Source: a bacterium (GTDB lineage Bacteria > Zhuqueibacterota > QNDG01 > CAYUAG01). Taken from it: a stretch of DNA of 64,000 nucleotides. The stretch lies in assembly GCA_046483025.1 (NCBI GenBank), contig JAWODZ010000126.1, positions 11,981 through 75,980 on the forward strand, in the 5' to 3' direction. This document shows, one piece after another, positions 1 to 64,000 of the stretch. A program made the position numbers and the translations under genes. Below the pieces are notes generated by a model. The model made no database searches, was not told where the DNA came from, and worked only from the letters and a program-made list of their open reading frames with translations. Position 1 is the stretch's first letter. Each line of letters starts with the position of its first letter.

Positions 1-1568
1 CCGGTTAAACCGTTTGGCTTTTGTTTAATAAGAAGTTTGGCACCATTAGTGATGCCTTCTCTGTTCTCAATAACATTATTTAAAAAATCAAGTCTGCCGT
101 TTAATAATTCACAATCGTTTTGGGTTTTATAGGTTTCTTCTTTTAGCTCTGTTAGCTGATTATTAAGGTTCTGTTCTTTATCAGTTATTTTTTCAAGAGA
201 ACTGGTCAGTTTGTTTTTTTTATTGTTCAGTTCATTCAGAGATGAGGTTAAATTCTTTTCTGAAGTTTGGGCCTCATTAAGTGATATTCGCACCCGGGAA
301 TCCTCTTCATCCAGTCTTTCCAGTCTTCCTTGATTATTATCAATTTTTGTCCGGGAGGCAGATTCTTCATTGCTGAGACTGTTTATTTTTTCAAGGCATT
401 CAATTATCTCTTTTTTCTTGGCATTCAAGTCCAGTCGTTTGAGGTTCAGATTTTGCTGAAATACTTCCAGTTCTTTCTTTTTATTATTAAAAATTCTTCC
501 GGAACTGGTAATTTTAACCTGAAAAGATTCCCGCTCATGTCTGGTATATTCCAGATGTTCTTTTTGATCTTTGTATCTTTGTTTTAAATTTACTATTTCA
601 TGTTCAGCTCTCTGAACTCTGCTCTTTAAAGAAGAAATTTTTTCTTTACTTACTTTTATATCACTTTCCTGATGATGAATTTTTTCAATAATGTTGTTTA
701 ACGCATTTCTACACTCAATCACATATTTTTCGTTTTCAGTTAGTTTTAATCTCAGGGTTTCCAGATCAGCTTCTTCTTTTGAAATTTCTACTGTTCTTCC
801 CTCTTTGGATTTTTTCAGTGTGTCTAATTTTATTCTTAAAGGTTTGATTTGCTCCTGATAATCGAACAGAATTTTACGACTGATTTTCAGTTCCAGCTCT
901 TTTTTTTCTTCCTGTAATTTTTTGTATCTTCTTGCCCGCTGAACCTGTCTTTTCAGAGATCTCTCATTACGTGCAACTTCCTGAATGATATCATTTACCC
1001 GCAGGAGGTCATTCTGAGTTGCATCTAATTTTTTCTCTGCGGATTTGATTCTGTATTTATATTTGGTTACTCCTGCAGCCTCTTCCAGAAGTTTTCTTCG
1101 ATCCTCAGCTTTATCGCTGAGGATATCTTCGATCATCTTTAATTCAATTACTGAATAGCAATCAGCACCAATTCCGGTATCCATGAGCAGGTTGTTGATG
1201 TCTTTCAGCCGGACAGGGGACTTATTAAGAAGATATTCACTTTCACCAGAGCGGAATAATCTTCTGGTGATCACCACTTCATTGTAGTCTATGGGCATTA
1301 TTCCTCTGGAATTATCAAAAGTGATAGAAACTTCGGCCATGCCCAGAGGTTTGGCAGATTGAGCACCACTGAAAATAATGTCCTCCATTCGATCAGTGCG
1401 GAGAATAGAATGCTTCTGCTCTCCCAGCCCCCAGCGAATAGCATCTACAATATTAGTTTTACCGCATCCGTTAGGGCCGACTACAGCAGTCAGTTCTCCG
1501 TCAAAATGCAGGTCAATTTTTTTGGCAAAGGATTTAAATCCATGAAGAGAAACTTTTGATAAAATCAT
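1..1568 (-). CDS. smc: chromosome segregation protein SMC, N-terminal part (gene runs off the window start)
   Basis: Minus-strand translation from the ATG complementary to 1566-1568 gives MILSKVSLHGFKSFAKKIDLHFDGELTAVVGPNGCGKTNIVDAIRWGLGEQ... It has the Walker A GPNGCGKTN and the SMC N-terminal signature, followed by a long K/E/L-rich coiled coil. Track ORFs 330-587 and 1359-1559 (+) are antisense artefacts inside it. Confidence 0.85.
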   Translation of the reverse strand, partial: MILSKVSLHGFKSFAKKIDLHFDGELTAVVGPNGCGKTNIVDAIRWGLGEQKHSILRTDRMEDIIFSGAQSAKPLGMAEVSITFDNSRGIMPIDYNEVVITRRLFRSGESEYLLNKSPVRLKDINNLLMDTGIGADCYSVIELKMIEDILSDKAEDRRKLLEEAAGVTKYKYRIKSAEKKLDATQNDLLRVNDIIQEVARNERSLKRQVQRARRYKKLQEEKKELELKISRKILFDYQEQIKPLRIKLDTLKKSKEGRTVEISKEEADLETLRLKLTENEKYVIECRNALNNIIEKIHHQESDIKVSKEKISSLKSRVQRAEHEIVNLKQRYKDQKEHLEYTRHERESFQVKITSSGRIFNNKKKELEVFQQNLNLKRLDLNAKKKEIIECLEKINSLSNEESASRTKIDNNQGRLERLDEEDSRVRISLNEAQTSEKNLTSSLNELNNKKNKLTSSLEKITDKEQNLNNQLTELKEETYKTQNDCELLNGRLDFLNNVIENREGITNGAKLLIKQKPNGLT

Positions 1569-1747
1569 ATATCACTCTAAATAATAGATTTTTACACAAA
1601 ATACACATTCAATAACTTACCTGTCAGTTTACATAGGTTAATTATTCACCTGAAATAGTTAAACTGGGGAAGTAAAATGAATTGCTCCCTAAACAAAAAA
1701 AATATACTGAATAAATAAAAAATAGTCAAGTTTAATTTTTTAACTCA

Positions 1748-1776
1748 TTGACTCTTAGTTATAGATTGATTATATT
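1748..1776 (+). promoter_or_regulatory. sigma70-like promoter TTGACT-17-TATATT upstream of lepA; the -10 lies only about 8 nt from the ATG, so the mRNA may be leaderless
   Basis: ttgactcttagttatagattgattatatt. No SD sits between the -10 and the ATG at 1785. Confidence 0.45.
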
Positions 1777-1784
1777 ATCGAACT

Positions 1785-3581
1785 ATGTGGAAGAATAATA
1801 TACGAAATTTTAGTATCATTGCTCATATTGATCATGGCAAGTCTACTCTGGCAGACCGTCTCCTGGAGCATACCCATACTGTATCTCCTCAAACCATGAT
1901 GGATCAGGTTCTTGATGATATGGATTTGGAGCGGGAAAGAGGTATTACCATAAAATCTCATGCCATTACTATGTATTATACTCATTCCGATAGGGAAAAA
2001 TATACCCTGAATCTTATAGACACCCCCGGACATGTGGATTTTTCCTATGAAGTATCCCGCAGTCTGGCTGCCTGTGAAGGGGCTTTGGTGGTTGTTGATG
2101 CAAGCCAGGGAATTGAAGCCCAGACGGTGAGCAATATATACCTGGCTATGGAGAATGATCTTACCATGATCCCGGTTATAAATAAAATTGATCTCCCCGG
2201 GGCTCAAATAGATGAAACCAGAGAACAATTAAAAGAACTTATGGGAGTTTCTGATGAAGAAATTCTCCTGGTAAGTGCTAAGGAAGGCCGGGGTATCAAG
2301 AAATTACTTGATACTATTATTGAAAAGATTTCTGCTCCCAGGGGAGACAGTAAAGCGCCTCTGCGGGCCTTGATTTTTGATTCTGTCTATGATTACTATA
2401 GAGGAGTTATAACCTATATTAAAATTATTGATGGTTGTTTAAAAAAGGGGGATACAATTACATTTTTTTCCAATGGAAAGGAATTTACTGCTGAGGAGCT
2501 CGGATTACTTCGTTTACATCGCCAACCAACTGAAAATTTTAAAACCGGAGAAGTAGGCTATCTGATTGCTAATGTGAAGAATTTAAAAGATGCCAGAGTG
2601 GGGGATACCATAATGTTAGCTGATAATCCTCATCCAGAACCGCTTCCCGGATTTAAGAAATGTAAACCGATGGTGTTTTCGGGGATGTTCCCTGCTTCTG
2701 CAGAGGATCTGGAAGATTTGCGGAACAGTCTGGATCGGTTGCAGCTCAATGATGCTTCTTTAATTGTTGAGCCCGAAAATTCAGAAGCTCTGGGATTCGG
2801 TTTTAGAGTAGGATATCTGGGACTTCTTCATATGGAAATAATACAGGAAAGACTGGAGAGAGAATATGACCAGAATTTAATTACCACTATCCCCAATGTT
2901 GAATACCGTATTACTTTAAATAATGGAGAAAAAGTTTTAATTGATAATCCTGCTCAGTTCCCTGCAAATCATACTATAGAAAAAGTGGAAGAACCTTTTA
3001 TTGCCGGACAAATAATTGTACCAGCTGATTTCCAGGGAAATATTATGCAATTAGCCCAGCAAAGAAGAGGTGTTTATAAAAATACTATTTATCTTGATTC
3101 TCAACGGGTAACACTTACTTATGATTTACCCCTTTCAGAAATCATCTTTGATTTTTATGATAAGCTGAAAAGTATTTCTAAGGGGTATGCTTCTTTTGAC
3201 TATGAGGTGACTGGATTCAGAGAATCAGATATGGTACGAGTGGATATTTTAATAAATTTTGAACCAGTGGATGCGTTATCCATGATTGTTCATAAAGAGA
3301 AAGCATATACCTGGGGGAAGAAATTAACCGGAAAATTGCGGGAGCTCATCCCCCGGCAAATGTTTGAGGTAGCAATTCAGGCTGCAATCGGCAGTAAAAT
3401 TATTGCCCGGGATACAGTTAAGGCTTTAAGAAAAAACGTTACAGCCAAATGTTATGGCGGGGATATTAGCAGAAAGCGGAAACTTTTGGAAAAACAGAAA
3501 GAGGGCAAGAAGCGGATGAAGAATCTGGGGAAGATAGAAATTCCCCAGGAAGCATTTTTGGCTGTTTTACAGATAAAATAG
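1785..3581 (+). CDS. lepA: elongation factor 4 (LepA), translational GTPase
   Basis: 598 aa. G1 motif AHIDHGKSTL, DTPGHVDF and NKIDL motifs. Full-length LepA architecture including the C-terminal LepA_C segment. Confidence 0.95.
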   Translation: MWKNNIRNFSIIAHIDHGKSTLADRLLEHTHTVSPQTMMDQVLDDMDLERERGITIKSHAITMYYTHSDREKYTLNLIDTPGHVDFSYEVSRSLAACEGALVVVDASQGIEAQTVSNIYLAMENDLTMIPVINKIDLPGAQIDETREQLKELMGVSDEEILLVSAKEGRGIKKLLDTIIEKISAPRGDSKAPLRALIFDSVYDYYRGVITYIKIIDGCLKKGDTITFFSNGKEFTAEELGLLRLHRQPTENFKTGEVGYLIANVKNLKDARVGDTIMLADNPHPEPLPGFKKCKPMVFSGMFPASAEDLEDLRNSLDRLQLNDASLIVEPENSEALGFGFRVGYLGLLHMEIIQERLEREYDQNLITTIPNVEYRITLNNGEKVLIDNPAQFPANHTIEKVEEPFIAGQIIVPADFQGNIMQLAQQRRGVYKNTIYLDSQRVTLTYDLPLSEIIFDFYDKLKSISKGYASFDYEVTGFRESDMVRVDILINFEPVDALSMIVHKEKAYTWGKKLTGKLRELIPRQMFEVAIQAAIGSKIIARDTVKALRKNVTAKCYGGDISRKRKLLEKQKEGKKRMKNLGKIEIPQEAFLAVLQIK

Positions 3582-3596
3582 TAAATAGAGGTAATT

Positions 3597-4577
3597 ATGG
3601 GAAAAGAAACAAACAGTAATAGTAAGGATCTGAAAAAAAGAAAATCAACTCAAGAGAAAAAGGGATCTGTCAGAGAGTTTTTTGAATCACTTGTTTTTGC
3701 AGTAGTAGTAGCTTTGGTAATACGGGCACTGGTAATCTATCCTTTTCGTATTCCTACTGGTTCTATGGAGGATACACTTTTGATAGGAGATTTTTTACTG
3801 GCTAACAAGTTTGTCTATGGGATTCGTTCTCCGGACTGGATTGGAATACCAACTACCAGAGTTGGTTTCAGTATTCCATTTTTTCGCACTCCGGGATTCA
3901 GAAAACCGAAAAAAGGAGATGTGGTTATTTTTAAATATCCTCAGGATTCCCAGTTGAATTATATCAAAAGATGCGTGGGGGTGAGTGGGGATACTATTTT
4001 GATCCGTGACAAAGTTTTATATATTAATGGGGAAAAATTCCCGAATCCTCCTGAATCCAAATTTATCAATTATCAAACTGCTCCGGAAGATTTTATTCAA
4101 CCGGAAATTTTTCCTCCGGGAGCAGGTAATATTGATTTTTATGGCCCGGTGCGGGTTCCGGCAAAAGGGGATACTTTTCATTTTACCCAGTCAAATAAAG
4201 ATGAATGGTTTGAACGGTTTCAGCTTATGGTGTACGAAGGGAATAAGCTGGAGATCTCCTATAAAGGGGAATCAATAGCGTTAACTGTTGACAATCAAAA
4301 TCGATGGCAGAGAGCAATTCAGGTTTATCCGCCGGAATCATTTCTTGTAAATGGTACACCTGTTAATCAAGTGGTATATGAAGTGGAAAATCGTCACTAT
4401 TTTATGATGGGCGACAACCGGGACAACAGTCTTGACAGCAGATACTGGGGATTTCTTCCGGAAAGATATGTGGTGGGAGAAGGGTTGATAATATATTTTT
4501 CCTGGAACAAAGATGTTCCTCTGTACAGGATTTTTAAAAAAATTCGCTGGGGCAGGATCCTGAAACTCATCAGATAA
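3597..4577 (+). CDS. lepB: signal peptidase I (S26 family)
   Basis: N-terminal TM helix, catalytic Ser box GSMEDTL, and conserved box E region (MMGDNRDNSLDSRYWGF). Classic lepA-lepB synteny. Confidence 0.9.
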   Translation: MGKETNSNSKDLKKRKSTQEKKGSVREFFESLVFAVVVALVIRALVIYPFRIPTGSMEDTLLIGDFLLANKFVYGIRSPDWIGIPTTRVGFSIPFFRTPGFRKPKKGDVVIFKYPQDSQLNYIKRCVGVSGDTILIRDKVLYINGEKFPNPPESKFINYQTAPEDFIQPEIFPPGAGNIDFYGPVRVPAKGDTFHFTQSNKDEWFERFQLMVYEGNKLEISYKGESIALTVDNQNRWQRAIQVYPPESFLVNGTPVNQVVYEVENRHYFMMGDNRDNSLDSRYWGFLPERYVVGEGLIIYFSWNKDVPLYRIFKKIRWGRILKLIR

Positions 4578-4584
4578 AGGGATA

Positions 4585-5688
4585 ATGGAAGGAATATACC
4601 TACACTTTCCTTTTTGTCAGTCTAAATGCAGCTACTGTGATTTTTATTCCATTGTTTATTCCGAAAAACTGGTTTCAGAATATGTTCAGGCTCTGAAAAC
4701 CGAGATTCGGCTTTATTCTGATTTTTTCACCAGCAATAAAACAATCGATACAATTTATTTGGGGGGAGGTACTCCTTCCCTTCTTAAAATCGGACAGATT
4801 AAAGATATATTACATCATTTGTATAATGTCTTCAACATCAGTGAATCTTCGGAAATAACCATTGAGATGAATCCCGGAAATACCTCCCTGAAAGATCTCT
4901 CTGCTTACAGAGAGATTGGTATTAACCGGATCAGTATCGGGGCTCAGTCTTTTAAAAAGAATGAGCTGGCCGTAATGAAACGGATCCACAATCCTGATGA
5001 AATTAAAACCATATGTTCCTCTGTCCGGAAAGCCGGTTTAGAGAATTTCAGTCTTGATCTTATTTTTGGTCTTCCCGGACAGAATCTTCAGGACTGGAAA
5101 TACACCTTATCTGAATCTTTTTCTTTACAGCCAAAACATATTTCAGCGTACAGTTTAACCTGGAGTTCTAAAACGCCTCTGGGCAGAAAGATAATCAAAG
5201 GAGATATCCCGGCTCCTCAGGAGGAAATGGTAGCTGAAATGTTTCTGTATGCAGATGATATGTTAGTAGAAAGCGGATATGAGCATTATGAAATTTCCAA
5301 TTATGCCTTGCCGGGATACCGGTGCAGACATAATGAGGGATACTGGAATGGACAATCCTATCTGGGGCTGGGCCCGTCTGCTCATTCTTTCAGAGAAAAT
5401 AAGCGGTTCAGGAATGTTTCTGATGTCAGAGAGTATATTTCACGACTTTCCCAATCTTTTCTCCCGGTTGAGGAAGAAGAAGTGCTGTCTTCAGAACAGA
5501 TACGAACAGAACGTATTGCAGTGGGGCTGCGGAGAAAAGAGGGGATTGACATCAGGAAAAACAATATCGATCTGTCTGAAGTTGAGGGTTTTGTGCAGAA
5601 GGGATTGGTAGTTCATGATGAAAATGTACTTACGTTAACTCCCCAGGGGATGCTTTTTGCGGATGAGGTGGCGTTGCGGGTGGTGTGA
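4585..5688 (+). CDS. hemW: radical SAM heme chaperone HemW / oxygen-independent coproporphyrinogen-III oxidase-like protein
   Basis: CxxxCxxC radical SAM motif CQSKCSYCDF, GGGTPS motif and a HemN_C-like C-terminus. Ends with a TGA stop at 5686-5688. Confidence 0.85.
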   Translation: MEGIYLHFPFCQSKCSYCDFYSIVYSEKLVSEYVQALKTEIRLYSDFFTSNKTIDTIYLGGGTPSLLKIGQIKDILHHLYNVFNISESSEITIEMNPGNTSLKDLSAYREIGINRISIGAQSFKKNELAVMKRIHNPDEIKTICSSVRKAGLENFSLDLIFGLPGQNLQDWKYTLSESFSLQPKHISAYSLTWSSKTPLGRKIIKGDIPAPQEEMVAEMFLYADDMLVESGYEHYEISNYALPGYRCRHNEGYWNGQSYLGLGPSAHSFRENKRFRNVSDVREYISRLSQSFLPVEEEEVLSSEQIRTERIAVGLRRKEGIDIRKNNIDLSEVEGFVQKGLVVHDENVLTLTPQGMLFADEVALRVV

Positions 5689-5922
5689 GTCTTATTTTTT
5701 ATATTGAGGGGAGTATGAAAATTATCGGAGGTTATTTATGGCCACAGGATTAGGATTTTCCTGTGGAACTCAGAAACCCTCCCCCGAGATCCTGAAATGA
5801 ATTCAGGATGACAACCCCATTCTGTATTATATTGAATCTTATTTTAAATATGTCATGCTGAGCCTTGTGCTGAACTTGGTTCAGTATTGTTCCAGAATCT
5901 CATGCAGTAATTAATTAGCCAA

Positions 5923-5969
5923 CCTCCCGAAGGTTTTGAATCCTCTTCATTCAGGACAAGTTCTTCGGG
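5923..5969. repeat. REP-like hairpin element (family C), copy 1: CCTCCCGAAGG...CTTCGGG stem
   Basis: Near-identical copy at 19595-19648 (cctcctgaaggtttcgaatccttcatt..caggacaggctcttcagggggg). It sits in a 565-bp non-coding gap with three more perfect hairpins (ccacagg/cctgtgg, atcctgaa/ttcaggat, ctgaac/gttcag). Confidence 0.6.
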
Positions 5970-6182
5970 AAATGTTGCCTTAACCCTGGGGCTGACCAAA
6001 AAATCCAAAAATAATGAAAACACAAGATCACAAAATAAATATAAATAATATATTACATCTGTATCCTCATCTTTTACTCTGTGAATTCTGTGGTTATTTT
6101 TTTCTTTTTGGACCGATCCACCAGAAGGAGTGAAACAGAGTTTAACACTTTAATACGTTACCAAAGGAGTAAAATTGCCCAC

Positions 6183-6211
6183 TTGACTTTAATAATTCGA
6201 TTGATTATAAT
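6183..6211 (+). promoter_or_regulatory. consensus sigma70 promoter TTGACT-17-TATAAT
   Basis: ttgactttaataattcgattgattataat, 44 bp upstream of the ATG at 6255. It shares the GATTGATTATA(A/T)T -10 context with the lepA promoter. Confidence 0.55.
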
Positions 6212-6254
6212 AGATTAACATGTAAAATTTTAAAGAAAAGAAAGGATACATTCT

Positions 6255-6569
6255 ATGGATCAAAATAAAGGCAGACAGCAGGTTAATGTTGAACTGGGTG
6301 ATAAGGAAGCTGAGGGAATTTATTCTAATTTAGTGTTGATAAGCCATTCCCCTGCAGAATTTGTTATGGATTTTACCCGTATGGTGCCTGGTGTACCTAA
6401 GGCCAAGGTTTATTCCCGTATAATAATGACACCCCAGCATATCAAGTCATTCTCCAAGGCATTGAATGATAATATAGAAAAATTCGAAAAGCAACATGGT
6501 GAAATTAAAGCTGCCGGAAATCAGGGGAAAAATATTGGATTTAAACCTGCAGGAACACAGCAGCAATAG
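6255..6569 (+). CDS. DUF3467 family protein
   Basis: 104 aa. Core YSNLVLISHSPAEFVMDFTRMVPGVPKAKVYSRIIMTPQHIKSFSKAL matches the DUF3467 signature seen in Bacteroidetes/Chlorobi. RBS aaagga upstream. Confidence 0.7.
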   Translation: MDQNKGRQQVNVELGDKEAEGIYSNLVLISHSPAEFVMDFTRMVPGVPKAKVYSRIIMTPQHIKSFSKALNDNIEKFEKQHGEIKAAGNQGKNIGFKPAGTQQQ

Positions 6570-6591
6570 GGCAATATCGGAATATATTTAT

Positions 6592-7233
6592 ATGAGATCA
6601 ATAATCTACACATTAAAAAAATATTTTTTCACATTTAATGTATGCATTTTTACCATTCTGATGAGTATTATTCTGACAGACAGTGCATCTGCTCAGAACA
6701 GCATAATACCTAAAAGAAAATCTTTATCTCTGGAAATCGGAAACTGGCAGCCCAATACCATTAATAATGAACCAAGTTTTGATACCTTTGGCAAAGCCGG
6801 AGCCACTCCCTATATGGGAGTATCTTTTTATATGCCCGTTGTCAAAAATTTGGGGGTTGAACTTTCAGCTGCTTACTGGTCTCTCCGGGATGTGGAAAAA
6901 ATTGAACAAGTACATTCTTTGATAATCCATCCGGTAAGAGTAGATATAAAATACTGGCTGGTTCCGGATTCCTTTTTATCTGCCTATGTGATTTATGGTG
7001 GGGGTGTTTATTGGGGGGTTGAGAATGAAATCAGGCCTTTGGGTTCCAGCATAACCAAGGCCAGAGCAGGGTGGGGTTGTGATCTGGGCGCTGGTTTTGA
7101 TATTGCTTTTACCAGTTTTTTTGGAATGGGAATCTCCTGTACCTATCTTTATGTCACATTTAATAAAAAGTTGGCTGGTGTAGATGACTTCAGCGGACCC
7201 AAGATATCAGGAGTTTTTTATTTTTACCTTTAA
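6592..7233 (+). CDS. small outer-membrane beta-barrel protein (OmpW/OmpA-like 8-strand type)
   Basis: Sec signal peptide ending SASA/QN, alternating amphipathic beta-strands, Gly/aromatic-rich, C-terminal FYFYL. Start moved to the internal Met at 6592 because the track ORF start at 6496 overlaps the upstream gene. Confidence 0.65.
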   Translation: MRSIIYTLKKYFFTFNVCIFTILMSIILTDSASAQNSIIPKRKSLSLEIGNWQPNTINNEPSFDTFGKAGATPYMGVSFYMPVVKNLGVELSAAYWSLRDVEKIEQVHSLIIHPVRVDIKYWLVPDSFLSAYVIYGGGVYWGVENEIRPLGSSITKARAGWGCDLGAGFDIAFTSFFGMGISCTYLYVTFNKKLAGVDDFSGPKISGVFYFYL

Positions 7234-7257
7234 TACATATTATTTTTAGGGGGTGTT

Positions 7258-8691
7258 ATGTCAGATAAGTATTCATTTATTATTGACGGAGAACATTGTA
7301 CCTCGGGAGAGGTTCTGGAAGTGAAAAACCCTTACAAAAGTGAAGTTATTGGTGTTGTTTTCCGGCCCGGGGATTCTGAGGTGGAAAGATCCATTGAATC
7401 GTCAGTCCGCGGCTTTCAGAAGAGCAGAAAATTTCCAACTTATAAGCGATCCCAGCTTCTTGCTTCCGCAGCATCCACTATTGATAAAAGAAAAGAGGAG
7501 CTGGCAGCCCTACTCTGCCGGGAGTCAGGAAAACCAATAAAATTCGCTAAAGCAGAGGTGCAAAGAGCAGTCAGCACTCTCAGCATTGCCTCTGAAGAGG
7601 CAACCCGTATAGTAGGAGAAACTGTGCCCCTGGACATAACTGAAAAAGCAGGAGATCGTCTGGGTATTGTACGCCGGTTTCCTGTAGGACCGATTGCCGG
7701 AATTACTCCCTTTAATTTTCCTCTTAATCTGGTGTGTCATAAAGTTGCACCTGCTTTAGCAGCGGGCAATACCATCTCTATTAAACCTGCCACAGCAACA
7801 CCGCTCTCAGCCCTGACTCTGGGGGAGATTTTTCTGGAGAATGATATCCTGCCGGGTTTTTTGAATGTTATTCCCTGTTCTTCACAGACAGCTGATAAAC
7901 TGGTTACAGATCCACGGATTAAAATGATCACCTTTACCGGCAGTGCGGAGGTAGGATGGAATCTTAAATCCGAGGCAGGAAAAAAGAAAGTCTGTCTTGA
8001 GCTGGGGGGAAACGCAGCAGTCGTAATAGAGCCGGATTGTGATATTAAAACAGCGGTGCAGCGCTCTATTCTGGGAGGTTTTGCTTTTTCCGGGCAGGTA
8101 TGTATTTCAGTACAGCGGATCTTTGTACATGAGAAGATTTTTGATGAGTTCACTGAATCCTTTCTCCGGGAAGTAAAGAAACTCATCCTGGGAGATCCTC
8201 TTTCCGAAAAAACGGATATAGGTCCTATGATTGATGAGGGTGCAGCTATACGAACTGAAGAATGGGTAAAAGAGGCAACCGATAAGGGAGGAAAAATCCT
8301 CACCGGTGGGGAACGGGATGGAAATATGTTCGCGCCCACAGTATTGACCAATGTACCTGCTGAGGCCCGGGTTTGCAGCGCTGAAGTTTTTGCTCCGGTG
8401 GTAGTTATGGAAAAGTATACATCTTTTGAGGATGCGCTTGATAAAGTAAACGATTCTGTTTTTGGTCTGCAGGCAGGAGTGTTTACCAGAGATATTGACA
8501 AGGCCTTCCGTGCTTTTAATACCATAGAAGTGGGAGGTGTGATAATCAATGACGTGCCTACTTTCAGAGTTGATTCCATGCCCTATGGAGGAGTAAAGGA
8601 GTCCGGATTCGGACGGGAAGGTGTCAAGTATGCATTAGAGGAAATGACAGAATTAAAGATTATGGTGGTTAATCATGGGCTGGACCGGTGA
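7258..8691 (+). CDS. NAD(P)-dependent aldehyde dehydrogenase (GapN / succinate-semialdehyde DH-like)
   Basis: 477 aa. Motifs ITPFNFP, catalytic Glu in ELGGNAAV and catalytic Cys in FSGQVCISV. Ends with a TGA stop. Confidence 0.85.
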   Translation: MSDKYSFIIDGEHCTSGEVLEVKNPYKSEVIGVVFRPGDSEVERSIESSVRGFQKSRKFPTYKRSQLLASAASTIDKRKEELAALLCRESGKPIKFAKAEVQRAVSTLSIASEEATRIVGETVPLDITEKAGDRLGIVRRFPVGPIAGITPFNFPLNLVCHKVAPALAAGNTISIKPATATPLSALTLGEIFLENDILPGFLNVIPCSSQTADKLVTDPRIKMITFTGSAEVGWNLKSEAGKKKVCLELGGNAAVVIEPDCDIKTAVQRSILGGFAFSGQVCISVQRIFVHEKIFDEFTESFLREVKKLILGDPLSEKTDIGPMIDEGAAIRTEEWVKEATDKGGKILTGGERDGNMFAPTVLTNVPAEARVCSAEVFAPVVVMEKYTSFEDALDKVNDSVFGLQAGVFTRDIDKAFRAFNTIEVGGVIINDVPTFRVDSMPYGGVKESGFGREGVKYALEEMTELKIMVVNHGLDR

Positions 8692-8871
8692 TGAGTTTTT
8701 TTGACCTGGAAAAACTAAAAAGAGTCCACTAATTACACTAATTACACGAATTTCACTAAATAGAATTAATTAATATAATTTATGAGGTTGCCGTAAGTGG
8801 AGAAAACAGAAGTTATGGGATTAATAACTTCTGTTTAATCAAAAAAAATTGAATGGATTACTGTTCGCACT

Positions 8872-10017
8872 ATGAAAAATTACAATTTTGATGCTTTTAT
8901 TGACAGGAATCGGACTGCAAGTTTAAAATGGGATACATATAAAGGGAAAGATATTATTCCTCTCTGGGTAGCGGATATGGATTTCAAATCACCTGATGTT
9001 GTGATAGAAGCCTTGAAACAGAGAAGTGAGCATGGGATATATGGATATACACTTCCACCTGAAGAATTGTATGAAGTGGTGATATCCCGGTTAAAGCAGA
9101 AATACGGATGGCACATAAAAAAAGACTGGCTGGTATGGCTGCCGGGTCTGGTGAGCGGGATTAATATAGCCTGCCGGGCAGTAGGCAGTGAGGGAGATGA
9201 GGTGATGACTGTTACTCCGGCCTATCCTCCTTTTTTAACTGCACCTGATAATATGAACCGCACTTTAGTGACCTCTCTCATGATCAGTGATCAGAACAGC
9301 TGGATAATGGATATGGATGATCTCCGCTCAAAGGTTACTTCCCGGACAAAACTATTTCTTTTGTGCAGTCCTCACAATCCCACCGGACGGATATTTTCCA
9401 GAAGAGAATTATCGGATTTTATTGAATTCTGTGTGGAAAATGACATCATAATCTGTTCTGATGAAATCCACTGCGATATAATTCTAAATGAGACTACACA
9501 GCATGTGCCGACTGCAGCTTTCAGTTCCGAAGCTGCAGACAGAACTATCACTCTGATGGCACCCAGTAAGACCTATAATATTGCCGGACTGGGGTGTTCA
9601 TTTGCAGTAATTCCAAACTCTTCTCTGAGGCAGTCTTTCAGAAAGGCAATGGAAGGTATCGTCCCTCATGTAAATCTTATGGGATATACAGCAGCTTTGG
9701 CAGCATACAAATATGGTCATACCTGGCTGACCGAGGTATTGGCTTATCTGAAAAAAAATCATGATTATGTTTATTCCAGTATAAAAGGCATGAACTTTTT
9801 GCATATGTATCCTGCTCAGGGAACCTATTTAGCCTGGATTAATGCTGCTGCGATTGAAAAGAAGAATCCGGCAGCCTTCTTTGAACAGTATGGGCTGGGT
9901 TTTTCAGATGGATATGACTTTGGAGAGAAGAATTTTATTCGTTTGAATTTCGGATGTCCACGTTTTCTGCTGGAAAAAGCAATAGATAGATTACACCATT
10001 CTTTAAAGAATCTATAA
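8872..10017 (+). CDS. PLP-dependent C-S lyase / aminotransferase class I (MalY/PatB family cystathionine beta-lyase-like)
   Basis: N-terminus FDAFIDRNRTASLKWD....PLWVADMDF is the MalY/PatB signature. PLP-lysine region SKTYNIAG. Confidence 0.8.
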   Translation: MKNYNFDAFIDRNRTASLKWDTYKGKDIIPLWVADMDFKSPDVVIEALKQRSEHGIYGYTLPPEELYEVVISRLKQKYGWHIKKDWLVWLPGLVSGINIACRAVGSEGDEVMTVTPAYPPFLTAPDNMNRTLVTSLMISDQNSWIMDMDDLRSKVTSRTKLFLLCSPHNPTGRIFSRRELSDFIEFCVENDIIICSDEIHCDIILNETTQHVPTAAFSSEAADRTITLMAPSKTYNIAGLGCSFAVIPNSSLRQSFRKAMEGIVPHVNLMGYTAALAAYKYGHTWLTEVLAYLKKNHDYVYSSIKGMNFLHMYPAQGTYLAWINAAAIEKKNPAAFFEQYGLGFSDGYDFGEKNFIRLNFGCPRFLLEKAIDRLHHSLKNL

Positions 10018-10027
10018 AGGAGAAATA

Positions 10028-10918
10028 ATGAAATTCAAAAAATTATCTGTATTCCAGATATATGCTGCAGTTTTAGTACTGACATTTTTATTTCAGGTTT
10101 CTGCATCAGCAGAAGATAAAAACTGTCTCTGGAGAATAAAGACAGACAACAATACAGTTTATTTTTTAGGATCAATTCATATGCTCAAGAAGGAGTGTTA
10201 TCCTCTGGACCCTGCTATTCAGGATGCCTATCATGATGCTCAGATAGTGGTCTTTGAAGTTAATATTGACAGCAGTCAGTCTTTTCAGGCTCAACAGAAA
10301 ATTATGGTAAAAGCAATATCTAAGGATACTACCTCCTTAAAGGATAAATTAAATTCAGATACTTATCAGCGAGCTGCTTGCATACTCAGTGAAGCAGGTG
10401 TAAATATTTCACAATTTAATATGTTTGAACCCTGGTTTTTTTCCATCAGTCTTATGGCTATGAAAATTCAGCAGTTAGGCTTTGATCCGTCGTATGGAAT
10501 TGATTATCATTTTTTCAATAAGGCTAAACAAAACGGCAAACAAATATTGAGTCTGGAAACAATTGACTTTCAAATTGATCTTTTTGATGAGTTAAATAGT
10601 GAAGATCAGGAAGCCATTGTCAAGCAAACTCTGGATGAGATAGATTTGCTGGAAGAAGAATTGGATAAAATGATAAATCTCTGGGTTACAGGAGATGCTG
10701 AGCAGTTGGCAGAAATGGTGATTAAGAATTTTAGGGATTATCCCCGTATATACAACAAATTTCTGATAGAAAGAAATAAAAGGTGGTTAGATTTAATTGA
10801 GTCCTTATTAAAAGATGATAAGAACAGTTTGATTATTACTGGTACAGCTCATTTATTGGGAGATGAAGGTGTACTTTCTTTATTAGAGAGAAAAAAATAT
10901 ATTATTGAACAGCTATAA
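10028..10918 (+). CDS. TraB/GumN family protein, secreted
   Basis: Signal peptide and the family motif VYFLGSIHML near the N-terminus. 296 aa. Confidence 0.65.
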   Translation: MKFKKLSVFQIYAAVLVLTFLFQVSASAEDKNCLWRIKTDNNTVYFLGSIHMLKKECYPLDPAIQDAYHDAQIVVFEVNIDSSQSFQAQQKIMVKAISKDTTSLKDKLNSDTYQRAACILSEAGVNISQFNMFEPWFFSISLMAMKIQQLGFDPSYGIDYHFFNKAKQNGKQILSLETIDFQIDLFDELNSEDQEAIVKQTLDEIDLLEEELDKMINLWVTGDAEQLAEMVIKNFRDYPRIYNKFLIERNKRWLDLIESLLKDDKNSLIITGTAHLLGDEGVLSLLERKKYIIEQL

Positions 10919-10932
10919 CAAAACGGAAAAAT

Positions 10933-11376
10933 ATGTCCAAGAAAAGTCAATTACGCATAAAAAAAATTTTTTATGCTTCCACAGGCACCAAACAGGAGAT
11001 ACCACTCTATTCCTCCCGGGTTTCTGCAGGATTTCCATCTCCGGCTGAAGACTATATCACCAGACAGCTTGATTTAAACGATTTACTTATTAAACGGCCG
11101 GCTGCAACATTTTTTGTAGAAGTTGAAGGAGATTCTATGCTGGATGCAGGAATCCATGATGGAGATATCCTGGTTGTGGACAGAGGAGAAATGCCTGCTA
11201 ATAATAAAATTGTGGTGGCAGCTCTGGACGGAGAGCTAACCGTGAAAAAGATTGCTAAAATTAAAGGCAAACTTTATTTATTACCAGAGAATCCGGATTT
11301 TGATCCTATGGAAATATCCGGTGAGATGGAACTAATGATCTGGGGTATTGTGACCTATGTTATTCATAAAGTATGA
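10933..11376 (+). CDS. umuD: translesion polymerase V accessory subunit UmuD (S24 LexA-like peptidase)
   Basis: 147 aa. Ser-Lys dyad context GDSMLDAGIHDGD ... VVAALDGELTVKKI. Confidence 0.85.
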   Translation: MSKKSQLRIKKIFYASTGTKQEIPLYSSRVSAGFPSPAEDYITRQLDLNDLLIKRPAATFFVEVEGDSMLDAGIHDGDILVVDRGEMPANNKIVVAALDGELTVKKIAKIKGKLYLLPENPDFDPMEISGEMELMIWGIVTYVIHKV

Positions 11377-11529
11377 AGTACTTTTTATCGGAAAACAATA
11401 ATAAGTTTAATCTAAAAAGATATCTCCCACGAAATACACAAAACTCACTAAATAATTTATTTGATCTATATTTCGTGAATTCAGTGTCTTTTGTGGGAAT
11501 TACAGAATGAGCGTAAAAGTAGAACAATC

Positions 11530-12825
11530 ATGAAACAAACATCTCCCATATTTGCCCTGGTCGATTGTAATAATTTTTACGTGTCCTGTGAACGGGTATT
11601 TAATCCCTGTCTGGAGAATCATCCTACAGTGGTGTTATCCAATAATGACGGATGTGTGGTTGCCCGTTCCGAAGAGGTGAAAAAATTAGGAATTGCCATG
11701 GGCATGCCTTTATTTAAGTGCAGAGATGTGATAAAAAAATACGATATTGCAGTGCGTTCTTCAAACTATGCTCTGTACGGAGATATGTCCCGTCGGGTTA
11801 TGCAGACACTGGAGCAGTTTACTGACAGAATAGAAATATATTCCATAGACGAGGCATTTCTTCGTCTGGATAATTTACCCATTACTGATTATCACAAATA
11901 TGCAGAAAAGGTCAAACGTACCGTGTTTAAGTGGACAGGCGTCCCTGTTTCCATTGGTATTGCTGAGACCAAGACTCTTGCTAAGATTGCCAACAGAGTG
12001 GCCAAGAAGGAAAAAGCTCAAAGAGGAGTTATGAATATAGTTCGGCATCCTGATATAGATAGAATTCTGGAGTCAATTGAGATTGGAAAAGTATGGGGAG
12101 TAGGACGTCAATATGCCAGGATGCTGAGGAGAAATGGTATTAACAATGCAAAACAGTTTAAATATGCGGACAGGAAATGGATTAAAGGGAATATGACAGT
12201 TGTAGGGGAGAGACTTTTGCTGGAACTGGGAGGTGAGCCGGTCATTACCCTGGAACAAGCTCCTCCGCCTAAAAAAGCCATCTGCACTTCAAAATCTTTT
12301 GGAAGGCCGGTTGAGCAAAAGAGCGAAATGCATGCTGCGGTTACCGAGTATGCTGCCCGTTCTGCTGAAAAAGCAAGAAAGCAGGGTTCAGCAGCTTCCA
12401 TGGTGATGGTCTTTATGACTACAAATCCGTTTAAAAAGGAACCGCAGTATGCAAACTATAAACAGATGCGTCTTCCTGGTCCCAGTAATAATACCATGGA
12501 AATAGTAAAGGTTGCTTCCAGTCTGGGGGATCAGATATTCCGAGAAGGATATAAATACAAAAAATGCGGAGTTTTATTAACTCAGTTAATATCCTCTCAT
12601 ACTATACAGAAGAATTTGTTTACCGATGAACAGTTAACTGACAAAAGAAATAAATTGATGCAGGTGATTGACAGTATAAACAGTGTCTGGGGCAAGGATA
12701 AAATCAGAGTAGCATCAGCTGGTTTTACCAATCCCTGGGCCATGAGAAGGGAAATGAAGTCTCCTGAGTATACAACCTGCTGGGCAGAAATACCTGTTGT
12801 ACATTGTCAGGATAATAAAACATAA
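11530..12825 (+). CDS. umuC: Y-family DNA polymerase UmuC (Pol V catalytic subunit)
   Basis: [29 protein letters not shown]-terminus with SIDEAFLD motif. Start set at the internal Met ([17 protein letters not shown]). A 153-bp spacer separates it from umuD. Confidence 0.85.
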
Positions 12826-12959
12826 GAACTTGATAAATTATTAAGTATATATCTTCTATTAAATTAGGAAAGGATTCAATATTTGTTAAAGTTGAATATT
12901 TAGATAATTTTTGATAAATTGGAAAACGTAAAAATATTAAATTAATATCGGGTGTCTAA

Positions 12960-14267
12960 ATGAAAACAAGACATACTTGCATTATTGGTGATTCAAGAAA
13001 AATGGATGATATTAAAGATTCTTCCGTCCATTTAGTTGTAACTTCACCTCCTTATTGGCAATTGAAAGATTATGGTTCTGATGAACAAATAGGTTATTTT
13101 GATTCATATGAGGATTACATAAATAATCTTAATTTAGTATGGTTGGAGTGTTTTCGTGTTTTACACCCAGGTTGTAGATTATTGGTAAATATTGGAGATC
13201 AATTTGCTCGGGCTGTATATTATGGACGTTATAAAATAATACCAATAAGAACTGAAATTATTAAATTTTGTGAAACTATTGGTTTCGATTATATGGGTGC
13301 AATAATTTGGCAGAAAAAGACTACGATGAATACAACTGGTGGCGCAACGGTAATGGGTTCTTATCCATATCCTAGAAATGGCATTATCGAAATTGATTAT
13401 GAATTTATTTTAATTTTTAAAAAATCTGGTAAAGCTCCAAAAGTAAGTAAAAAAATAAAGGAGAAATCAAAAATAACTAAGGAAAAATGGAGAAAATATT
13501 TTTTAGGACATTGGTATTTTAATGGTGTTCGACAAAATAATCATATTGCTATGTTTCCCTTAGAATTACCTAAAAGAGCTATTGAAATGTTTACTTTTGT
13601 AGGTGATACAGTTTTAGACCCTTTTTTAGGGAGTGGAACTACATCCTTAGCAGCAATAAAGACAAATCGGAATTCTATTGGATATGAACTTAATGAGGAG
13701 TTTCTTCCTATTATTAAAGAAAAACTTAATGTAAATGAAAAGACTTTTTTTGATGATCATGATTTTGTTTTAAAACATCAAGATTATTTAAATATCAATT
13801 GGAAAAAAGAAATTCAGAAATTAAAATATATTTTTAATGATCCAATTAAGTTTAATAAAAAAATCGACCCAAATAAAATGAAATTTGGATCCAAAATTAA
13901 TATTTCTGATGGTATTAGCGGTGCAAAACGTGAAGAATATTTTTATGTAAAAAAAATTATCAAACCAAATTTGATAAAACTTTCAAATAATTTAATAATC
14001 AAATTAATTGGGGTTAAACCGTTTGAAAAGAAACAAAAAGATGCAATAAAATTTCTTGAGAATAAAATATTAAAACGACCGATTTTTTTAAAGTATGATA
14101 AAATGAAATATGATAAAGAAAATAATTTAATGGCATATGTATATATGAAAAATCGGACTTTCATTAATGCCCATTTAATAAAGAATCAATTATGTGGATT
14201 AGATGATAAATATGATTTTAAATATAAACAAAAATTTGAAACATTTATTAAAGGGGAATATAGATGA
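12960..14267 (+). CDS. beta-class N4/N6 DNA methyltransferase (SPPY then FxGxG order) with a C-terminal SNase-like extension
   Basis: Motif IV VVTSPPYW precedes motif I DPFLGSGTT. Residues about 300-435 are extra and resemble the staphylococcal nuclease fold: IKLIGVKPFE versus FRLLLVDTPE, and NLMAYVYMKNRTFINAHLIKNQLC versus [22 protein letters not shown]. Catalytic Arg/Asp positions are substituted. Lies in an AT-rich (about 27% GC) patch. Confidence 0.8.
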   Translation: MKTRHTCIIGDSRKMDDIKDSSVHLVVTSPPYWQLKDYGSDEQIGYFDSYEDYINNLNLVWLECFRVLHPGCRLLVNIGDQFARAVYYGRYKIIPIRTEIIKFCETIGFDYMGAIIWQKKTTMNTTGGATVMGSYPYPRNGIIEIDYEFILIFKKSGKAPKVSKKIKEKSKITKEKWRKYFLGHWYFNGVRQNNHIAMFPLELPKRAIEMFTFVGDTVLDPFLGSGTTSLAAIKTNRNSIGYELNEEFLPIIKEKLNVNEKTFFDDHDFVLKHQDYLNINWKKEIQKLKYIFNDPIKFNKKIDPNKMKFGSKINISDGISGAKREEYFYVKKIIKPNLIKLSNNLIIKLIGVKPFEKKQKDAIKFLENKILKRPIFLKYDKMKYDKENNLMAYVYMKNRTFINAHLIKNQLCGLDDKYDFKYKQKFETFIKGEYR

Positions 14268-14854
14268 AAACACGTGTTAAAATTAAAAATTCTGAAATTA
14301 AAGAATTACTAGGTACTAAACCAATTGAATTCCCAAAATATTCAACACAAATTATTAATTTAGCAAATCAGAATGCTCAAGGTACTAGACCTCCTGTTGT
14401 TGGTCAAATGAGTGAATTAATTCAAGAATTTACAGGGAAATCTATTTCAGAATGGGAGAAATGGTATTTAGCTAGGCATCCAGATGCTATTGATAAAGCT
14501 ACTGAAAAGATATCTGAAATGGTTGAGAAATTTTGAAATGTAATAAATGAAATTGATCGTAATATGATTGAAGATTGGGTAAAAGATTTAGTAATTATAA
14601 AAACTTTTATAGGATTAAAATTTCAAGAAGCAATTTTAAAGAAAACAGCGAATTTATTAAATACTTCATACCGTTTATCTGACTCTTTAGACGAATCTAA
14701 GGGGATCGATGGATATATAAATGATATTCCAATAAGTATCAAACCTGAAACATATAAAACTAAGAAGAGTCTCCAGGAAAAAATTGAAGTAAAATTTATA
14801 TATTATAAGAAAGTAAAAGATGGAATAAATATTGATTTAGAGGAAATAGTATAA
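14264..14854 (+). pseudogene. MTase-coupled partner ORF (candidate cognate restriction endonuclease) interrupted by a single in-frame TGA at 14534-14536
   Basis: Track ORFs 14264-14536 and 14564-14854 are in the same frame, separated only by one TGA and 9 sense codons. The ATGA overlap with the MTase stop implies translational coupling. A D...SIK segment (GIDGYINDIPISIK) is a possible PD-(D/E)xK-like motif. TGA is a genuine stop elsewhere in the window. Confidence 0.5.
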
Positions 14855-14926
14855 ATAAATAGATAATTTAATTATTAATAATCTGATTTTTTTATAATTA
14901 TAATTAAGACAAACAAAGGAGAAATT

Positions 14927-15961
14927 ATGTTAAAGAAAGTTGTAGTTATCTTATTAATTTCTGTGGTGTTTTGTTACTGCAGCGGTTCTTATTCCCCTCC
15001 TTTTAAAAAGGAAGGGCAAATCCATTCATTTTTTAAAAAAATGTCCGATTCTCTTGATATTAAGGTTCTGGATCCTGATAATTCGGTAAAGTTGATCACT
15101 ACGAATTCTTTTTCTATATATAATGGTGATATTATGCCTGATTTGTATCAGCAGTTTAGTAATTTTTTAAATAGTCTGAGTTCATTAAAACAAAGAAAAG
15201 ACTATATAATAAATATTATTAAAGCTTTTGCTGAACAAAAAGCAGAAAACAGAATTTTATTACAGAAGGCAAAAGAAAAAGATGTTACAGTTTCTGAGGA
15301 CAGTGTTATTGCCCGTAAAGAAGCCCTTTATAAAGACTATGGAGATAAAGAAACATATCTTGCTTTAATCGATTCATTAGGGTTGTCTGAAGAATATGTA
15401 ATGAAGAATATTAGGGAAGGATTAAGGATGCAGGCCTTCATTGATCAATATATATTGACAGAAGGATTAGTATTGGATCAGGAATTAAGGCAATATTATT
15501 CCAGAGATAAAGCTGCTACAGTACGCCATATTTTATTTTTAACTCAGGAGAAATCAGAATCTGAAAGAATGGAAATCATAGAAAAGGCTCAGCGTGTTCT
15601 TGGAATGGCACGATCCGGATATGATTTTGCCGAACTTGTGGAAAAATATTCAGAGGATCCGGGGTCTAATACTAAAGGTGGATTATATGAGAATATTGAA
15701 CGAGGTGATATGGTCAGACCTTTTGAACAGGCTGCATTTAATTTACCTGTGGGTGAAGTCAGTGATATAGTAGAGACCAGATACGGCTATCATATAATCA
15801 AGGTGCTGGAAAGAAGTAAAGAGGAGCGTCCTCTTGAAGAAGTGAAAGATGAATTGATCGAAGAGATTCTTCAGCAGAAACAGGGGAATGTTCTTTTTAT
15901 AACCTTAAATTATTTAAAGAATGAATGTGGATATCAGGAACATTTTGATTTATTAGAATAA
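14927..15961 (+). CDS. parvulin-type peptidyl-prolyl cis-trans isomerase lipoprotein (SurA/PrsA-like)
   Basis: Lipoprotein signal with Cys (VVFCYCSGS). PpiC domain HILF...GGLYENIERGDMVRPFEQAAFNLPVGEVSDIVETRYGYHIIKV. Confidence 0.8.
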   Translation: MLKKVVVILLISVVFCYCSGSYSPPFKKEGQIHSFFKKMSDSLDIKVLDPDNSVKLITTNSFSIYNGDIMPDLYQQFSNFLNSLSSLKQRKDYIINIIKAFAEQKAENRILLQKAKEKDVTVSEDSVIARKEALYKDYGDKETYLALIDSLGLSEEYVMKNIREGLRMQAFIDQYILTEGLVLDQELRQYYSRDKAATVRHILFLTQEKSESERMEIIEKAQRVLGMARSGYDFAELVEKYSEDPGSNTKGGLYENIERGDMVRPFEQAAFNLPVGEVSDIVETRYGYHIIKVLERSKEERPLEEVKDELIEEILQQKQGNVLFITLNYLKNECGYQEHFDLLE

Positions 15962-16028
15962 TGATGTTAATTTTGCTGTGAATTATATTCGTACTTGTAG
16001 ACCATTGATGTTCTAGAAAGGAGTTTGC

Positions 16029-16604
16029 ATGATAAACAGTAATGATATTGAAAATATTTTTAAAGAACAGCTTGCAAAAATAGATGATGATACCTTGAAA
16101 GGAAATGTTATAAAAACCTGGATCAAAGCATGCACCCAAGGGAACTGGAACAGCATAGAAGAGTTAAAAAATATACCGTTTACACTTTTGGTTGAAACCG
16201 CGGGAATTAATTTTATTGAACATACAATAGCTGTTACAGAAGGAGCTGCATGTTTAGCCAGGTCACATATGGATTATTATAACACATTACCTTATCAAAT
16301 AGATTTTGACAGAATATATGTCGGAGGTCTCTTACATGATGTAGGGAAATTGGTTGAGATTGAGCCTGATGAAAAGGGCGGGTATCAAAAAAGTCTGTCC
16401 GGGAAATATGCCAGACACCCCATCAGCGGAGCTATCCTTGCGGCTGAATGTGGAATACCAGAGTCTATTGTTAATATTATTGCCTGTCACTCCAAAGAAG
16501 GCGATGGCAGACCTCAGGTCATTGAAACGATCTTTATACATCAGGCAGATTTTGCCTGTTTTAATCCATTGGTAATGAAAGCGAATGGACTGCTCATAGA
16601 GTAA
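16029..16604 (+). CDS. HD/HDIG domain phosphohydrolase
   Basis: H..H and GGLLHDVGK motifs. 191 aa. Confidence 0.7.
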   Translation: MINSNDIENIFKEQLAKIDDDTLKGNVIKTWIKACTQGNWNSIEELKNIPFTLLVETAGINFIEHTIAVTEGAACLARSHMDYYNTLPYQIDFDRIYVGGLLHDVGKLVEIEPDEKGGYQKSLSGKYARHPISGAILAAECGIPESIVNIIACHSKEGDGRPQVIETIFIHQADFACFNPLVMKANGLLIE

Positions 16605-16695
16605 ATGTGGAAGAGGGACAAAGGAAAGAGATGAAGGAGAATGGAGGAAGGAGAAGTGAATATGGAGAATGGAAAATGGCGAAAATCCTCCTGTT

Positions 16696-16719
16696 TCCAT
16701 TTTCCCGTTTCCGTTTTCC
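16696..16719. repeat. dispersed repeat family B (TCCATTTTCCCGTTTCCGTTTTCC), copy 1
   Basis: Near-identical 24-mer at 58877-58899. Here it is the pyrimidine arm of a long purine/pyrimidine hairpin spanning 16607-16722. Confidence 0.55.
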
Positions 16720-16792
16720 TCGAATAAAACTCTAACATTAAGAAAATTGGATTAGTTACAATTTTCAAAAAATTGAGTAAAGGAGACGGCAC

Positions 16793-18598
16793 ATGGGACA
16801 GACAATGATAGAGAAGATTTTTACCAATCACAGCAGTAAAAAGATTACTGCCGGGGATATTGCAGAAATCAGCATAGATGCCCGTATTGCCAGGGATTTT
16901 GGCGGGGCAAATGTAGTAAAGAATATTCAGTCCCATAATCTTGCAATTGATGATCCTCAAAAAACCTTTTTTACCTTCGACTGTAATCCGGGAGGATCTG
17001 ATCAGCAATATGCAGAGAATCAGCACATCTGCCGTCAGTTTTCCCGGGAACGGGGAATCAAGGTGTATGATATCCAGTCAGGGATCGGTACTCATATTGC
17101 CATTGATGAGGGTCTGGTCCGACCAGGGGGCACGTTGGTATCCACAGATTCTCATGCCAATATTTTAGGATCAATCGGTGCATTTGGACAGGGTATGGGA
17201 GATCGGGACATTGCAGCGGTCTGGTCGGAAGGGAAAATTTGGTTTAAAACTCCGGAAACGGTAAAATTACTTTTTCATGGTACTCCACCAGATGAAATTT
17301 GTGCCAAGGATATAGTGCTGTTTTTATTGAAAAATCTGGGAGCTGCAGGATTATTAGGAAAAGCTGCGGAGTTGGAAGGTGACTATATCCAAACGCTCAG
17401 TCTAAATTCCCGCATAACCATTTCATCCATGGCTACTGAAATGGGTGGTATCATCGCTCTTTTTGCCCCCAATAAGGATGTCCTAGACCATTTTAAGGAA
17501 GCTACTGGAGAGGAGATAGAGCCAGTATACGCAGACAAGGATGCTCGATATGTTGCGGTGAAGGAATGTGATTTAAGTAAGATGGAACCTCTGACTTCCC
17601 TGCCCGGCCATCCGGAGGATGTGGTCAAGGTTACCGACCTGAAAGAAGTCAAAATTGATTCAGCCTTCATCGGATCCTGTACTAATGGACGATTATCAGA
17701 TATGCAAGCAGCTGCTAATATATTAAAGAACCGTAAGGTAGCTCCCGGAGTGGTGTTAAAGATTGTTCCATCTACCCGAAAAATATGGGAGCAGTGTCTG
17801 GAACAGGGAATCATTGATATTTTCATGAAAGCAGGAGCCTTGGTGGGTAATGCCGGTTGTGCCGGCTGTGCCAAGGGACAGATCGGGCAGAACGGTCCGG
17901 GTGAGATCACCATAAGTACCGGGAACAGGAATTTTGCCGGAAAGCAAGGTAAAGGGGAGGTGTATCTGGCCTCCCCGGAAACAGTTGCTGCTTCTGCAGT
18001 CAGCGGAATCATTACCAGTAAAAATAATATTCTGTCAAGTCCGAAAAGATACAAAACGGCAGATTATACAAAATCTGAAAAGAAAGTATCTTCACCAAAA
18101 ACCGAGAAGAAACCGGTAGAAATCCAGGGGCGGGTTTGGGTAGTTGACCAGGATAACATTGATACGGATATGATTTTTCACAATCGTTATCTTACCATAA
18201 CCGATGTTGACGAAATGGGGCAGTATACTTTTGATAATCTCAAAGGCTGGGAGGATTTTTCCGATAAAGCTGAAAAAGGTGACATCATTGCGACCGGATC
18301 CAATTTCGGAGCCGGTTCTTCCCGACAGCAGGCTGTGGATTGTTTTAAAAGCCTGGGAATACAGGCCATAATTGCAAAATCATTCGGAGCAATTTATGAG
18401 AGAAACGGCGTCAATTCCGGTTTTCCATTGATCAGTGGTGATTTGATTTCGTCGGGTATAGAAAGTGGTGAAGAAATAAAAGTGAATTTCAAGACCGGTG
18501 AAATTACCCGGTTAAAAACGGGTGAGACCATTCAGGCACAGCCCTTTTCTGACGTGCAGATGGACATTTATCAGAAGGGGGATCTGTTGAGGAAGTAA
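16793..18598 (+). CDS. aconitase-family dehydratase: fused large (LeuC-like) plus small (LeuD-like) subunits, 3-isopropylmalate/homoaconitate dehydratase type
   Basis: 601 aa. Residues 1-420 are LeuC/HACN-like with the Fe-S ligands ...GSCTNGR... and ..NAGCAGCAKG... Residues about 440-600 are LeuD-like (GSNFGAGSSRQQA). The unfused paralog pair lies at 19927-21677. Confidence 0.8.
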   Translation: MGQTMIEKIFTNHSSKKITAGDIAEISIDARIARDFGGANVVKNIQSHNLAIDDPQKTFFTFDCNPGGSDQQYAENQHICRQFSRERGIKVYDIQSGIGTHIAIDEGLVRPGGTLVSTDSHANILGSIGAFGQGMGDRDIAAVWSEGKIWFKTPETVKLLFHGTPPDEICAKDIVLFLLKNLGAAGLLGKAAELEGDYIQTLSLNSRITISSMATEMGGIIALFAPNKDVLDHFKEATGEEIEPVYADKDARYVAVKECDLSKMEPLTSLPGHPEDVVKVTDLKEVKIDSAFIGSCTNGRLSDMQAAANILKNRKVAPGVVLKIVPSTRKIWEQCLEQGIIDIFMKAGALVGNAGCAGCAKGQIGQNGPGEITISTGNRNFAGKQGKGEVYLASPETVAASAVSGIITSKNNILSSPKRYKTADYTKSEKKVSSPKTEKKPVEIQGRVWVVDQDNIDTDMIFHNRYLTITDVDEMGQYTFDNLKGWEDFSDKAEKGDIIATGSNFGAGSSRQQAVDCFKSLGIQAIIAKSFGAIYERNGVNSGFPLISGDLISSGIESGEEIKVNFKTGEITRLKTGETIQAQPFSDVQMDIYQKGDLLRK

Positions 18599-18798
18599 GG
18601 GGGTGTACTTATAGCCACGGATTTACACGGATAGACATGGATTTAGGTTAGTTAATAATTCTTGAAAAAAAATACCCATGGCAAAATTACCCATTTCCCT
18701 CCCTTGAAGGGAGGGAATAAAGGGAGGGTGAGATCGGAGCAGTCACTCTCCCCGAAAGAGTAGTTACCCTTCTTTCAGAAGGTTAGCTTCTGAATTGT
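18599..18798. repeat. about 200-bp dispersed intergenic repeat (family A), copy 1
   Basis: About 90% identical to 19645-19841. It contains three tandem CACGGATnnn units and a perfect hairpin CCCTCCC-ttgaa-GGGAGGG at 18697-18715. Confidence 0.75.
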
Positions 18799-18804
18799 GC
18801 ACCA

Positions 18805-18842
18805 GGTGGACTCCATCTCAGAGATGGAGTCCACCTTTGTGG
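18805..18842 (+). terminator. candidate intrinsic terminator (13-bp stem GGTGGACTCCATC / GATGGAGTCCACC, 5-nt loop, followed by TTTGTGG)
   Basis: Perfect inverted repeat unique to copy 1 of repeat A, downstream of the fused leuCD gene. The T-tract is weak. Confidence 0.45.
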
Positions 18843-18939
18843 TATATTTAGAAATCTGCTTGATTTATTTGAATTATTTCTATATATTAAAGTTGAACTT
18901 GAAGTTTAACTCTAATATGAAAATGAAAAGGAGCATACA

Positions 18940-19173
18940 TTGAAAAAAATTTCTATGTTACAATTGCGGAAAAATTCAAAACAAATAATCCAATGGGCCC
19001 GGCAGGGGAAAAAAATGATTTTAACCTATAGGGGAAATCCTGTTTTTCGTATTGAACCTATACAGGAAAATTCACCGGATGAAAACGATTTATTTTATAG
19101 TATAGATAAGCTTGCTGTGGATGAAGGGCAAAATATAACCAACCAGAAAATGGATACAATCATTTATGAATAA
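18940..19173 (+). CDS. type II antitoxin, Phd/YefM-like
   Basis: 77 aa. TTG start with RBS AAAGGAG 7 nt upstream. Overlaps the downstream PIN toxin by 8 nt (ATGAATAA). Confidence 0.65.
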   Translation: MKKISMLQLRKNSKQIIQWARQGKKMILTYRGNPVFRIEPIQENSPDENDLFYSIDKLAVDEGQNITNQKMDTIIYE

Positions 19174-19579
19174 AAATATATTTATTGATACCAGCGGTTA
19201 TTATGCTTTACTTATAAATCAGGATAATGCCCATAGAAAAGCAGTAGATATTTTACATGAAGCAGCTGAGGAGAAAATTCAATTTATAACTTCAGATTAT
19301 ATTCTTGATGAGATTGCTACCTTACTTCAATTTCGAGGAGTCGGGCACTTACTTCCTGAATTTTTTAAAAGAGTTTTCAACTCTCAGGCGTGTAGAATTG
19401 AATGGATGGACGAAGAACTGTTTCAGCAAACTAAATTATTTTTTTTCAAAAATAGTGATCATAAATATTCATTCACGGATTGTTTTAGTTTTATATTGAT
19501 GCAAAGAAACGGATTGGAAAAAGCATTGACCAAAGATCATCATTTCCGGGAAGCTGGATTTATTTCTCTTTTGAGTTAA
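19166..19579 (+). CDS. vapC: type II toxin VapC (PIN domain ribonuclease)
   Basis: 137 aa. N-terminal IFIDTSGYYALL with Asp7, and later D/E acidic residues typical of the PIN fold. Confidence 0.75.
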   Translation: MNKNIFIDTSGYYALLINQDNAHRKAVDILHEAAEEKIQFITSDYILDEIATLLQFRGVGHLLPEFFKRVFNSQACRIEWMDEELFQQTKLFFFKNSDHKYSFTDCFSFILMQRNGLEKALTKDHHFREAGFISLLS

Positions 19580-19594
19580 TTTTCAGTGCAAAAA

Positions 19595-19648
19595 CCTCCT
19601 GAAGGTTTCGAATCCTTCATTTCATTCAGGACAGGCTCTTCAGGGGGG
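19595..19648. repeat. REP-like hairpin element (family C), copy 2, directly abutting repeat A copy 2
   Basis: cctcctgaaggtttcgaatccttcatttcattcaggacaggctcttcagggggg versus the copy at 5923-5969. Confidence 0.6.
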
Positions 19649-19841
19649 TGTACTTTTAGCCACGGATTTACACGGATAGACACGGATTTGGGTTGGTAAA
19701 TAACTCTTGAAAAAATTATTCATTGCAAATCACCCATTTCCCTCCCTCGAAGGGAGGAAATAAAGGGAGGGTGAGATCTGAGCAGTCACTCTCCCCGAAA
19801 GTGAAGCTACCCTTCTCTCATAAGGTTAGCTTCTGAATTGT
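19645..19841. repeat. about 200-bp dispersed intergenic repeat (family A), copy 2
   Basis: Aligned with 18599-18798 over its whole length: same CACGGAT triplet and same CCCTCCC..GGGAGG hairpin. Confidence 0.75.
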
Positions 19842-19926
19842 CCACCTAAACTTAAAAAAAATTTATAAAAATTGCTGAAAAATTTGTATCTTTATGATAA
19901 AAGGTTATTAATTAAAAAAGGCATAT

Positions 19927-21198
19927 ATGATGGGAAAAACATTTATTGAAAAAATGCTTGCCAAAAAATCCGGTAAAGAATCTGTAGAGGTTGGAGAAAT
20001 AGTAACAGTGAAACCTGATCATCTTTTAACTCATGATAATACCTCGGCTATAATTTCCAAGATCAAACCGGAATTAAAAAAATATGGAGTAGTTGATCCT
20101 GAATTTCCGGTCATTGTTCTTGATCATGTCATTCCGGCTGCCAGTGAAAAGAATGCATCCGGTCATAAAAAAATACGCGAGTTTGTAAAAGAACATTCCC
20201 TGATAAATTTTTTTGATATTGGAGAAGGAATCTGTCACCAGGTAGTGTATGAAAAGGGACTGGCTTTACCGGGAATGCTGGTGGTTGGAAGTGATTCCCA
20301 CACCTGTTCTTATGGTGCAGTGGGAGCCATGTCAATCGGAATTGACAGAACCGAAGCAGCAAGCTTACTGCTTACCGGTGAAATGTGGCTAAAGGTGGTT
20401 CCAACTATCAAGGTAACTGTTAAGGGTACACTGCAGCCCGGTGTGTCTGCCAAAGATGTCATCCTATATTTTATTGGTAGAATAGGTGCAGATGGTGCTA
20501 CCTACTGTGCAGTAGAATTTCACGGAGAAGTAGAGAATCTCAGCATGGATGAGCGCTTTACCATTGCCAATATGGGAATTGAAATGGGAGCCAAGATAGC
20601 AGTTTTTCCGGTGGATACTCTAACCAGAGAGTTTTTATCTTCGATAGGTATTAAGTCCGGTAGTTACAAGGAAGTTTGGGCTGATAAAGATGCTGAGTAT
20701 ATGGAGGAGCTAACCATTAATCTAAATGAGATCACGCCGGTGATTGCCAAACCGCATACGGTTGACAATGTAGTTAAGATCAGTGAAGTTAAGGGAACAT
20801 CCATTGATCAGGGATTGATCGGGACCTGTACCAATGGCAGATTAAGTGATTTCAGAGAAGCTGCAGAAATTCTTAAGGGGAAAAAGATTGCTAAAAATTT
20901 CCGGCTTTTAATTCTTCCGGCTTCCAGAAATATTTATCGACAGTTAGTGAAAGAGGGATTAATGGATACTCTGGTGGAATCAGGGGGAGTTATACTGCCC
21001 CCGGGTTGCGGTCCCTGTCTGGGGGCGCACCAGGGAGCTCTGGCTCCGAAAGAGACATGTCTGAGTACGGCAAACCGGAATTTCAAAGGGCGTATGGGTT
21101 GCAAGGAAGCAGAAATCTATCTGGGAAGTGCTCAAACAGTCGCAGCATCTGCTCTGTATGGTAAAATAACTGATCCCAGAAAGGAGATTAAAAAATGA
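19927..21198 (+). CDS. leuC: 3-isopropylmalate/homoaconitate dehydratase large subunit (archaeal-type LeuC)
   Basis: 423 aa. Motifs ..GSDSHT.., GTCTNGR and PGCGPCLG. Confidence 0.85.
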   Translation: MMGKTFIEKMLAKKSGKESVEVGEIVTVKPDHLLTHDNTSAIISKIKPELKKYGVVDPEFPVIVLDHVIPAASEKNASGHKKIREFVKEHSLINFFDIGEGICHQVVYEKGLALPGMLVVGSDSHTCSYGAVGAMSIGIDRTEAASLLLTGEMWLKVVPTIKVTVKGTLQPGVSAKDVILYFIGRIGADGATYCAVEFHGEVENLSMDERFTIANMGIEMGAKIAVFPVDTLTREFLSSIGIKSGSYKEVWADKDAEYMEELTINLNEITPVIAKPHTVDNVVKISEVKGTSIDQGLIGTCTNGRLSDFREAAEILKGKKIAKNFRLLILPASRNIYRQLVKEGLMDTLVESGGVILPPGCGPCLGAHQGALAPKETCLSTANRNFKGRMGCKEAEIYLGSAQTVAASALYGKITDPRKEIKK

Positions 21199-21677
21199 AG
21201 GTATGGAAATATAGTGATGATATTAATACTGATATGCTTTTCCCGGGTAAATATACCTATACCTGTTCCACACCCGAGGAAATCAAACCTCATTTACTGG
21301 AAGATTTGGATCCTGATTTCAACAAGCAGGTCCAACCAGGGGATGTTATTTTTGCCGGAAAGAATTTTGGCTGCGGCAGTTCACGAGAACAGCCGGCTGT
21401 AGGATTAAAACATGTGGGGATAGCAGCAATAGTAGCAAAAAGTTTTTCCAGAATTTTTTACCGTGCCTCTTTAAATCAGGGATTACTACTTATAGAATCT
21501 CCTGAAAGTGTGGAAGCTTATACTTCCGGGGATCAGGTAGAGATAAAAGCCAGGGAAGGGAAAATATTGGTTGGGGATAAAGAATTTAGCTTTCCCCGAC
21601 TCCCTGATTCTATTATCGGAATAATGGAAGCAGGTGGATTACTGGAATATACTCGGAGGAGGTTGGGAAAAAGTTAG
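21195..21677 (+). CDS. leuD: 3-isopropylmalate/homoaconitate dehydratase small subunit (LeuD)
   Basis: 160 aa. GKNFGCGSSREQ motif. Its ATGA overlaps the leuC stop. Confidence 0.85.
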   Translation: MKVWKYSDDINTDMLFPGKYTYTCSTPEEIKPHLLEDLDPDFNKQVQPGDVIFAGKNFGCGSSREQPAVGLKHVGIAAIVAKSFSRIFYRASLNQGLLLIESPESVEAYTSGDQVEIKAREGKILVGDKEFSFPRLPDSIIGIMEAGGLLEYTRRRLGKS

Positions 21678-21785
21678 GTTCGGTTAAGGTTCAGGGTTCA
21701 AAGGTTCAGAGTTCAGGGTTGGAAGGTTAATAATCAACATATATCCTGAATTTTAAACCCGGAACTCAGAACTCTGAAATTTGAA
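21677..21785. repeat. short tandem repeat (GGTTCAG-type heptamers) plus complementary CTGAA-rich arm forming an imperfect long hairpin
   Basis: aggttcggttaaggttcagggttcaaaggttcagagttcagggttgg, then ...cctgaattttaaacccggaactcagaactctgaaatttgaa. TTCAGAGTTC pairs with GAACTCTGAA. Confidence 0.6.
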
Positions 21786-21842
21786 TTTAAAAAACCTAAG
21801 CAGTTTCTAGTAATCAGATAAACTTAGTAATTTTACAATGAG

Positions 21843-23138
21843 GTGATGATGCGATTATATGAGAATGAATCAAAGAAAATTTTCACTCGTCAAGGAATTC
21901 CGGTTCCCGGTCAGCTGGGAATAATATGCAGATCCAAGGAAGTTAAAAAAGTTTTAAAAGAGAGTGACTTCCCGGTGATGTTGAAATCTTTAATACTGGT
22001 AGGAGGAAGAGGAAAAGCAGGAGGAATAAAAAAGGCAAACAATGTTGCAGAAGCAGAAAGGAATGCCAAGAAGATTTTAAAAATGAGAATCAAGGGATAT
22101 CCGGTTGAAATGCTCATGCTGGAAAAGGCGGTTGTAGAAAACAGTGCAGTATATCTGGGAGTAACCATGAATCCTGAAACCTATAACAATATCATTATTG
22201 TAAGTCCCTCCGGAGGAGTAGATATTGAAACTGTAGCCAATGAGACTCCGGAGTTAATTTTCAGGTTGGAGTTGAAAGAAAATGAAAAGATCCTGCCGGA
22301 TGCTGCTGCTCAAAATGCTTCCGATTTTTTGACTGAGCATCTGGATACAGATGCTCAGTTCAATAATGAATTAAAAGACATTATTTCCATACTCTATAAT
22401 ACTTATCAAAAGCTGGACTGTAAAACTGCAGAGATTAATCCTTTGATTATCACTCCTGAAGGTCCGGTGGCAGCGGATGCCAAAATTGTGCTGGATGATA
22501 ATGCTCTGTTCAGACAAAAAGAAGTTTTCGGATTGCTGGGCATAAAAGAAGTCAGACATGATGTTTCCGAACCTACCAGAAATGAAGTCAGGGCTAGAGA
22601 GGCCGGATTTCCCTATGTTGATTTGCTTTCTGAAGATCACAAAAAAGACAATGATAAACTCTATGTTGGTCTGGTACCCGGGGGTGCCGGATATGGAATA
22701 TTTTCCATTGATGAAGTAGCCAATGTAGGAGAACGATTCTTTGACGGTCGAGTGATTCCGGTAAATTTTATGGATTCCGGGGGAGGTCCCTCCCTGGAGA
22801 AAGTTGCTGAAATGTTTCATTTGTTAATGGATTATAAGATTGTGGATTTAATTATTACTTCCAGATTCGGGGGTATTTCTTCCTGTGATACTTTTATCAA
22901 AGGATTGATTCAAGCAATTCTGGACCGGTTCAGATCAGGCAGGAGAATGATTCCTGTGTATGGCCGCATGGTGGGAACAGATCTTCCCAGTGCACGGGAA
23001 TATTTAGATAAAGCCAAGCAAAGATATTCAGAAGAATTAAAGGATATGGATATAACCGTTGGTAATAAAAAGATAATGGCAGAAGTTATCCGAGAAGGTA
23101 TTGAAAAAGCATTTAATAATAAGGAAAGGAAATCATGA
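21843..23138 (+). CDS. aclB: ATP-citrate lyase small subunit (ATP-grasp, SucC-like)
   Basis: 431 aa ATP-grasp fold (..VMLKSLILVGGRGKAGG..). Translationally coupled to the downstream large subunit (ATGA overlap at 23135). Confidence 0.75.
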   Translation: MMMRLYENESKKIFTRQGIPVPGQLGIICRSKEVKKVLKESDFPVMLKSLILVGGRGKAGGIKKANNVAEAERNAKKILKMRIKGYPVEMLMLEKAVVENSAVYLGVTMNPETYNNIIIVSPSGGVDIETVANETPELIFRLELKENEKILPDAAAQNASDFLTEHLDTDAQFNNELKDIISILYNTYQKLDCKTAEINPLIITPEGPVAADAKIVLDDNALFRQKEVFGLLGIKEVRHDVSEPTRNEVRAREAGFPYVDLLSEDHKKDNDKLYVGLVPGGAGYGIFSIDEVANVGERFFDGRVIPVNFMDSGGGPSLEKVAEMFHLLMDYKIVDLIITSRFGGISSCDTFIKGLIQAILDRFRSGRRMIPVYGRMVGTDLPSAREYLDKAKQRYSEELKDMDITVGNKKIMAEVIREGIEKAFNNKERKS

Positions 23139-25279
23139 AGCAAAAAATAAATGCTACTGAAGGAATGCTCTATTATATTGTAGAAAAGATACGGCCGAAA
23201 CTGGCTGAAAAGATAAAAAAGACCAATGAGCTGGAAACCATGATTATTGGATTGGGGGGACAGGGTACTAAACATGCAGGATTGATGAAAGAATTTGGAA
23301 CAAATGTAACTGCAGGGGTTGCTCCGGGAAAGGGGGGAAGAAGGGTACATGAAACTATTCCGGTCTATAATACAATTCAAGAGACTTTGGAAAACCACCC
23401 GAATATTGTAGCAGCCAGTATCTGGAGACATTATTCTACTGCAAAAAATTCTGCTGTTGAAGCTATTGAAGCAGGGATACCGCTGATTGTTTTAATTTCT
23501 GAGTTTATTCCTCTGAAAGATGTACGAGATATTCTCATTACAGCCAGAAAACATAATACTCTCTTAATCGGCGGCAATACTCCGGGTTTGATATTTCCTC
23601 CGGAAAGGATTAAAATCGGAATGCTTCCTGATGTTTTTCAGCCCCAGGTGAAAAAATCCGGTCAGTTGGGATCAAAAGGGGTTACCATTATTTCCAGAAG
23701 CGGAGCAATTCTGTATCATATGTCGGATGCAATGTCCAGTGTGGGGATAGCCCAGAATGCAGTTATCGGAGTGGGAGGAGATGGAGCTATTGGTTCAACT
23801 TTTAAAGATTTGGTACCTCTGGCCATGGAATATAAGAATACAGATGCAGTGGTGGTGGCAGGTGAGATCGGAGGATGTCAGGAAGAAGTTCTGGCCCGGG
23901 ATATGAAAGAGAATCCGGAGAAATATCCCAAACCCTTAATAGCTTTAATTTCCGGGGCCCATGCTCCGGAAGGAAAAACCATGGGACATGCAGGTGCAAT
24001 AGTAACTCCGGGAGGAGAAACCGGAACTTTCGCTTCCAAAAAGAAAGCTTTAGAAGAAGCGGGTGTGATAGTTGTTAACAGTCAATATGATTTAATTACA
24101 GCTGTTCAGAAAGCACTTCAGGATAAACAATATTTCGATCCGAAAGAATATTATAAAAAAATGAAAGAAAAATGGGAGGCACCTCCTCCTGAGCCCAGCT
24201 GGGGAACTATGATCACAGAGGTTAAGCCTAATAATTTGATAATCAGAGGATACGGACTACAGGATATTATAGAAAGTACTTCTCTTCTTTCTGCTGCTAG
24301 CTTAATTCTTCAAGGCGAGATTTTAGATGAACGATACGGCAGAGCGTTGAACAAACTTGCCTGTGATGCTGCCAAAAAGAGAGCACCTGAAATCCCTCAT
24401 AATCCGGATGAAGATATCTCCAAGAGTTTACAGAAGTATTTATTAAACGATGAAGAGCTGGTAAGTTTTGAGCCTCAGGGTGAAAACAGACCGGTTGAAA
24501 AATCCATCTATTGTCTGGGACGTTTTTGCTCCTATTTAGCTGATTCCCTGGGTAATCAAAAAGTCTTGATGGAAAAAAGTGATAGAGAGAATTTTTCTGA
24601 TTTGATTTATAACGCCTTAACCGGGGAATCGCAAAATATAGAAAAATCAAAAATGATAGAAGCAATGATAACGGCCTGCATTGATCATGGTGTAACTCCA
24701 CCTTCTGCTCAGGCTACACTTATTGCTGCTTCAGTGAGGGCAGATTATGAAGTTGCAGTTGCGCAAGGTGTGGGAGCTATTACTGATGTTCATGGTGGTG
24801 CCGGCGAAAAAGCAGCCGAATTTTTTATCAAATGTGCCGCCTTGGCTAAAGAGCGGAAAATTTCCCTGAAAGATGCAACCTATACTATGATGCAACAGTT
24901 CATTACTTCAGGTATCAGAATTGAAGGAATGGGCCACCGCATTCACACCCAGGATCCCAGAAGAGATGTTCTGTGGTCAATAGCAGAGAAAAATAAAATT
25001 TCAGGAGACTGTATAAAAATATCAAAGATCGCAAGTGGGGTTTTACAGCAGATAAGGGGGATTAATCTGCCGGTAAATGTGGATGGAGTAATTGGAGCAA
25101 TTATAGCGGATATGGGACTTGATCCCAAATGTGCGAAAGCAATTTTTATTTTTGGTCGGGTCTGTGGGCTGTCTGCGCATTATTTTGAAGAAATCATTAC
25201 ACAGTCACCTATGCGCAGAATTAATTTTTCTCAAGCTGTATACAAGGGAAGTAAAGAGAGAAAGTTTCCTAAAACCTGA
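23135..25279 (+). CDS. aclA: ATP-citrate lyase large subunit (CoA-binding SucD-like domain plus citrate-synthase-like domain)
   Basis: N-terminal CoA-binding GLGGQGTKH. Phosphohistidine loop MGHAGAIV. C-terminal citrate synthase-type GMGHRIH motif. Confidence 0.75.
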   Translation: MKQKINATEGMLYYIVEKIRPKLAEKIKKTNELETMIIGLGGQGTKHAGLMKEFGTNVTAGVAPGKGGRRVHETIPVYNTIQETLENHPNIVAASIWRHYSTAKNSAVEAIEAGIPLIVLISEFIPLKDVRDILITARKHNTLLIGGNTPGLIFPPERIKIGMLPDVFQPQVKKSGQLGSKGVTIISRSGAILYHMSDAMSSVGIAQNAVIGVGGDGAIGSTFKDLVPLAMEYKNTDAVVVAGEIGGCQEEVLARDMKENPEKYPKPLIALISGAHAPEGKTMGHAGAIVTPGGETGTFASKKKALEEAGVIVVNSQYDLITAVQKALQDKQYFDPKEYYKKMKEKWEAPPPEPSWGTMITEVKPNNLIIRGYGLQDIIESTSLLSAASLILQGEILDERYGRALNKLACDAAKKRAPEIPHNPDEDISKSLQKYLLNDEELVSFEPQGENRPVEKSIYCLGRFCSYLADSLGNQKVLMEKSDRENFSDLIYNALTGESQNIEKSKMIEAMITACIDHGVTPPSAQATLIAASVRADYEVAVAQGVGAITDVHGGAGEKAAEFFIKCAALAKERKISLKDATYTMMQQFITSGIRIEGMGHRIHTQDPRRDVLWSIAEKNKISGDCIKISKIASGVLQQIRGINLPVNVDGVIGAIIADMGLDPKCAKAIFIFGRVCGLSAHYFEEIITQSPMRRINFSQAVYKGSKERKFPKT

Positions 25280-25366
25280 TATTTTTTATAAAATGCAGAG
25301 TTTGCTGAGAAAATGGAGGAAAATTGAAATAGTTTTAATTACTAATTTTTCTAACAGGAGAGTAAT

Positions 25367-26740
25367 ATGAATAAAAATATTTTCAGAACCTATGATATCC
25401 GGGGAATTGCTGATAAAGATCTGACAGATGATGTAGTAGAAATGATCGGAAAAGCATATGGTACCTACATGATCAGGAAAAAGAAAAAAACTATTACCGT
25501 GGGAAGAGATATCCGGTTGTCTTCGGAACGAATAAAAAATGCTTTAGTTCGGGGAGTTCTTTCTACTGGAGTAAATGTTATTGATGTGGGAGTGGTACCT
25601 ACTCCGGTTGTTTATTTTTCAATTGTTCATTATGCAACAGATGGGAGTGTAATGATAACCGGTAGTCATAATCCTATAGAATATAATGGTCTTAAAATGA
25701 ACAATGGGCTGTATTCAATTTACGGAGATGAGGTTATAAAAATAAGAGAACTTATTGAGAAACAAGATTTTGAATCAGGGGATGGCTCCATTGAGAATCG
25801 GGAAATAGTATCTCATTATAAACAGATGCTCAGGGAGAGAATAAACATAAATAAACCTTTTAAAATAGTTATTGATGCCGGAAATGGAACTGCTGGACCT
25901 ATTGCTCCGGATATGTTTGAGGAGTTTGGATGTACAGTAACACGACTTTATTGTGACCCTGATGGTACCTTTCCCAACCATCTTCCTGATCCAACTGTGA
26001 TGAAATATATTGAGAAGCTGCGTACAACAGTAGTGGAGGAACATGCTGATATTGGGATCGGATATGACGGAGATTCAGATAGAATGGGGATTGTAGATGA
26101 TAGGGGAAAGGTTATCTATGCTGATAAGTTACTGGCAGTTTTAGCCAGAGAAGTATTGAAGAAGAACCCAGGATCAAAAATAATTTTTGATGTAAAATGC
26201 TCTCAGTTGGTTCCTGAAGAGATTGAGAGAATGGGTGGAATACCCCTGATGTGGAAAACAGGTCATTCCATAATCAAAGAAAAGATGAGAAATGAGCAAG
26301 CTCCACTTGCAGGAGAGATGTCCGGGCATATATTTTTTAAAGATGGGTATTTCGGGTATGATGATGGTATTTTTTCTTCCTTCCGTTTACTGCAGTATTT
26401 ATCCAAGCAAAAACAGACTCTAGGAGAAATTGTTGATCAGTTACCACAGTTTTATTCCACCCCTGAAATAAGAATTGCCTGTCCGGATGATAAGAAATTC
26501 AAAATTGTGGAAAAACTGAAAGAGGATTTTAAAAAAGAACATGAGGTTATTGATGTTGACGGGGCCCGAGTATTATTTGGGGACGGTTGGGGATTGGTCA
26601 GAGTTTCCAATACCCAGCCACTTCTAGTACTTCGTTTTGAAGCTAAAACAGAGAAGCGTTTAAAAGAAATGATAGCGTTGTTTAAGGAAAGACTCATTAA
26701 ATTTCCTTCTGTTGCGGTTGAAGAAATGGATAACATTTAA
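25367..26740 (+). CDS. phosphoglucomutase/phosphomannomutase (alpha-D-phosphohexomutase family)
   Basis: Active-site ITGSHNP, metal loop DGDSDR, sugar loop GEMSGH. Confidence 0.9.
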   Translation: MNKNIFRTYDIRGIADKDLTDDVVEMIGKAYGTYMIRKKKKTITVGRDIRLSSERIKNALVRGVLSTGVNVIDVGVVPTPVVYFSIVHYATDGSVMITGSHNPIEYNGLKMNNGLYSIYGDEVIKIRELIEKQDFESGDGSIENREIVSHYKQMLRERININKPFKIVIDAGNGTAGPIAPDMFEEFGCTVTRLYCDPDGTFPNHLPDPTVMKYIEKLRTTVVEEHADIGIGYDGDSDRMGIVDDRGKVIYADKLLAVLAREVLKKNPGSKIIFDVKCSQLVPEEIERMGGIPLMWKTGHSIIKEKMRNEQAPLAGEMSGHIFFKDGYFGYDDGIFSSFRLLQYLSKQKQTLGEIVDQLPQFYSTPEIRIACPDDKKFKIVEKLKEDFKKEHEVIDVDGARVLFGDGWGLVRVSNTQPLLVLRFEAKTEKRLKEMIALFKERLIKFPSVAVEEMDNI

Positions 26741-26898
26741 TCTTTTAATGATTTGGCATGATATTAGCCTTTATTTTATTCAATAGAGAATAAGGTAAGC
26801 AATGATTATGTATAAGTTTATATTATTTATTAATTTATATGGGTTATTAATACCTTTTAGATTTATTGAATTTAAGAAATAGTGGATAATATTCTTTC

Positions 26899-29800
26899 AT
26901 GCTTGATAAATATTATATAAAAATGATTAAAAAAATAATTGCGCTGATATTGTTTTCAATAATTATTATTTGGGCAACTACTCTTTATTCACAGGAAAAC
27001 TGGGTCTGGTCGGATCCGATTGATATATTATCTTATGTAAATACACCAGATTTTGATATTGACAGGAATAATTCACACTTACATATTGTTTCAATGAAAG
27101 TGTTTGGGGGAGGGGTTCGCTATACTGAGGTTGATTCACTCGGTAATATTATTATTGAAGCTTTTCCTGTAGACAACAAAGATCTGGGAGGGATTTATTA
27201 TGGTGCAAGTATTGCAGTTGATCAGGATGGGTATCCACATATTTGTTACAGAAAACATTTAGTTGAACCCTGGTATTATCATCTATACTATACTTATAAA
27301 ACGGATAGCGGATGGTCAAATCATAAGTTAATAGCTGCTAATGTTAAAAGAGGATATCTTGTCAGAATGGATATAGATGGGGAAAATAGAGTACATATTA
27401 TTCATAGTTCTTTATCTGATTCTTCATACGGGAAAGTTACCTATTATCAGATCCGGGATGGTAATGTTATGGGCCAGTTAACCAAAACAATAACTGATCC
27501 TTTAAATTCTGAAGATGTTCTTTTTAAACTGGATAATCGATTTGAACTTGAAGCTTCCTATGATGGTGATATTCATGTGGTGCTTGGCTGCCCTTTTCCA
27601 GAATATGGGAAAATTACTTATTTTTATTCTCATGATGCCGGAGAGAGTTTTACTAAATGGGGTCACCTTCATTCGACCGATTGTAAAAGAAGGAAGGGTG
27701 ATCCTGATGTTTTCCTGGATCAGGTTGGCAACATTCATTTCAGTTATGGAACAAACCATGATAGATCTTTAGATAATGAACCATCTGTAAGATATTTACG
27801 CATGTCAGATGATGATATACAGGAACATAATGTTGTTAATACTAAAGGTTCCATAGAAAAATCGGGTGATGATCCATTCTGGGGATTAGGGTCAGTAGCA
27901 GCCAGTGATAAAGGTAAGTATGTTGTTGCTACTTATTTATCTAAATCTGGCGGAAAACTGTGGGCAAGAATTTCTGAGGATGGTGGTGAAACCTGGGGAA
28001 CTCGGAAAATGTTATCTGAGTCATGTGGCGGTTATGAAGGGAGAAACAAACATCTTATAAGAGCCTGCAGAAATCATTTTTATGTAGTTTATCCTGAAAA
28101 TAATCCCACAAAATTGCGTATGAGAATGATCCATTTTGGTGACTATCATCCTGTAGCTTCAGCCGGGGGACCATATTCTGGTAAAGAAGGTGAGTCCATA
28201 GAACTTGATATGTCAGCTTCATCTGACAGCGGCTGGTATGCAGGTATTTCTGAGTATGCCTGGGATTGGGATCAGGATGGGGAATACGATTTTAAAACCA
28301 AACTTTCAAAAACCACCTATACATTTGATGATGATTTTTCAGGAAATGCTGTTTTAAGAGTTACCGATAATTCTGGAAAATTTGATTTTGATACTGCATA
28401 TTTTACTGTTACTAATGTCCCTCCTATAGTAGATGCAGGAAGTGATATAGTTTGTGAAGAAGGGGATACTTTACATTTTTCTGCAGTTGTAGAAGATCCG
28501 GGAGATGATGTGATTTCATTTGTTTGGGATTTTGATGATGGCAATTATAGTGACGAACCAAAACCCACCCATATTTATATTGATGACAGCACTTATAATG
28601 TTACTGTGAGGGTAGATGATGGAGATGGCGGTGTAAGTGAGGATGAAATAGTGTGTCATGTCAATAATTGTGATCCGATAGCTGATGCAGGAGGGCCATA
28701 TGTTGGGGTGATAAAATCTGATATCTTATTAAAGGCAGAGGTGTACGACAAAGGAGCTGGGGATTCAATTATTTATAAAAGATGGGATTTAGATAATGAT
28801 AATATTTTTGAAACCTCGGGATATGAAGCTGTAGTAAATTATGAACAGGCCGGGACTTATATTGTGTGGTTTAAAGCAGGAGATGATGATGGAGGAGTAG
28901 GATCAGACAGCGCAGTTGTTTTAGTTTCATGTGAAGCGCCCTATATATCATCTATACCTAATCAGTCAATTGATGAGGGGGGTACATTCCAGGAAGTAGA
29001 ACTGGATAATTATGTGTATGATCAGGATCATACTGTAGATCAGTTGGAATGGAGTTTTAAAGGAAATGAAGTCTTGGATGTTTCAATTAATGAACGAATA
29101 TTGTTTGTTTGTGTTCCGGATAGTAATTGGTGGGGAGAGGAAAAAATTACTTTAATGGTTAGAGATCCAGTGGATAACAAGGATAGTTGTGAGGTTTTAT
29201 TTACAGTACACCCGGTAAATGATCCTCCCCGATGGATTAGCATAGATAAATTTTCTTTTACTGAAGATGATTCACTTATTATTGGATATCAGGAATTTTA
29301 TGATCATGTTGAAGATATTGATGATGAATTAGAAGATTTACGTTTTGACATTGAAGGTAATGTTAATATACAATGGTACACAGACTATAATAGAGAAATT
29401 TTTTGTTTGTTTGCTCCCCCCGATTGGTATGGTACAGAAGAATTAACGTTTATTGTAATTGATACCTCTGATGCCAGAGATCAAATTCAAAATACAGTAT
29501 CTGTTTATGATGATAAGTCTGATCCTCCCTTACCGTTTGATTTAATTCAACCATTATCTTATTCTTTTAAACACTGGCCGGATACCATTAAATTTATATG
29601 GCACAGTACCACTGATCCGGATTCAGAAAGTTATGTATTTTATAAATGGGAGTTAAGGTCTCAGGGTGGGGGTGTTGTTGTTGATAATAAAACATTTTTA
29701 AATGAGGAAGATACAGTTTTTTACCATCAACCTGATACAACTCTTCCTGCCGGTACCTATCTTTGGAATGTTACGGCGTACGATGAACAAAATTATAGTT

Positions 29801-30153
29801 TTAAAGCTTATCCTCCCGGATCATTAATATTGGAACGTCCTACTGCTGTTGAGAAGAACAGAGCTTCTGTCCCCAATGACTTCAGACTTTTAGAAAACTA
29901 TCCCAATCCATTTAATCCTGAGACAAAAATAAAATATGAATTACCTGTTGCAGGAAATGTAACAATTAAAATTTATAATATGATGGGTCAGCAGGTACGA
30001 ACCCTGGTAAATGGTTTTGAAGAAGCTGGATATCATCAGGTTATTTGGGATGGATGTAATGATAAGGCAAATAAGGTGCCCAGCGGGATGTATATATATA
30101 TCATGCAATGTGGTTCGCATGTACGTATGCAGAAAGCATTATTAATGAAGTAG
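26899..30153 (+). CDS. large secreted multidomain protein with BNR/Asp-box beta-propeller, PKD/cadherin-like repeats and a T9SS C-terminal sorting domain
   Basis: Signal peptide. Asp-box SxDxGxTW motifs (SHDAGESFTKW, SEDGGETWG). Repeated D-rich Ig-like modules. C-terminal ...NYPNPFNPETKIKYELPVAGNVTIKIYNMMGQQVRTLV... is the type A Por-secretion CTD. Confidence 0.8.
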   Translation: MLDKYYIKMIKKIIALILFSIIIIWATTLYSQENWVWSDPIDILSYVNTPDFDIDRNNSHLHIVSMKVFGGGVRYTEVDSLGNIIIEAFPVDNKDLGGIYYGASIAVDQDGYPHICYRKHLVEPWYYHLYYTYKTDSGWSNHKLIAANVKRGYLVRMDIDGENRVHIIHSSLSDSSYGKVTYYQIRDGNVMGQLTKTITDPLNSEDVLFKLDNRFELEASYDGDIHVVLGCPFPEYGKITYFYSHDAGESFTKWGHLHSTDCKRRKGDPDVFLDQVGNIHFSYGTNHDRSLDNEPSVRYLRMSDDDIQEHNVVNTKGSIEKSGDDPFWGLGSVAASDKGKYVVATYLSKSGGKLWARISEDGGETWGTRKMLSESCGGYEGRNKHLIRACRNHFYVVYPENNPTKLRMRMIHFGDYHPVASAGGPYSGKEGESIELDMSASSDSGWYAGISEYAWDWDQDGEYDFKTKLSKTTYTFDDDFSGNAVLRVTDNSGKFDFDTAYFTVTNVPPIVDAGSDIVCEEGDTLHFSAVVEDPGDDVISFVWDFDDGNYSDEPKPTHIYIDDSTYNVTVRVDDGDGGVSEDEIVCHVNNCDPIADAGGPYVGVIKSDILLKAEVYDKGAGDSIIYKRWDLDNDNIFETSGYEAVVNYEQAGTYIVWFKAGDDDGGVGSDSAVVLVSCEAPYISSIPNQSIDEGGTFQEVELDNYVYDQDHTVDQLEWSFKGNEVLDVSINERILFVCVPDSNWWGEEKITLMVRDPVDNKDSCEVLFTVHPVNDPPRWISIDKFSFTEDDSLIIGYQEFYDHVEDIDDELEDLRFDIEGNVNIQWYTDYNREIFCLFAPPDWYGTEELTFIVIDTSDARDQIQNTVSVYDDKSDPPLPFDLIQPLSYSFKHWPDTIKFIWHSTTDPDSESYVFYKWELRSQGGGVVVDNKTFLNEEDTVFYHQPDTTLPAGTYLWNVTAYDEQNYSFKAYPPGSLILERPTAVEKNRASVPNDFRLLENYPNPFNPETKIKYELPVAGNVTIKIYNMMGQQVRTLVNGFEEAGYHQVIWDGCNDKANKVPSGMYIYIMQCGSHVRMQKALLMK

Positions 30154-30205
30154 TAACATACTAATAATCTTATTATAAAATTGGTTTTTAAAAAAGCAAA
30201 TCCAT

Positions 30206-31720
30206 TTATTTTTGTCTTTCTTTGACCATCTCGGTTATGGTCCTGAAATCAAGTTTTCCGCTTCCCATTTTGGGTAGTTCAGGAAAAACCATGAATATTT
30301 TTGGAATTGCTATCTTAGGTAATTCTTTACCTAATTTTTTAAGTATTTCTTTTCTGTTAATTTTCTCAGACACAGCAGCAATTAATTGAGCTCCTTTGGT
30401 GGGATGCGGGACTTCTACTACGCAACAATCAATATGATCCGGAAGTGCGGTATTCAGTATACTTTCCGTATTAACCAGAGAAACCATTTCACCTCCAATT
30501 TTCACAAATCGTTTTAGTCTCCCTTTATGCCAGAGATACCCATCCTCATCCAGCATACCCATATCACCGGTATCATACCATCCGTCTTTGATACGAAGAG
30601 AGGTCTCTTCAATATCATCGAAATAACCTTTCATAACATTGGGGCCTTTAACCAGAATTTTTCCTTCTTTATTTGGCGGTAATTCAGTACCACTTTCAAT
30701 ATCCACTATTTTAACGTTTTGATCCGGAAAAACTTTTCCAATACTACCGGCTCGGTTATGTTCCAGAGTATTTACTGAAATCACCGGACTTGTTTCAGTG
30801 GTTCCATACCCCTCCAGTAATAACTTATTATGTTTTTCTTTATACCCTTTTCGGAGTCTGTCCGGAGTTTTATCAGCACCAGCAACTAAAATTCGGAGAG
30901 AATCAAAATCTCCGGGTCGTGATTCTCTTAAATACCCTGCAAAAAAGACCGGAGTGGCAGCGATCATGACTGGTTTTTCTTCTTTTATTATTTTGGGGAT
31001 AGTTTTGAAATCAAGTGGATTGGCATAGGTTATAGCAGTTGAACCTAAGAGAAGCGGAAGCCAGAAATTTACCATATGCCCGAAAACATGAAAGAGAGGG
31101 AGAATACAGAGAATACTGTCTTCAGGGGTTAATTTAAAAATTTCGATTGCAGTCAGTGCATTTGAAGCTAAATTTTTATGGGTTAACTGAACAGCTTTGG
31201 GCTCTTTTTCGCTGCCGCTGGTGAAAAGAATAACAGCATTATAATCTTCAGTCAATTTTGCAGTTGATTTACAGATTTTTTTTACAGATAATTTAGAACG
31301 AAATAAAGCTTTTATTTTGTCAAATTTTGTAATACTCTCCATTATATCTTCGATATATATCATTCCCTCAATTTTTGGACATTTAATTTTTTCCAGAAGA
31401 GCCTTGGAGGTAATGATTTTTTTAAATCCACATTTATCCTGAGCATATACTGCATTTTTTTCCGCACCAGTAGAATAGTTGATCATAACCGGAACTTTTC
31501 CAGCCAGGAGTGCACCTAAAATTGCCAGAAATGATCCGGCGGAATTGGGGATCATTATTCCCAGGTAGCCCTTTTCGTATTTATTGAATTTTCTTGCCAA
31601 AAGAATTGCTGCAATTAAGGCTTTAGAGTAAGGAACTCTTTTATCAGTAGTACGGTCAATGATTGCTAATTTTTTTCCCATTTTTTTGGCAATTTTTACA
31701 AATTCATGATGTAATATCAT
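30206..31720 (-). CDS. AMP-dependent acyl-CoA synthetase/ligase
   Basis: 504 aa. AMP-binding motif TSGSEKEPKAV, EGYGTTE and the C-terminal GKLDFR lysine motif. Confidence 0.85.
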   Translation of the reverse strand: MILHHEFVKIAKKMGKKLAIIDRTTDKRVPYSKALIAAILLARKFNKYEKGYLGIMIPNSAGSFLAILGALLAGKVPVMINYSTGAEKNAVYAQDKCGFKKIITSKALLEKIKCPKIEGMIYIEDIMESITKFDKIKALFRSKLSVKKICKSTAKLTEDYNAVILFTSGSEKEPKAVQLTHKNLASNALTAIEIFKLTPEDSILCILPLFHVFGHMVNFWLPLLLGSTAITYANPLDFKTIPKIIKEEKPVMIAATPVFFAGYLRESRPGDFDSLRILVAGADKTPDRLRKGYKEKHNKLLLEGYGTTETSPVISVNTLEHNRAGSIGKVFPDQNVKIVDIESGTELPPNKEGKILVKGPNVMKGYFDDIEETSLRIKDGWYDTGDMGMLDEDGYLWHKGRLKRFVKIGGEMVSLVNTESILNTALPDHIDCCVVEVPHPTKGAQLIAAVSEKINRKEILKKLGKELPKIAIPKIFMVFPELPKMGSGKLDFRTITEMVKERQK

Positions 31721-31933
31721 AATATTCCCCTTAATTTTTTATTAAATTAGAATATGATATAATTTTTGTTACTATTTAAACAATTATTAATAACCAAAAA
31801 CAATACTGAATAATATATAAAATATTAAATTTTTTTAAAAATTGCAATATTTTTTTATGAATAAATTCTTTGATTAAAAGTAAATATTTATTAATATTAG
31901 AGTATTCATTAATCGGAATCTTTCGAAATTACT

Positions 31934-33847
31934 ATGAAATCAAAATATAAAAAAAGTCCCTATAACATATTCCAGTTTTTTAAAAATGTTCTGGATGCTA
32001 TGGCTGATCTGGTTTATATAGTTAACAAAGACAGAGAGATACAGTATATCAATCCTGCCATGAAAAAAGTATTCGGCTCCAAAGATGGTAAAAAATGCTA
32101 TGAATACCTTTCAGATTTATCGATGACCTGCCCCTGGTGCAGTCATGAAAATGTATTAGATGGTCATACCATTCGCAGGGAGTGGTATTGTCAAAAAAAA
32201 GATAGAATCTATGATGTAATTGAAACTCCTTTACATAATGAGAATGGTCAGGTTTTCAAGCTAAAAATTATGCGTGATATCACAGATCTAAAGAGATGGG
32301 AACAAAAACTTCAGAATGAGAGAGATTTATTGAAAAATATCATGGAAAACACCCATTCCATGATGGCATATCTGGATAAAGATTTTAATTTTATTCATGT
32401 CAATACAGCTTATGCAGAAGGTTCGGGTTATTCAGTTAAAGAGCTAATCGGCAGAAATCATTTTGATTTATTTCCCAATCAAGAGAATTATGCAATATTT
32501 AAAAAAGTCAGAGATACCGGCAACTCAATCGGGTTAAAAGATAAACCTTTTACATTTGCCCATCAACCGGAAAGAGGTGTTACGTACTGGAACTGGACAC
32601 TCAATCCCATAACAAATTCAGCTGGGGATACAGAGAATCTGGTTTTAACGCTGGAAGAAACCACCAAACGAAAAAGAATTGAAAATAAACTCAAGGAAAG
32701 TGAGGCCAGGTATAAACTTGCCCAAAAAGCTGCCCATATTGGTACCTGGGATTGGGATATCAAAACAGGCAAGCTTGTCTGGTCTGAAGAAGTTGAAACC
32801 TTGTTTGGGTTGCAAACCGGAGAGTTTAAAAATGATTATAAAGAATTTGTCAAACTAATCCATCCTGAGGACAGAGAGAAGGTTCAGTCAGCAATTGACA
32901 GATGCATTGAAGTAAAAGAAGATTATGATGTAGAACACCGTATAATCTGGCCGGATGGATCAATTCACTGGTTGAGAGAAATGGGGAATGTTATTTGTGA
33001 TGAAAAACAATTGGCAGTACGTATGCTGGGAATTGTTCAGGATATCACTGAACAAAAGGAAGCCCGAGAAATATTGGAAAACACCAGAGAGCAGTTGGAG
33101 CGAGGTGTAAAAAAGCGAACCGAAGAGCTGGAAAAACTCAATACAATATTACAGCAGGAAATTGCAGAACGTAAAAATTATCAAGAACAGCTCCACTCTT
33201 TAATGTCTCGTATGACAAAGATGGAAGAACAGGCGCGCAGAAGAATTGCCACCGGATTACATGATCGCATTGTTCAATCTTTGGCCCTGACCAAAATCAA
33301 ACTGGAGAAGATCATTGATAATAATGAGGATATAAAACTGAAAGACACCTTAGAAGAGATTCATCAGCTTGTGGATCAAAATATTAATGAGACCCGTTCC
33401 TTAACTTTTGAAATAAGTCCGCCTATACTGTATGAAATGGGTTTGGTATCGGCTATTGAATGGCTTGCAGATAAGATGAGCAAAAAGCACGATCTTGATA
33501 TTACTGTTAAAAACGATGGTGAATTCACATCCATGGATGATAATATACGCAATATTCTTTTTCAAACCGTTCAGGAATTACTGAATAACATTCAAGAACA
33601 TGCCGGAGCCAGCCAGGCAGAAATACAGATAGCAGAAGAAGAGGATAATATTGTAATTCAGATTAAAGATAACGGAGTTGGTTTTAAGGTATCGGAAGTA
33701 AAACCGGATATGTCCCGTTTGACCGGCTTTGGGCTTTTCAATATTAAAGAACGACTGAAATATGTAAAGGGTCAGTGCAGGATTACATCCGGGAAGAATC
33801 AAGGTACAACTGTTGTTATTAAAGCCCCCTGGAAAAAGAATAATTGA
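31934..33847 (+). CDS. PAS-domain sensor histidine kinase (HisKA_3 / NarL-type), copy 1
   Basis: Two or three PAS/PAC modules, coiled-coil linker, H-box HDRIVQSLA and HATPase_c (GFGL..). Paralogous to 55773-58067. Confidence 0.85.
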   Translation: MKSKYKKSPYNIFQFFKNVLDAMADLVYIVNKDREIQYINPAMKKVFGSKDGKKCYEYLSDLSMTCPWCSHENVLDGHTIRREWYCQKKDRIYDVIETPLHNENGQVFKLKIMRDITDLKRWEQKLQNERDLLKNIMENTHSMMAYLDKDFNFIHVNTAYAEGSGYSVKELIGRNHFDLFPNQENYAIFKKVRDTGNSIGLKDKPFTFAHQPERGVTYWNWTLNPITNSAGDTENLVLTLEETTKRKRIENKLKESEARYKLAQKAAHIGTWDWDIKTGKLVWSEEVETLFGLQTGEFKNDYKEFVKLIHPEDREKVQSAIDRCIEVKEDYDVEHRIIWPDGSIHWLREMGNVICDEKQLAVRMLGIVQDITEQKEAREILENTREQLERGVKKRTEELEKLNTILQQEIAERKNYQEQLHSLMSRMTKMEEQARRRIATGLHDRIVQSLALTKIKLEKIIDNNEDIKLKDTLEEIHQLVDQNINETRSLTFEISPPILYEMGLVSAIEWLADKMSKKHDLDITVKNDGEFTSMDDNIRNILFQTVQELLNNIQEHAGASQAEIQIAEEEDNIVIQIKDNGVGFKVSEVKPDMSRLTGFGLFNIKERLKYVKGQCRITSGKNQGTTVVIKAPWKKNN

Positions 33848-33859
33848 AAAGGATTTTTT

Positions 33860-34507
33860 ATGAAAACCAAAATCATACTGGCTGATGATCATCAGATAAT
33901 CAGGGATGGATTAAAATCTTTAATTGATAAGGAGACGGTTTTTGAGCTGTTGGCCGAGGCCAGTAATGGAAGAACCACTGTACAACTGGCTGAAGAGATG
34001 AAGCCGGATGTGGTGATTATGGATATCAGCATGCCGGGACTCAATGGTATGGAAGCAGCTCGTCAGATTTTACACACCAATCCTGATATTAAGATTATTG
34101 CTCTGTCAGTACATTCAGAAAAACAGTTTGTATCCGGAATGCTGCGGGCGGGTGCTTCTGCTTATTTGTTGAAAGACTGTGCCTTCCGGGAGCTTAAAGA
34201 GGCCATTAACTTGGTCAAGCAGAATCAAATTTATTTAAGTCCGAAAATTACCGGTTTAATTATTCATGATTACAAAGAAAAACTGATTAAAGAAGATCAG
34301 TCAGTATTCAATGTGTTAACCGGCAGAGAAAGGGAAGTGCTTCAGCTACTTGCAGAGGGGAAAACAACCAAACAGGTTGCCGGAGAGCTGTATATCAGTG
34401 TGAAAACAGTTGAAACTCACAGACAGAATATAATGAACAAATTGAGTGTATACAACCTTCCGGAACTGGTAAAATATGCAATCCGCCAGGGTATTGTAAG
34501 TCTTTAA
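33860..34507 (+). CDS. LuxR/NarL-family response regulator, copy 1
   Basis: REC domain (DDH...D in VIMDISMP...K) plus a C-terminal GerE/LuxR HTH. About 60% identical to 58091-58741. Confidence 0.9.
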   Translation: MKTKIILADDHQIIRDGLKSLIDKETVFELLAEASNGRTTVQLAEEMKPDVVIMDISMPGLNGMEAARQILHTNPDIKIIALSVHSEKQFVSGMLRAGASAYLLKDCAFRELKEAINLVKQNQIYLSPKITGLIIHDYKEKLIKEDQSVFNVLTGREREVLQLLAEGKTTKQVAGELYISVKTVETHRQNIMNKLSVYNLPELVKYAIRQGIVSL

Positions 34508-34605
34508 CCAACCTGAATAATTTAGGCTGGATTTTTTAACCTTCCATCCATTTTACAAGTATTTTTTATTTACAGATTAACATCTCATACTTTTTTTCTG
34601 TGAAA

Positions 34606-34622
34606 ATAGGGAATTTCCCTAT
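34606..34622. promoter_or_regulatory. 17-bp perfect palindrome ATAGGGAA-T-TTCCCTAT, 34 bp upstream of the second regulator gene
   Basis: Seen directly: 8-bp arms around a central T. Size and symmetry fit a LuxR/GerE-type dimer operator. Confidence 0.5.
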
Positions 34623-34655
34623 TGTATCTCTCTCCCAATATTTTTTTCTTAGGTT

Positions 34656-35288
34656 ATGAGTATAAACATTTTAGTTGCTGAAAATAATATTGATATGAGA
34701 AAACAGATTTGTGAACTTTTGAGAAATGAGAGGAGTTTCAAAATTATTGCTGAAGATGCTGATGGTATGTCAGCCGTACAGACAGCCAAAAGAATAAAGC
34801 CGGATATGGTTTTAATGGATATTGCCATGCCGGAGCTTAGTGGAATGGCAGCTACTCATCTTATCAAGGAATTTAGTGAAAAAATAAAGATAGTGGGTTT
34901 AACCATGTTTATGGAGATGAGTTTTGTGAAGAGTATGTTCAAGGCCGGGGCCTCGGGATATATTTTAAAGGATACAATGGTACGAGAACTTCCGGTGGCA
35001 GTGCATAAGGTCTCTAGAAATCAGATTTATTTCAGTAATAAGATTGAGACTATGATTCTTTCTGATTATTTAAAAAAAATGAATACAGAACAATATAATC
35101 GGCAACAGTATCTTTCTGAGAATGATATGAAAATATTACAGTGTCTGGCACGGGGAGAAACCTGGGAGGAAATAACTGAAAAAACAGGACTGAATTGTAA
35201 TACGGTTGAAATAATTCACCAAAAAATATTACAGACCTGGATAATTTTTATAAAATCATTGAATAGTCAGGGAAAGAACTATTTGTAG
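34656..35288 (+). CDS. REC-domain protein with LuxR-type HTH and atypical receiver (AENN replaces the DD acidic pair)
   Basis: [16 protein letters not shown]... The phospho-acceptor Asp (MDIAMP) and the conserved Lys are retained. C-terminal GerE-like HTH ([29 protein letters not shown]). Sits directly upstream of korAB. Confidence 0.7.
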
Positions 35289-35299
35289 GAGACAATCAG

Positions 35300-37012
35300 A
35301 TGGTAAAAAAAGATGACATTTCTATAGTGCTTTGTGGTCCAGCAGGTCAGGGCATAAAGACTGCTGAACAGGTAATGGTGTCAATTTTTCGAAAAGCAGG
35401 ATATAATGTTTTTGCCACCAAAGAATACATGTCCCGTATCAGAGGAGGCAGTAATTCCACCTCTATCCGAGTATCATCAAAACAAGTGAAATCTTTTGTA
35501 GATCGCATGGATATCTTGGTTCCTCTCGACCGGGAGGCCTTGGAACATATTGAATCCCGTATTACCCCGGAAACAATGGTCATCGGGGAAAAGGAAATTT
35601 TACTAAAAGAAGATAAAAAGATAGATTATCAGATCCATGATGTAGCTTTAACTGAATTGGCCGAAGAAGCAGGTGGTAAAATTTATTCCAACATGATAGT
35701 AGTGGGAATTATAGCTGGTTTACTAGATATTGATAGTTCCTTGGTTCATACTTTTGTAGAAGAAATCTTCAGTAATAAAGAAAAAGAGATTGTAAAAAAG
35801 AATATTAGTGCTATTGATAAGGGATATAACCTCAGTTCCATTTTAGCAGCAGATTCCATCATTGAAATCAAAACCAAAGATAAGAACCAGATCCAAAAGG
35901 AGTTTTTAGTTAATGGTGGCGAGGCGGTAAGTATGGGAGCAGTAGCCGGAGGCTGTAATTTCATTGCTTCCTATCCTATGACTCCTTCCACCTCGGTTTT
36001 GACCTTTCTTGCCCAACATGGGAAAAAGTTCACTATTATTGCAGAGCAGGCTGAAGATGAAATAGCAGCCATTAATATGGTATTGGGTGCCTGGTATGCA
36101 GGAGCGCGGGGTATGGTGACCACCTCCGGAGGAGGATTTGCTTTGATGACAGAAGGATTGAGTCTTTCCGCCATGCTGGAGTCACCCCTGGTGATTCACC
36201 TTGCCCAGAGGCCGGGTCCGGCAACCGGGCTTCCTACCCGTACGGAGCAGGGTGATCTCTTGTTTGCTTTGCACGCCGGTCATGGTGAATTTCCCCGCAT
36301 AATTTTTTCCCCCGGTACTTTAGAGGATGCTTTCTTTTTAACCCAGAAGGCTTTTAATCTGGCAGATAAATACCAGATTCCGGTATTCATTCTCACGGAT
36401 CAGTATTTTATTGATTCCTATTACAACATCCGGAAGTTTGATCTATCGAAAGTTAAAAACCAACACTTTATAGTTAAAACCGGTAACGACTACCAGAGGT
36501 ATGAGCTTACAGACAATGGGGTTTCTCCCCGGGGAATACCGGGATATGGCGATGGTCTGGTGGCAGTGGACAGTGATGAACATGACTATGAAGGACATAT
36601 TACGGAAGATTTAGAGATCCGTGCCAACATGGTGGAGAAACGGTTAAAGAAGATGAACAGTCTGGTCAAAGAAGCATTAGTTGCGGAAAGAATTGGTCCG
36701 GATAACAGTGATACTCTGGTGATCTGCTGGGGATCGACAGTTCATATAGTGAAAGAGGCCCTGGAAAACATTGATGCAGATAAGATTGCTGTACTGTATT
36801 TCAAACAGGTCTTTCCGCTTTCTCCTCAGACAGCAGATATTCTTAATAAGGCAAAAAAGCTGATTATGGTAGAAAACAATGCAACGGCTCAATTTGCCCA
36901 GCTTTTGAAACTGCACCTAAATATTGATATTTCGATTAAAGTTTTAAAATACAATGGTCTGTGCTTTTCAGTGGAAGAGGTGGAAAAAGAATTACAGAAG
37001 GTAATCAATTAG
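35300..37012 (+). CDS. korA: 2-oxoacid:ferredoxin oxidoreductase alpha subunit (KorA/OorA type)
   Basis: 570 aa. Fused gamma-alpha organisation typical of two-subunit OFORs. Confidence 0.85.
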
Positions 37013-37018
37013 GAGAAC

Positions 37019-37876
37019 ATGATGAGTAAAAATGTTTACGACATGAGCGATATTGATGTGGCCTGGTGTCCGGGATGTGGTAATTTTACTATCTGGAAAG
37101 TGTTAAGGGAAACACTTTCGGAGATGAGCATAAAACCCCAGGAAGTAGTGATTGTATCCGGTATTGGTCAGGCAGCTAAGATGCCTCATTATTTACGCTG
37201 CAATGTATTTAACGGCTTGCACGGCAGAGCTTTACCTCCGGCTGTTGGTATAAAGTCAGTTAATCCTGAACTTACCGTAATTGCAGAAAGCGGAGACGGA
37301 GATATGTATGGTGAAGGAGGTAATCATTTTATGCACACCATCAGAAGAAATCCCAATATTACCAATCTTGTGCATAACAATATGGTTTACGGCTTGACCA
37401 AAGGCCAGGCTTCTCCCACCAGCCAGTCGGGATTTGTGACCCCGATACAGGTTGACGGTGTTACTCTGAAGCCTTTTAATCCGCTTGTGGTGGCAATTGC
37501 CCTGGATGCATCTTTTGTAGCCCGAACCAGCACCGTGGATACCGAGAAATTCAAGATGATCCTGAAAGAGGCAATAGAGCATCCCGGATATGCCCTAATT
37601 GATATTTTTCAACCCTGTGTTTCCTTTAACAAAGTCAATACCTACAAATGGTTCAAGGAAAACACCTATTATCTGGAAGAAAAGTATGATCCGAGGAACA
37701 AGGTTGAAGCCTTTACCCGGGCTTCGGAAACAGAAAAATTTCCTTTGGGAATTCTCTATAAAAATACTGATAAAAAGAGCTTTGAGCAAAGTCTGACAGT
37801 ATATCAGAAAGATAAAAGTCCTGTTATAAACAGATCCTTTAACCTGGAAAAGTTAGAGGAATTTATGAATAAGTAG
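37019..37876 (+). CDS. korB: 2-oxoacid:ferredoxin oxidoreductase beta subunit (TPP-binding)
   Basis: CPGCGNF motif at the N-terminus, TPP-binding GDG..Y region. An alternative ATG at 37022 has better SD spacing. Confidence 0.85.
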
Positions 37877-37914
37877 AATTTAGGATTGTAGAATGAATCT
37901 AAAGAATTAGGGAT

Positions 37915-37975
37915 TAGTGTCGCTGTCGCAATTGATTCCGATAGCGATTGCGATCCTGATACCGATAGTGATGAA
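37915..37975. repeat. hexamer-periodic GATnnn tract (intergenic)
   Basis: gtcgctgtcgcaattgattccgatagcgattgcgatcctgataccgatagtgatgaa. Confidence 0.55.
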
Positions 37976-38020
37976 AATTTAAAATTATTAATTGTAATAA
38001 TGATAAGAAAGGAGAAGAAG

Positions 38021-38245
38021 ATGAAAGTAACAATTGACAGAGATGAATGCACTATGTGTGCTTTATGTTGGGAAACCTGCCCGGATTTTTTTGAAGAAAG
38101 TCAGGAGGATGGGATGAGCCAAATAGTAGCAGAATACAGGGATAACGGTAATGTTGATCAGGGTGAAGCTCCTGAATCCTTGTATGATTGTGTAACTGAA
38201 GCAGCAGAAGAATGCCCGGTGGAGATTATTCACATTGAAGAATGA
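38021..38245 (+). CDS. small single-cluster ferredoxin
   Basis: CxxCxxCxxxCP (CTMCALCWETCP) plus a distal CP (EECP). SD aggagaag precedes the ATG at 38021; the track ORF starts at 38000. Confidence 0.75.
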   Translation: MKVTIDRDECTMCALCWETCPDFFEESQEDGMSQIVAEYRDNGNVDQGEAPESLYDCVTEAAEECPVEIIHIEE

Positions 38246-38313
38246 GCAGGTTAATACTAATACCGCGATAATGATTTATAATCAATCAATTAGACATAAG
38301 GGAGGAAGAAAAA

Positions 38314-38709
38314 ATGAAAAATTTAGGTGAACATATTCAGCAAGCAGATTGGAAAACAGAAAAACATGTACCAGTCATTGAATGTTCGGATAAGGTGAAA
38401 GCGGAAGAAGTATTCGAGGTAAAAGTAGGATTGGGTAAGGAAGTGGCACATCCCAATACTACTGAGCATCATATTCGCTGGATCAGTCTTTATTTTTATC
38501 CGGAAGGTGATAAGTTTCCTTATGAAGTCGGTCATTTTGAATTCAATTCTCATGGAGAAGCTGTAAAAGGGGCTAATGAAGGACCGGTTTATACCCACCA
38601 TCAGGTTGGAGTCAATATGAAAGTTACCAAATCCGGGACTTTGCATGCTCTGGCTTTATGTAATATTCACGGACTCTGGGAAAACAGTAAAGATATTGAG
38701 ATTGGTTAA
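38314..38709 (+). CDS. sor: superoxide reductase (neelaredoxin/desulfoferrodoxin centre II type, 1Fe-SOR)
   Basis: EKHVPV motif with the E-K pair, His ligands, and CNxHGxW (CNIHGLW). Confidence 0.85.
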   Translation: MKNLGEHIQQADWKTEKHVPVIECSDKVKAEEVFEVKVGLGKEVAHPNTTEHHIRWISLYFYPEGDKFPYEVGHFEFNSHGEAVKGANEGPVYTHHQVGVNMKVTKSGTLHALALCNIHGLWENSKDIEIG

Positions 38710-38738
38710 AGGGTCGGGGAAAATTTTTGGGGATTAAT

Positions 38739-38789
38739 GATAGTGATGTCGAATACGATATCGATACCGATACCGATACCGAAAGTGAG
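38739..38789. repeat. hexamer-periodic GATnnn / CGATAC tandem tract (intergenic)
   Basis: gatagtgatgtcgaatacgatatcgataccgataccgataccgaaagtgag. Confidence 0.55.
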
Positions 38790-38825
38790 GAAAAGATAAA
38801 GAAGTAATATTACATATATTAATTT

Positions 38826-39851
38826 ATGGAGGCAATAATGATTGATATAAGTACTCAGTATATGGGAATAGAATTAAAAAATCCTGTCATTGTCGGAGCC
38901 AGTAGTTTGACATCGGATATGGAAACCATAAAACACATTGAAAAAGCCGGTGCTGGTGCTCTTGTGACCAAATCTCTTTTTGAAGAGCAGATTCAGCTGG
39001 AACGATATAAAATGGATGAGGACCGGGAGAAGTACAGCTATCGTAATGCGGAAATGATTACGGTTTTTCCGGAACAGGAACATGCGGGGCCCAAAGAACA
39101 TCTCTACTGGGTTGAGAAAACCAAGGAAAGTCTTTCAATTCCTGTAATTGCCAGCTTGAATGCAGTACATAAAGAAACCTGGATTGAATATGCCAAACTC
39201 CTGGAAGAGACCGGTGTGGATGCCCTGGAATTGAACTTTTATGCTTCTCCCAAAGAATTCAAAAAAGATGCGGAATCCATTGAAAAAGAACAGATCTCCA
39301 TAATAAAAAAGATCAAAGCAAAAGTTTCGATTCCGGTATCAGTGAAGCTGAGTTTTTTCTATACCAATCCTCTTCATTTCATTTCTCACATTGATAAAAT
39401 TAATGTTGACGGACTGGTATTATTCAATCGGTTTTTCCAGCCTGATATAGATGTATACAAACAAAAACACATTTCCCCTTTTCTTCTAAGTGAACGATCA
39501 GACAACCGTTTGCCTTTGAAATTTACCGGATTATTATCAGAGAATATCAAAGCAGATATTTGCAGCAGTACCGGACTCATCGAGGGTGAAGATGTGGTTA
39601 AAATGATCCTGGCTGGTGCAGCTTCAGTTCAGGTAGTGAGCACCCTGTACAAAAATGGTATTGATTATATCAGTAAGATATTAGAAAATTTACAATTCTG
39701 GATGGAACAGAAAGGATATACTGCCTTAAATGATTTTCGGGGAAAGATGAATAAGAAAAACAGTACTGATCCTTGGGTGTATATGCGTTCTCAGTATATA
39801 AAATTGTTGATGAATCCCAAAGATTTATTGGATAATTATCCTGTACCTTAA
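38826..39851 (+). CDS. dihydroorotate dehydrogenase-like TIM-barrel flavoprotein
   Basis: MGIELKNPVIVGAS N-terminus and overall PyrD class-1-like layout. The catalytic Cys position reads NFYASP rather than NxSCPN, so function is uncertain. Confidence 0.6.
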   Translation: MEAIMIDISTQYMGIELKNPVIVGASSLTSDMETIKHIEKAGAGALVTKSLFEEQIQLERYKMDEDREKYSYRNAEMITVFPEQEHAGPKEHLYWVEKTKESLSIPVIASLNAVHKETWIEYAKLLEETGVDALELNFYASPKEFKKDAESIEKEQISIIKKIKAKVSIPVSVKLSFFYTNPLHFISHIDKINVDGLVLFNRFFQPDIDVYKQKHISPFLLSERSDNRLPLKFTGLLSENIKADICSSTGLIEGEDVVKMILAGAASVQVVSTLYKNGIDYISKILENLQFWMEQKGYTALNDFRGKMNKKNSTDPWVYMRSQYIKLLMNPKDLLDNYPVP

Positions 39852-39866
39852 TCAAGGAGGGTTCTC

Positions 39867-40373
39867 ATGAAGGTTGCAATTTTATTGGAAAATCAGTATC
39901 AGGTTTTGGAAGTATGGTATCCCTTCCTCCGGTTTCGGGAAGAAGGCATAGAAACGGTTCTGGTGGGAACCGATAAAACAAATTACCTGAGTAAGGAAGG
40001 TTATCCGGCACAGGAAACAATTCCTGTTAAAAAGGCCAGGTCCAAAGATTTCGAGGGAGTAATTGTTCCGGGCGGGTATGCCCCTGATTACCTGCGCCGG
40101 CATGCAGAAATCAATCAATTTGTAAAAAATATATTCGAGTCCGGAAAACTGACAGCTGCTATCTGTCACGGCGGATGGGTACTGGTTTCAGCCGGGATAT
40201 TAAAGAAAAAAAGAGTTACCTCATTTATGGCCATTAAAGATGATATGATCAATGCCGGGGCAGAATATCTGGATCAGGAAGTAGTGGTTGATAATAATCT
40301 TATTACTTCCAGGAATCCTTATGATCTTCCTGCTTTTTGTAGGGAAATCATTTCCTTTTTAAAATCAGGGTAA
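39867..40373 (+). CDS. DJ-1/PfpI family protein
   Basis: Nucleophile elbow AICHGGWVL. 168 aa. Confidence 0.8.
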   Translation: MKVAILLENQYQVLEVWYPFLRFREEGIETVLVGTDKTNYLSKEGYPAQETIPVKKARSKDFEGVIVPGGYAPDYLRRHAEINQFVKNIFESGKLTAAICHGGWVLVSAGILKKKRVTSFMAIKDDMINAGAEYLDQEVVVDNNLITSRNPYDLPAFCREIISFLKSG

Positions 40374-40379
40374 AAGTGA

Positions 40380-41051
40380 ATGAAAGAGAGAATCATCAAG
40401 TACAAAGGCAGGGATATTGACGTCTATTTTACGGTTGATCGCTGTACCCATGTTGCTGAGTGTATCCGGGGTTCCCCGGACGTATTTAATGCGGGCAGAC
40501 GTCCCTGGATTATGGCTGATGCTGCAGAATCCGATAAAGTAGCAGAAGTAATTCAACGTTGTCCTACCGGAGCTTTACATTTTAAAAGAAAAAACGGAGG
40601 ATCAGAGGAGGCGGTTCCTGCTGAGAATGCAGTTCGAATTTGTCGGCATGGCCCTCTGTACCTGAAAGGTGATCTGAAGCTGAAAAATTTTGACGGATCA
40701 TCGATTTTAACAGATACCCGTATTGCTCTGTGTCGGTGCGGTGAATCCCGGATAATGCCTATTTGTGATAAAAGTCATGCTTTTACCGGGTTCCGGGACA
40801 AGGGAACATTTGCTCGAGGAAAAATACAGCAGAATTCAGACCAGGGATCACTTACTGTTACTCTCACAAAAAATGGACCTCTTCTCCTGCAGGGACCGGT
40901 GGAAATACTGGATCCGGAAGGTGAACTATGCTTTAAAGGAAAAACTGTTACCCTGTGCCGTTGCGGTCAGTCTCAGAATATGCCTTTCTGCGACGGAACA
41001 CATGTAAAGGCAGGTTTTAAAACCAAAAAAGATGTTGTGTTACATCATTAA
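40380..41051 (+). CDS. iron-sulfur protein: divergent 4Fe-4S mono-cluster domain plus two CDGSH-type [2Fe-2S] domains
   Basis: N-terminal C..C..C...CP-like CTHVAEC...RCPTGAL. Two CDGSH motifs: CRCGESRIMPICDKSH and CRCGQSQNMPFCDGTH. Confidence 0.8.
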   Translation: MKERIIKYKGRDIDVYFTVDRCTHVAECIRGSPDVFNAGRRPWIMADAAESDKVAEVIQRCPTGALHFKRKNGGSEEAVPAENAVRICRHGPLYLKGDLKLKNFDGSSILTDTRIALCRCGESRIMPICDKSHAFTGFRDKGTFARGKIQQNSDQGSLTVTLTKNGPLLLQGPVEILDPEGELCFKGKTVTLCRCGQSQNMPFCDGTHVKAGFKTKKDVVLHH

Positions 41052-41067
41052 ATAAGGAGTTTGAAAA

Positions 41068-42234
41068 ATGGCAACAGATCCTATTTGCGGTATGAAAGTA
41101 GATGAAAAGCATGGATTAAAACTCACTCATGAAGGTAAAACCTACTATTTCTGCAGCCAGCATTGTATGGAAAAATTTATTGAAGAAAACCAGATAACCG
41201 GAGTTCAATGTACTGAATGCGGTCCGGAAGCAAAGCAGCCTTTTTACCGCAATAAGCTGTTTATTGTTGTTTCCGCATTAGCAGTACTGTCGTTATTGTC
41301 TTTTTGGATTCCTTTTCTACAAGCCTTCCGCAGAGAATTATTCGACTATTTCCGAATGATCTGGTGGGCAATTCTGCTGGGGCTGGTTCTTGGAGGTGTG
41401 ATCGATTATTTTATTCCCAGAGAGTATGTCTCCCATGTACTTGCCCGGCCCTCCAAACGAACCATTGTTTATTCCGTATTTGTGGGATTTCTCATGAGTG
41501 CCTGTTCCCACGGAATACTGGCCCTTGCCATTCAGCTTTATAAAAAGGGAGCTTCGGTGCCGGCAGTGGTGGCCTTTCTCTTGGCCAGTCCCTGGGCAAA
41601 TATGACTCTGACTATTATGCTTATTGGTCTTTTCGGACTCAAAGCTCTCTTCATTATCCTCTCTGCCATTGTAGTCGCAATTATTACCGGACTGATATTT
41701 CAGGTTCTGGAAAAGGCAAAGCGGGTGGAAACCAATCCTCATTCAATTCCTTTTGATGAAAAATTTTCCATTGTGCAGGACATTAAAAAAAGAGTAAGAC
41801 AAACCAAGCTAACCTCTTCTACAGTGGGAGAAGCTTTCAAAGGGATTTTTCAGGGGATAGTCAGCCTGAGCAATATGGTTCTGTGGTGGATTCTGATTGG
41901 TATGGGGCTGGCGAGTTTGGCCGGAGCCTATGTTCCCAGTTCTTTTTTTGTGAACTATATGGGCCCTACCATTGCGGGACTTCTGATTACTCTGGCTTTT
42001 GCTACTATTATTGAAATATGTTCCGAAGGCTCGGCTCCCATGGCTTTCGAGATTTTCAAACAAACTGCCGCCTTTGGCAACAGTTTTGTGTTTCTTATGG
42101 CTGGTGTGGTTACTGATTACACCGAGATCGGACTGTTATGGCATAATGTAGGGAAGAAAACCGCAATTATGCTTCCAGTGATCACAGTTCCTCAGGTGAT
42201 CTTACTCGGTATGCTGGCTAACTGGCTGTTTTAG
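41068..42234 (+). CDS. YHS/TRASH metal-binding domain fused to a DUF318-type permease
   Basis: N-terminal DPICGMKVDEK...YYFCSQHCMEKF (YHS), then a second Cys cluster CTECGPE, then about 8 TM helices with an EICSEGSAP motif. Confidence 0.7.
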   Translation: MATDPICGMKVDEKHGLKLTHEGKTYYFCSQHCMEKFIEENQITGVQCTECGPEAKQPFYRNKLFIVVSALAVLSLLSFWIPFLQAFRRELFDYFRMIWWAILLGLVLGGVIDYFIPREYVSHVLARPSKRTIVYSVFVGFLMSACSHGILALAIQLYKKGASVPAVVAFLLASPWANMTLTIMLIGLFGLKALFIILSAIVVAIITGLIFQVLEKAKRVETNPHSIPFDEKFSIVQDIKKRVRQTKLTSSTVGEAFKGIFQGIVSLSNMVLWWILIGMGLASLAGAYVPSSFFVNYMGPTIAGLLITLAFATIIEICSEGSAPMAFEIFKQTAAFGNSFVFLMAGVVTDYTEIGLLWHNVGKKTAIMLPVITVPQVILLGMLANWLF

Positions 42235-42261
42235 ACATCTAAGATGGAAAATCCTTGCTAT

Positions 42262-42298
42262 TCGGAATCGACATTGGATTGGTAATCGAAATCGAAGG
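42262..42298. repeat. hexamer-periodic CGAnnn tract (intergenic)
   Basis: tcggaatcgacattggattggtaatcgaaatcgaagg. Confidence 0.45.
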
Positions 42299-42393
42299 GA
42301 AAATAATGTTTCTTTGATGAATGATAACAGCTATAATGATGATTGGATATATCATTAAATTTTAAACATGATTGACAAAAAACGGGTGGTGAC

Positions 42394-42819
42394 ATGAAAG
42401 AAATTGGGATAATTGTGGATGTAAAAAAAGATAAGGGGATTGTGCGGCTGAGTTCGAAAAAGGAATGCAGGCATTGTTCTATGAATCAGCTTTGTCAAAG
42501 TACGGATCCCGGGAATAGAGTACTTGAAGTCGGACTTGGAGGGAAAAACTATCAGGTTGGAGATTGTGTGCAAATCATGACATCTGCTAAAAGCTATATG
42601 ACTGCTGCTGCATTGGTTTTCATGGTACCTCTGATTATTTCAATTGCAGGTTATGCTTTGGTGTATTCCATTACCAGGAGTCAGGGATGGGGAATTGCCG
42701 GTTTTACAGGATTCCTGGTTCTTTCCGGATTTTTTCTTTACTGGTTTGATAAAAGGTTTGGAAAGAAACGATTTTTCGAACCGCGTATCATTGGGAAAGT
42801 GAACAGGAGTCTGGGGTGA
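42394..42819 (+). CDS. RseC/MucC (SoxR-reducing system) family membrane protein
   Basis: N-terminal Cys cluster CRHCSMNQLC plus two C-terminal TM helices. 141 aa. Confidence 0.65.
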   Translation: MKEIGIIVDVKKDKGIVRLSSKKECRHCSMNQLCQSTDPGNRVLEVGLGGKNYQVGDCVQIMTSAKSYMTAAALVFMVPLIISIAGYALVYSITRSQGWGIAGFTGFLVLSGFFLYWFDKRFGKKRFFEPRIIGKVNRSLG

Positions 42820-42913
42820 ATCTCTGGATAAAGGGATAATTTATAAAAAAATGAAATGAGAAGGTCGGGGCATAATGAGTAGAAAAAATCAATAAGGTTA
42901 ATGAGGTGTTTCA

Positions 42914-44014
42914 ATGTTTATTGATCCTGTATGTGGTATGGAAATAAAGGATGATACATATTCCCTGTTGAGGAAAGGCAGACTATATCACTTTTGTTCT
43001 GAAGGATGTATGAAGCGGTTTAAAAAGTCAAAAGGAAAGTACATTAAACGAAAAGATTACGATCTTATTATTATTGGAGGAGGACCTGCTGGATTGACAG
43101 CAGCTGTCTATGCATCCATGCAACATCTGGATACTTTTCTCATCACCAAAGATATCGGTGGTCAGGCCATTGATAGTACAAAAGTTAAGAATTATATGGG
43201 ATTTGATTTTATTACAGGACCGGAACTGACCTCTAAATTTCAAAACCAATTTCTTCACACCCATTTCATCGATCATCGAATTGGTGAGGTCATTGCTATT
43301 GAGAAAAAAGAGAATCGGTTCTTGCTCCGAACCAGAAATGGAGAAAACTACATTGCCCTTTCCATTATTCTGACGACCGGCATGCAGAGAAAAAAACTTG
43401 GAGTACCTGGTGAGGAGAGACTTCAGCGCCAAGGGATTTTTTATAATCGGGTTCAAGATACCGGCCTCTTGGAGGATATTCCAGTAGCTGTGATCGGTGG
43501 TGGCAATACAGGCGTTCAGGCAGCATTGGACTTATTCAAGGTGGCTTCTAAAGTAACTCTGATTACTTTCGAAGATTTAACTGCCGACGCTCATTTGAAA
43601 AAAGATATTCAACGGTCACCTATACAGGTGTTCACACAGTATGCGGTTGTATCTATCGAAGGAGAAGATCGAGTCAAAGGAGTTGTTATTAGGCCTCGGT
43701 CAGGAGGCAAGACGATTTCTATTGAAGTGGGAGCAGTTTTTGTTGGGATTGGTTTAATGCCCAATACTTCACTAGTATCCAAACTTCTAAAAAGAAACAA
43801 ATTAGGAGAGGTCGTCATCTCAAAGGATTGTTGGACTTCTGTTCCTGGAATTTTTGCAGCTGGCGATGTTACGGATGTTCATGATAAAAGAATCGTTATC
43901 GCTTCGGGAGAGGGTGCAAAGGCAGCACTTGCTGCCCATCGTTATTTGAAAGAATTGAAGAGGAGTAATTCAAATTTTAATAAAGGAAAATTGGAGGATG
44001 TTGATTATGAATAA
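42914..44014 (+). CDS. YHS domain fused to a thioredoxin-reductase-like FAD/NAD(P) flavoprotein lacking the CxxC redox disulfide
   Basis: N-terminal [23 protein letters not shown]. FAD motif [12 protein letters not shown]. The region aligning to Trx[13 protein letters not shown] reads [13 protein letters not shown], with no Cys. GGGNTG second dinucleotide fold. GD motif AAGDVTD. Confidence 0.75.
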   Translation: [366 protein letters not shown]

Positions 44015-46094
44015 ACCTCCGGATTCAAGAAATAAGGATTACCAACAACATGATGAGAAGAATATGGGGCGTAAGAGGCATAAAGGTCAAAAGATACATG
44101 AATCGCATGACCAGCAGGTACACTCTAATCATAACAGGCATCATGATCACCATGCCCACATGGTGGCTGATTTTCGCAAACGGTTCTGGATTTCCCTGGG
44201 AGCAACCATCCCTATTTTGATCTTGTCGCCCATGATTCAGGGTTTTTTGGGTTTTACACAGGCGCTTGATTTTCCGGGGGATGTGTATGTATTATGGACT
44301 CTTTCCTCGTTTGTTTACTTTTACGGCGGCTGGCCCTTTCTCAAAGGACTTTTTAATGAACTGCAAAAGAAACAGCCCGGAATGATGACCTTGATTGCGG
44401 TTGCTGTTACTACAGCTTATGGTTACAGCAGCATAGTTGTTTTCGGTTTGAGCGGAAAGGTTTTTTTCTGGGAATTAGCCACGCTTATCGATATCATGCT
44501 TTTGGGGCACTGGATTGAAATGAAGTCGGTCATGGGTGCTTCCCGCGCCCTGGAAGAGATTGCCAAACTCATGCCTTCCGACGCCCACAAAGTCATGGAG
44601 GACGGAAGTACCGAAGACGTTCCCATCGAAGAGCTCCAGCCCGGGGACAAGGTTCTGATAAAACCGGGAGAGAAAGTTCCGGTCGACGGAGAGGTGGTGG
44701 AAGGCGAGAGCTCGGTGAATGAGGCCATGTTGACCGGAGAATCCAGGCCGGTGGAAAAACAAACCGGGTCCAGAGTGATCGGTGGTTCCCTTAATGGTGA
44801 AGGCGCAATCACTACAGAAGTACAAAAAACAGGTAAGGATTCTTTTTTGTCCCAGATGATCGATCTGGTGGAACAGGCTCAGAAAAGCAAATCCAGAAGT
44901 CAGGATCTGGCCAATCGTGCTGCTTTATGGCTTACTATCATTGCCCTTACAGTGGGAGTGATCACTTTGGCAGTATGGCTGGTTATCCTGGAAAGGGACT
45001 TTTCTTTTGCACTGGAAAGGACGGTGACAGTTATGGTGATCACCTGTCCTCATGCCCTGGGACTTGCAGTACCCTTGGTTGTTGCTGTATCCACCGCACT
45101 TTCCGCCAAGAACGGCCTTCTTATACGGGATCGGGCTTCTTTTGAGAGAGGACGTAACATCCAGGCAATCATCTTTGACAAAACCGGTACCCTGACCAAG
45201 GGTGAATTCGGTGTAACTGATACAATTTCATTTTCTGATGGAATGGATGAGAAAAAATTACTTGAATATGCTGCTGCAGTGGAAGCACATTCAGAACATC
45301 CTATAGCAAAAGGAATTGCTGCTTCAGTTGAAAAACCACCTGGTGTCAAGGATTTCAAGGCTATACCCGGAAAAGGTGCCCAGGGTCTGGTTGAGGGAAA
45401 GCAGGTCAAAGTTGTAAGTCCTGGTTTTCTCAGAGAAAATAATATGTCCAGGCAAGATGAGAGGATCGACACATTCAATTCCCAGGCGAAAACCGTGGTT
45501 TTTGTGATAATTGATGGAGATCTCAAAGGGGCTGTTGCACTGGCGGATATTATCAGGGAGGAATCCAAAGAAGCTATCTCCAGACTCAAGGGAATGGGAA
45601 TAAAGTGCATGATGCTCACTGGTGACAACAATCTGGTCGCCAAGTGGGTTGCAGAGGAGATAGGTCTGGATGAATATTTTGCTGAAGTTTTGCCCCAGGA
45701 TAAAGCTGAAAAAGTTAAGGAGGTTCAGTCACGGGGGTTGATTGTGGCAATGACCGGAGACGGTGTCAATGATGCTCCAGCCCTTGCCCAGGCCGATGTG
45801 GGCATTGCTATCGGCGCCGGGACGGATGTTGCAGTCCAAACAGCTGATATTATACTGGTTCACAGCAATCCCCTGGATGCTGTGGCCATTTTGGATCTTT
45901 CCCGGGCTACTTACCGGAAGATGGTACAGAATCTGGGATGGGCAACCGGTTACAATGCTTTTGCCATCCCTTTAGCTGCCGGAATTCTATTCAAATACGG
46001 TATACTTTTGAGTCCTGCAGCAGGTGCTATTTTAATGTCATTGAGTACAGTAATTGTGGCCATCAATGCAAGATTTTTAAAGATTAAGCATTGA
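43998..46094 (+). CDS. copB: heavy-metal P1B-type ATPase, CopB-like (P1B-3, CPH motif, His-rich N-terminus)
   Basis: His-rich N-terminus HKGQKIHESHDQQVHSNHNRHHDHHAHM. TM6 CPH (ITCPHALGL), not CPC. DKTGTLT phosphorylation site, GDGVNDAP hinge. Confidence 0.85.
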   Translation: MLIMNKPPDSRNKDYQQHDEKNMGRKRHKGQKIHESHDQQVHSNHNRHHDHHAHMVADFRKRFWISLGATIPILILSPMIQGFLGFTQALDFPGDVYVLWTLSSFVYFYGGWPFLKGLFNELQKKQPGMMTLIAVAVTTAYGYSSIVVFGLSGKVFFWELATLIDIMLLGHWIEMKSVMGASRALEEIAKLMPSDAHKVMEDGSTEDVPIEELQPGDKVLIKPGEKVPVDGEVVEGESSVNEAMLTGESRPVEKQTGSRVIGGSLNGEGAITTEVQKTGKDSFLSQMIDLVEQAQKSKSRSQDLANRAALWLTIIALTVGVITLAVWLVILERDFSFALERTVTVMVITCPHALGLAVPLVVAVSTALSAKNGLLIRDRASFERGRNIQAIIFDKTGTLTKGEFGVTDTISFSDGMDEKKLLEYAAAVEAHSEHPIAKGIAASVEKPPGVKDFKAIPGKGAQGLVEGKQVKVVSPGFLRENNMSRQDERIDTFNSQAKTVVFVIIDGDLKGAVALADIIREESKEAISRLKGMGIKCMMLTGDNNLVAKWVAEEIGLDEYFAEVLPQDKAEKVKEVQSRGLIVAMTGDGVNDAPALAQADVGIAIGAGTDVAVQTADIILVHSNPLDAVAILDLSRATYRKMVQNLGWATGYNAFAIPLAAGILFKYGILLSPAAGAILMSLSTVIVAINARFLKIKH

Positions 46095-46143
46095 ATAAAA
46101 TACGAAAATTTGAATCGCATCTATTAACTATAAAAAGAGGGGT

Positions 46144-46860
46144 ATGGTAATGAACGTAAAATTGGTTATTTTGATTTTTGGAATCTTAATATTTAATCTA
46201 CAGTTTGCTCATACTCAACATATTGAAGAAGAGCATGAAGATCATTTTCTGCATCCATTTCTGGCTCATATGGCACTCCCGGACAGGCCCGGTGAAATTA
46301 GTGTCAGAGTGTCTCCGTTTCAAGAACGTTTGGGTGTGGAGACGATTCAAGACATTGGTGTCCATATTGAAGCAGGAATTTTACCAAGACTGGGCCTTCA
46401 TGTCAGGAATGATGCGATAAAAGAAGGTCCTTATACGGAAATGATGATCATGTACGCTCTTATCCAAAATACTTCACTGAGTAGAGGTATCAGTCTATTT
46501 GGTCAGTTAAGTATACCGACAGGCCCGATTGAGTCCAATCGGAACAGGACATTGTTCGGATTAGCAGCCAGGGAAACCTTGAAAAAATTCGTTATCATCA
46601 ATACAAATGTTCATATTGATGTCAAAGAGGAGATGGCAGATATTGGAAGTTCTTTCGTATTTCGGCTATCGGAAAAATTATATCCTATCTTTGAAGTACA
46701 TGGAGAAATAGGAGAAGAAGAAACACATGCATCCGGCTTGTTTGCTTTAAAATTCAGGGTTAAACAACATACTGGTCTGGGATTTGGGTTCCAATTTCCC
46801 TTCAGTGGACATAAAGAATATGATACCCAATTGCTGGCCACTTTCGATTTGACTTTTTAA
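46144..46860 (+). CDS. secreted beta-strand-rich protein with His-rich N-terminus, putative outer-membrane barrel
   Basis: Signal peptide. HIEEEHEDHFLHPFLAHM. Alternating hydrophobic pattern. C-terminal ...ATFDLTF. Confidence 0.5.
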   Translation: MVMNVKLVILIFGILIFNLQFAHTQHIEEEHEDHFLHPFLAHMALPDRPGEISVRVSPFQERLGVETIQDIGVHIEAGILPRLGLHVRNDAIKEGPYTEMMIMYALIQNTSLSRGISLFGQLSIPTGPIESNRNRTLFGLAARETLKKFVIINTNVHIDVKEEMADIGSSFVFRLSEKLYPIFEVHGEIGEEETHASGLFALKFRVKQHTGLGFGFQFPFSGHKEYDTQLLATFDLTF

Positions 46861-46880
46861 TATAAAGGAGGAGATCAAAT

Positions 46881-47084
46881 ATGTTCGGAGGAATGATTAT
46901 TATCTGGATTTTTATAGTTGTAGGAGTTATCTGGTTGATCAGATATTTGACTGAACAAAAAAATATGAAAAATAATGAAATGGAAAAAGAAACCAGCGCC
47001 CTGGATATATTGAAAATACAATATGCCAAGGGTGAGATCAACAGAGAAGAGTTCAAGAAACGTAAAAAAGATTTAGAAAATTAA
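46881..47084 (+). CDS. SHOCT-domain small membrane protein (copy 1)
   Basis: One TM, then ALDILKIQYAKGEINREEFKKRKKDL, the SHOCT signature. Confidence 0.7.
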   Translation: MFGGMIIIWIFIVVGVIWLIRYLTEQKNMKNNEMEKETSALDILKIQYAKGEINREEFKKRKKDLEN

Positions 47085-47088
47085 AAAA

Positions 47089-47340
47089 TTGAAAGGAGTG
47101 AAAATTATGCATGACTGGGGAATGATGAACTGGGGCTGGGGCGGTATGATTGTTCAATTGCTTTTCTGGATAGTTATTATTGTTGCTATTATCTGGGCAA
47201 TCAGGCATTTTACCGGACCTGGTCGAAGTGATGGATCTGCTTCCGGCAGTGAATCGGCTCTGGATGTACTGAAAAAACGTTACGCCAGCGGAGAGATCGA
47301 CAAACAAGAATTTGAAGAAAAGAAAAGGGATATTTTATGA
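47089..47340 (+). CDS. SHOCT-domain small membrane protein (copy 2)
   Basis: W/G-rich N-terminus, one TM, ALDVLKKRYASGEIDKQEFEEKKRDIL. An alternative start at 47107 is possible. Confidence 0.7.
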   Translation: MKGVKIMHDWGMMNWGWGGMIVQLLFWIVIIVAIIWAIRHFTGPGRSDGSASGSESALDVLKKRYASGEIDKQEFEEKKRDIL

Positions 47341-47732
47341 AAAAAACTTCATATGCATTCACCAAAACAGTAAATAGAGATTTTGACCAAACCATTCAGA
47401 AACTTACGGAAGAATTGAAAAAGGAGGGTTTTGGTATTCTGACTGAGATTGATGTTCAGGCTACTCTTAAGAAAAAACTGGATGTTGATTTCAGGCCTTA
47501 CAAGATTCTGGGTGCTTGTAATCCTTCCTTTGCCTATAAAGCCTTACAGGCGGAAGAACAGATCGCATTAATGCTGCCCTGTAATGTTATTGTGTATGTG
47601 AATGAAGAGAAAGAAACCGTAGTCGCAGCTATTGATCCGGAGGCCTCAATGACGGCAATTGATAATCCTGAATTACAGGGAATCAATAAAGAAGTTCAGA
47701 CCAAGCTCAGATCAGTGATTGAGCGATGTTGA
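47337..47732 (+). CDS. DUF302 domain protein
   Basis: 131 aa. GFGILTEIDVQATLKKKLDV...YKILGACNP is the DUF302 core. Confidence 0.7.
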   Translation: MKKTSYAFTKTVNRDFDQTIQKLTEELKKEGFGILTEIDVQATLKKKLDVDFRPYKILGACNPSFAYKALQAEEQIALMLPCNVIVYVNEEKETVVAAIDPEASMTAIDNPELQGINKEVQTKLRSVIERC

Positions 47733-47779
47733 GAGAATAAGAAAAGATTAAAAAATTTTTGTAAGGAGGTGAACGAATT

Positions 47780-48016
47780 ATGCACGGATGGGAGTTTATG
47801 CACTGGGGCTGGTTTGGTTTTATTGTGCAGATTATTTTCTGGGTAGCAATCATACTGCTTATAGTATGGGTGGCAAAGAAAGTCACAGAGTCAGGTTCCG
47901 GAGATCGATCTTCTTCTGCGGGAGAATCAGCCCTGGACATTTTGAAAAAAAGATATGCCAAGGGAGAGATTGACAAAGATGAGTATGAAAAAAAGAAAAA
48001 GGACTTGACTGCATGA
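47780..48016 (+). CDS. SHOCT-domain small membrane protein (copy 3)
   Basis: MHGWEFMHWGW.. TM, then ALDILKKRYAKGEIDKDEYEKKKKDL. Confidence 0.7.
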   Translation: MHGWEFMHWGWFGFIVQIIFWVAIILLIVWVAKKVTESGSGDRSSSAGESALDILKKRYAKGEIDKDEYEKKKKDLTA

Positions 48017-48274
48017 AAAATGTACTCATTGGGAGGTCAGATTATTATTAGTTGTAACTGTTGCAAAAGTTATTTTATGTCTTTTCAAGAAGCACAGTGA
48101 TCAGGCAATCTCCTGACATAGAGTGAGAATTCAGGTGGTTATTGTACAAAAAAAATTCTTGCTATGATAAGATGAGTACTTTTTTTATCAGTCACCAAAA
48201 AGGGGGTGGTAACTAAAGATGAATTTGAGTAATGTAACTAAACTGTACGTTAATATTTTAAAGGAGAGATAATT

Positions 48275-48781
48275 ATGAAAAAACAATTATTCATTTTATT
48301 GGTAAGTATGCTGGTACTGGCTTTGTTTACATTGCCGGTTTTTTCTCAGCAGCATCATAAAAAAGAGAAACAGGAAAAAATGGAAATGATGCAGCATGGA
48401 AAAATGATGGGAGAACAGAAAGGTATGATGGATATGCATCAGATGAATGTTATGATGGATTCTACCATGAAGAGATGCAAAATGACAAATGAGTACATGC
48501 AGAAAATGAAAGACAGTCAAATGATGGGTGGTAAAATGGGTATGAAATCCATGATGGGAATGAATCAGAACCTGGAGGGAATGGCACAACAGATGAAGAT
48601 GATGACTGAAAACATGGAAACAATGATGAACAGCGAAGAGATGATGTCTGATAAAGATTTTATGGAACATATGAATAAAATGCATGAAATGATGTCACAG
48701 ACTTCCAAAAACATGGACCAGATGGCAAAGATGATGCATAGTATGATGGAGCAGACTGACAAACAAAAAGAGATGGAATAG
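48275..48781 (+). CDS. secreted methionine-rich protein (about 30% Met; MxM/MxxM repeats), putative Cu(I)-binding periplasmic protein
   Basis: Signal peptide, then MEMMQHGKMMGEQKGMMDMHQMNVMMDSTM...MMSQTSKNMDQMAKMMHSMMEQ. SD ggagag upstream. Confidence 0.7.
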   Translation: MKKQLFILLVSMLVLALFTLPVFSQQHHKKEKQEKMEMMQHGKMMGEQKGMMDMHQMNVMMDSTMKRCKMTNEYMQKMKDSQMMGGKMGMKSMMGMNQNLEGMAQQMKMMTENMETMMNSEEMMSDKDFMEHMNKMHEMMSQTSKNMDQMAKMMHSMMEQTDKQKEME

Positions 48782-48983
48782 AATTCGGTTAGAGTTGGAG
48801 GTTGTTATATAAGTTTACAAAAATGAAACCACAGGATACACAGAGAAAATAAAGAAGTTAAAAAGTATATGAATTAGTAATCCCCTTATTTTATTTTTTG
48901 CTCTGTGTATTCTTTATGGTTTTTTGTCATCCTTTAGTTTGTAAATCAATGTTAATGTAAAATTCGATAATAAAATACTGAAT

Positions 48984-49616
48984 ATGAATATACATACCAG
49001 AAAAATAAAAAGACGCTACGGCCGTATTGCCGGCATATATGATGTGATGGAAAAACCCATGGAGTTCATATTTGCCACATGGCGTCGGGAATTGATGAAA
49101 GAAGTATCCGGAGAAGTGCTGGAAGTAGGAGTGGGTACAGGTAAAAATTTACAATACTATCCCCAGGGTATGAACGTGACAGCCATAGATTTCAGTTCCC
49201 GCATGATTGACAAAGCTAGGCAAAAAGTTCGAGAACTTGAACGGCACTTCGATTTACGGGTGATGGACGTTCAGGATATGAATTTCCCGGATAACACTTT
49301 CGATACCGTGGTGACTTCCTGTGTGTTCTGTTCGGTACCGGATCCGGTAAAAGGACTGAAAGAGATCCGCCGGGTGTGTAAATCAGGAGGAAAAGTAGTG
49401 ATGCTGGAGCATGTACGCAGTCAGAGACCAATATTAGGCCCTTTAATGGATATTTTGAATCCTGTACCAGTTTTAATGTATGGAGCCAATATCAATCGAA
49501 ATACCATTCAGAATCTGAGAATGGCCGGTTTTCGGAATATAGAAGTCAGGAATTTATGGTTGGATATTGTAAAACTGATCGTTGTTACACATGTAAAACA
49601 ATCAGTAGGTAAATAG
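48984..49616 (+). CDS. class I SAM-dependent methyltransferase (Methyltransf_11/UbiE-like)
   Basis: Motif I VLEVGVGTGKNL, motif post-I IDFS..M. Confidence 0.75.
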   Translation: MNIHTRKIKRRYGRIAGIYDVMEKPMEFIFATWRRELMKEVSGEVLEVGVGTGKNLQYYPQGMNVTAIDFSSRMIDKARQKVRELERHFDLRVMDVQDMNFPDNTFDTVVTSCVFCSVPDPVKGLKEIRRVCKSGGKVVMLEHVRSQRPILGPLMDILNPVPVLMYGANINRNTIQNLRMAGFRNIEVRNLWLDIVKLIVVTHVKQSVGK

Positions 49617-49676
49617 ATTTTAATCCGGAACTTTACATGGTAAAATACTAATTTTTATATGTACGAGGAGAAATGA

Positions 49677-51926
49677 ATGAAGAAAATTTTAGGGATTCTA
49701 CTGGTTTTGTTATTATTTAATACAGTTTTTGCTCATAATGAATTGACTCCCACAGTCAATGGGGATTCTATTATTTATGAGCTTACCATTCATTATAAAA
49801 CCGTCAATTTTACCGGAAAAGAAACCCAGGCCATAGCGGTGAACAATTCCATTCCGGCTCCCGTGCTCCGGTTTCAGGAAGGTAAAATTGCTGTAATACA
49901 AGTGACAAACGAAATGTCGGAAGAGGCGTCCATTCACTGGCATGGACTGATTCTGCCTAATTTTCAGGATGGAGTACCCTATCTTACTACACCTCCCATA
50001 CGTGCCGGTAAAACCTTTACTTACAGTTTTCCGCTCAAACAGTCAGGCACTTACTGGTATCACTCCCATACCGGGCTGCAGGAACAAAAAGGATTATACG
50101 GCGGGATTATAATTGAACCCAGAGAAAGTACAATTCAGTACGATCGGGATCTGGTCCTGGTGCTTTCGGACTGGACGGATCAGGATCCCCGCAAGGTTCT
50201 TAAAAACCTGAAACGTCATAATGAGTGGTACGGAGTAAAGATCGGAAATGCTCCCTCACTCTGGGATGCAGTAAAAAATAACACCTTGATACCCCAGTTT
50301 AAATTATGGGCTGATCAGATGCCGGGCATGCATATATCTGATATTTATTATGATGCTTTTTTGATCAACGGTAAGAAGGAACAGGTATACGAAGATTTTT
50401 TACCTGGTGAAGAGGTCAGGTTACAGGTAATAAATGCTGCTGCCTCCAGTTATTTCTGGCTCACCTGGGCCGGAGGTGATTTGGAGATTATCTCAGCAGA
50501 TGGCCTGAATGTACAGCCGGTTAAAGCTGAGAAAGTTTTGATCGGGATAGCGGAAACTTATGATTTTATCATTACAATTGCGGAAGGTAAAAGCCTTGAA
50601 TTCAGGGCCACTGCTCAGGATGTTACCGGAAGTTCATCTGTTTTTATGGGGAGAGGAAAAAGAACAGAAGCTCCCGGGATCCCTTTTCCCAATTATCAAA
50701 AGCTGGGAAGAAAGATGGCAGAGCTGCACGGGGGAGGAGACAGTATGGAGCTTAAAGGTGATGAAAAAGGTGATTTAAAAAAGCATGATAATGTCATGAA
50801 AATGTCCAGTGATCATTCTACAGATAAAATGCAGAAAAATACGGACTCAGCCATGCAGCATACCATGCAGGAAGAACATGGTATGAAAGTAACCGATCCC
50901 ATGATTATGTGGAACGCGGGGTATTCTAATACAATATTAAAATCAGTGGAACCGACAAAATTTTCCCAGGATTCCCCGGTAAGACATCTGGTTTTAAATC
51001 TTACAGGTGATATGTGGCGATATAACTGGAATATCAACGGAAAACCTCTCTCAAAAGCGGATAAGATCAGGATAAACAAAGGTGAAGTAGTCCAGATTAC
51101 TCTGAACAATACTACTATGATGCATCATCCCATGCATTTACACGGTCATTTTTTCAGAGTGCTGAATGGTAATGGAGATCATTCTCCCCTGAAACATACA
51201 GTGGACATACCCCCAATGAGCAGAACAACCATTGAATTTGCTGCCTCAGAAGATAAAGACTGGTTCTTTCACTGTCATATTCTGTATCATATGTCAGCGG
51301 GTATGGCCCGGATTTTCAGTTATAATCACAGCATTAGAGATAAAAGACTTGATAAATATCCACTCAAAAATTTCTTAAAACATGACAGTGAATGGTTTTT
51401 CTGGGGTGATATCAGCGGATTAAGTCATAAGGGGGTACTTGAACTGGTTTTGTCCAACACCTATAATCAAATTAATCTAAAAGCAGAATATGGGTGGCAA
51501 CAACAGATATATGAAGCCAAATTAGACTATGAACGATTTATCCAAAATTATTTCAGAATATACACCGGTCTGAAAGCTGAAACCGAAGAAGCTGATAACT
51601 GGGATGATCCGCATACATCCGGCAGAGTCGGTATTCGGTATTTACTTTTGTATATTTTAGATACGGATATAAGCATTGATCATCAACTGAGACCGGAAAT
51701 AGCCTTGGAAGCCCATCTGCCTCTTACCAAACGCCTGATATCGGCAGGGCATCTGGAATGGAAAAATGATTTTGGCTGGATCAATGAATTACCTGAAGGT
51801 GTGAACCAGGAAGGGGAGCTGGTCTGGAATGTGAATCTTGAATATATTTTAGGAAAGAATTTTTTGCTTTCAGCCGGATATGATAATCGTTTTGAGTGGG
51901 GAGGGGGACTTAAAATATTATTTTAA
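49677..51926 (+). CDS. multicopper oxidase (CopA/CueO-like) with Met-rich insert and an about 210-aa C-terminal beta-rich extension ending in Phe
   Basis: Copper motifs HWHGL, WYHSH, HPMHLHGH and HCHILYHMSAGM. Met-rich segment MKMSSDHSTDKMQKNTDSAMQHTMQEEHGMKVTDPMIMW. Extension from about residue 540 ends ...GGGLKILF. Confidence 0.8.
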   Translation: MKKILGILLVLLLFNTVFAHNELTPTVNGDSIIYELTIHYKTVNFTGKETQAIAVNNSIPAPVLRFQEGKIAVIQVTNEMSEEASIHWHGLILPNFQDGVPYLTTPPIRAGKTFTYSFPLKQSGTYWYHSHTGLQEQKGLYGGIIIEPRESTIQYDRDLVLVLSDWTDQDPRKVLKNLKRHNEWYGVKIGNAPSLWDAVKNNTLIPQFKLWADQMPGMHISDIYYDAFLINGKKEQVYEDFLPGEEVRLQVINAAASSYFWLTWAGGDLEIISADGLNVQPVKAEKVLIGIAETYDFIITIAEGKSLEFRATAQDVTGSSSVFMGRGKRTEAPGIPFPNYQKLGRKMAELHGGGDSMELKGDEKGDLKKHDNVMKMSSDHSTDKMQKNTDSAMQHTMQEEHGMKVTDPMIMWNAGYSNTILKSVEPTKFSQDSPVRHLVLNLTGDMWRYNWNINGKPLSKADKIRINKGEVVQITLNNTTMMHHPMHLHGHFFRVLNGNGDHSPLKHTVDIPPMSRTTIEFAASEDKDWFFHCHILYHMSAGMARIFSYNHSIRDKRLDKYPLKNFLKHDSEWFFWGDISGLSHKGVLELVLSNTYNQINLKAEYGWQQQIYEAKLDYERFIQNYFRIYTGLKAETEEADNWDDPHTSGRVGIRYLLLYILDTDISIDHQLRPEIALEAHLPLTKRLISAGHLEWKNDFGWINELPEGVNQEGELVWNVNLEYILGKNFLLSAGYDNRFEWGGGLKILF

Positions 51927-51975
51927 AAAAGTAAGATGTACATTATAAAACCTACTGAATATAAATGGCAAGGTT

Positions 51976-52614
51976 ATGAAGTTAACATTTCTGGGAACTC
52001 GTGGGTACATTGAGGCTCGAAGCCGCCATCACCGGATGCACAGTTCCCTGATGGTCAGCTATCAGGGTAAAAAAGTAATGATCGACTGCGGTGAGGACTG
52101 GCTGGGAGCAGTATATGATCTTCATCCCCGGGCTATTGTGCTCACGCATGCGCATCCGGATCATGCCGGGGGACTGAAGGGGGAAGCTCCCTGTCCGGTG
52201 TATGCTATCCGAGTATCCTGGGAAAAGTTAAAGGATTACGGAATCGAGAAGCGAGTAACTATACCGGAAAGAAAGGCGGTGACAATTGCCGGGATTACTT
52301 TCCAGGCTTTTCCCGTGGATCATTCCACCCGGGCTCCTGCAGTAGGGTACCGTATCAGCGCCGGAAAGGTGACGATTTTTTATGCCCCGGATCTGGTCTG
52401 GATCCATGACCGTACAGCAGCTCTTTCCGGGGTTAAGGTATACATCGGAGACGCGGCTACTATCAGTAAATCCCTGGTGCGCAAGATGGAGGGGAATTTA
52501 ATCGGGCATACTTTTCTTCGTACTCAACTGACCTGGTGTCAGAAAGAAGGAGTTCCCCGGGCCATATTCACTCATCTTGGCGCTGAGATTGTGGAGGGTG
52601 ACGAGCGTTCTTAA
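51976..52614 (+). CDS. MBL-fold metallo-hydrolase (truncated by an in-frame TAA; ancestral frame continues to 52698)
   Basis: HxHxDH motif LTHAHPDHAGG. After the TAA at 52612-52614 the same frame encodes KARIKKLAEERGVQVQIAWDGREEILR, which looks like the usual A.DG..I.L MBL C-terminus. Confidence 0.7.
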   Translation: MKLTFLGTRGYIEARSRHHRMHSSLMVSYQGKKVMIDCGEDWLGAVYDLHPRAIVLTHAHPDHAGGLKGEAPCPVYAIRVSWEKLKDYGIEKRVTIPERKAVTIAGITFQAFPVDHSTRAPAVGYRISAGKVTIFYAPDLVWIHDRTAALSGVKVYIGDAATISKSLVRKMEGNLIGHTFLRTQLTWCQKEGVPRAIFTHLGAEIVEGDERS

Positions 52615-52786
52615 AAAGCCAGGATAAAAAAACTGGCTGAGGAGCGGGGAGTGCAGGTACAGATTGCCTGGGACGGCAGGGAAGAGATTTTGAGATAGTT
52701 CTGTTGACAATATCAATTTTATATTTTGGCTTGATCTTCTTTTTTCAAGTTGTAAAATCAAAGCCATAGTATCTGTAACATAACTA

Positions 52787-53023
52787 TTATTCATACGGAT
52801 ATATCTTTTTACAATTGTTAAATTCCTCTTCTAAATGTACCAAGGATATTTTATTTAGACTGCTTAATTTAGTATTTATGTTTTTTTCGAAAGATTGATC
52901 TACGATATCTTTGAGTTTTTTAGTTTTAATAAACTGAATAAAATCTAAAATTTCATTTAATGACTCGAATGACAAATTTTTTGTTTCTTCAATAATCATT
53001 TTTTCTAATATTTTTTTACTCAT
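52787..53023 (-). CDS. hypothetical small protein (78 aa) in an AT-rich patch
   Basis: Minus-strand ORF with SD GGAGAAAAT upstream. No recognisable domain. Confidence 0.4.
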   Translation of the reverse strand: MSKKILEKMIIEETKNLSFESLNEILDFIQFIKTKKLKDIVDQSFEKNINTKLSSLNKISLVHLEEEFNNCKKIYPYE

Positions 53024-53264
53024 ATTTTCTCCATATCAACGTTCAATTATATTTTGAAATTTACTTAATTAAATATATATAAAAATTTGGGAATAATCAA
53101 TCGTATTTATTTTTGTAGGTTAACATTTTTTCCGTATTAGATGTAAAGTATACCATTTGTTTAGTCAGATTCCCTGAAGAGAAAAATCAGAAATTTACCT
53201 ATTGAATTTTTAGCTTTTATATTCAAAATTTAACAATAAATAAAAGTATAAAACTAGAAAAAGT

Positions 53265-53699
53265 ATGAAAGGAGAAAATATGTATTGTCACAAAATACGA
53301 AATATTCCCATTTATCTGTTTCTGGTAATTGTTGTGATTCTGACAACCGGAATTCTTACTTTGTGTAAAAAGAAAGATCCCAGAGATCAATTTGTAGTAG
53401 AAGGGTATGATGTGGAAATTGTTGATCATGAATTTCACCCCAACAGCATAGATGTGATAAAAGGAAATGAAGTAGTGTGGGAAAATCTGGGGGATACTGT
53501 GCATACAGTTACCAGCGGATTTCCCGAGGATCCCGAACATTATTTTAACAGTGACATCATCAAATCGGGTGAGGAGTTTCACGTACGCTTTGACAGTCTG
53601 GGCTCTTTTGTCTATTACTGTCAATTTCATCCTGATTCCATGACCGGGATTGTGAATGTAGTGGAAGATACCTTAATCAAAAAACCAATTAGTGAATAA
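53265..53699 (+). CDS. cupredoxin (plastocyanin/azurin-like type 1 copper protein), probable lipoprotein
   Basis: Lipobox LTLC. Type 1 Cu ligands H..(n)..YYCQFHPDSM (Cys-His-Met). An alternative start at 53280 is possible. Confidence 0.8.
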   Translation: MKGENMYCHKIRNIPIYLFLVIVVILTTGILTLCKKKDPRDQFVVEGYDVEIVDHEFHPNSIDVIKGNEVVWENLGDTVHTVTSGFPEDPEHYFNSDIIKSGEEFHVRFDSLGSFVYYCQFHPDSMTGIVNVVEDTLIKKPISE

Positions 53700-53711
53700 A
53701 GAGAGGAATCT

Positions 53712-53900
53712 ATGATTTTAGGAATTATTTTTGTTTTAGCCGGAGTGTTAATTGCTCTGTTCCCCCAGTTGCTTGTCTGGATTGTTGCTATTTCTCTGAT
53801 TTTCTGGGGTTTATCTTTTATTTATCTTAGTTTTTATTACCGCAGGATTTCCCGCAGGTTTGACGATCCTTATATTGATTTCTTTTTTCGTTTGAAATAA
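53712..53900 (+). CDS. small two-TM membrane protein, hypothetical
   Basis: 62 aa, two hydrophobic helices. SD agagagg upstream. Confidence 0.45.
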   Translation: MILGIIFVLAGVLIALFPQLLVWIVAISLIFWGLSFIYLSFYYRRISRRFDDPYIDFFFRLK

Positions 53901-53910
53901 AATACCTGGA

Positions 53911-55512
53911 ATGGCTCAGATCGATCAAAAAGAGAAACAATTAAGCGAACAATTGCTCACCGATTTACAGTCACCGGAATCATACCCTTTTCCGGTTGAA
54001 GAAGTGAAGGTGATTCAAACCCACATTTCTTTTGTGGCTCTTACCTCCGACTGGGTCTATAAAATCAAAAAACCGGTGAATCTGGGATTCCTGGACTTCT
54101 CCACCCTGAAAAAACGACGAAAACAATGTGAAAAAGAAGTAAAACTGAATCGACGGTTGTGCAAAAATATGTATGAAGGGGTAGTACCCATTTCCAGAAA
54201 AAATGGTTCTCTGAAGATAGAGGAGGACAGCAACATTGTTGATTATGCCGTAAAGATGAGAAGACTTTCAGAGAATGGATTTTTAAACCGTCAGGTTAGA
54301 GAAGGCAATGTAGATAAAAAAGACATTGATCGGGTAGTGGAGCTTTTAAAAGAATTTTACCGGTCTCAGGAACCGGCAGCTGAACCAGCGGAATGGGGAC
54401 GTCCGGAGAACCTGATGATTTCCATTGATGAAAATTTCCAACAGACAGCCGGTTTTCAGGGTGATTTGTTAAAGGAGTCGGCTTTCCGGGCCATTCAGAC
54501 TTTTCAGAAACAGTTTATGTACTGCCAATCCGATCTTTTAAACCAGAGGAGAGCGGAGGGATGTATTGTAAACGGTCACGGGGATCTGCGTCTGGAACAC
54601 ATCCATCTTACTTCCCCAAATATAAATATTTTTGACTGTATTGAATTCAATGATCGTTTCAGGTTTATTGACATTGCCAATGACGTAGCCTTTTTGGCCA
54701 TGGATCTGGATTATCATAACTGTAGTGATCTGGCTGCATATTTTATCCGCAGAATGAGCAAGGCTCTAGCGGATTCCGATTTACCCCGGATGGTGGATTT
54801 CTATAAAAGTTATCGAGCCTATGTAAGAGCAAAAGTGCAGAGCCTGAAAAGCTGTGAACCTGAGGTTTCTGAGGAACAGAAGAAAAAAAGCAGAAAAGCG
54901 GCGGTTGATTTATTTCGTCTGGCCTTGAATTATTCCCTGAATGGATTGAAACCCATGGTATTGATAATCATGGGAGGAATTGGAACCGGAAAAACAACCG
55001 TAGCACAAGGTCTTGCGGATGCCCTGGGATGGGAGGTATTCCGATCCGACTGCCAGCGTAAACAATTGGCACAGGTTCCCTTACGGAAACGTCCGTTACC
55101 GGAAGAACGGGAAAAACTGTACTCTCCGAAAATGACTAAAAAAACCTATACCGCCCTAAAAGAAAAAGCAATTAAAAGAACACACAATGGAAAAAGTAGT
55201 CTGCTGGATGCCACGTACGGCAGCAAAGGGCTGCGTGATGATCTCCGAGAATCATTACATTCAGCAAATATTCCCTATTTTTTTGCTGAATTATCTGTGA
55301 GTGAAGAGAAGGTCAAGAAACGACTCCAGGAACGTGAATACACATCAAACCTTATTTCTGATGCCAGGATAGAGGATTTTCATCAACTGAAAAAAATGTA
55401 TGAATCACCAGATGCTCTGGAAGATGCCCGGCATTTCGTTGTTGACAGCGAACAATCTCTGGAAAATACTTTGTATGATATTTTAAACGGGACAATCCGT
55501 TTAAGAAATTAG
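53911..55512 (+). CDS. bifunctional aminoglycoside-phosphotransferase-like kinase domain / P-loop ATP-binding (AAA_33-like) protein
   Basis: N-terminal APH/protein-kinase-like fold (HGDLRLEHIHL, D..FLAMDLD). C-terminal Walker A LIIMGGIGTGKTTVA. Confidence 0.7.
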   Translation: MAQIDQKEKQLSEQLLTDLQSPESYPFPVEEVKVIQTHISFVALTSDWVYKIKKPVNLGFLDFSTLKKRRKQCEKEVKLNRRLCKNMYEGVVPISRKNGSLKIEEDSNIVDYAVKMRRLSENGFLNRQVREGNVDKKDIDRVVELLKEFYRSQEPAAEPAEWGRPENLMISIDENFQQTAGFQGDLLKESAFRAIQTFQKQFMYCQSDLLNQRRAEGCIVNGHGDLRLEHIHLTSPNINIFDCIEFNDRFRFIDIANDVAFLAMDLDYHNCSDLAAYFIRRMSKALADSDLPRMVDFYKSYRAYVRAKVQSLKSCEPEVSEEQKKKSRKAAVDLFRLALNYSLNGLKPMVLIIMGGIGTGKTTVAQGLADALGWEVFRSDCQRKQLAQVPLRKRPLPEEREKLYSPKMTKKTYTALKEKAIKRTHNGKSSLLDATYGSKGLRDDLRESLHSANIPYFFAELSVSEEKVKKRLQEREYTSNLISDARIEDFHQLKKMYESPDALEDARHFVVDSEQSLENTLYDILNGTIRLRN

Positions 55513-55772
55513 CATACCTGAAACATATCACTTATAAATTACTAATTTATTTTGTTTCCCTTTTATGAGAATGTTTAATTGTAAAATTATCTGAATTTTT
55601 TTGATATTTTAAGTATATTTAGTTACATTATTTTATAATAGATATGATTATCCGGTTATTGGTACCGGAGATTGTATTCTTTAAATGTATTCAAAAAATT
55701 TGTTTAAATTTCAGAATAAATATTTTTTCATGAAAATTACCCATGAAGTGTAAAGGTTAAAATTTAAGATTA

Positions 55773-58067
55773 TTGAAATTAAACAAAAAAAAATTATATA
55801 CTCCGGAATTGATTGCTGCCATAATTGAAACTATCCGTGGGGCTCTCGTTATTTTAGATGAGGATCTCCGGGTTGTTCATGCAAATCAGTCTTTTTACAG
55901 CACGTTTAAAGTAAATCCTGAGGAAACGGAATCCTGTCTTCTATATGAAATAGGAAACAACCAATGGAATATTCCTAAGTTACGTGAAATCCTGGAGAAG
56001 ATACTTCCCCCAAAAAAAACTATGATGGATTTTCTGGTGGAACATGATTTTCCTCATATTGGCTACCGTATTATGAAGCTGAATGCCATACAGATTACCA
56101 GCAAAGAGAACAGGATGCCGCTGATTCTTTTGGTAATTGAAGATATAACGGACAGAAAAAATAAAGAAAGAGAACTTTATAGTTCCAGAAATCTGCTGCA
56201 ATCAATCATAGATCATGCCGGCTCTATGCTGGCCTATCTGGATAGGGATTTTAATTATGTTTATGTGAATAGACTTTATGCTGAGAACCTGGGATATACT
56301 ATAAAAGAACTGGTAGGACAAAACCACTTTAATCTGTTTAAAAAAACAGAAAATTATAAGGTGTTTAATAAAGTAAGGGAAACAGGAGAAACTGTTTACC
56401 TGCAGGATAGGATAAATCCCTTTATTCGGAATGTAAAAGAAATAAAATATTATAACTTTATTCTGTCTGCGGTTAAAAACAGTAAGGGTAAGGTGAAAGG
56501 TCTGATTTTAACTCTTATGGATACTACCCGGAGAAAAGAATATGAAGATAGCCTTGATGCCAGTGAGAAACGATATAAACTGGCCCAAAAGATGGGTGGG
56601 ATCGGCACCTGGGAGTGGAACATTGAAACCAATAAACTCACCTGGTCGAAGGAGGTTTCCCGGCTCTATGGATTAAAAAAAATTCCCTCAAACTTGACCT
56701 ATAAGGGTTTTCTCAGAATGGTTCATCATGAAGACAGAAGAGAAGTGGAACTGGCTGTGAACCGGTGTATTGAGGAGGAACAAGAATATAATGTGGATCA
56801 CCGTATCCGGTTACCTGATGGTTCCATTCACTGGCTGAGAGAAAAAGGGAATGTGGTGCGGAATAAAAACAAAATGGCTGAGAGAATGCTGGGCGTAGTA
56901 ATGGATATTACCAGCGAAAAGAAAGCAGCTTTGGAGAAAGCCAGGCTGGCTGCTATTGTAAACACCTCTACCGATGCAATTTTGCTCTATAGTTCCCGGG
57001 GTATTCTCATTCACTGGAATTCCGGGGCTCGTCTGGTGTTTGGATATTCGGAAAAGGAGATGGTGGGTAAATCTATTTTCAGATTGGTGCCGGAGAGAAA
57101 GATGGATGAGTTGAATAAAATATTAAAACAGACCCGAGAAGGCAAATCCATCCGATATCTGGAAACCATCCGGAAAAGAAAAGATGGTAAAGAAATTCAT
57201 ATTGCCCTTACTGTAACTCCCATTCGGAATGAGAAGGGAAAAGTCAGTGCCATCTCTACTGTTGAGCGGGATATTTCACATCGCAAGGAGGTGGAAGCAA
57301 AATCCAGAAAACAGCACCAGGAACTGGAGATACGGGTAAAGCAACGAACTGAGGATCTTGCCCGGAGTCGGGACAAGTTGCAGCAGGAAGTGGAAGAACG
57401 TCGTCATTATCAGAAAGAGCTTCAGTCATTGGCTTCTGGTATTTCTCTGGTTGAAGAAAGAGAACGTCGTAAAATAGCTACTTATTTACATGATCAGGTA
57501 GTTCAAAATCTGGTATATTCAAATTTAAAACTGGGTCAACTGGGTCAGATGAAGGTAAATACATCTCAGAAAAATATTTTGAAGGAAGTCTCAAAATATA
57601 TCCGGGAAACTATTGGTGATCTGCGAAACCTGACTTTTGAAATCAGTCCTCCCATTCTCTATGAACTGGGATTTATAAAAGCAGTGGAATGGCTGGCTCA
57701 GCAGTATCAGGAACAATGGAAAATATCAGTTGAAGTAAAATCTACCTCTCTTTCTGTTCCTCTTGATGAAACAAAGCGGGTAGTTTTATTTCAAAGTGTA
57801 CGGGAATGTCTGAACAACATATGTAAACATGCTCAGTCTGAGAAAAATAAAATTTTTATCCGAGAACAAAAAAATAACCTCGAAGTTGAAATAGTGGATG
57901 ATGGTGAGGGTTTTAATCCGGAAGAAGTAAAATTATCCAGTGCTTCAGCACATGGATTCGGCCTGATCAATATACGGGAAAGACTGGAATATTTGAGTGG
58001 TTCCCTGGAAATTCAATCCCAGCCGGGACAAGGAACCCGAATACGGATGCGGATTCCAATTAATTAA
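55773..58067 (+). CDS. PAS-domain sensor histidine kinase (HisKA_3 / NarL-type), copy 2
   Basis: Paralogous to 31934-33847 (for example MLAYLDRDFNYVYVNRLYAE... versus MMAYLDKDFNFIHVNTAYAE...) with one extra PAS module. H-box HDQVVQNLV. TTG start per the track. Confidence 0.85.
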   Translation: MKLNKKKLYTPELIAAIIETIRGALVILDEDLRVVHANQSFYSTFKVNPEETESCLLYEIGNNQWNIPKLREILEKILPPKKTMMDFLVEHDFPHIGYRIMKLNAIQITSKENRMPLILLVIEDITDRKNKERELYSSRNLLQSIIDHAGSMLAYLDRDFNYVYVNRLYAENLGYTIKELVGQNHFNLFKKTENYKVFNKVRETGETVYLQDRINPFIRNVKEIKYYNFILSAVKNSKGKVKGLILTLMDTTRRKEYEDSLDASEKRYKLAQKMGGIGTWEWNIETNKLTWSKEVSRLYGLKKIPSNLTYKGFLRMVHHEDRREVELAVNRCIEEEQEYNVDHRIRLPDGSIHWLREKGNVVRNKNKMAERMLGVVMDITSEKKAALEKARLAAIVNTSTDAILLYSSRGILIHWNSGARLVFGYSEKEMVGKSIFRLVPERKMDELNKILKQTREGKSIRYLETIRKRKDGKEIHIALTVTPIRNEKGKVSAISTVERDISHRKEVEAKSRKQHQELEIRVKQRTEDLARSRDKLQQEVEERRHYQKELQSLASGISLVEERERRKIATYLHDQVVQNLVYSNLKLGQLGQMKVNTSQKNILKEVSKYIRETIGDLRNLTFEISPPILYELGFIKAVEWLAQQYQEQWKISVEVKSTSLSVPLDETKRVVLFQSVRECLNNICKHAQSEKNKIFIREQKNNLEVEIVDDGEGFNPEEVKLSSASAHGFGLINIRERLEYLSGSLEIQSQPGQGTRIRMRIPIN

Positions 58068-58090
58068 AATTAAAAAGAAAGGAAAGACTG

Positions 58091-58741
58091 ATGTCAATCA
58101 AGGTACTACTGGCAGAAGATCATCATATTATGCGTCAGGGCCTTCGCAGTTTATTAGAGGATCAATCCAATATAACTGTTGTGGGGGAAGCAAAAGACGG
58201 CCGGGAGACCATACAATTAGCCGGCAAGTTTAAACCTGATGTAATTGTTATGGATATAAGTATGCCTAACCTTAATGGAATGGAAGCTACTTACCAGATA
58301 CTGGAAGAACTCCCTGACGTAAAAATTATTGGATTATCGGTCCACTCTGATGAACAGTTCATTTCCGGGATGTTTCGGGCTGGAGCCTGCGGTTATCTGC
58401 TCAAAGATTGTGTAATAGATGAATTGATGAACGCTATTGATACAGTAGTACGAGATCAAATTTATATCAGCCCCTCTATTTCCAAACAGGTTATCAAGGA
58501 TTACCGACAATATCTTAAAAAAGATAAGGATTCCGTTTTTGAATTATTAACCGAGCGGGAACGAGAAGTGCTGCAGCTTATAGCAGAAGGCAAGTCCACC
58601 AAAGAGATTGCCGGTACTCTTTATGTCAGTGAAAAGACTGTAGCCACTCATCGACAGAATATGATGAACAAACTTGATATTTACAGTGTTCCAGAATTGG
58701 TGAAATATGCTATTAAAGAAGGGCTGATTTCCCTGAAATGA
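58091..58741 (+). CDS. LuxR/NarL-family response regulator, copy 2
   Basis: REC plus GerE HTH. About 60% identical to 33860-34507. Confidence 0.9.
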   Translation: MSIKVLLAEDHHIMRQGLRSLLEDQSNITVVGEAKDGRETIQLAGKFKPDVIVMDISMPNLNGMEATYQILEELPDVKIIGLSVHSDEQFISGMFRAGACGYLLKDCVIDELMNAIDTVVRDQIYISPSISKQVIKDYRQYLKKDKDSVFELLTEREREVLQLIAEGKSTKEIAGTLYVSEKTVATHRQNMMNKLDIYSVPELVKYAIKEGLISLK

Positions 58742-58876
58742 TTTCTAAAACACCCTCTCTTTTATCTCTCCCTTCGGCGAGCTCAGGAAAGGCCCTCAAG
58801 GGGGCATTCGTATTACTATTTCTTTCCCCTTGAGGGGAGATGTCCGCTGAAGGCGGACAGAGGGGTGTTTTTCCCT

Positions 58877-58899
58877 CCATTTTCCGTTACCCCGTTTCC
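58877..58899. repeat. dispersed repeat family B, copy 2, inside a 400-bp structured intergenic region
   Basis: tccattttccgttaccccgtttcc versus 16696-16719. Confidence 0.55.
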
Positions 58900-58977
58900 T
58901 TCCCCTAAACAGCGTCAACTTCAGAGTACTGTCTTCCGGCCTCTGAACGCTAATCCTCTCACGTTCTAATGCTCTCA

Positions 58978-59022
58978 GGTTCTTAAGTTCTTGTATCTTG
59001 ATTCTTGAGTCTTGAGTCTTCC
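58978..59022. repeat. tandem 7-8-bp repeat (TCTTGAG-like, 6 units)
   Basis: ttcttaagttcttgtatcttgattcttgagtcttgagtcttcc. Confidence 0.6.
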
Positions 59023-59141
59023 TTTTTCCATATCAGACTTTCTGAAGTCAATTATCAGAAACTTCCTGATTGAATTTTTCTTTTAAAATCAATACTTATA
59101 AGTATACTATAGGTTATTGATAAAAAGAAAATGGAAAAGAT

Positions 59142-59747
59142 ATGCCCAAAATTAAAATTTTAGTTGCTGATGATCATGAGATTGTACGTAAGGGGCTCCG
59201 GGAACTGATTAATCAGCAATCTGATATGGAAGTAGTATCTGAGGCAAAGGATGGAGAGGATGCGGTTCGTATGGTCCGTCAATATGCTCCAGATGTTGTG
59301 TTAATGGATGTGGTCATGCCCAACACCAATGGAATCGAGGCAACAAAAGAGATCAAATCTCAATTTCCACAAACCCGTATTATAGCCCTCTCTATTTATG
59401 CTGATCGTTCTTATGTTATTCAGATGTTCAAAATGGGGGTGTCGGGATATTTGCTCAAGGAAAGTGCTTTTAATGAATTGATTAAGGCTATTCGAAAAGC
59501 TCTTAATAATCAGGTTCATCTCAGTTATTTACTTTTTAAAGGAGTTTATCTGGAATTTCAATCTCTCATGCAGAAAGATACAGATCACAATGTACAAATA
59601 TTAAATCAAAGAGAGCAGACAGTTTTAAAGGAATTATCCGATGCGAATTCCATGAAAGAAATTGGGGAAAGAATGAATACCTCGGTTGATAGTATTGAGT
59701 CAGTGATTGAGAGTATTTTAAATAAGTGGATGTTAATTAACAGATAA
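59142..59747 (+). CDS. REC-domain protein with degenerate LuxR-type C-terminus (third member of triad 2)
   Basis: ILVADDHEIVRKGL...VLMDVVMP. C-terminal helix-turn-helix-like EIGERMNTSVDSIESVIESILNKW. Confidence 0.7.
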   Translation: MPKIKILVADDHEIVRKGLRELINQQSDMEVVSEAKDGEDAVRMVRQYAPDVVLMDVVMPNTNGIEATKEIKSQFPQTRIIALSIYADRSYVIQMFKMGVSGYLLKESAFNELIKAIRKALNNQVHLSYLLFKGVYLEFQSLMQKDTDHNVQILNQREQTVLKELSDANSMKEIGERMNTSVDSIESVIESILNKWMLINR

Positions 59748-59834
59748 AGCAAGAAGGAGAGGTGTTATATATTACCTGTAAAAAAAGTTTTATGTCCAAC
59801 GGATTACAGTGATTTTTCCTACCAGGCTCTGGAT

Positions 59835-60218
59835 GTGGCTGTTGAATTTTGTGAGAAATTTAAAGCAAAACTCTATTTGGTACATGTGATTGCACCTGTT
59901 CCGCAATCCATGGGAATGCCCACCTCAGCCGGTTTTGATATTCCCATGTATCAGGAACAGCTCAAGGAGCATAATCAGGAATCACTGAAAAAAGTGACAG
60001 AGGAAAAAATACCGGATAAAATTCAAACGGAATCCCTTATCGGGTATGGATTTGAAGCTGACAGTATCATTAAGGTTGCAGAAGAAAAAGATGTGGATCT
60101 TATAGTTATTTCCACCCATGGTCGGACTGGATTGAAACATTTTTTTCTGGGTTCTGTAGCGGAAAAGGTGCTTCGTCATACTTCCAAACCTGTGCTTACC
60201 ATCCGTGCTTCCGAGTAA
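59835..60218 (+). CDS. universal stress protein (UspA family), N-terminally truncated as annotated
   Basis: ...LYLVHV...GS...ISTHGRTGL..LGSVAEKVLRH..PVLTIR is the UspA core. The same frame upstream encodes KKVLCPTDYSDFSYQALD (the expected first strand) but has no ATG/GTG/TTG. A GTG at 59761 with SD aaggag is +1 out of frame across an A7 run (59779-59785). Confidence 0.7.
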   Translation: MAVEFCEKFKAKLYLVHVIAPVPQSMGMPTSAGFDIPMYQEQLKEHNQESLKKVTEEKIPDKIQTESLIGYGFEADSIIKVAEEKDVDLIVISTHGRTGLKHFFLGSVAEKVLRHTSKPVLTIRASE

Positions 60219-60251
60219 TAAAAGTATAAAATCAAAAAAAAGGAGATATCT

Positions 60252-60683
60252 ATGCGATTATATAATAAGAAAGCAATTATCATAAGTTTTATGATTTTGT
60301 CTGTGGTTATCTGGATGGGATATTCTGACTGCCAGACTGTATCAGAAGATACTCCGAAAAAGTCTTCGGATAGTTTAAAAGTTGCTGGATCCGAAATACA
60401 ATCTGATAAACCGGGAAAAGTCAAAAGAGAATCTGAGACAGATTCCCTGGAAAAACAGATACAATCAGTAGTTTCCCAGATTCAAAGAAAAGAAAATGCC
60501 CTGGAAGAAAAGGAAGCTGAACTGCAAAAGAAAGAAAAACGCTTGCACCGTATGCAGTGGATTTCCTGGATTTTTTTTGGAGTTGGAATTGTTGCTCTGG
60601 GTTTGACTGTGGGAATAATATGGTTTCGACAAAAATCCGGAAAAGAATCCAAACAAACCTCTTCTGCAAAGAAAAAGCAGTAA
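60252..60683 (+). CDS. hypothetical membrane-anchored coiled-coil protein
   Basis: N-terminal TM/signal, central coiled coil (ENALEEKEAELQKKEKRL), C-terminal TM and a basic tail. Confidence 0.45.
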   Translation: MRLYNKKAIIISFMILSVVIWMGYSDCQTVSEDTPKKSSDSLKVAGSEIQSDKPGKVKRESETDSLEKQIQSVVSQIQRKENALEEKEAELQKKEKRLHRMQWISWIFFGVGIVALGLTVGIIWFRQKSGKESKQTSSAKKKQ

Positions 60684-60842
60684 TAATAGAAATTAGTTAG
60701 AAAATAAAATATTCTTTTTTCATTTTTTTAATTCTGCCTTTTATTTGTTTGAACTGATTGATCAAGGGATGAGAATGAAGAAAGATTTGAATTTTTTATA
60801 TCCATTTTTTTATAAATTTTCATTTCTTGAGGAAAATTTTAT

Positions 60843-62762
60843 ATGATAAAGAAGCAAAATAATTCCAATAGTTCAACGTCACAAAAAAGTCCTAAAAAGC
60901 ATTTTTTTGGAAATAAATATTTCATTCCGTTTTTCTGGATGCTGATGTTACTGTTGTTGGTTTGGTTTTTAATTTTACAGCCGCGTGGCAGGAAAAGCAT
61001 TACTATTCCCTATTCAGAGTTTAAAAAGGAAGTTAAACAGAACAGGATACAATCAATAACTGTGAAGGGCCAACAAATTACCGGAGAGTTCAGTGAATTC
61101 TATTTAGAAATAGATAAAAAAAATGAGGATACTCTGACTTATACCTATTTTTCCACCATTAAACCCCCTTTTGAAGATACAGAATTAATAGGGCTATTGG
61201 AAAAACATGAGGTAGAAGTTAAGGCTAGCAAAAAAGATGGATCCTGGCTTCAGACTGCCTTGATTTTCCTCTTACCCTGGATTTTGATTATCGGATATTT
61301 TGTTTATATGGGCCGTAAAATGAAGGGGGGAAAAAAGGGAATGATGGGAGGTGGAATCTTTGATGTGGGAAAGTCCCGTGTTAAGCGGTATAAAAAGGGC
61401 AGTTCGAATGTTACTTTTAAGGATGTTGCCGGGTTAAAAAATGCCAAGCAGGATCTCCGTGAGATCATTGATTATTTGAAAGAACCGGAGAAATTTAAAA
61501 CCCTGGGGGCTGATATCCCCAAAGGAGTTTTATTGATGGGCCCTCCGGGAACAGGAAAGACCTTATTAGGAAGAGCAACTGCAGGTGAAGCAGATGTTTC
61601 TTTTTTCAGTATCAGTGGGTCCGAATTTATTGAAATGTTTGTAGGGGTGGGCGCTTCCCGGGTTCGGGATATGTTTAACAAAGCCAAAAAAGAAGCTCCT
61701 GCGGTTATTTTTATTGATGAAATTGATTCAGTAGGCCGTTCCCGGGGTACTGGTCTGGGGGGTGGTCATGATGAACGGGAACAGACCCTTAATCAGATTC
61801 TATCTGAAATGGATGGATTTTTACCCAATCAATCCGTAGTGGTTATTGCAGCGACCAACCGTCCTGATGTACTTGATCCTGCTCTGACCAGACCGGGGAG
61901 ATTCGATCGGCAAATCACTCTGGAATTACCGGTTAAAGATGCCAGAAAAGAGATTTTAAAAATACATACTCAATCAGTGCCTTTGGCACAAGATACTGAT
62001 TTGAATAATATTGCAGCCCGGACCGTAGGGTTTTCCGGCGCTGATCTTAAAAATTTAGTCAATGAAGCTGCTTTACTGGCTGGTAGAAAGGGTAAAAACA
62101 AGGTTGAACCTAAGGATTTTGATAAGGCCAGAGATAAAATCCTGTTGGGCGCAGAACGGGAAGAAACTATTGAAGATGATGAAAAGCGGCTTATTTCTTA
62201 TCATGAAGCTGGGCATGCCCTGATAGCTACCAAGCTTCCTCATGCTGATCCTCTGCAAAAAGTAACCATTATTCCACGGGGTAGAAGCCTGGGGGTTACC
62301 GAGCAAATCCCAGAGAGCGACAGACATAATCTGAGCAAGTCTTATATGCTGGATCGGATTACAGTGGCTTTGGGAGGAAGAGCTGCGGAAAAATTGATGT
62401 TTAAAGAGATGACCAATGGAGCAGCTAATGATCTGAAACATGTTACCCGGATTGTGCGCCGCATGATAACTCAATGGGGTATGAGTGAAAGGTTAGGTCC
62501 CAGGACATTTCGTCAGGATGAAGATCATCCTTTTCTGGGCCGGGAAATGGCTTCCACCAGGAATTTCAGTGAAGAAACTGCCCGAATAATTGATGAAGAA
62601 ATTCAAAGAATTTTAAAAGATATGGAGACCAGAGCCTTGGATATTCTGAAACAGAACCGTAAACAGTTGGATGCACTGTCCAATGCTCTTCTGGATAAGG
62701 AAACTCTGGACGGGGATGAGATTGAATCGATTTTAAAAAGTCAAAAACAAAAAAAGAAATAA
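60843..62762 (+). CDS. ftsH: ATP-dependent zinc metalloprotease FtsH
   Basis: Walker [20 protein letters not shown] zinc motif, two N-terminal TM helices. Confidence 0.95.
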
Positions 62763-62775
62763 GTTCAGAAAATAT

Positions 62776-62804
62776 TTGACACATTCAGTTATTTGGAAAT
62801 AAAT
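62776..62804 (+). promoter_or_regulatory. sigma70-like promoter TTGACA-17-ATAAAT
   Basis: ttgacacattcagttatttggaaataaat, 27 bp upstream of the ATG at 62831. Confidence 0.5.
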
Positions 62805-62830
62805 GCCCTTATCATCAAAGGAGTTTTAAA

Positions 62831-63415
62831 ATGCAAGTACCGTTAGAAATATCCTACAGAAAGGTAGAAAAAACAGAAAAAATTGAAAACCTTATCCGGC
62901 AAAAAGCAGGGTCACTGGAACAGGCTCATAATCATATCACATCCTGCCGGGTAGCAGTGGAAAAACCCCAGCAGCATCAAAGCAGAGGAAATCCTTACCG
63001 GGTGAGAATTGATCTTACCGTACCACCCGGGCATGAGATTGTAGTCAAACAGGAACCTTCAAAAGGCATTTTACATCGAGGATTGGATGCTGTGATAAGA
63101 AAAGCTTTTTCATCTGCGCGCAGACAGCTGAAAAAACTGGACCAGCGCCAAAGAGGAAAGGTTAAAGCACATCCTGCGGAAACAGAGAATCAGGGTATTG
63201 TCAAACGTATTTTTCCGGAACGTGGCTATGGTTTCTTGAGAACCCTGGATGGACGAGATGTTTATTTTAATAGAAACAGCGTAATACATAACGATTTTGA
63301 TCGGTTGGAAGTCGGCACTGTAGTCCGCTATAGTGAAGAAATGGGAATCAAGGGGCCTCAGGCGAGCACTGTACAAATCGTGGATAAACCGGGTTCTCGG
63401 ATATCGGAGTTGTAA
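62831..63415 (+). CDS. ribosome hibernation factor (HPF/RaiA, S30AE domain) fused to a C-terminal cold-shock domain
   Basis: Residues 1-110 match the HPF pattern (I.I.....V..TE.I...I..K...LE......I....V.V....Q.........V.I.L.VPG.E.V..........L..A.D....K......QLKK). Residues about 125-190 have the CSD motifs RGYGFL and VYFN. Confidence 0.65.
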   Translation: MQVPLEISYRKVEKTEKIENLIRQKAGSLEQAHNHITSCRVAVEKPQQHQSRGNPYRVRIDLTVPPGHEIVVKQEPSKGILHRGLDAVIRKAFSSARRQLKKLDQRQRGKVKAHPAETENQGIVKRIFPERGYGFLRTLDGRDVYFNRNSVIHNDFDRLEVGTVVRYSEEMGIKGPQASTVQIVDKPGSRISEL

Positions 63416-63417
63416 GA

Positions 63418-64000
63418 ATGATGCAAATTCCTGAAAAAGTAAGGAAAAGAGACGGATCAGAGGATCAGTTTGACTCACAGAAGATCACCGAGGCTGTCAG
63501 GAAAGCAGCAACAGAAGTGGTACAGGATCAGAAGAAAGCAAAAACGATTGCTGAACAAGTGACTGAGACAGTAATAAAAAATCTATCCAGGGAAAAAAAT
63601 CCAACTATCGAGACCACTCAGGATGCAGTTGAATCTGCACTGATGGAATCCGGTTATATTCAGATTGCCAGAGCCTATATTCTATACCGGAGTGATCACA
63701 GCCGGATTCGAAAATCAAAATCGGTTTTAGGACTTCAGGATGACATAAAGCTTCCGGTAAACAGTCTTATGGTTTTAAGAAGCCGATACCTTCGGAAGGA
63801 TAACAAACAAAATATTATAGAAACACCACGGGAGATGTTCCGCAGAGTTGCTCATCATGTATCCCGTGCAGAAGAGCGACTGAACACGCAGAAATCTCCT
63901 GATGAGGTAGAAGATACATTCTTCAAAATGATGAAACAGCTTGAATTCCTTCCTAACTTGCCTACCTTAATGAACGCCGGGTCCCCATTGGGACAGCTTG
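63418..64000 (+). CDS. nrdJ: class II (adenosylcobalamin-dependent) ribonucleotide reductase, N-terminal part with ATP-cone (runs off the window end)
   Basis: ATP-cone VRKRDGSEDQFDSQKI. Downstream RNR motif PNLPTLMNAG. No stop before 64000, so it is absent from the ORF track. Confidence 0.7.
   Translation, partial: MMQIPEKVRKRDGSEDQFDSQKITEAVRKAATEVVQDQKKAKTIAEQVTETVIKNLSREKNPTIETTQDAVESALMESGYIQIARAYILYRSDHSRIRKSKSVLGLQDDIKLPVNSLMVLRSRYLRKDNKQNIIETPREMFRRVAHHVSRAEERLNTQKSPDEVEDTFFKMMKQLEFLPNLPTLMNAGSPLGQL

Follow-up and report, generated by a model that had tools for sequence, protein, structure and literature searches.

The window analysed here, a 64-kb stretch of DNA, comes from an uncultured FCB-group bacterium (Fibrobacterota-Chlorobiota-Bacteroidota, nearest KSB1), which is probably a reductive-TCA anaerobe. 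Pfam bore out the gene names given by an earlier reading of the letters alone (the sequence-only reading): KorA/KorB, a Fer4_15 ferredoxin, a desulfoferrodoxin-type SOR, a DHO_dh-like protein (the DHOD-like gene), DJ-1, CDGSH, and a YHS-ArsP permease.

Three intergenic tracts of strict 6-bp GAT periodicity had been described at this locus, two of which are real (Table 1). T1 comprises seven successive GAT triplets spaced exactly 6 nt apart (37934-37975), ending ~50 nt upstream of the ferredoxin start (38023), and T2 presents the phased triplets GAT, GAT, GAA, GAT, GAT, GAT, GAT, GAA, and GAG (38739-38792). T3 contains no phased GAT on the plus strand, where it reads as the complement type (AAUCGA)n, and in the relatives the permease is followed by a different gene junction, leaving no T3 orthologue for comparison. 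The hexads taken as the GAT-phased opening of T1 (gtcgct-gtcgca-attgat) instead form part of a hairpin's 5′ arm. A conserved leader, which includes the palindrome GTAATATTAC and a Shine-Dalgarno site, lies between T2 and the DHOD-like gene. Across the copies of T1, T2, and T4 (a further site in the relatives, described below), the arrays comprise 4–9 contiguous hexads in strict 6-nt register, lie 24–90 nt from the start codon, and precede genes for two Fer4_15 ferredoxins and one DHO_dh-like protein.

Table 1. Positions of the tracts and associated features in the window
Feature	Position	Strand	Remark
T1 5′ arm (GG-G-AUUAG-U-GUCGC-U-GUCGC-A-AUUG)	37910..37934	+	pairs with first T1 units
T1 array, 7 hexads	37933..37975	+	TGATTC CGATAG CGATTG CGATCC TGATAC CGATAG TGATGA
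T2 array, 9 hexads	38738..38792	+	TGATAG TGATGT CGAATA CGATAT CGATAC CGATAC CGATAC CGAAAG TGAGGA
Conserved leader, T2 to DHOD-like start codon (AAAGATAAAGAAGTAATATTACATATATTAATTTATGGAGGCAATA)	38793..38838	+	alignment A3
T3, weaker YGATWN-type array	42259..42298	-	CGATTT CGATTA CCAATC CAATGT CGATTC CGAATA

Distribution and conservation of the arrays

T1 and T2 are the sole period-6 trinucleotide arrays in the 64 kb (any trinucleotide at least five times, periods 4–12 scanned), and mononucleotide shuffles contained none by the same criterion. YGA in five of six phased units was likewise found at T1 and T2 only, with zero occurrences in shuffles, while phased CpG in at least four of six units was limited to T1, T2, and T3 and absent from 10 dinucleotide-preserving shuffles. 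Across 1.7 Mb of loci retrieved from bacteria and archaea, phased CGAW (at least four of five units) was confined to the T1/T2 clade, bar one intragenic match, and the arrays are therefore not a compositional effect. The operon specificity claimed by the sequence-only reading holds in all available sequence (64 kb plus ~60 kb from relatives). Arrays were absent from 80 SOR-anchored loci of unrelated phyla, SOR being too widely shared to serve as a lineage anchor. A scan of viral contigs for (YGATNN)5YGAT returned at least 128 matches; among the matches listed, 94 fall, read in the Asp frame, within ORFs 100 codons or longer, and these were mostly perfect GAT-rich microsatellites, so a generic pattern scan is not specific for the element.

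Upon comparison of orthologous intergenic regions, arrays were found at the same sites in syntenic relatives (KorA 74–85% identical), with T1 before the ferredoxin gene, T2 before the DHOD-like gene, and T4 before a second ferredoxin gene. The T1 orthologues occupy the korB-ferredoxin intergenic region of L082 (5582-5623) and L083 (4828-4863), and their GAT columns are invariant despite unalignable flanks. Orthologues of T2 occur upstream of the DHOD-like gene in L216, L226, L295, L082, and L083. L087 retains a relic of four units at the T2 site, and T4 and its ferredoxin gene also look decayed there on reading the sequence.

The unit, given earlier as GATNNN, is better written YGATWN. Among 74 units, Y was present in 73, G in 71, A in 72, T in 59, and W in 63, such that positions 1–4 are 80–99% conserved, and position 6 can hold any base (A 9, C 23, G 25, T 17). 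The G has been lost in three to four units of the L295 T2 array, so this constraint is not absolute. T2 together with its 3′ leader shows 67–88% identity between lineages, against 39–53% for the upstream flank and, for comparison, 67–74% at SOR third codon positions; the leader itself is 76–88% identical to those of L216, L226, and L082, an alignment in which SOR third codon positions stand at 73–74%. The flank upstream of the arrays is neutral and 30–700 nt long. The T1, T2, and T4 arrays are selected at the nucleotide level and travel with their downstream gene.

RNA folding and a candidate leader element

The RNA of the T1 region (37900-37985) folds at -24.8 kcal/mol (z -3.9; equalled by 0 of 200 shuffles), compared to -14.8 kcal/mol for the minus strand, into a hairpin of 20 pairs, four of which are G.U. 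Significant plus-strand hairpins were formed by 3 of 13 tracts (T1 of the window and both T1 and T2 of L083; z -3.3 to -3.9), each folding 4–10 kcal/mol better on the plus than on the minus strand, and together they hold 12 G.U pairs versus one A.C mismatch. G.U pairs work only in the sense strand, so this bias points to action in sense RNA and lends some direct support to the RNA-level role suggested by the sequence-only reading; with only 3 of 13 tracts folding, it comes from few, partly related cases. The 5′ arm of T1 in the window has lost the motif (CGAC, CAAT), its pairing being kept via G.U, and the L083 5′ arms carry the array unit on the opposite strand. T2 of the window (z -0.5) is among the 10 of 13 arrays that gave no significant fold (z -1.9 to +1.3; the two L295 arrays were left out of folding).

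A consensus scan, of little diagnostic value in itself, found no intrinsic-terminator-like site between the array-flanking genes, and Rfam returned no match at gathering score in the window, with one chance-level match (E 1.4) in 37850-38860. Long-range pairing between T2 and T3 was considered and rejected: T3 was the best duplex partner of T2 among ~1,190 windows (z -4.3), but partners of z -3.5 to -4.2 also emerge from random coding sequence in the relatives, placing this duplex within the extreme-value background.

Judged by their sequence, the arrays look like a new cis-regulatory element, and a full-text literature search found no description of phased GAU or hexanucleotide intergenic elements. 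We give roughly an even chance to T1, T2, and T4 being copies of one clade-restricted cis-acting element that acts in sense mRNA as a leader element, each copy being a run of contiguous Y-G-A-U-W-N hexads upstream of a redox gene within the KorAB-ferredoxin-SOR operon. We infer that such an element sets how strongly the downstream cistron is expressed compared with those upstream. The arrays end ~50 nt before the Shine-Dalgarno site, which excludes simple ribosome occlusion. In one conceivable mechanism, the array would serve, single-stranded and phased, as a platform on which an oligomeric RNA-binding factor contacts one YGAU per subunit, as in TRAP; in another, it would pair with an (AUCR)n partner, which could be supplied locally as the 5′ arm in three tracts, and this arm may mask the array or form a processing or stability hairpin.

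The more specific proposal, that the arrays are RNA docking sites of a putative oligomeric (ring or helical) regulator with a 6-nt pitch of one YGAU per subunit, tuning ferredoxin and redox-enzyme synthesis, is tentative, and we think it unlikely. A point against the RNA reading as a whole is that, among ~50 Pfam-scanned ORFs of the window, no RNA-binding domain was found except in a CSD-HPF fusion; none of these ORFs matched the TRAP family (TrpBP/MtrB). ANTAR or other RNA-binding response regulators were considered and rejected, as both response regulators consist of a receiver and a GerE/LuxR HTH.

The reach of the finding is limited to one operon of one small clade so far. Within it, a clean conserved signature (a fixed tetranucleotide, strict 6-nt register, and whole-unit indels) precedes electron-carrier genes, (CGAUAC)n provides a defined bait for finding the factor, and the arrays offer a case in which unequal expression of genes in one operon can be tested.

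Alternative explanations

A serious rival to the RNA reading is that the arrays are DNA operators like those bound by Fur or omega, which we consider possible, though rather less than likely. Here, the ferredoxin and DHOD-like genes would have internal promoters at which an oligomerising repressor or activator binds the contiguous hexads, whichever way these point. Fur/PerR regulons typically comprise oxidative-stress and iron-sulfur genes, and the arrays stand in such a context. Both strands bear the unit, as T3 and the 5′ arms in L083 show; this would be tolerable to a DNA-level reader and counts against the RNA reading, as does the conserved block spanning array to start codon beside a neutral upstream flank, an arrangement expected if a promoter lay inside. 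Moreover, arrays of non-helical period are established operators, as seen in Fur hexamers (PMC7536154) and omega heptads (PMC9499535), which makes the 6-bp phase a weak argument against DNA function, contrary to the sequence-only reading.

Several observations stand against such an operator. The Fur hexamer NAT[AT]AT is matched by only 2 of 87 units, no -35/-10 is recognisable at a fixed distance from the arrays, whose own distance to the start codon is variable, and promoter-like matches are at background (28 versus 23.6 expected, using a consensus that may not be that of the host). The 5′ arm of T1 in the window still pairs via G.U despite lacking the motif; the main regulatory region of the operon carries an ordinary palindrome (34606-34624) instead of an array; and neither a Fur nor an RHH gene was found in the window.

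We regard as improbable that the element is an intercistronic mRNA hairpin, acting as a stabiliser or RNase III-type processing site, of which the arm-less arrays are decaying remnants. Such a hairpin would account for the ~20-bp stems with significant z-scores in three tracts, and other intercistronic hairpins in the window arise from 7-nt tandem repeats (16636-16719 and 21682-21780; z -2.0 and -3.3). However, the stem-loop is not present in all copies, most arrays having no significant fold, and orthologues differ in this respect, with T1 folding in the window but not in L082. T2 retains YGAU in lineages without any arm, and a U-tract follows none of the hairpins.

Less probable again are neutral hexanucleotide microsatellites, arising from replication slippage and devoid of function. 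TRF did call a period-6 array with 95% matches within T2, (CGATAC)3, the T2 arrays of L295 and L087 are eroding, and the indels between orthologous arrays measure 6 and 24 nt, i.e., multiples of 6. From these indels, slippage contributes to array evolution, which proceeds by gain and loss of whole units, and to this extent the slippage proposed by the sequence-only reading stands; the tracts are not mere microsatellites. Whole-unit slippage predicts uniform decay, whereas YGAT is fixed at 80–99% with WN looser and position 6 free, divergence is slower in the arrays than in the flank beside them, and the same three sites are retained across lineages. Arrays are identical between the window and L081 and among L083, L084, L085, L086, and L215, and those of L216, L297, L298, and L299 differ by one SNP and no indel, such that these three sets of near-identical contigs, each drawn from independent samples, show no unit-number polymorphism. 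Given this position-dependent constraint and the lack of length differences, the microsatellite-only reading is unsupported.

The arrays are untranslated, as the sequence-only reading had held, though its remark that start codons are lacking and stops intervene needs correction: the GAT frame of T1 indeed has no ATG, GTG, or TTG but also no internal stop, being open into the ferredoxin ORF, and that of T2 runs from a TTG (38727) to a TAA (38805). The Y:R ratio at four-fold third positions is 28:1 in the arrays, whereas genes have 52% Y there (P 2e-7); GAT follows a C in 69% of array units but in 7% of cases within genes, and the +1 frame would require invariant G at third positions. These third-position constraints contradict every frame, and starts and Shine-Dalgarno sites are missing. 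We consider it very improbable that small peptides are made from the tracts, whether acidic (D-x)n read in the GAT frame or hydrophobic (I-x)n read in the +1 frame, for although the TTG-to-TAA stretch of T2 gives 26 codons, several differences between the window, L216, and L295 are synonymous in its tail EEKIKK, and the +1 frame of T2 reads MIVMSNTISIPIPIPKVRKR* with an ATG in four lineages, such an ATG is expected by chance whenever the spacer begins with G, synonymous sites are constrained in every frame, the tracts have no Shine-Dalgarno site where real genes here show GGAGG, the GAT frames of T1 in the window and of T2 in L082, L083, and L216 have no start, and the frame is broken by a 1-nt indel in L226 and a lost stop in L082.

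Comparison with known systems

Well-characterised phased short-repeat regulatory sites are few (TRAP, HutP, Fur hexamers, and omega heptads), and all are read by an oligomeric protein. Intercistronic REP-type stem-loops stabilise upstream mRNA, and the arrays resemble these in lying between cistrons of one operon and in the hairpins of three tracts; they differ in not being genome-dispersed, in that most copies are unfolded, and in conserving a phased tetranucleotide rather than a palindrome. The omega protein (ParB/RHH) of pSM19035 needs at least four contiguous 7-bp heptads in mixed orientations (PMC9499535). Both systems share contiguous, gapless short repeats (7–10), direct or inverted, and a minimum unit number, but the omega unit is (A/T)ATCAC(A/T), as against the 6-bp YGATWN, such that the arrays do not count as omega operators, and its setting is plasmid partition and copy control, whereas the arrays have no RHH gene nearby.

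Fur requires at least three GATAAT hexamers for binding, "regardless of orientation and number" (PMC7536154). Fur boxes share with the arrays exact 6-bp units starting GAT(A/T), at least three of them contiguous and in either orientation, near iron and oxidative-stress genes. They nonetheless have A and T where the array units have N and Y (mostly C) at positions 5–6, and are AT-rich where the arrays contain phased CpG, for which the G.U pattern favours RNA. A Fur box proper was rejected, as the best 19-mer match of the arrays reached 11–12 of 19, a score surpassed (13 or more) at 49 other window positions.

TRAP sites in Bacillus (trp leader, trpG, and trpP) consist of 9–11 short motifs separated by non-conserved spacers, one per ring subunit (PMC3913778). 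T1 and T2 are similar in their mRNA leader or intercistronic location and comparable in having 7–9 repeats with 3-nt spacers; the spacers between GAU triplets are a constant 3 nt, within the 2–3 nt of TRAP-type sites, and positions 5–6 are variable. Differences lie in the motif, (G/U)AG in TRAP versus YGAU here (third base U in 80% of units and G in 4%), in the spacing (5–6 nt versus strictly 6 nt), and in the host, a Firmicute versus an FCB-group bacterium. Unlike TRAP sites, the arrays also stop well short of the Shine-Dalgarno site and lack a partner terminator or antiterminator. Were the docking-site proposal true, the regulator would give an uncultured FCB-group lineage a functional counterpart of TRAP, acting within an oxidative-stress/2-oxoglutarate:ferredoxin oxidoreductase operon.

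Phased hexad arrays of the redox operon

The KorAB-ferredoxin-SOR operon (SOR being a desulfoferrodoxin-type gene) contains three intergenic tracts, T1, T2 and T3, which the sequence-only reading described as strict 6-bp GATNNN repeats and whose sequence it had reported as it stands in the window. In T1, seven consecutive GAT units are spaced at exactly 6 nt, and T2 comprises nine consecutive units, each GAT or GAA/GAG, so the phasing is present in both. For T3 the claim fails, as phased GAT is absent on the plus strand; the minus strand reads CGATTT CGATTA CCAATC CAATGT CGATTC CGAATA, and T3 is thus a weaker copy of the T1/T2 unit in the opposite orientation. Phased YGA in five of six units occurs only in T1 and T2 within the 64-kb window (none in shuffles), and the same two tracts were the only period-6 output of a motif-free scan for trinucleotides of any kind recurring five or more times at a period of 4-12. 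In the window, phased CpG in four or more of six units is confined to T1, T2 and T3 (CpG observed/expected 0.66; none in dinucleotide shuffles).

Over 74 units, the hexad positions count Y 73, G 71, A 72, T 59 (A 9) and W 63, with the sixth free; the unit is therefore corrected from GATNNN to YGATWN. The element is absent from Rfam.

Features of the operon and of the rest of the window
Feature	Position	Placement or content	Basis
PAS histidine kinase	31934-33847	first in order	Pfam
Two receiver-GerE response regulators		after kinase	Pfam
Palindrome, 19 bp	34606-34624	AATAGGGAATTTCCCTATT; in 148-nt gap upstream of second response regulator and korA	
KorA, KorB		after response regulators, before T1	Pfam
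T1	37934-37975		
Fer4_15 ferredoxin	38023-38245	after T1	Pfam
SOR	38314-38709	between ferredoxin and T2	Pfam
T2	38739-38792		
DHO_dh-like protein (DHOD-like)	38839-39851	after T2	Pfam
DJ-1/PfpI, CDGSH protein, YHS-ArsP permease		in this order, before T3	Pfam
RseC-like protein		after T3	Pfam
Short-period tandem array	8727-8759	intergenic; CACTAATTA x3.7	
N6/N4 DNA methylase region	12960-14926	gene, then ~660 nt without ORF of at least 110 aa	
Hairpin	16636-16719	GGAGAAU.../...UUUCCAU; z -2.0	
Hairpin	21682-21780	GGUUCAG.../...CUGAACU; z -3.3	
~200-nt element, two copies	18599-18803; 19644-19846	92% identical, 1,044 nt apart	
PIN-toxin gene	19166-19579	preceded by small ORF	
Small membrane-protein ORFs (67-83 aa)	46881-47084; 47089-47340; 47780-48016	shared C-terminal tail ...SALDILKKRYAKGEIDK.E.EKKKKDL	
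Second, paralogous HK-RR-RR module	55773-59747		
TCTTGAG-type 7/8-nt repeats	58950-59020	intergenic, in 400-nt gap of this module	
S30AE-CSD protein (194 aa)	62831-63415	Ribosomal_S30AE (hibernation factor) and cold-shock domains; sole RNA-binding domain noticed in window	Pfam

The palindrome, unrelated to the YGAT arrays, is kept in two syntenic loci of uncultured relatives, L082 (AATAGGGGATTTCCCTATT, ~2262-2280) and L083 (~1508-1526), and looks like a candidate operator for the LuxR-type response regulator of this operon. Elsewhere, the window carries aconitase and ATP-citrate-lyase-like genes, and the two hairpins, whose arms are 7-nt tandem repeats, are intercistronic among HD-domain, aconitase and ATP-citrate-lyase genes; the genome seems prone to repeat-built hairpins between cistrons. 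The copies of the ~200-nt element, each opening with three 10-nt repeats (CACGGATTTA), flank the PIN-toxin gene and its small ORF. The methylase region may be a restriction-modification remnant, and the tail of the small membrane proteins presumably resembles a SHOCT domain.

Distribution and conservation

LepA has its closest named relatives in KSB1 bacteria (~70% identity), and T9SS tail domains are present in the relatives. Syntenic loci were gathered via SOR homologues and a KorB-anchored metagenome scan. Type A operons (the window, L082 and L083) carry the two-component system and a korB-ferredoxin gap containing T1; in type B operons (L216, L226, L295 and L087) korB overlaps the ferredoxin gene, and T1 is therefore missing. 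The T2 array before the DHOD-like gene is present in every lineage; its unit number is 9 in the window and in L216 and 6-7 in L082, L083 and L226, and falls, where eroded, to ~5 intact units in L295 and to 4 in L087. A further array, T4, precedes the second ferredoxin gene in L082, L216, L226 and L295; in L087 (9835-10171) that gene, on reading the sequence, is apparently disrupted and the array gone. The DJ-1 gene of L082 (7684-7840) is reduced to a 39-residue remnant.

Array-bearing lineages share 74-85% identity in KorA and 58-74% at the third codon positions of SOR. Relative to the window, the T2 array is 67-85% identical and the leader 3' of it 55-88%, while the flank from the SOR stop to T2 is at the level of unrelated sequence (39-53%); GAT columns are invariant in the T1 alignment and flanks and spacers vary. 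Since the intergenic stretch upstream ranges from 30 to ~700 nt, the array stays linked to the gene that follows it. The T1/T2/T4-type tracts are a real, conserved phased-repeat element restricted to one clade and operon. Compositional bias was rejected, as phased CGAW in at least four of five units gave one match, within a gene, in 1.7 Mb of loci retrieved from bacteria and archaea outside the clade. Generic (YGATNN)n scans are no measure of this element: among 128 matches listed from viral contigs, 94 are Asp-X coding repeats. Two viral contigs hold element-like non-coding arrays with heterogeneous spacers (L144 ~10453, minus strand, GCGATGTCGATATCGATATCGATATCGATGTCGATGTCGAT; L152 ~737, minus strand, TTCGATTCCGATTTTGATTTCGATTCCGATTTTGATTTCGAT).

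Coding potential and RNA folding

An encoded peptide is among the less likely explanations, and the tracts are non-coding as first proposed. Read in the GAT frame, 73 of 74 units have a pyrimidine as the last base of the spacer codon, four-fold families have 28 Y to 1 R vs 52% Y in window genes (P = 2e-7), and the base just before GAT is C in 69% of units vs 7% before Asp codons in genes; the +1 frame (Ile-x) would require an invariant G as third position, and the +2 frame meets TGA in 30% of units. Start codons are missing from several GAT frames, GGAGG, as found before real genes, occurs in none of the arrays, and the array tail has a frame-breaking 1-nt indel in L226 and a lost stop in L082. 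Intra-array indels are of 6 nt (L226 T2) and 24 nt (L082 T4). A neutral microsatellite is likewise less likely; near-identical contigs of independent samples show no differences in unit number.

Three tracts fold into sense hairpins with stems of ~20 bp: window T1 (-24.8 kcal/mol, z -3.9; antisense -14.8), L083 T1 (-18.3, z -3.3; antisense -11.6) and L083 T2 (-31.6, z -3.7; antisense -27.9). At symmetric positions these stems hold 12 G.U pairs and 1 A.C mismatch, where an inverted DNA repeat decaying neutrally would have both in equal numbers. On its own strand, the 5' arm of window T1 no longer carries the motif (CGAC, CAAT), yet pairing is retained, which is the best evidence for a sense-RNA reading. 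The remaining arrays show no fold (z -1.9 to +1.3; the two L295 arrays not folded), so the hairpin is accessory rather than common, and a function of the hairpin alone is less likely. T2-T3 pairing does not exceed background, promoter-like matches are at background level, and no intrinsic-terminator-like sites lie between the flanking genes.

Candidate functions and known repeat arrays

We give an even chance to the element being a sense-RNA leader that controls the downstream cistron. Its main rival, a DNA operator array, we consider rather improbable; the unit does occur on the opposite strand in T3 and the L083 arms, and the conserved block spans the array through the start codon. The mismatch between the 6-bp phase and the DNA helical repeat, earlier taken to favour RNA-level elements or slippage microsatellites, does not count against it, because known operators include arrays whose period is not helical: three or more GATAAT hexamers, in either orientation, are bound by Fur (PMC7536154), and four or more contiguous heptads by omega (PMC9499535). 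A Fur box itself was rejected on sequence (2 of 87 units fit). As a sense-RNA leader, the array might pair as a module with an (AUCR)n partner, or would present a phased single-stranded platform to a putative oligomeric factor. The latter would resemble TRAP, whose site comprises 11 (G/U)AG repeats with spacers of 2-3 nt (PMC3913778), in that a phased single-stranded repeat would be read by an oligomer.

What the first reader, a model, noticed from the sequence alone, without database searches (positions are those of the whole stretch)
42914..44014. YHS copper-binding domain fused to a thioredoxin-reductase-fold flavoprotein that has lost the CxxC active site
The alignment to E. coli TrxR is unambiguous ([34 protein letters not shown] versus [34 protein letters not shown]), but CATC is replaced by NRVQ. 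The enzyme therefore cannot reduce thioredoxin via a disulfide and resembles YumC-type ferredoxin-NADP reductases. The HRRD NADPH motif is also altered to TFED. The N-terminal YHS domain, together with its overlap with the copB start, suggests a copper-gated or copper-directed reductase.
Basis: seen in the sequence. Interest (0 to 1): 0.65.

Follow-up and report, generated by a model that had tools for sequence, protein, structure and literature searches.

The report
YHS-fused flavoprotein beside copper pumps
This gene encodes a thioredoxin-reductase-shaped flavoprotein that has lost its catalytic cysteine pair, has gained a copper-type metal-binding domain and nearly always sits next to copper-export pumps, so it is probably an uncharacterised copper-handling reductase rather than a thioredoxin or ferredoxin reductase.

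Summary
ORF 42914-44014 (+, 366 aa) has an N-terminal YHS domain and a low-Mr thioredoxin-reductase/AhpF-type FAD/NAD(P)H core. NRVQ replaces the CxxC and TFED replaces the NADPH-specific HRRD.

These changes are not peculiar to this gene. All 120 closest database homologues carry the YHS fusion, and none has a CxxC anywhere in the core. The YHS ligands (D4, C7, C28, C32), both dinucleotide motifs and four family-specific residues (H121, M157, R172, R326) are essentially invariant. On the flavoprotein core alone the family forms one clade.

A copper P1B-ATPase lies within 8 kb in 22 of 29 YHS-fused loci. It lies within 8 kb in 0 of 55 loci of the nearest relatives, which have no YHS and of which 50 keep the CxxC. 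In 10 loci, including this window, the two genes are directly adjacent; here they overlap by 8 nt (ATGAATAA).

The YumC-type FNR reading is not supported: the protein is much closer to AhpF/TrxR, has no C-terminal extension and has no recurrent ferredoxin neighbour.

My best inference, not tested here, is an NADH-driven Cu(II)-to-Cu(I) reductase and chaperone that feeds the copper exporters. It would be analogous to NmerA-MerA, RclA and the Fe-S CopZ of Archaeoglobus. I found no publication on this family. All members found come from uncultured, mostly anaerobic bacteria.

The parts
42914..44014 (+). YHS-flavoprotein gene (366 aa; NCBI protein MFO7890434.1, annotated only as 'FAD-dependent oxidoreductase')
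   Evidence: ORF; Pfam YHS + Pyr_redox_2; exact database match P0001
42920..43048 (+). YHS/TRASH-type metal-binding domain (residues 3-45), with ligand set D4, C7, C28, C32 plus M9
   Evidence: Pfam E 8.3e-13; these residues are conserved in 118-120 of 120 family members. The ligand assignment is by analogy with PMC4626032
43058..43912 (+). FAD/NAD(P)H two-dinucleotide-binding core of low-Mr TrxR/AhpF type (residues 49-333)
   Evidence: Pfam; PDB sequence hits to AhpF at E 7e-54 and TrxR at E 2e-49; Foldseek top hits are TrxR/AhpF
43445..43459 (+). Former redox-active disulfide site: N178-R-V-Q181-D182 in place of C-x-x-C-D
   Evidence: Alignments; family consensus G-[VI]-x-[YH]-x-x-x-Q-D; 0 of 120 members have a CxxC
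43496..43513 (+). NAD(P)H-binding GGGNTG motif (residues 195-200), retained
   Evidence: G195, G196, G197 and N198 are invariant in 120/120 members
43565..43576 (+). T218-F-E-D221 in place of the TrxR H-R-R-D 2'-phosphate-binding motif; the arginine pair is absent family-wide
   Evidence: alignment; column counts (S/E/T, K/A/D/Q, G/T/A/E)
44007..46094 (+). CopB-type copper P1B-ATPase (CPH motif, His-rich N-terminus); its start overlaps the flavoprotein stop (ATGAATAA)
   Evidence: NCBIfam TIGR01511 at 641 bits; CPH motif; start and RBS
41068..42234 (+). YHS-fused ArsP_1 permease (resembles the SO_0444 Cu/Zn efflux family but scores below its cutoff); the only other YHS domain in the window
   Evidence: Pfam YHS E 6.6e-13 + ArsP_1 E 1.3e-37; NCBIfam NF033936 at 118 bits against a cutoff of 300; motif scan
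42394..42819 (+). RseC/MucC-family small membrane protein between the two YHS genes; lineage-specific neighbour, not a conserved partner
   Evidence: Pfam E 3.6e-23; found only in L005/L085, and weakly in L027, among 29 loci

Best explanation
The gene encodes a cytoplasmic NAD(P)H-oxidising FAD enzyme, probably NADH-preferring. It descends from the AhpF/low-Mr-TrxR lineage. In a single evolutionary event it lost the redox-active CxxC and acquired an N-terminal YHS metal-binding domain, and it works together with copper-exporting P1B-ATPases.

Proposed mechanism (inferred, not shown): NADH reduces the FAD. Copper is captured by the Asp + 3 Cys site of the YHS domain, which occupies the position that holds the electron-accepting partner domain in AhpF and in glutaredoxin-fused relatives. 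The reduced flavin reduces that copper from Cu(II) to Cu(I), or keeps it as Cu(I). Cu(I) then passes to the N-terminal metal-binding region of the adjacent exporter (YHS, HMBD, HMA or His-rich). Here the exporters are CopB and possibly the YHS-ArsP permease.

Shown by the data: the domain architecture, the family-wide loss of the CxxC, retention of the cofactor motifs and YHS ligands, a single origin, and conserved linkage to copper ATPases. Inferred: copper as ligand and substrate, the direction of electron flow, and the hand-off to the pump.
For: (1) Architecture and motifs.
(2) The loss is family-wide and selected. All 120 top homologues carry YHS and none has a CxxC in the core. The FAD and NAD(P)H glycine motifs and D4/C7/C28/C32 are invariant or nearly so, which argues for an active flavoenzyme with a functional metal site and against a decaying pseudo-enzyme.
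(3) Three features go together. YHS-fused loci have Q-D in place of C-x-x-C-D. Of the 55 nearest relatives without YHS, 50 keep C-x-x-C-D.
(4) Synteny. A copper P1B-ATPase lies within 8 kb in 22/29 YHS-fused loci and in 0/55 of those relatives (Fisher p = 1.7e-14). The ATPases are CPC-type in 17 loci and CPH-type in 5. They are on the same strand in all but one locus and directly adjacent in 10, in both gene orders. In this window the genes overlap by 8 nt.
(5) Neighbour census. Among 148 ORFs from 24 loci, the top families are E1-E2_ATPase (16), YHS (12), HMBD (7) and HMA (5). No Trx, Prx, ferredoxin or flavodoxin recurs. Further independent contexts are.
(6) Single origin. The family is monophyletic on the core with the CxxC columns masked (bootstrap 128/200; 180/200 allowing one divergent member to move). 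Family-specific invariant residues are H121, M157, R172 and R326.
(7) The nearest CxxC-bearing relatives carry a glutaredoxin at the same N-terminal position, so that slot holds the flavoprotein's electron-accepting partner domain.
(8) The 64-kb window has no CopZ/HMA chaperone. The flavoprotein's YHS is the only metal-binding domain on a soluble protein in the island.
(9) Precedents. A YHS domain confers copper responsiveness on an enzyme (PMC4626032). The flavoprotein RclA reduces Cu(II) to Cu(I) with NADH (PMC7527725). Cu(I) is the species handled by chaperones and P1B-ATPases, and specific bacterial cupric reductases are scarce (PMC7558416 section 3).
Against: There is no biochemical or genetic evidence for any member; all members found are from metagenome-assembled genomes.

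The hosts are mostly anaerobes. This window encodes pyruvate:ferredoxin oxidoreductase and desulfoferrodoxin. In such cells cytoplasmic copper should already be Cu(I), which weakens the need for a cupric reductase.

A tri-thiolate site can reduce Cu(II) on its own. YHS-like domains in phenol and toluene hydroxylases are not copper sites (PMC4626032 introduction), so the domain could be a structural Zn site or a docking module.

Seven of 29 loci have no copper ATPase within the sequence available, including L013 and L017, each with 17 kb available.

The family-specific invariant residues include three basic ones (R159, R172, R326), which could equally point to an anionic, non-metal substrate.

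I could not test whether the YHS site can reach the flavin.

The synteny statistics are not corrected for shared ancestry.
Confidence: 0.4

Rival explanations
1. Copper-gated oxidoreductase. The YHS domain is a copper sensor that switches on an NAD(P)H:acceptor oxidoreductase whose substrate is not copper. The substrate could be O2 or peroxide-related species, quinones, or another small oxidant produced or made dangerous during copper stress. The gene is simply co-regulated with the exporters.
For: A YHS domain acts as a copper-activated switch on a Mycobacterium phlei adenylyl cyclase through a linker of only 8 residues, similar in length to the linker here (PMC4626032). The window's island is flanked by oxidative-stress genes: desulfoferrodoxin, DJ-1/PfpI and a CDGSH protein. 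The closest CxxC-bearing relative, L028, sits beside rubrerythrin. The conserved basic residues R159/R172/R326 would fit a non-metal substrate.
Against: No candidate acceptor protein or pathway recurs in the neighbourhoods. The tight, often translationally coupled pairing with the ATPase, in both gene orders, suggests a physical or pathway partnership and not just co-regulation. The N-terminal slot in related fusions holds a substrate domain, not a sensor.
Confidence: 0.22
2. Non-redox or loosely redox role. The protein is mainly a YHS-type metallochaperone or docking subunit for the exporter. The flavoprotein body serves as a scaffold or as an NADH/NAD+ (redox-state) sensor that modulates copper export.
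For: The catalytic disulfide is lost. There is no CopZ in the window. Many loci contain several YHS domains, on ATPases, permeases and small stand-alone proteins, which suggests a network of YHS-to-YHS metal transfer.
Against: The FAD and NAD(P)H motifs and a set of new invariant core residues are conserved in 120/120 members across many phyla. That is hard to explain without catalysis. A chaperone role alone would be served by the 46-55-aa stand-alone YHS proteins that already exist.
Confidence: 0.13
3. One reading: a YumC-type, TrxR-like ferredoxin/flavodoxin-NAD(P)+ oxidoreductase with a general housekeeping role.
For: It has a TrxR fold without the CxxC, like TrxR-like FNRs. A small 4Fe-4S ferredoxin gene lies 5 kb upstream in this window.
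Against: Sequence similarity to TrxR-like FNR structures is much weaker (E 1e-25 to 1e-14) than to AhpF/TrxR (E 1e-54 to 1e-49). It has no FNR-type C-terminal extension. No ferredoxin or flavodoxin recurs in 24 neighbourhoods. The family is rare and confined to metal islands, not universal.
Confidence: 0.05

Closest known systems
AhpF (alkyl hydroperoxide reductase subunit F), C-terminal TrxR-like half; PDB 1hyu, 4o5q, 1fl2
   Same: It is the best sequence match (E 7e-54, about 35% identity) and has the same FAD/NADH two-domain fold. Both have an N-terminal partner domain joined by a linker to the FAD domain. Both lack the arginine-pair NADPH motif. The cysteine equivalent to C306 is shared.
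   Different: AhpF has the C345-x-x-C348 disulfide and an N-terminal double thioredoxin fold with its own CxxC, and it works with AhpC. Here both cysteines are gone, the N-terminal domain is YHS, and no peroxiredoxin is nearby. The score of 261 bits is well below the TIGR03140 cutoff of 503.
Low-Mr thioredoxin reductase (TrxB, TIGR01292) and glutaredoxin-fused TrxR-like proteins
   Same: Same fold and cofactor motifs, 34% identity to E. coli TrxR. The glutaredoxin-fused forms (P0127, P0129, P0130, P0138) are the nearest CxxC-bearing relatives and carry their fused domain at the same N-terminal position.
   Different: The CxxC is absent in 120/120 family members. The HRRD motif is absent. The score of 244 bits is below the cutoff of 343. 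Without the active-site dithiol the protein should not be able to reduce thioredoxin by the known TrxR mechanism.
MerA with its NmerA domain, and RclA (class I flavoprotein disulfide reductases that reduce metal ions)
   Same: The functional logic is the same: an NAD(P)H-FAD reductase in a metal-resistance locus. In MerA an N-terminal metal-binding domain delivers the ion to the catalytic core. RclA reduces Cu(II) to Cu(I) with NADH (PMC7527725; the NmerA reference is cited in PMC8261052).
   Different: Those enzymes belong to a different subfamily, with a glutathione-reductase-type fold and a dimerisation domain. They depend on active-site cysteine pairs and use an HMA domain, not YHS. The protein here has no active-site cysteines, so the chemistry at the flavin would have to differ.
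Archaeoglobus fulgidus CopZ (Fe-S domain fused to a copper-chaperone domain) and CcoG
   Same: The concept is the same: a redox cofactor is joined to a copper-binding module, so that Cu(II) is reduced and Cu(I) is passed to a P1B-ATPase (PMC7558416 section 3).
   Different: The cofactor there is an iron-sulfur cluster with an unknown electron donor. Here the cofactor is FAD with a built-in NAD(P)H site. The metal-binding domain is HMA (or the membrane protein CcoG), not YHS.
TrxR-like ferredoxin-NADP+ reductases (B. subtilis YumC type; PDB 3lzw, 2zbw, 3ab1)
   Same: They also have a TrxR fold without the CxxC.
   Different: Similarity is much weaker (E 1e-25 or weaker). The protein here lacks the C-terminal extension over the flavin, has no ferredoxin partner nearby and sits in a metal island. 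The CxxC losses appear to be independent.
YHS domain of the Mycobacterium phlei adenylyl cyclase
   Same: The same small domain with the same Asp + 3 Cys set, fused to an enzyme through a short linker. In that enzyme copper switches activity on (PMC4626032).
   Different: The domain is C-terminal there and N-terminal here, and the partner enzyme is unrelated. The role there is sensing, whereas a substrate-carrier role is proposed here.

Membership tests
Low-Mr thioredoxin-disulfide reductase (TrxB, TIGR01292) | FAD and NAD(P)H dinucleotide-binding domains of the TrxR fold | tested here: met
   Pfam Pyr_redox_2 E 4e-38; PDB TrxR hits at E 2e-49; Foldseek probability 1.00 to TrxR structures
Low-Mr thioredoxin-disulfide reductase (TrxB, TIGR01292) | Redox-active C-x-x-C in the NADPH domain | tested here: not met
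   NRVQ aligns with CATC; 0 of 120 family members have any CxxC in the core
Low-Mr thioredoxin-disulfide reductase (TrxB, TIGR01292) | Score at or above the curated family cutoff | tested here: not met
   244 bits against a cutoff of 343.45
AhpF (TIGR03140) | N-terminal double thioredoxin-fold domain with CxxC, plus CxxC in the NADH domain | tested here: not met
   The N-terminus is a YHS domain; AhpF CPHC aligns with NRVQ; 261.5 bits against a cutoff of 502.9, and only profile positions 203-512 are matched
AhpF (TIGR03140) | Genomic pairing with the peroxiredoxin AhpC | tested here: not met
   No peroxiredoxin family appears among the top families of 148 neighbour ORFs or in the window region 38-52 kb
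TrxR-like ferredoxin-NADP+ reductase (YumC type) | TrxR fold lacking the CxxC | tested here: met
TrxR-like ferredoxin-NADP+ reductase (YumC type) | C-terminal extension that covers the flavin (the feature is known from the literature on these enzymes and recalled from memory) | tested here: not met
   The tail after the last conserved helix has a median of 15 residues, is not conserved and has low pLDDT; the core length matches TrxR
TrxR-like ferredoxin-NADP+ reductase (YumC type) | Closer in sequence to FNR members than to TrxR/AhpF | tested here: not met
   FNR structures (6gas, 3lzw, 5twb, 3ab1) score E 4e-25 to 2.5e-14, against AhpF at 7e-54
YHS/TRASH domain (PF04945) | Profile match above the gathering score, with the conserved Asp + 3 Cys set | tested here: met
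   48.6 bits against a cutoff of 30.3; D4, C7, C28 and C32 are conserved in 118-120 of 120 members
YHS/TRASH domain (PF04945) | Binds copper | not testable with these tools
   Only indirect support is available: linkage to copper ATPases and the precedent in PMC4626032
Metal-ion-reducing flavoproteins (MerA/RclA, class I FDR) | Glutathione-reductase-type fold with C-x4-C at the flavin (and a C-terminal Cys pair in MerA) | tested here: not met
   MerA TIGR02053 gives only 54 bits against a cutoff of 454; there is no cysteine pair in the core. The protein may work like these enzymes but it is not a member of the family
Copper-resistance operon component (functional grouping) | Conserved linkage to copper P1B-ATPase genes | tested here: met
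   22/29 loci against 0/55 for the relatives without YHS; 8-nt overlap with copB in the window

The most novel reading that the evidence does not exclude
This family would be the first dedicated, self-contained flavin-dependent cupric reductase and chaperone. It would combine NADH, FAD and a built-in YHS copper site, prepare Cu(I) and hand it directly to P1B-type exporters. Its hosts seem to lack CopZ near these loci. YHS domains would then form a metal-transfer network parallel to the HMA (CopZ/NmerA) network.
Probability: 0.3. Interest if true: 0.75.

Novelty: new variant of a known kind. Interest (0 to 1): 0.6.

Why it matters
Copper chaperones and P1B-ATPases handle Cu(I). A recent review notes that specific bacterial cupric reductases have barely been identified: CcoG, plus the unusual Fe-S CopZ of one archaeon (PMC7558416). 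A conserved NAD(P)H-flavoprotein with its own copper-type binding domain, linked to copper pumps across at least seven phylum-level groups, is a concrete and testable candidate for that missing step. Alternatively it could be a new kind of copper-regulated redox enzyme.

It also shows the TrxR/AhpF scaffold being repurposed by swapping the N-terminal partner domain and deleting the disulfide relay.

Finally, it corrects database names. Members are currently labelled 'thioredoxin-disulfide reductase', 'alkyl hydroperoxide reductase subunit F' or 'FAD-dependent oxidoreductase'. The first two cannot be right.

Tried and rejected
(1) Apparent in-frame fusion of the flavoprotein with CopB in L009. 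Translation shows a stop codon between them, so they are adjacent genes, not a fusion.

(2) RseC/MucC as a conserved partner. It appears only in the window's close relatives (L005, L085) and weakly in L027. I rejected it as a family-wide partner.

(3) The promoter/terminator consensus scan of 37.8-49.8 kb gave counts close to the shuffled expectation and was uninformative.

(4) Plasmid collection search: no family member. The best hit has 38% identity over the flavoprotein part only.

(5) Literature searches for YHS/TRASH + thioredoxin reductase / FAD oxidoreductase / copper found no description of this fusion.

The AF2 coordinates were not exposed, so I could not measure the YHS-to-flavin geometry or locate H121/M157/R172/R326.

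(7) Membership in TrxB, AhpF, YumC-type FNR and MerA/RclA was tested and rejected for each (see the membership table).

(8) The Chloroflexi group of relatives (L074, L075, L082-L084) also lacks the CxxC, but it has lost the GGGN NAD(P)H motif too and has neither YHS nor an ATPase neighbour. It is a separate degenerate lineage, not part of this family.

(9) orf238, downstream of copB, as a conserved partner: no homologue in any other locus.
Full report
**1. The observation**

ORF 42914..44014 (+) encodes 366 aa. A GAGG lies 7 nt upstream of the ATG. Pfam finds a YHS domain at residues 3-45 (E 8.3e-13, above the gathering score) and Pyr_redox_2 at residues 49-333 (E 4.1e-38).

The best curated families are AhpF (C-terminal half, 261 bits) and TrxB (244 bits). 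Both scores are well below their cutoffs of 503 and 343. The best solved structures are AhpF (1hyu, E 7e-54) and bacterial TrxRs (E 2e-49 and weaker). TrxR-like FNRs score only E 4e-25 or weaker. An AlphaFold model (pLDDT 74.8) hits the same TrxR/AhpF structures by Foldseek.

CATC-D aligns with N178-R-V-Q181-D182, and HRRD aligns with T218-F-E-D221. In AhpF, CPHCDG aligns with NRVQDT. The FAD motif (GGGPAG, GD) and the NAD(P)H motif (GGGNTG) are intact.

The next gene is a copper P1B-ATPase (TIGR01511, 641 bits) with a CPH motif and a His-rich N-terminus, so it is CopB-type. Its best-supported start is ATG 44007: GGAGG lies 9 nt upstream, and an independent gene call gives 695 aa. This creates an ATGAATAA overlap with the flavoprotein stop.

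**2. It is a family, not an accident**

The 120 best hits among 5.8 billion clustered proteins all carry YHS + Pyr_redox_2. None has the CxxC. The site reads G-[VI]-x-[YH]-x-x-x-Q-D.

Across these 120 proteins:
- The YHS residues D4, C7, M9, C28 and C32 are conserved in 118-120.
- The FAD and NAD(P)H glycine motifs are conserved in 120.
- No member has any CxxC in the flavoprotein core.
- The C-terminal tail is short (median 15 residues) and not conserved.

Residues invariant in the family but different in the CxxC-bearing relatives include H121, M157, R172, Q181 (which replaces the flavin-proximal Cys) and R326 (which replaces an invariant Gln).

In a library clustered at 50% identity the family collapses to about six full-length clusters. 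There is a clear score gap: at least 264 bits within the family and at most 240 bits outside it. The next hits are glutaredoxin-fused TrxR-like proteins that keep the CxxC.

A neighbour-joining tree was built on the flavoprotein core alone with the CxxC columns masked. It recovers the YHS-fused proteins as one clade. Bootstrap support is 128/200, or 180/200 if one divergent member is allowed to move. The fusion and the cysteine loss therefore most likely arose once.

Source annotations place members in Caldisericota, Chlorobiota, Bacteroidales, Nitrospirota, Deltaproteobacteria/Thermodesulfobacteriota, Omnitrophota, Planctomycetota, Acidobacteria, Myxococcales and some Gammaproteobacteria. All are metagenome-assembled genomes. 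None is on a PLSDB plasmid.

**3. Genomic context**

I compared 29 YHS-fused loci with 55 loci of the nearest relatives that lack YHS. All came from the same searches. Of the 55 relatives, 50 keep C-x-x-C-D. The other five are a Chloroflexi group that has lost both the CxxC and the NAD(P)H motif.

- A copper P1B-ATPase lies within 8 kb in 22/29 YHS-fused loci and in 0/55 relatives. Fisher's exact test gives p = 1.7e-14, not corrected for phylogeny.
- The ATPases are CPC-type in 17 loci, often with their own N-terminal YHS, HMBD or HMA domains. They are CPH-type in 5 lineages, including the window.
- They lie on the same strand in all loci but one.
- They are directly adjacent (gap of about 150 nt or less) in 10 loci, in both gene orders.

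An unbiased Pfam census of 148 neighbouring ORFs from 24 loci ranks E1-E2_ATPase (16), YHS (12), HMBD (7) and HMA (5) at the top. No thioredoxin, peroxiredoxin, ferredoxin or flavodoxin recurs. Other contexts add Cus-type RND pumps, P-II proteins, SHOCT, DUF302, cupredoxins and, in one case, an NDH-2.

In the window the island runs from a YHS-ArsP permease (41068) through an RseC-like gene, the flavoprotein, CopB, three SHOCT proteins, DUF302, a Met-rich protein, a methyltransferase, a multicopper oxidase and a cupredoxin. The window has no CopZ/HMA gene. The host encodes pyruvate:ferredoxin oxidoreductase and desulfoferrodoxin, which indicates an anaerobe.

**4. Mechanism**

Shown: this is a flavoenzyme scaffold that retains both dinucleotide sites, has lost the disulfide relay, has gained a conserved Asp + 3 Cys metal site at the N-terminus, and is linked to copper exporters.

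Inferred: in AhpF and in the glutaredoxin-fused relatives, the N-terminal slot holds the domain that receives electrons from the flavoprotein. By analogy the YHS domain, loaded with copper, would be the acceptor. NADH is the likely donor, because the arginine pair that binds the 2'-phosphate of NADPH is absent family-wide and acidic residues are frequent at that position.

The most economical function is reduction of Cu(II) to Cu(I), or keeping bound copper reduced, followed by hand-off to the exporter. P1B-ATPases and chaperones handle Cu(I), and dedicated bacterial cupric reductases are scarce (PMC7558416). Precedents are RclA, which is NADH- and FAD-dependent and reduces Cu(II) to Cu(I) (PMC7527725); NmerA-MerA; and the Fe-S CopZ of A. 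fulgidus. I put this at about 0.4.

The main rival (0.22) is a copper-gated oxidoreductase with a non-copper substrate, following the YHS sensor on the M. phlei adenylyl cyclase (PMC4626032). A scaffold, chaperone or redox-sensor role (0.13) is disfavoured by the strict conservation of the cofactor motifs. The FNR reading (0.05) fails on similarity, on the C-terminal extension and on context.

Weaknesses:
- No member has been studied experimentally.
- The hosts are mostly anaerobes, where cytoplasmic copper is already Cu(I).
- YHS-like domains can be non-copper sites.
- Seven loci have no ATPase within the sequence available.
- I could not examine the three-dimensional geometry.

**5. Comparison with known families, and novelty**

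The protein is not a TrxB, AhpF, YumC-type FNR or MerA/RclA member. A defining feature was tested and not met for each (see the membership table). It may nevertheless work like the metal reductases.

I found no paper describing this fusion. Databases label members 'FAD-dependent oxidoreductase', 'thioredoxin-disulfide reductase' or 'alkyl hydroperoxide reductase subunit F'.

I rate it a new variant of a known kind: a TrxR-fold flavoprotein repurposed as a metal-linked reductase. Interest is 0.6. The three-way link between YHS fusion, CxxC loss and copper-ATPase proximity is clean, and it offers a testable candidate for an under-populated step in copper homeostasis. The function itself remains an inference.

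Noticed in passing
window 49677-51926 (C-terminal part 51324-51923): The multicopper oxidase (749 aa) has a C-terminal extension of about 200 aa ending in ...GGGLKILF. It gives weak, sub-threshold hits to the outer-membrane copper protein CopB/PcoB (PF05275, 17 bits against a cutoff of 27) and to an OMP beta-barrel family. This may be a fused CopA(MCO)-CopB(barrel) protein.
   Followed up: partly
window 41068-42234: A YHS domain is fused to an ArsP_1-type permease. The permease resembles the SO_0444 Cu/Zn efflux and SaoE families but scores far below their cutoffs (118 bits against 300). It is the only other YHS domain in the window and a second candidate partner for the flavoprotein.
   Followed up: partly
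window 42394-42819: An RseC/MucC-family protein (N-terminal C-x2-C-x5-C, two predicted TM helices) lies between the two YHS genes. In E. coli, RseC belongs to the SoxR-reducing system. Here it is conserved only in the closest relatives (L005, L085).
   Followed up: partly
window 46881-47084, 47089-47340, 47780-48016, and 47337-47732: Three small membrane proteins with SHOCT domains, plus a DUF302 protein, sit downstream of copB. SHOCT and DUF302 genes recur near the flavoprotein in other lineages (L004, L007, L010, L023, L086).
   Followed up: partly
window 46144-46860: A 238-aa ORF directly after copB has a signal-peptide-like N-terminus and a C-terminal Phe, which looks like an outer-membrane barrel protein. 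It has no Pfam match and no homologue in any other fetched locus.
   Followed up: partly
window 48275-48781: A secreted 168-aa protein that is extremely rich in methionine (repeated MM/MxM motifs) lies between the SHOCT genes and the multicopper oxidase. It looks like a periplasmic Cu(I)-binding protein. It has no meaningful Pfam match.
   Followed up: no
window 38000-41051: An oxidative-stress and Fe-S gene cluster lies just upstream of the copper island: a 4Fe-4S ferredoxin, desulfoferrodoxin (superoxide reductase), a DHODH-like protein, DJ-1/PfpI, and a protein with Fer4_19 plus two CDGSH domains.
   Followed up: no
L074, L075, L082, L083, L084 (Chloroflexi/Anaerolineae), match at about 8001-8920: A separate group of TrxR-like proteins has lost both the CxxC (CYSALSYAP) and the GGGN NAD(P)H motif (IGDEDLAL). 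They have neither a YHS domain nor a copper ATPase nearby, and may be a non-catalytic lineage.
   Followed up: no
P0127, P0129, P0130, P0138 (database proteins): Glutaredoxin-fused TrxR-like proteins (N-terminal CP[FY]C glutaredoxin, CxxC retained) are the nearest CxxC-bearing relatives of the YHS family. Their N-terminal fusion is at the same position.
   Followed up: partly
L086 4122-5486 (context of P0018): A type-II NADH dehydrogenase (Pyr_redox_2 + NDH2_C) is encoded inside a Cus/HMA/HMBD copper island, two genes upstream of the YHS-flavoprotein. E. coli NDH-2 has reported cupric-reductase activity (PMC7558416).
   Followed up: no
L001 183-323 and 7572-7727; L028 10377-10520: Stand-alone YHS proteins of 46-51 aa occur near YHS-bearing ATPases and near a YHS-cupredoxin fusion. 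They may be YHS-type metallochaperones, analogous to CopZ.
   Followed up: no

Follow-up and report, generated by a model that had tools for sequence, protein, structure and literature searches.

A putative accessory module of membrane-bound SHOCT proteins and a DUF302 protein in a bacterial copper island

Gene layout of the copper island

The window analysed here is a 64-kb stretch of bacterial DNA. ORF analysis identified four co-directional genes on the + strand between positions 46881 and 48016, three coding for SHOCT-domain proteins and one for a DUF302 protein. The short-tail gene S1 (46881..47084, 67 aa) matches the SHOCT family PF09851 with E=1.5e-7 and 31.4 bits, S2 (47107..47340, 77 aa) with E=8.4e-11 and 41.7 bits, and S3 (47780..48016, 78 aa) with E=4e-10 and 39.5 bits, while the DUF302 gene (47337..47732, 131 aa) matches PF03625 with E=9.4e-27 and 93.1 bits. 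All four are above the Pfam gathering scores of 27 bits for SHOCT and 23 for DUF302. A ribosome-binding site of the GGAG type (AGGAGG for S1) precedes each SHOCT gene by 7-9 nt, and the three mini-proteins and the DUF302 gene described in the initial annotation are thus real according to their ORFs, ribosome-binding sites and Pfam matches. The sizes of 67 and 78 aa given there were retained. The second protein, given as 83 aa from a TTG at 47089, most likely comprises 77 aa and starts at the ATG at 47107, since the ribosome-binding site lies within the longer reading and the homologs begin with MHDWG. The C-terminal motif considered common to all three proteins also needs a correction, as S2 ends in RDIL instead of DL.

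The stretch lies downstream of the genes for a P1B ATPase and a predicted outer-membrane protein, and upstream of those for a Met-rich protein and a multicopper oxidase. The CopB-type copper ATPase (43998..46094, +) matches the Pfam families E1-E2_ATPase and Hydrolase as well as TIGR01511 (copper-translocating P-type ATPase; E=1.6e-192, above cutoff), and has a His-rich N-terminus (HNRHHDHHAH) and a CPH motif (VITCPHALG) but no HMA domain. It is followed by orf238 (46144..46860, +), which codes for a secreted 12-stranded outer-membrane beta-barrel without Pfam match. This new barrel belongs to a rare family in which His/Met residues are invariant; it may form a copper channel in the outer membrane and is a possible analogue of PcoB. 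The gene for the Met/His-rich secreted protein of 168 aa (48275..48781, +) begins 258 bp 3' of S3, a position that is kept at the related loci L081-L083. Its product, with a signal peptide and a very high Met content, is a candidate periplasmic metal sponge. The multicopper oxidase of 749 aa (49677..51926, +) contains the Cu-oxidase_3, Cu-oxidase and Cu-oxidase_2 domains of Pfam and a C-terminal extension of ~200 aa ending in GGGLKILF, and matches TIGR01480 (copper_res_A) with E=2.2e-119, which is below the cutoff of that model. Together with two YHS-domain proteins and a cupredoxin, these genes bear out the copper context proposed earlier. A scan of the 64-kb window for the MxCxxC motif revealed no CopZ-like or HMA-domain ORF. 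YHS-fused pyridine-nucleotide disulfide oxidoreductases, rhodanese fusions and DsbA/thioredoxin genes were also observed in the window and at related loci.

The intergenic gaps from the ATPase gene through S3 are 50, 20, 22, -4 and 47 bp, the negative value corresponding to the overlap of the S2 stop codon with the DUF302 start codon (ATGA). No terminator-like sites were detected inside 46095-48016, and an Rfam scan of the 40-54 kb region gave no matches. This spacing is compatible with a single operon extending through S3, of which the ATPase gene would be the first.

The SHOCT and DUF302 proteins

S1, S2 and S3 are genuine members of a very widespread family of bitopic inner-membrane proteins that can be described as Gly/Trp/Met-rich tail - TM helix - SHOCT hairpin (TM-SHOCT). 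The single transmembrane segment noted before in each protein was recovered as one strongly hydrophobic 17-mer, with a mean Kyte-Doolittle hydropathy of 2.9, and the last 27 residues of each protein constitute the SHOCT domain according to Pfam. In S1, a tail of only 3 residues (MFG) precedes the TM segment at residues 4-20 and the C-terminal SHOCT hairpin, a short-tail form also present at L085/L086 and L094. S2 and S3 carry the Gly/Trp/Met/aromatic-rich tail, which comprises ~12-20 residues in this subfamily. The extracytoplasmic tail of S2 is MHDWGMMNWGWG and that of S3 is MHGWEFMHWGWFGF; the W/G-rich N-termini quoted previously for two copies were both right. An AF2 model of S3 consists of a helix at 4-42, a disordered linker at 41-49 and helices at 51-61 and 66-77, with a pLDDT of 86-90 for the TM helix and of only ~60 for the SHOCT hairpin. 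Among 99 short family members, 0.12 K+R were counted per tail, compared to 2.3 in the 12 residues that follow the TM segment. From this charge bias an N-out, C-in topology is predicted, which puts the tail on the extracytoplasmic side and the SHOCT hairpin in the cytoplasm.

The tails of the same 99 proteins are composed of 32% G, 13% M, 10.6% W, 10% F and 8% Y. His is enriched at positions 2-3 of the family N-termini (22/156; binomial p=2.5e-8 compared to positions 4-16, phylogenetic non-independence being ignored), and the His residues of S3 are not kept even in its closest orthologs, P0002-P0004. The SHOCT domain itself has no Cys, His or Met ligands. The idea that members adjacent to an ATPase have tails richer in Met and His was rejected, as their Met+His content is 2.65 residues per tail versus 3.86 for the others, a reverse trend with p=0.16. 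The tail composition thus appears to be a family-wide trait, and the tail may be a mere interfacial Gly/aromatic segment. In longer members of the family, the tail, TM helix and SHOCT hairpin are preceded by a Met/His-rich periplasmic domain, a cytochrome c domain or a signal peptide, which agrees with the predicted N-out topology.

Besides SHOCT, no Pfam or NCBIfam model matched S1-S3 above threshold; weak matches to GvpG, DUF4083 and PP0621 cover the TM and charged-helix parts. The sub-threshold GvpG matches in Pfam were attributed to the composition of these parts, and the only NCBIfam hit on the SHOCT proteins was the sub-threshold PP0621 over the TM segment. A sequence search for solved structures of a TM-SHOCT protein yielded chance TM matches only. 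The family is very large, with 8,370 clusters at 50% identity.

Three genes of one family are located on the same strand within 1.1 kb, and the initial annotation had considered them a triplication with a dosage-relevant role and had proposed an alignment in search of recent duplicates. A recent local triplication of a single SHOCT gene, maintained for the benefit of an increased dose under metal or envelope stress, is very improbable in view of the alignments. The three copies are only 44-56% identical to one another at the amino acid level and 68-69% at the DNA level, and the same codon is used at only 19 of the 36 identical residues of S2 and S3, indicating that synonymous sites are largely randomised. 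Furthermore, S3 is 83% identical to P0002, the lone SHOCT gene of the syntenic relative L081 (ATPase-DUF302-SHOCT), of which it is the ortholog as judged from sequence, and S2 is 65-70% identical to P0005, P0006 and P0007, the value of 70% being reached with a gene from another lineage. With 56% identity between them, S2 and S3 are each nearer to genes of other organisms than to one another. Their tail architectures also differ from that of S1, long versus short, and both the tandem of an S1-type short-tail gene with an S2-like gene, seen in L085/L086, and the pairing of SHOCT with DUF302 in both orders recur in other organisms. A 68-aa gene of L085 with the same architecture as S1 was tried as its ortholog; at 42%, its identity to S1 does not exceed that of other paralogs, and no orthology is therefore claimed. 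By sequence comparison, the three copies are old, divergent paralogs, and the multiplicity of SHOCT genes at this locus would reflect ancient paralog specialisation rather than dosage.

The DUF302 gene does lie between copies 2 and 3, as described, but it is not an insertion between them: it is a conserved partner gene, found at 20 of 80 sampled TM-SHOCT loci in either order. Its product is a cytoplasmic protein, homologous over its full length to the solved structures of TT1751 (1J3M; E=2.4e-22) and 1Q9U (E=2.1e-15), which are of the same size. No match to HMA was obtained with Pfam, and the protein is not of the CopZ/HMA type. Its two cysteines, C61 (GACNP) and C82 (LPCN), are 21 residues apart in different motifs, are both conserved in 1J3M and 1Q9U, and are both kept in 27 of 27 correctly read DUF302 proteins from SHOCT loci. 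A fusion of DUF302 to YHS, a putative metal-binding domain, is present at L087, where it came to light in the neighbourhood comparison. Each of the 120 best DUF302 homologs consists of this single domain, and a fusion of DUF302 to SHOCT was not found.

Conserved neighbourhoods and proposed role

The neighbourhoods of TM-SHOCT genes were compared at 80 genome loci from many phyla, with at least 18 kb available at only 33 of them. A P1B ATPase with a CPC or CPH motif is encoded within 3 kb at 26 of the 80 loci (same strand in 28 of 31 pairs), an enrichment that was gauged against the textbook background of ~1-3 P1B ATPases per genome and not against a sampled genome-wide control. A DUF302 gene within 1.2 kb (same strand in 16 of 21 cases, 11 gaps being of 126 bp or less) accounts for the 20 loci mentioned above. 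Either of these two genes is found near 38 of the 80 loci; about half show neither, many of those being incomplete. The gene order is ATPase-DUF302-SHOCT-MetRich-MTase-MCO at L081, SHOCT-ATPase-PyrRedox-SHOCT-DUF302 at L084, where an S2-like gene followed by DUF302 is kept, and HMA-ATPase-DsbA-SHOCT-MCO-ATPase at L090, according to precomputed Pfam domain matches on the neighbours. At L087, a gene for a CsoR/RcnR-family repressor, a SHOCT gene and the DUF302::YHS fusion follow one another, with a YHS protein and an HMBD-ATPase nearby. Even in the reduced genomes of Patescibacteria, TM-SHOCT is kept directly beside copA-like ATPase genes. Non-copper contexts occur as well, with P-II/ArsR/SBF at L085 and ArsR/FeoB at L089. 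A tblastn search of S3 against plasmids gave a single Thermococcus match, probably as a consequence of low-complexity filtering.

The TM-SHOCT/DUF302/P1B-ATPase neighbourhood is thus conserved across distant phyla, and the link to metal suggested at the outset is upheld by the proximity of TM-SHOCT to P1B ATPases, DUF302, YHS proteins, multicopper oxidases and a CsoR-family regulator in many of them. An archaeal member, a SHOCT membrane protein of Haloferax, was induced by 0.25 mM Ag with a log2FC of 4.64 (PMC10694973). In the collection of papers searched, none describes an association of SHOCT, DUF302 and copper pumps. Because of their recurrence beside copper pumps in very distant bacteria, the SHOCT proteins are probably accessory parts of copper export and not the result of a recent amplification. 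A function of the SHOCT/DUF302 module in copper/soft-metal homeostasis is probable, and the fuller reading, in which S1-S3 and the DUF302 protein constitute the accessory module of an island for Cu(I) export and act by the mechanism outlined below, is slightly favoured.

A generic role, in which these mini-proteins stabilise or mark a stressed membrane, with the hairpin on the inner leaflet and the Gly/aromatic tail at the outer interface, would make their location beside pumps a matter of co-regulation that is not specific for metal. SHOCT-like domains have been predicted as inner-leaflet anchors and occur in PSP-type envelope-stress neighbourhoods (PMC11237479), and such a role would fit the size and ubiquity of the family, the roughly half of the sampled loci without ATPase or DUF302, the non-copper contexts and a tail composition that is independent of ATPase adjacency. 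We nevertheless consider it unlikely, as TM-SHOCT and P1B ATPase genes are closely linked in an operonic arrangement, only tens of bp apart even in the minimal genomes of Patescibacteria, and as the repressor, SHOCT and DUF302::YHS genes lie in a row at L087. In addition, fusions put Met/His-rich periplasmic domains on the same module, and Psp, Lia or Toastrack genes were not seen in the neighbourhoods examined.

Alternatively, the DUF302/TM-SHOCT pair may act in thiol redox or on reactive sulfur species (persulfide, thiosulfate or sulfide) and not on the metal itself, and would then reside in copper islands because Cu(I) toxicity and its detoxification are coupled to thiol and sulfide chemistry. 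DUF302 has been found in sox clusters (PMC5037610) and in CsoR-family-regulated sulfur dioxygenase/rhodanese modules (PMC6305408), as well as in a TusA/DsrE/rhodanese/YeeE cluster on a Halobacterium plasmid. The two invariant Cys of DUF302 and the oxidoreductase, rhodanese and DsbA/thioredoxin genes noted above also agree with this view. In contrast, the recurrent partners at SHOCT-linked loci are copper pumps, multicopper oxidases, YHS/HMA proteins and cupredoxins instead of sulfur-relay genes, DUF302 is fused to the putative metal-binding domain YHS, and the Halobacterium plasmid cluster, the sulfur-relay context that was inspected, contains no SHOCT gene. A primary role in sulfur chemistry is accordingly quite improbable, although DUF302 is also found in sulfur-relay clusters and in metal clusters that lack SHOCT.

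In the accessory copper-export module, the TM helix would set the SHOCT protein in the membrane next to the pump. The periplasmic tail, rich in Met and Trp and with an N-terminal His in S2 and S3, could provide a weak contact or sensing site for Cu(I)/Ag(I) or Cu(II) at the exit face, and metal binding by this tail is proposed tentatively. The highly conserved, charged cytoplasmic SHOCT hairpin may act as a docking element at the inner leaflet and may recruit the translationally coupled DUF302 protein, a docking that we regard as possible though doubtful. With its conserved Cys pair, DUF302 would then act on Cu(I), or on a thiol/persulfide ligand, close to the pump. The short-tail S1 and the long-tail S2 and S3 would probably form hetero-oligomers or have different partners, rather than adding dosage.

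In its most general form, the proposal is that TM-SHOCT and DUF302 assist Cu(I)-exporting P1B ATPases as an accessory system that has gone unrecognised and spans a very wide phylogenetic range, in which DUF302, tethered beside the pump by the SHOCT hairpin at the inner face of the membrane, serves as a thiol-based Cu(I) hand-off or sensing device able to replace CopZ, while the tail signals or captures metal on the exit side. This generalisation is speculative and rather doubtful as a whole; if true, it would give two large domains of unknown function a first biochemical role. With tens of thousands of clusters for SHOCT and thousands for DUF302, they are among the large uncharacterised prokaryotic families, and to our knowledge neither is present in the usual model organisms. 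A SHOCT subfamily can now be defined whose members are bitopic membrane proteins and whose genes, in phyla ranging from Patescibacteria to Proteobacteria, are coupled to those of copper P1B ATPases and DUF302, and this coupling, the invariant DUF302 Cys pair and the DUF302::YHS fusion turn 'hypothetical proteins' into specific and cheaply testable ideas.

Comparison with known systems

The SHOCT family (PF09851, formerly DUF2078) was described by Eberhardt et al. in 2013 (PMC3581485). S1-S3 share with it the C-terminal position, the predicted two-helix hairpin and the L-D-x-L-x-x-R-Y-A-x-G-E-I core. Copper, P-type ATPases and DUF302 go unmentioned in that paper, which assigns no function to the domain, its supplements contain no DUF302, HMA, YHS or ATPase architectures, and the only published test of SHOCT oligomerisation, reported there, was negative (PMC3581485). 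The neighbourhood of SHOCT with copper pumps and DUF302 is therefore an addition of the present analysis. The DUF302 protein shares the CNP and LPC motifs with 1J3M and 1Q9U, both of which are uncharacterised. In the literature DUF302 is found mainly in sulfur-oxidation clusters, whereas in the present copper island its translation is coupled to that of a SHOCT membrane protein.

Small single-pass membrane proteins are known partners of P-type ATPases. CcoS/FixS is encoded beside the P1B ATPase CcoI/FixI (ccoGHIS/fixGHIS), serves the maturation of cbb3 oxidase and has no SHOCT domain. Like S1-S3, it is a tiny single-TM protein coupled genetically to a copper P1B ATPase, and its role is accessory and not in transport, as would be that of S1-S3; this is an analogy only, as there is no sequence relationship and S1-S3 have no FixS match in Pfam. 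KdpF, the FXYD proteins and phospholamban/sarcolipin are single-pass regulators that pack against P-type ATPases of other subfamilies. They are not homologous to TM-SHOCT, whose link to pumps is genetic only and whose genes also occur without an adjacent pump, but resemble it in being small and bitopic and in having a charged segment in the cytoplasm and a short end outside it.

Met/His/Trp motifs for Cu(I) are known from the Ctr1 ectodomains, CusF and PcoE/SilE. Compared to these, the TM-SHOCT tails consist mostly of Gly and aromatic residues, MxxM/MxM repeats are not conserved, S1 has no tail of this kind, and metal binding is putative. In common with these motifs, the tails are enriched in Met and Trp just ahead of the TM helix, and a subset of them carries an amino-terminal X-His or X-X-His like that of Ctr1.

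Organisation of the SHOCT and DUF302 genes

The segment 46881-48016 carries four ORFs, all in the same direction: the mini-protein genes S1 (46881-47084, +, 67 aa), S2 (47107-47340, +, 77 aa) and S3 (47780-48016, +, 78 aa) and, between the last two, a DUF302 gene (47337-47732, +, 131 aa; PF03625, E=9.4e-27). S1, S2 and S3 match the SHOCT domain PF09851 (E=1.5e-7, 8.4e-11 and 4e-10, respectively), all exceeding the Pfam gathering score. Each contains a single strongly hydrophobic 17-mer; a GGAG-type ribosome-binding site lies in front of each of the three genes, and the ATG of the DUF302 gene overlaps the stop codon of S2 (ATGA). The AlphaFold model of S3 shows a long helix (residues 4-42), whose membrane part scores pLDDT 86-90, then a disordered linker (41-49) and two short helices (51-61 and 66-77, pLDDT ~60). 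An alternative open reading of S2 from the TTG at 47089 gives 83 aa, the length stated in the initial annotation. As the S2 ribosome-binding site falls within this TTG-started reading and homologs begin with MHDWG, the 77-aa form is the likely product; otherwise, the genes had been described correctly overall.

Upstream, on the same strand, lie the genes of a YHS-fused ArsP-type permease (41068-42234, +), an RseC/MucC-like protein (+), a YHS-fused pyridine-nucleotide disulfide oxidoreductase (42914-44014, +) and a 698-aa P1B ATPase (+; TIGR01511, E=1.6e-192) whose N-terminus is His-rich and which contains a CPH motif. The 238-aa gene between the ATPase and S1 (orf238, 46144-46860, +) had no match in Pfam or NCBIfam. 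S3 is followed by genes for a Met-rich secreted 168-aa protein, a methyltransferase, a 749-aa multicopper oxidase (MCO), an MBL-fold protein and a cupredoxin. Given the P1B ATPase, YHS proteins, MCO and cupredoxin around the SHOCT genes, the name "copper island" used previously is a fair label. From the ATPase to S3, neighbouring genes are spaced by only 50, 20, 22, -4 and 47 bp and no terminator-like site was found within this stretch, and it is thus plausible that the ATPase through S3 form one operon. A MxCxxC motif scan of the 64-kb window revealed no CopZ-like or HMA-domain ORF, and no Rfam element was found at 40-54 kb.

The Met-rich secreted protein (48275-48781, +) is also rich in His, Gln and Lys, and its position is kept in the syntenic relative (L081-L083). 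Family searches gave only one spurious sub-threshold match, and by analogy the extremely Met-rich product resembles a PcoE/SilE-style periplasmic metal sponge. The three Cu-oxidase domains of the MCO (49677-51926, +; 746 aa in its L081 relative) finish near residue 548; the last ~200 aa contain apparent amphipathic beta strands, ending in ...GGGLKILF, and may be a fused outer-membrane barrel, in a CopA-CopB/PcoA-PcoB-type fusion. Between the MBL-fold and cupredoxin genes, two small overlapping ORFs of 98 and 78 aa (52498-53023, -) have a layout reminiscent of a toxin-antitoxin pair.

The DUF302 protein lacks a signal peptide and shows full-length homology to TT1751 (1J3M, E=2.4e-22) and APC35924 (1Q9U), two uncharacterised proteins of solved structure. 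Its cysteines C61 (GACNP) and C82 (LPCN) are present in both PDB homologs and are conserved in 27/27 correctly read DUF302 proteins from SHOCT loci. Ignavibacteria, Calditrichaeota, Bacteroidota and KSB1 are rich in homologs of ~70% identity. Close homologs also occur in metal-efflux clusters without SHOCT genes, namely with MerR and Metal_resist genes (L095), with CzcB-CusA, P-II and an HMA-ATPase (L097) and with a P-type ATPase on the Legionella plasmid pLELO. DUF302 has also been found in sox clusters (PMC5037610) and in sulfur dioxygenase/rhodanese modules (PMC6305408), and on a Halobacterium plasmid it lies in a TusA/DsrE/rhodanese/YeeE cluster. All these contexts share a thiol chemistry that involves soft metals or sulfane sulfur. 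A reactive-sulfur or thiol-redox role of the TM-SHOCT/DUF302 pair is a rival to a role in copper export.

Architecture and divergence of the TM-SHOCT proteins

A word-indexed search with S3 yielded 265 matches, nearly all of 70-85 aa and all with PF09851, from Nitrospirota, KSB1, Patescibacteria, Hydrothermarchaeales, Aenigmatarchaeota and others, with annotations no more specific than "SHOCT domain-containing protein" or "putative membrane protein". An exhaustive profile search extended the family to 8,370 clusters (50% identity) at E≤1e-10, or 26,748 when the cutoff is relaxed to E≤1e-3. The aligned members consist of an N-terminal tail that varies, a TM helix in which an FW...I...W/F pattern is conserved and, after a variable linker, the nearly invariant ALDILKKRYAKGEIDKEEFEEKKKDL. 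Among 99 short members, the tail is composed mainly of Gly (32%), Met (13%), Trp (10.6%), Phe (10%) and Tyr (8%), and Lys/Arg residues average 0.12 per tail versus 2.3 in the first 12 residues past the TM. From this positive-inside bias, an N-out, C-in topology with a cytoplasmic SHOCT domain is predicted. Independent support comes from longer members, in which a cleavable-looking signal peptide, a ~100-aa Met/His-rich domain or a cytochrome c domain (P0243; PF13442, E=4e-9) precedes the tail-TM-SHOCT unit. The prediction agrees with the inner-leaflet action inferred for SHOCT-like domains (PMC11237479). In one subgroup of the family (P0131, P0199, P0216, P0228, P0236 and P0260), this unit follows an uncharacterised ~100-aa periplasmic domain that contains two Cys, a conserved H-E-x-M-D-Q-M-M-G-G-E-G-S motif and poly-Met/Gly stretches, and has no Pfam match. 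His is enriched at positions 2-3 (22/156 distinct N-termini, p=2.5e-8 versus positions 4-16), and the S2 and S3 N-termini carry X-His or X-X-His type motifs.

The three copies had been interpreted as a triplication with a dosage-relevant role. Comparison of the proteins gave identities of only 45% (S1-S2), 44% (S1-S3) and 56% (S2-S3), with 68-69% at the DNA level, and of the 36 non-Met/Trp residues identical in S2 and S3, only 19 are encoded by matching codons. Both are closer to genes of other organisms than to their neighbour in the window, S3 being 83% identical to P0002 and S2 65-70% to P0005, P0006 and P0007. By these sequence comparisons, S1-S3 are old, divergent paralogs and not the recent duplicates of an amplification; the divergence speaks against dosage through local triplication, an explanation that is wrong. 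P0002 is encoded on a syntenic metagenomic contig (L081) in the order YHS-ArsP, ATPase, DUF302, one SHOCT, Met-rich, methyltransferase, MCO and, further on, cupredoxin. Compared with L081, the window has, through either a gain here or a deletion in the relative, an additional block of orf238, S1 and S2 between the ATPase and DUF302 genes, and RseC and the YHS-oxidoreductase additionally precede the ATPase. A tandem of a short-tail (68 aa) and an S2-like (78 aa) gene occurs in "bacterium BMS3Abin05" (L085/L086), and two to three TM-SHOCT genes lie within a few kb in 7 of the genome loci, as well as in L084 and L092; having several SHOCT genes is thus a trait that recurs in a minority of loci. 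The L084 paralogs (4032-4265 and 8001-8240), which flank an ATPase gene, are identical over a ~34-aa stretch (QSRSIAPSSSRDSALDILKKRYAKGEIDREEFEQKKRD) despite dissimilar N-terminal halves, which suggests gene conversion.

Gene neighbourhoods in other genomes

The best 80 of more than 530 genome loci encoding a relative were analysed, their ORFs being labelled by BLASTP against the window proteins; at least 18 kb of sequence was available at 33 of them. They represent Patescibacteria, Ignavibacteria, Bacteroidota, Nitrospirota, Gammaproteobacteria, Bdellovibrionales, Elusimicrobia, Chloroflexota, Actinomycetota and others. A P1B ATPase gene, mostly CPC and sometimes CPH, lies within 3 kb of the SHOCT gene at 26/80 loci. 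The copper link proposed initially holds and extends far beyond one locus. The SHOCT gene is found upstream of the ATPase about as often as downstream; 28 of 31 pairs share a strand, 13 of these ≤700 bp apart. DUF302 genes occur within 1.2 kb at 20/80 loci, and 16 of 21 SHOCT-DUF302 pairs are codirectional; in 11 of these the genes are 0-126 bp apart, and both orders occur. At least one of the two partners is near SHOCT at 38/80 loci and both are at 8/80. Genomes carry roughly 1-3 P1B ATPase and 0-3 DUF302 genes, a background figure and not a sampled control; with such numbers, chance would place DUF302 next to SHOCT in well below one of 80 loci and the ATPase in about one. The association of TM-SHOCT, DUF302 and P1B ATPase genes is conserved across phyla.

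Precomputed Pfam domain hits on neighbouring genes repeat this pattern in L084 (ArsP-HMA, SHOCT, ATPase, Pyr_redox, SHOCT, DUF302), L090 (HMA-HMA-ATPase, DsbA, SHOCT, MCO, second ATPase) and L087. In the latter (4720-5805), the SHOCT gene lies 9 bp past a CsoR/RcnR-family repressor gene and is itself followed by a 185-aa DUF302::YHS fusion, with a separate YHS protein and an HMBD-ATPase nearby. Several members of the Patescibacteria, a group with minimal genomes, have their SHOCT and ATPase genes directly side by side.

The L087 repressor has the fingerprint x-C-H-H, not the x-C-H-C of CsoR, and the Cys motif at the C-terminus of the fusion is of YHS/TRASH type. Counterparts of the window's YHS-oxidoreductase, RseC, methyltransferase and cupredoxin genes are found again in distant copper clusters (L092, L094). 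In metal clusters, a small P-II gene (PF00543) repeatedly neighbours SHOCT genes or CusA-type RND pumps (L085/L086, 7327-9122; L094, 4924-5274; L097, 3785-4126); in L085 the SHOCT pair lies in a non-copper context, between P-II and an ArsR-type regulator with an SBF/ACR3-like transporter. The only expression datum found is archaeal: a SHOCT membrane protein of Haloferax alexandrinus was induced at 0.25 mM silver (log2FC 4.64) and not at 0.1 or 0.5 mM (PMC10694973).

Possible function and relation to known systems

The genes are real, their layout fits one operon with the pump, and the DUF302 Cys pair is invariant. We propose that the TM-SHOCT proteins are accessory membrane components of Cu(I) export. 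The SHOCT hairpin, which has no metal ligands and an extremely conserved charged surface, would most plausibly be a cytoplasmic docking element at the inner leaflet. DUF302 would be its best candidate partner, in view of the translational coupling in the window and gaps of ≤42 bp in many lineages, and might handle Cu(I), or a thiol/persulfide ligand, beside the pump in a locus lacking CopZ. At the exit face, the periplasmic tail may touch metal, as its several-fold enrichment in Met and Trp and the excess of His at positions 2-3 would suggest. However, tail Met+His is not higher in ATPase-adjacent members, the nearest orthologs of S3 differ in its His residues, S1 has no tail, and Gly and aromatics dominate the tail as in interfacial segments. 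Because of these points our confidence is modest: a role of the module in copper/soft-metal homeostasis is somewhat favoured, and each specific mechanistic step is doubtful. A generic membrane-stress role of the TM-SHOCT proteins is a further rival to the export role.

By every testable criterion, S1-S3 and the 131-aa protein belong to SHOCT and DUF302, respectively, two known, uncharacterised families. The literature searched contained no paper tying SHOCT or DUF302 to P1B ATPases, and the SHOCT family paper mentions neither copper nor DUF302 (PMC3581485). What the analysis adds is the conserved TM-SHOCT/DUF302/P1B-ATPase neighbourhood, which gives both families a testable functional context. 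In Pfam and NCBIfam, the TM-SHOCT proteins have no sequence membership in the families of their nearest analogues. These are the small single-pass partners of P-type ATPases, such as CcoS/FixS beside CcoI, KdpF, FXYD proteins and phospholamban, and, for the tail, the Met/His/Trp sites of Ctr1, CusF and PcoE/SilE.
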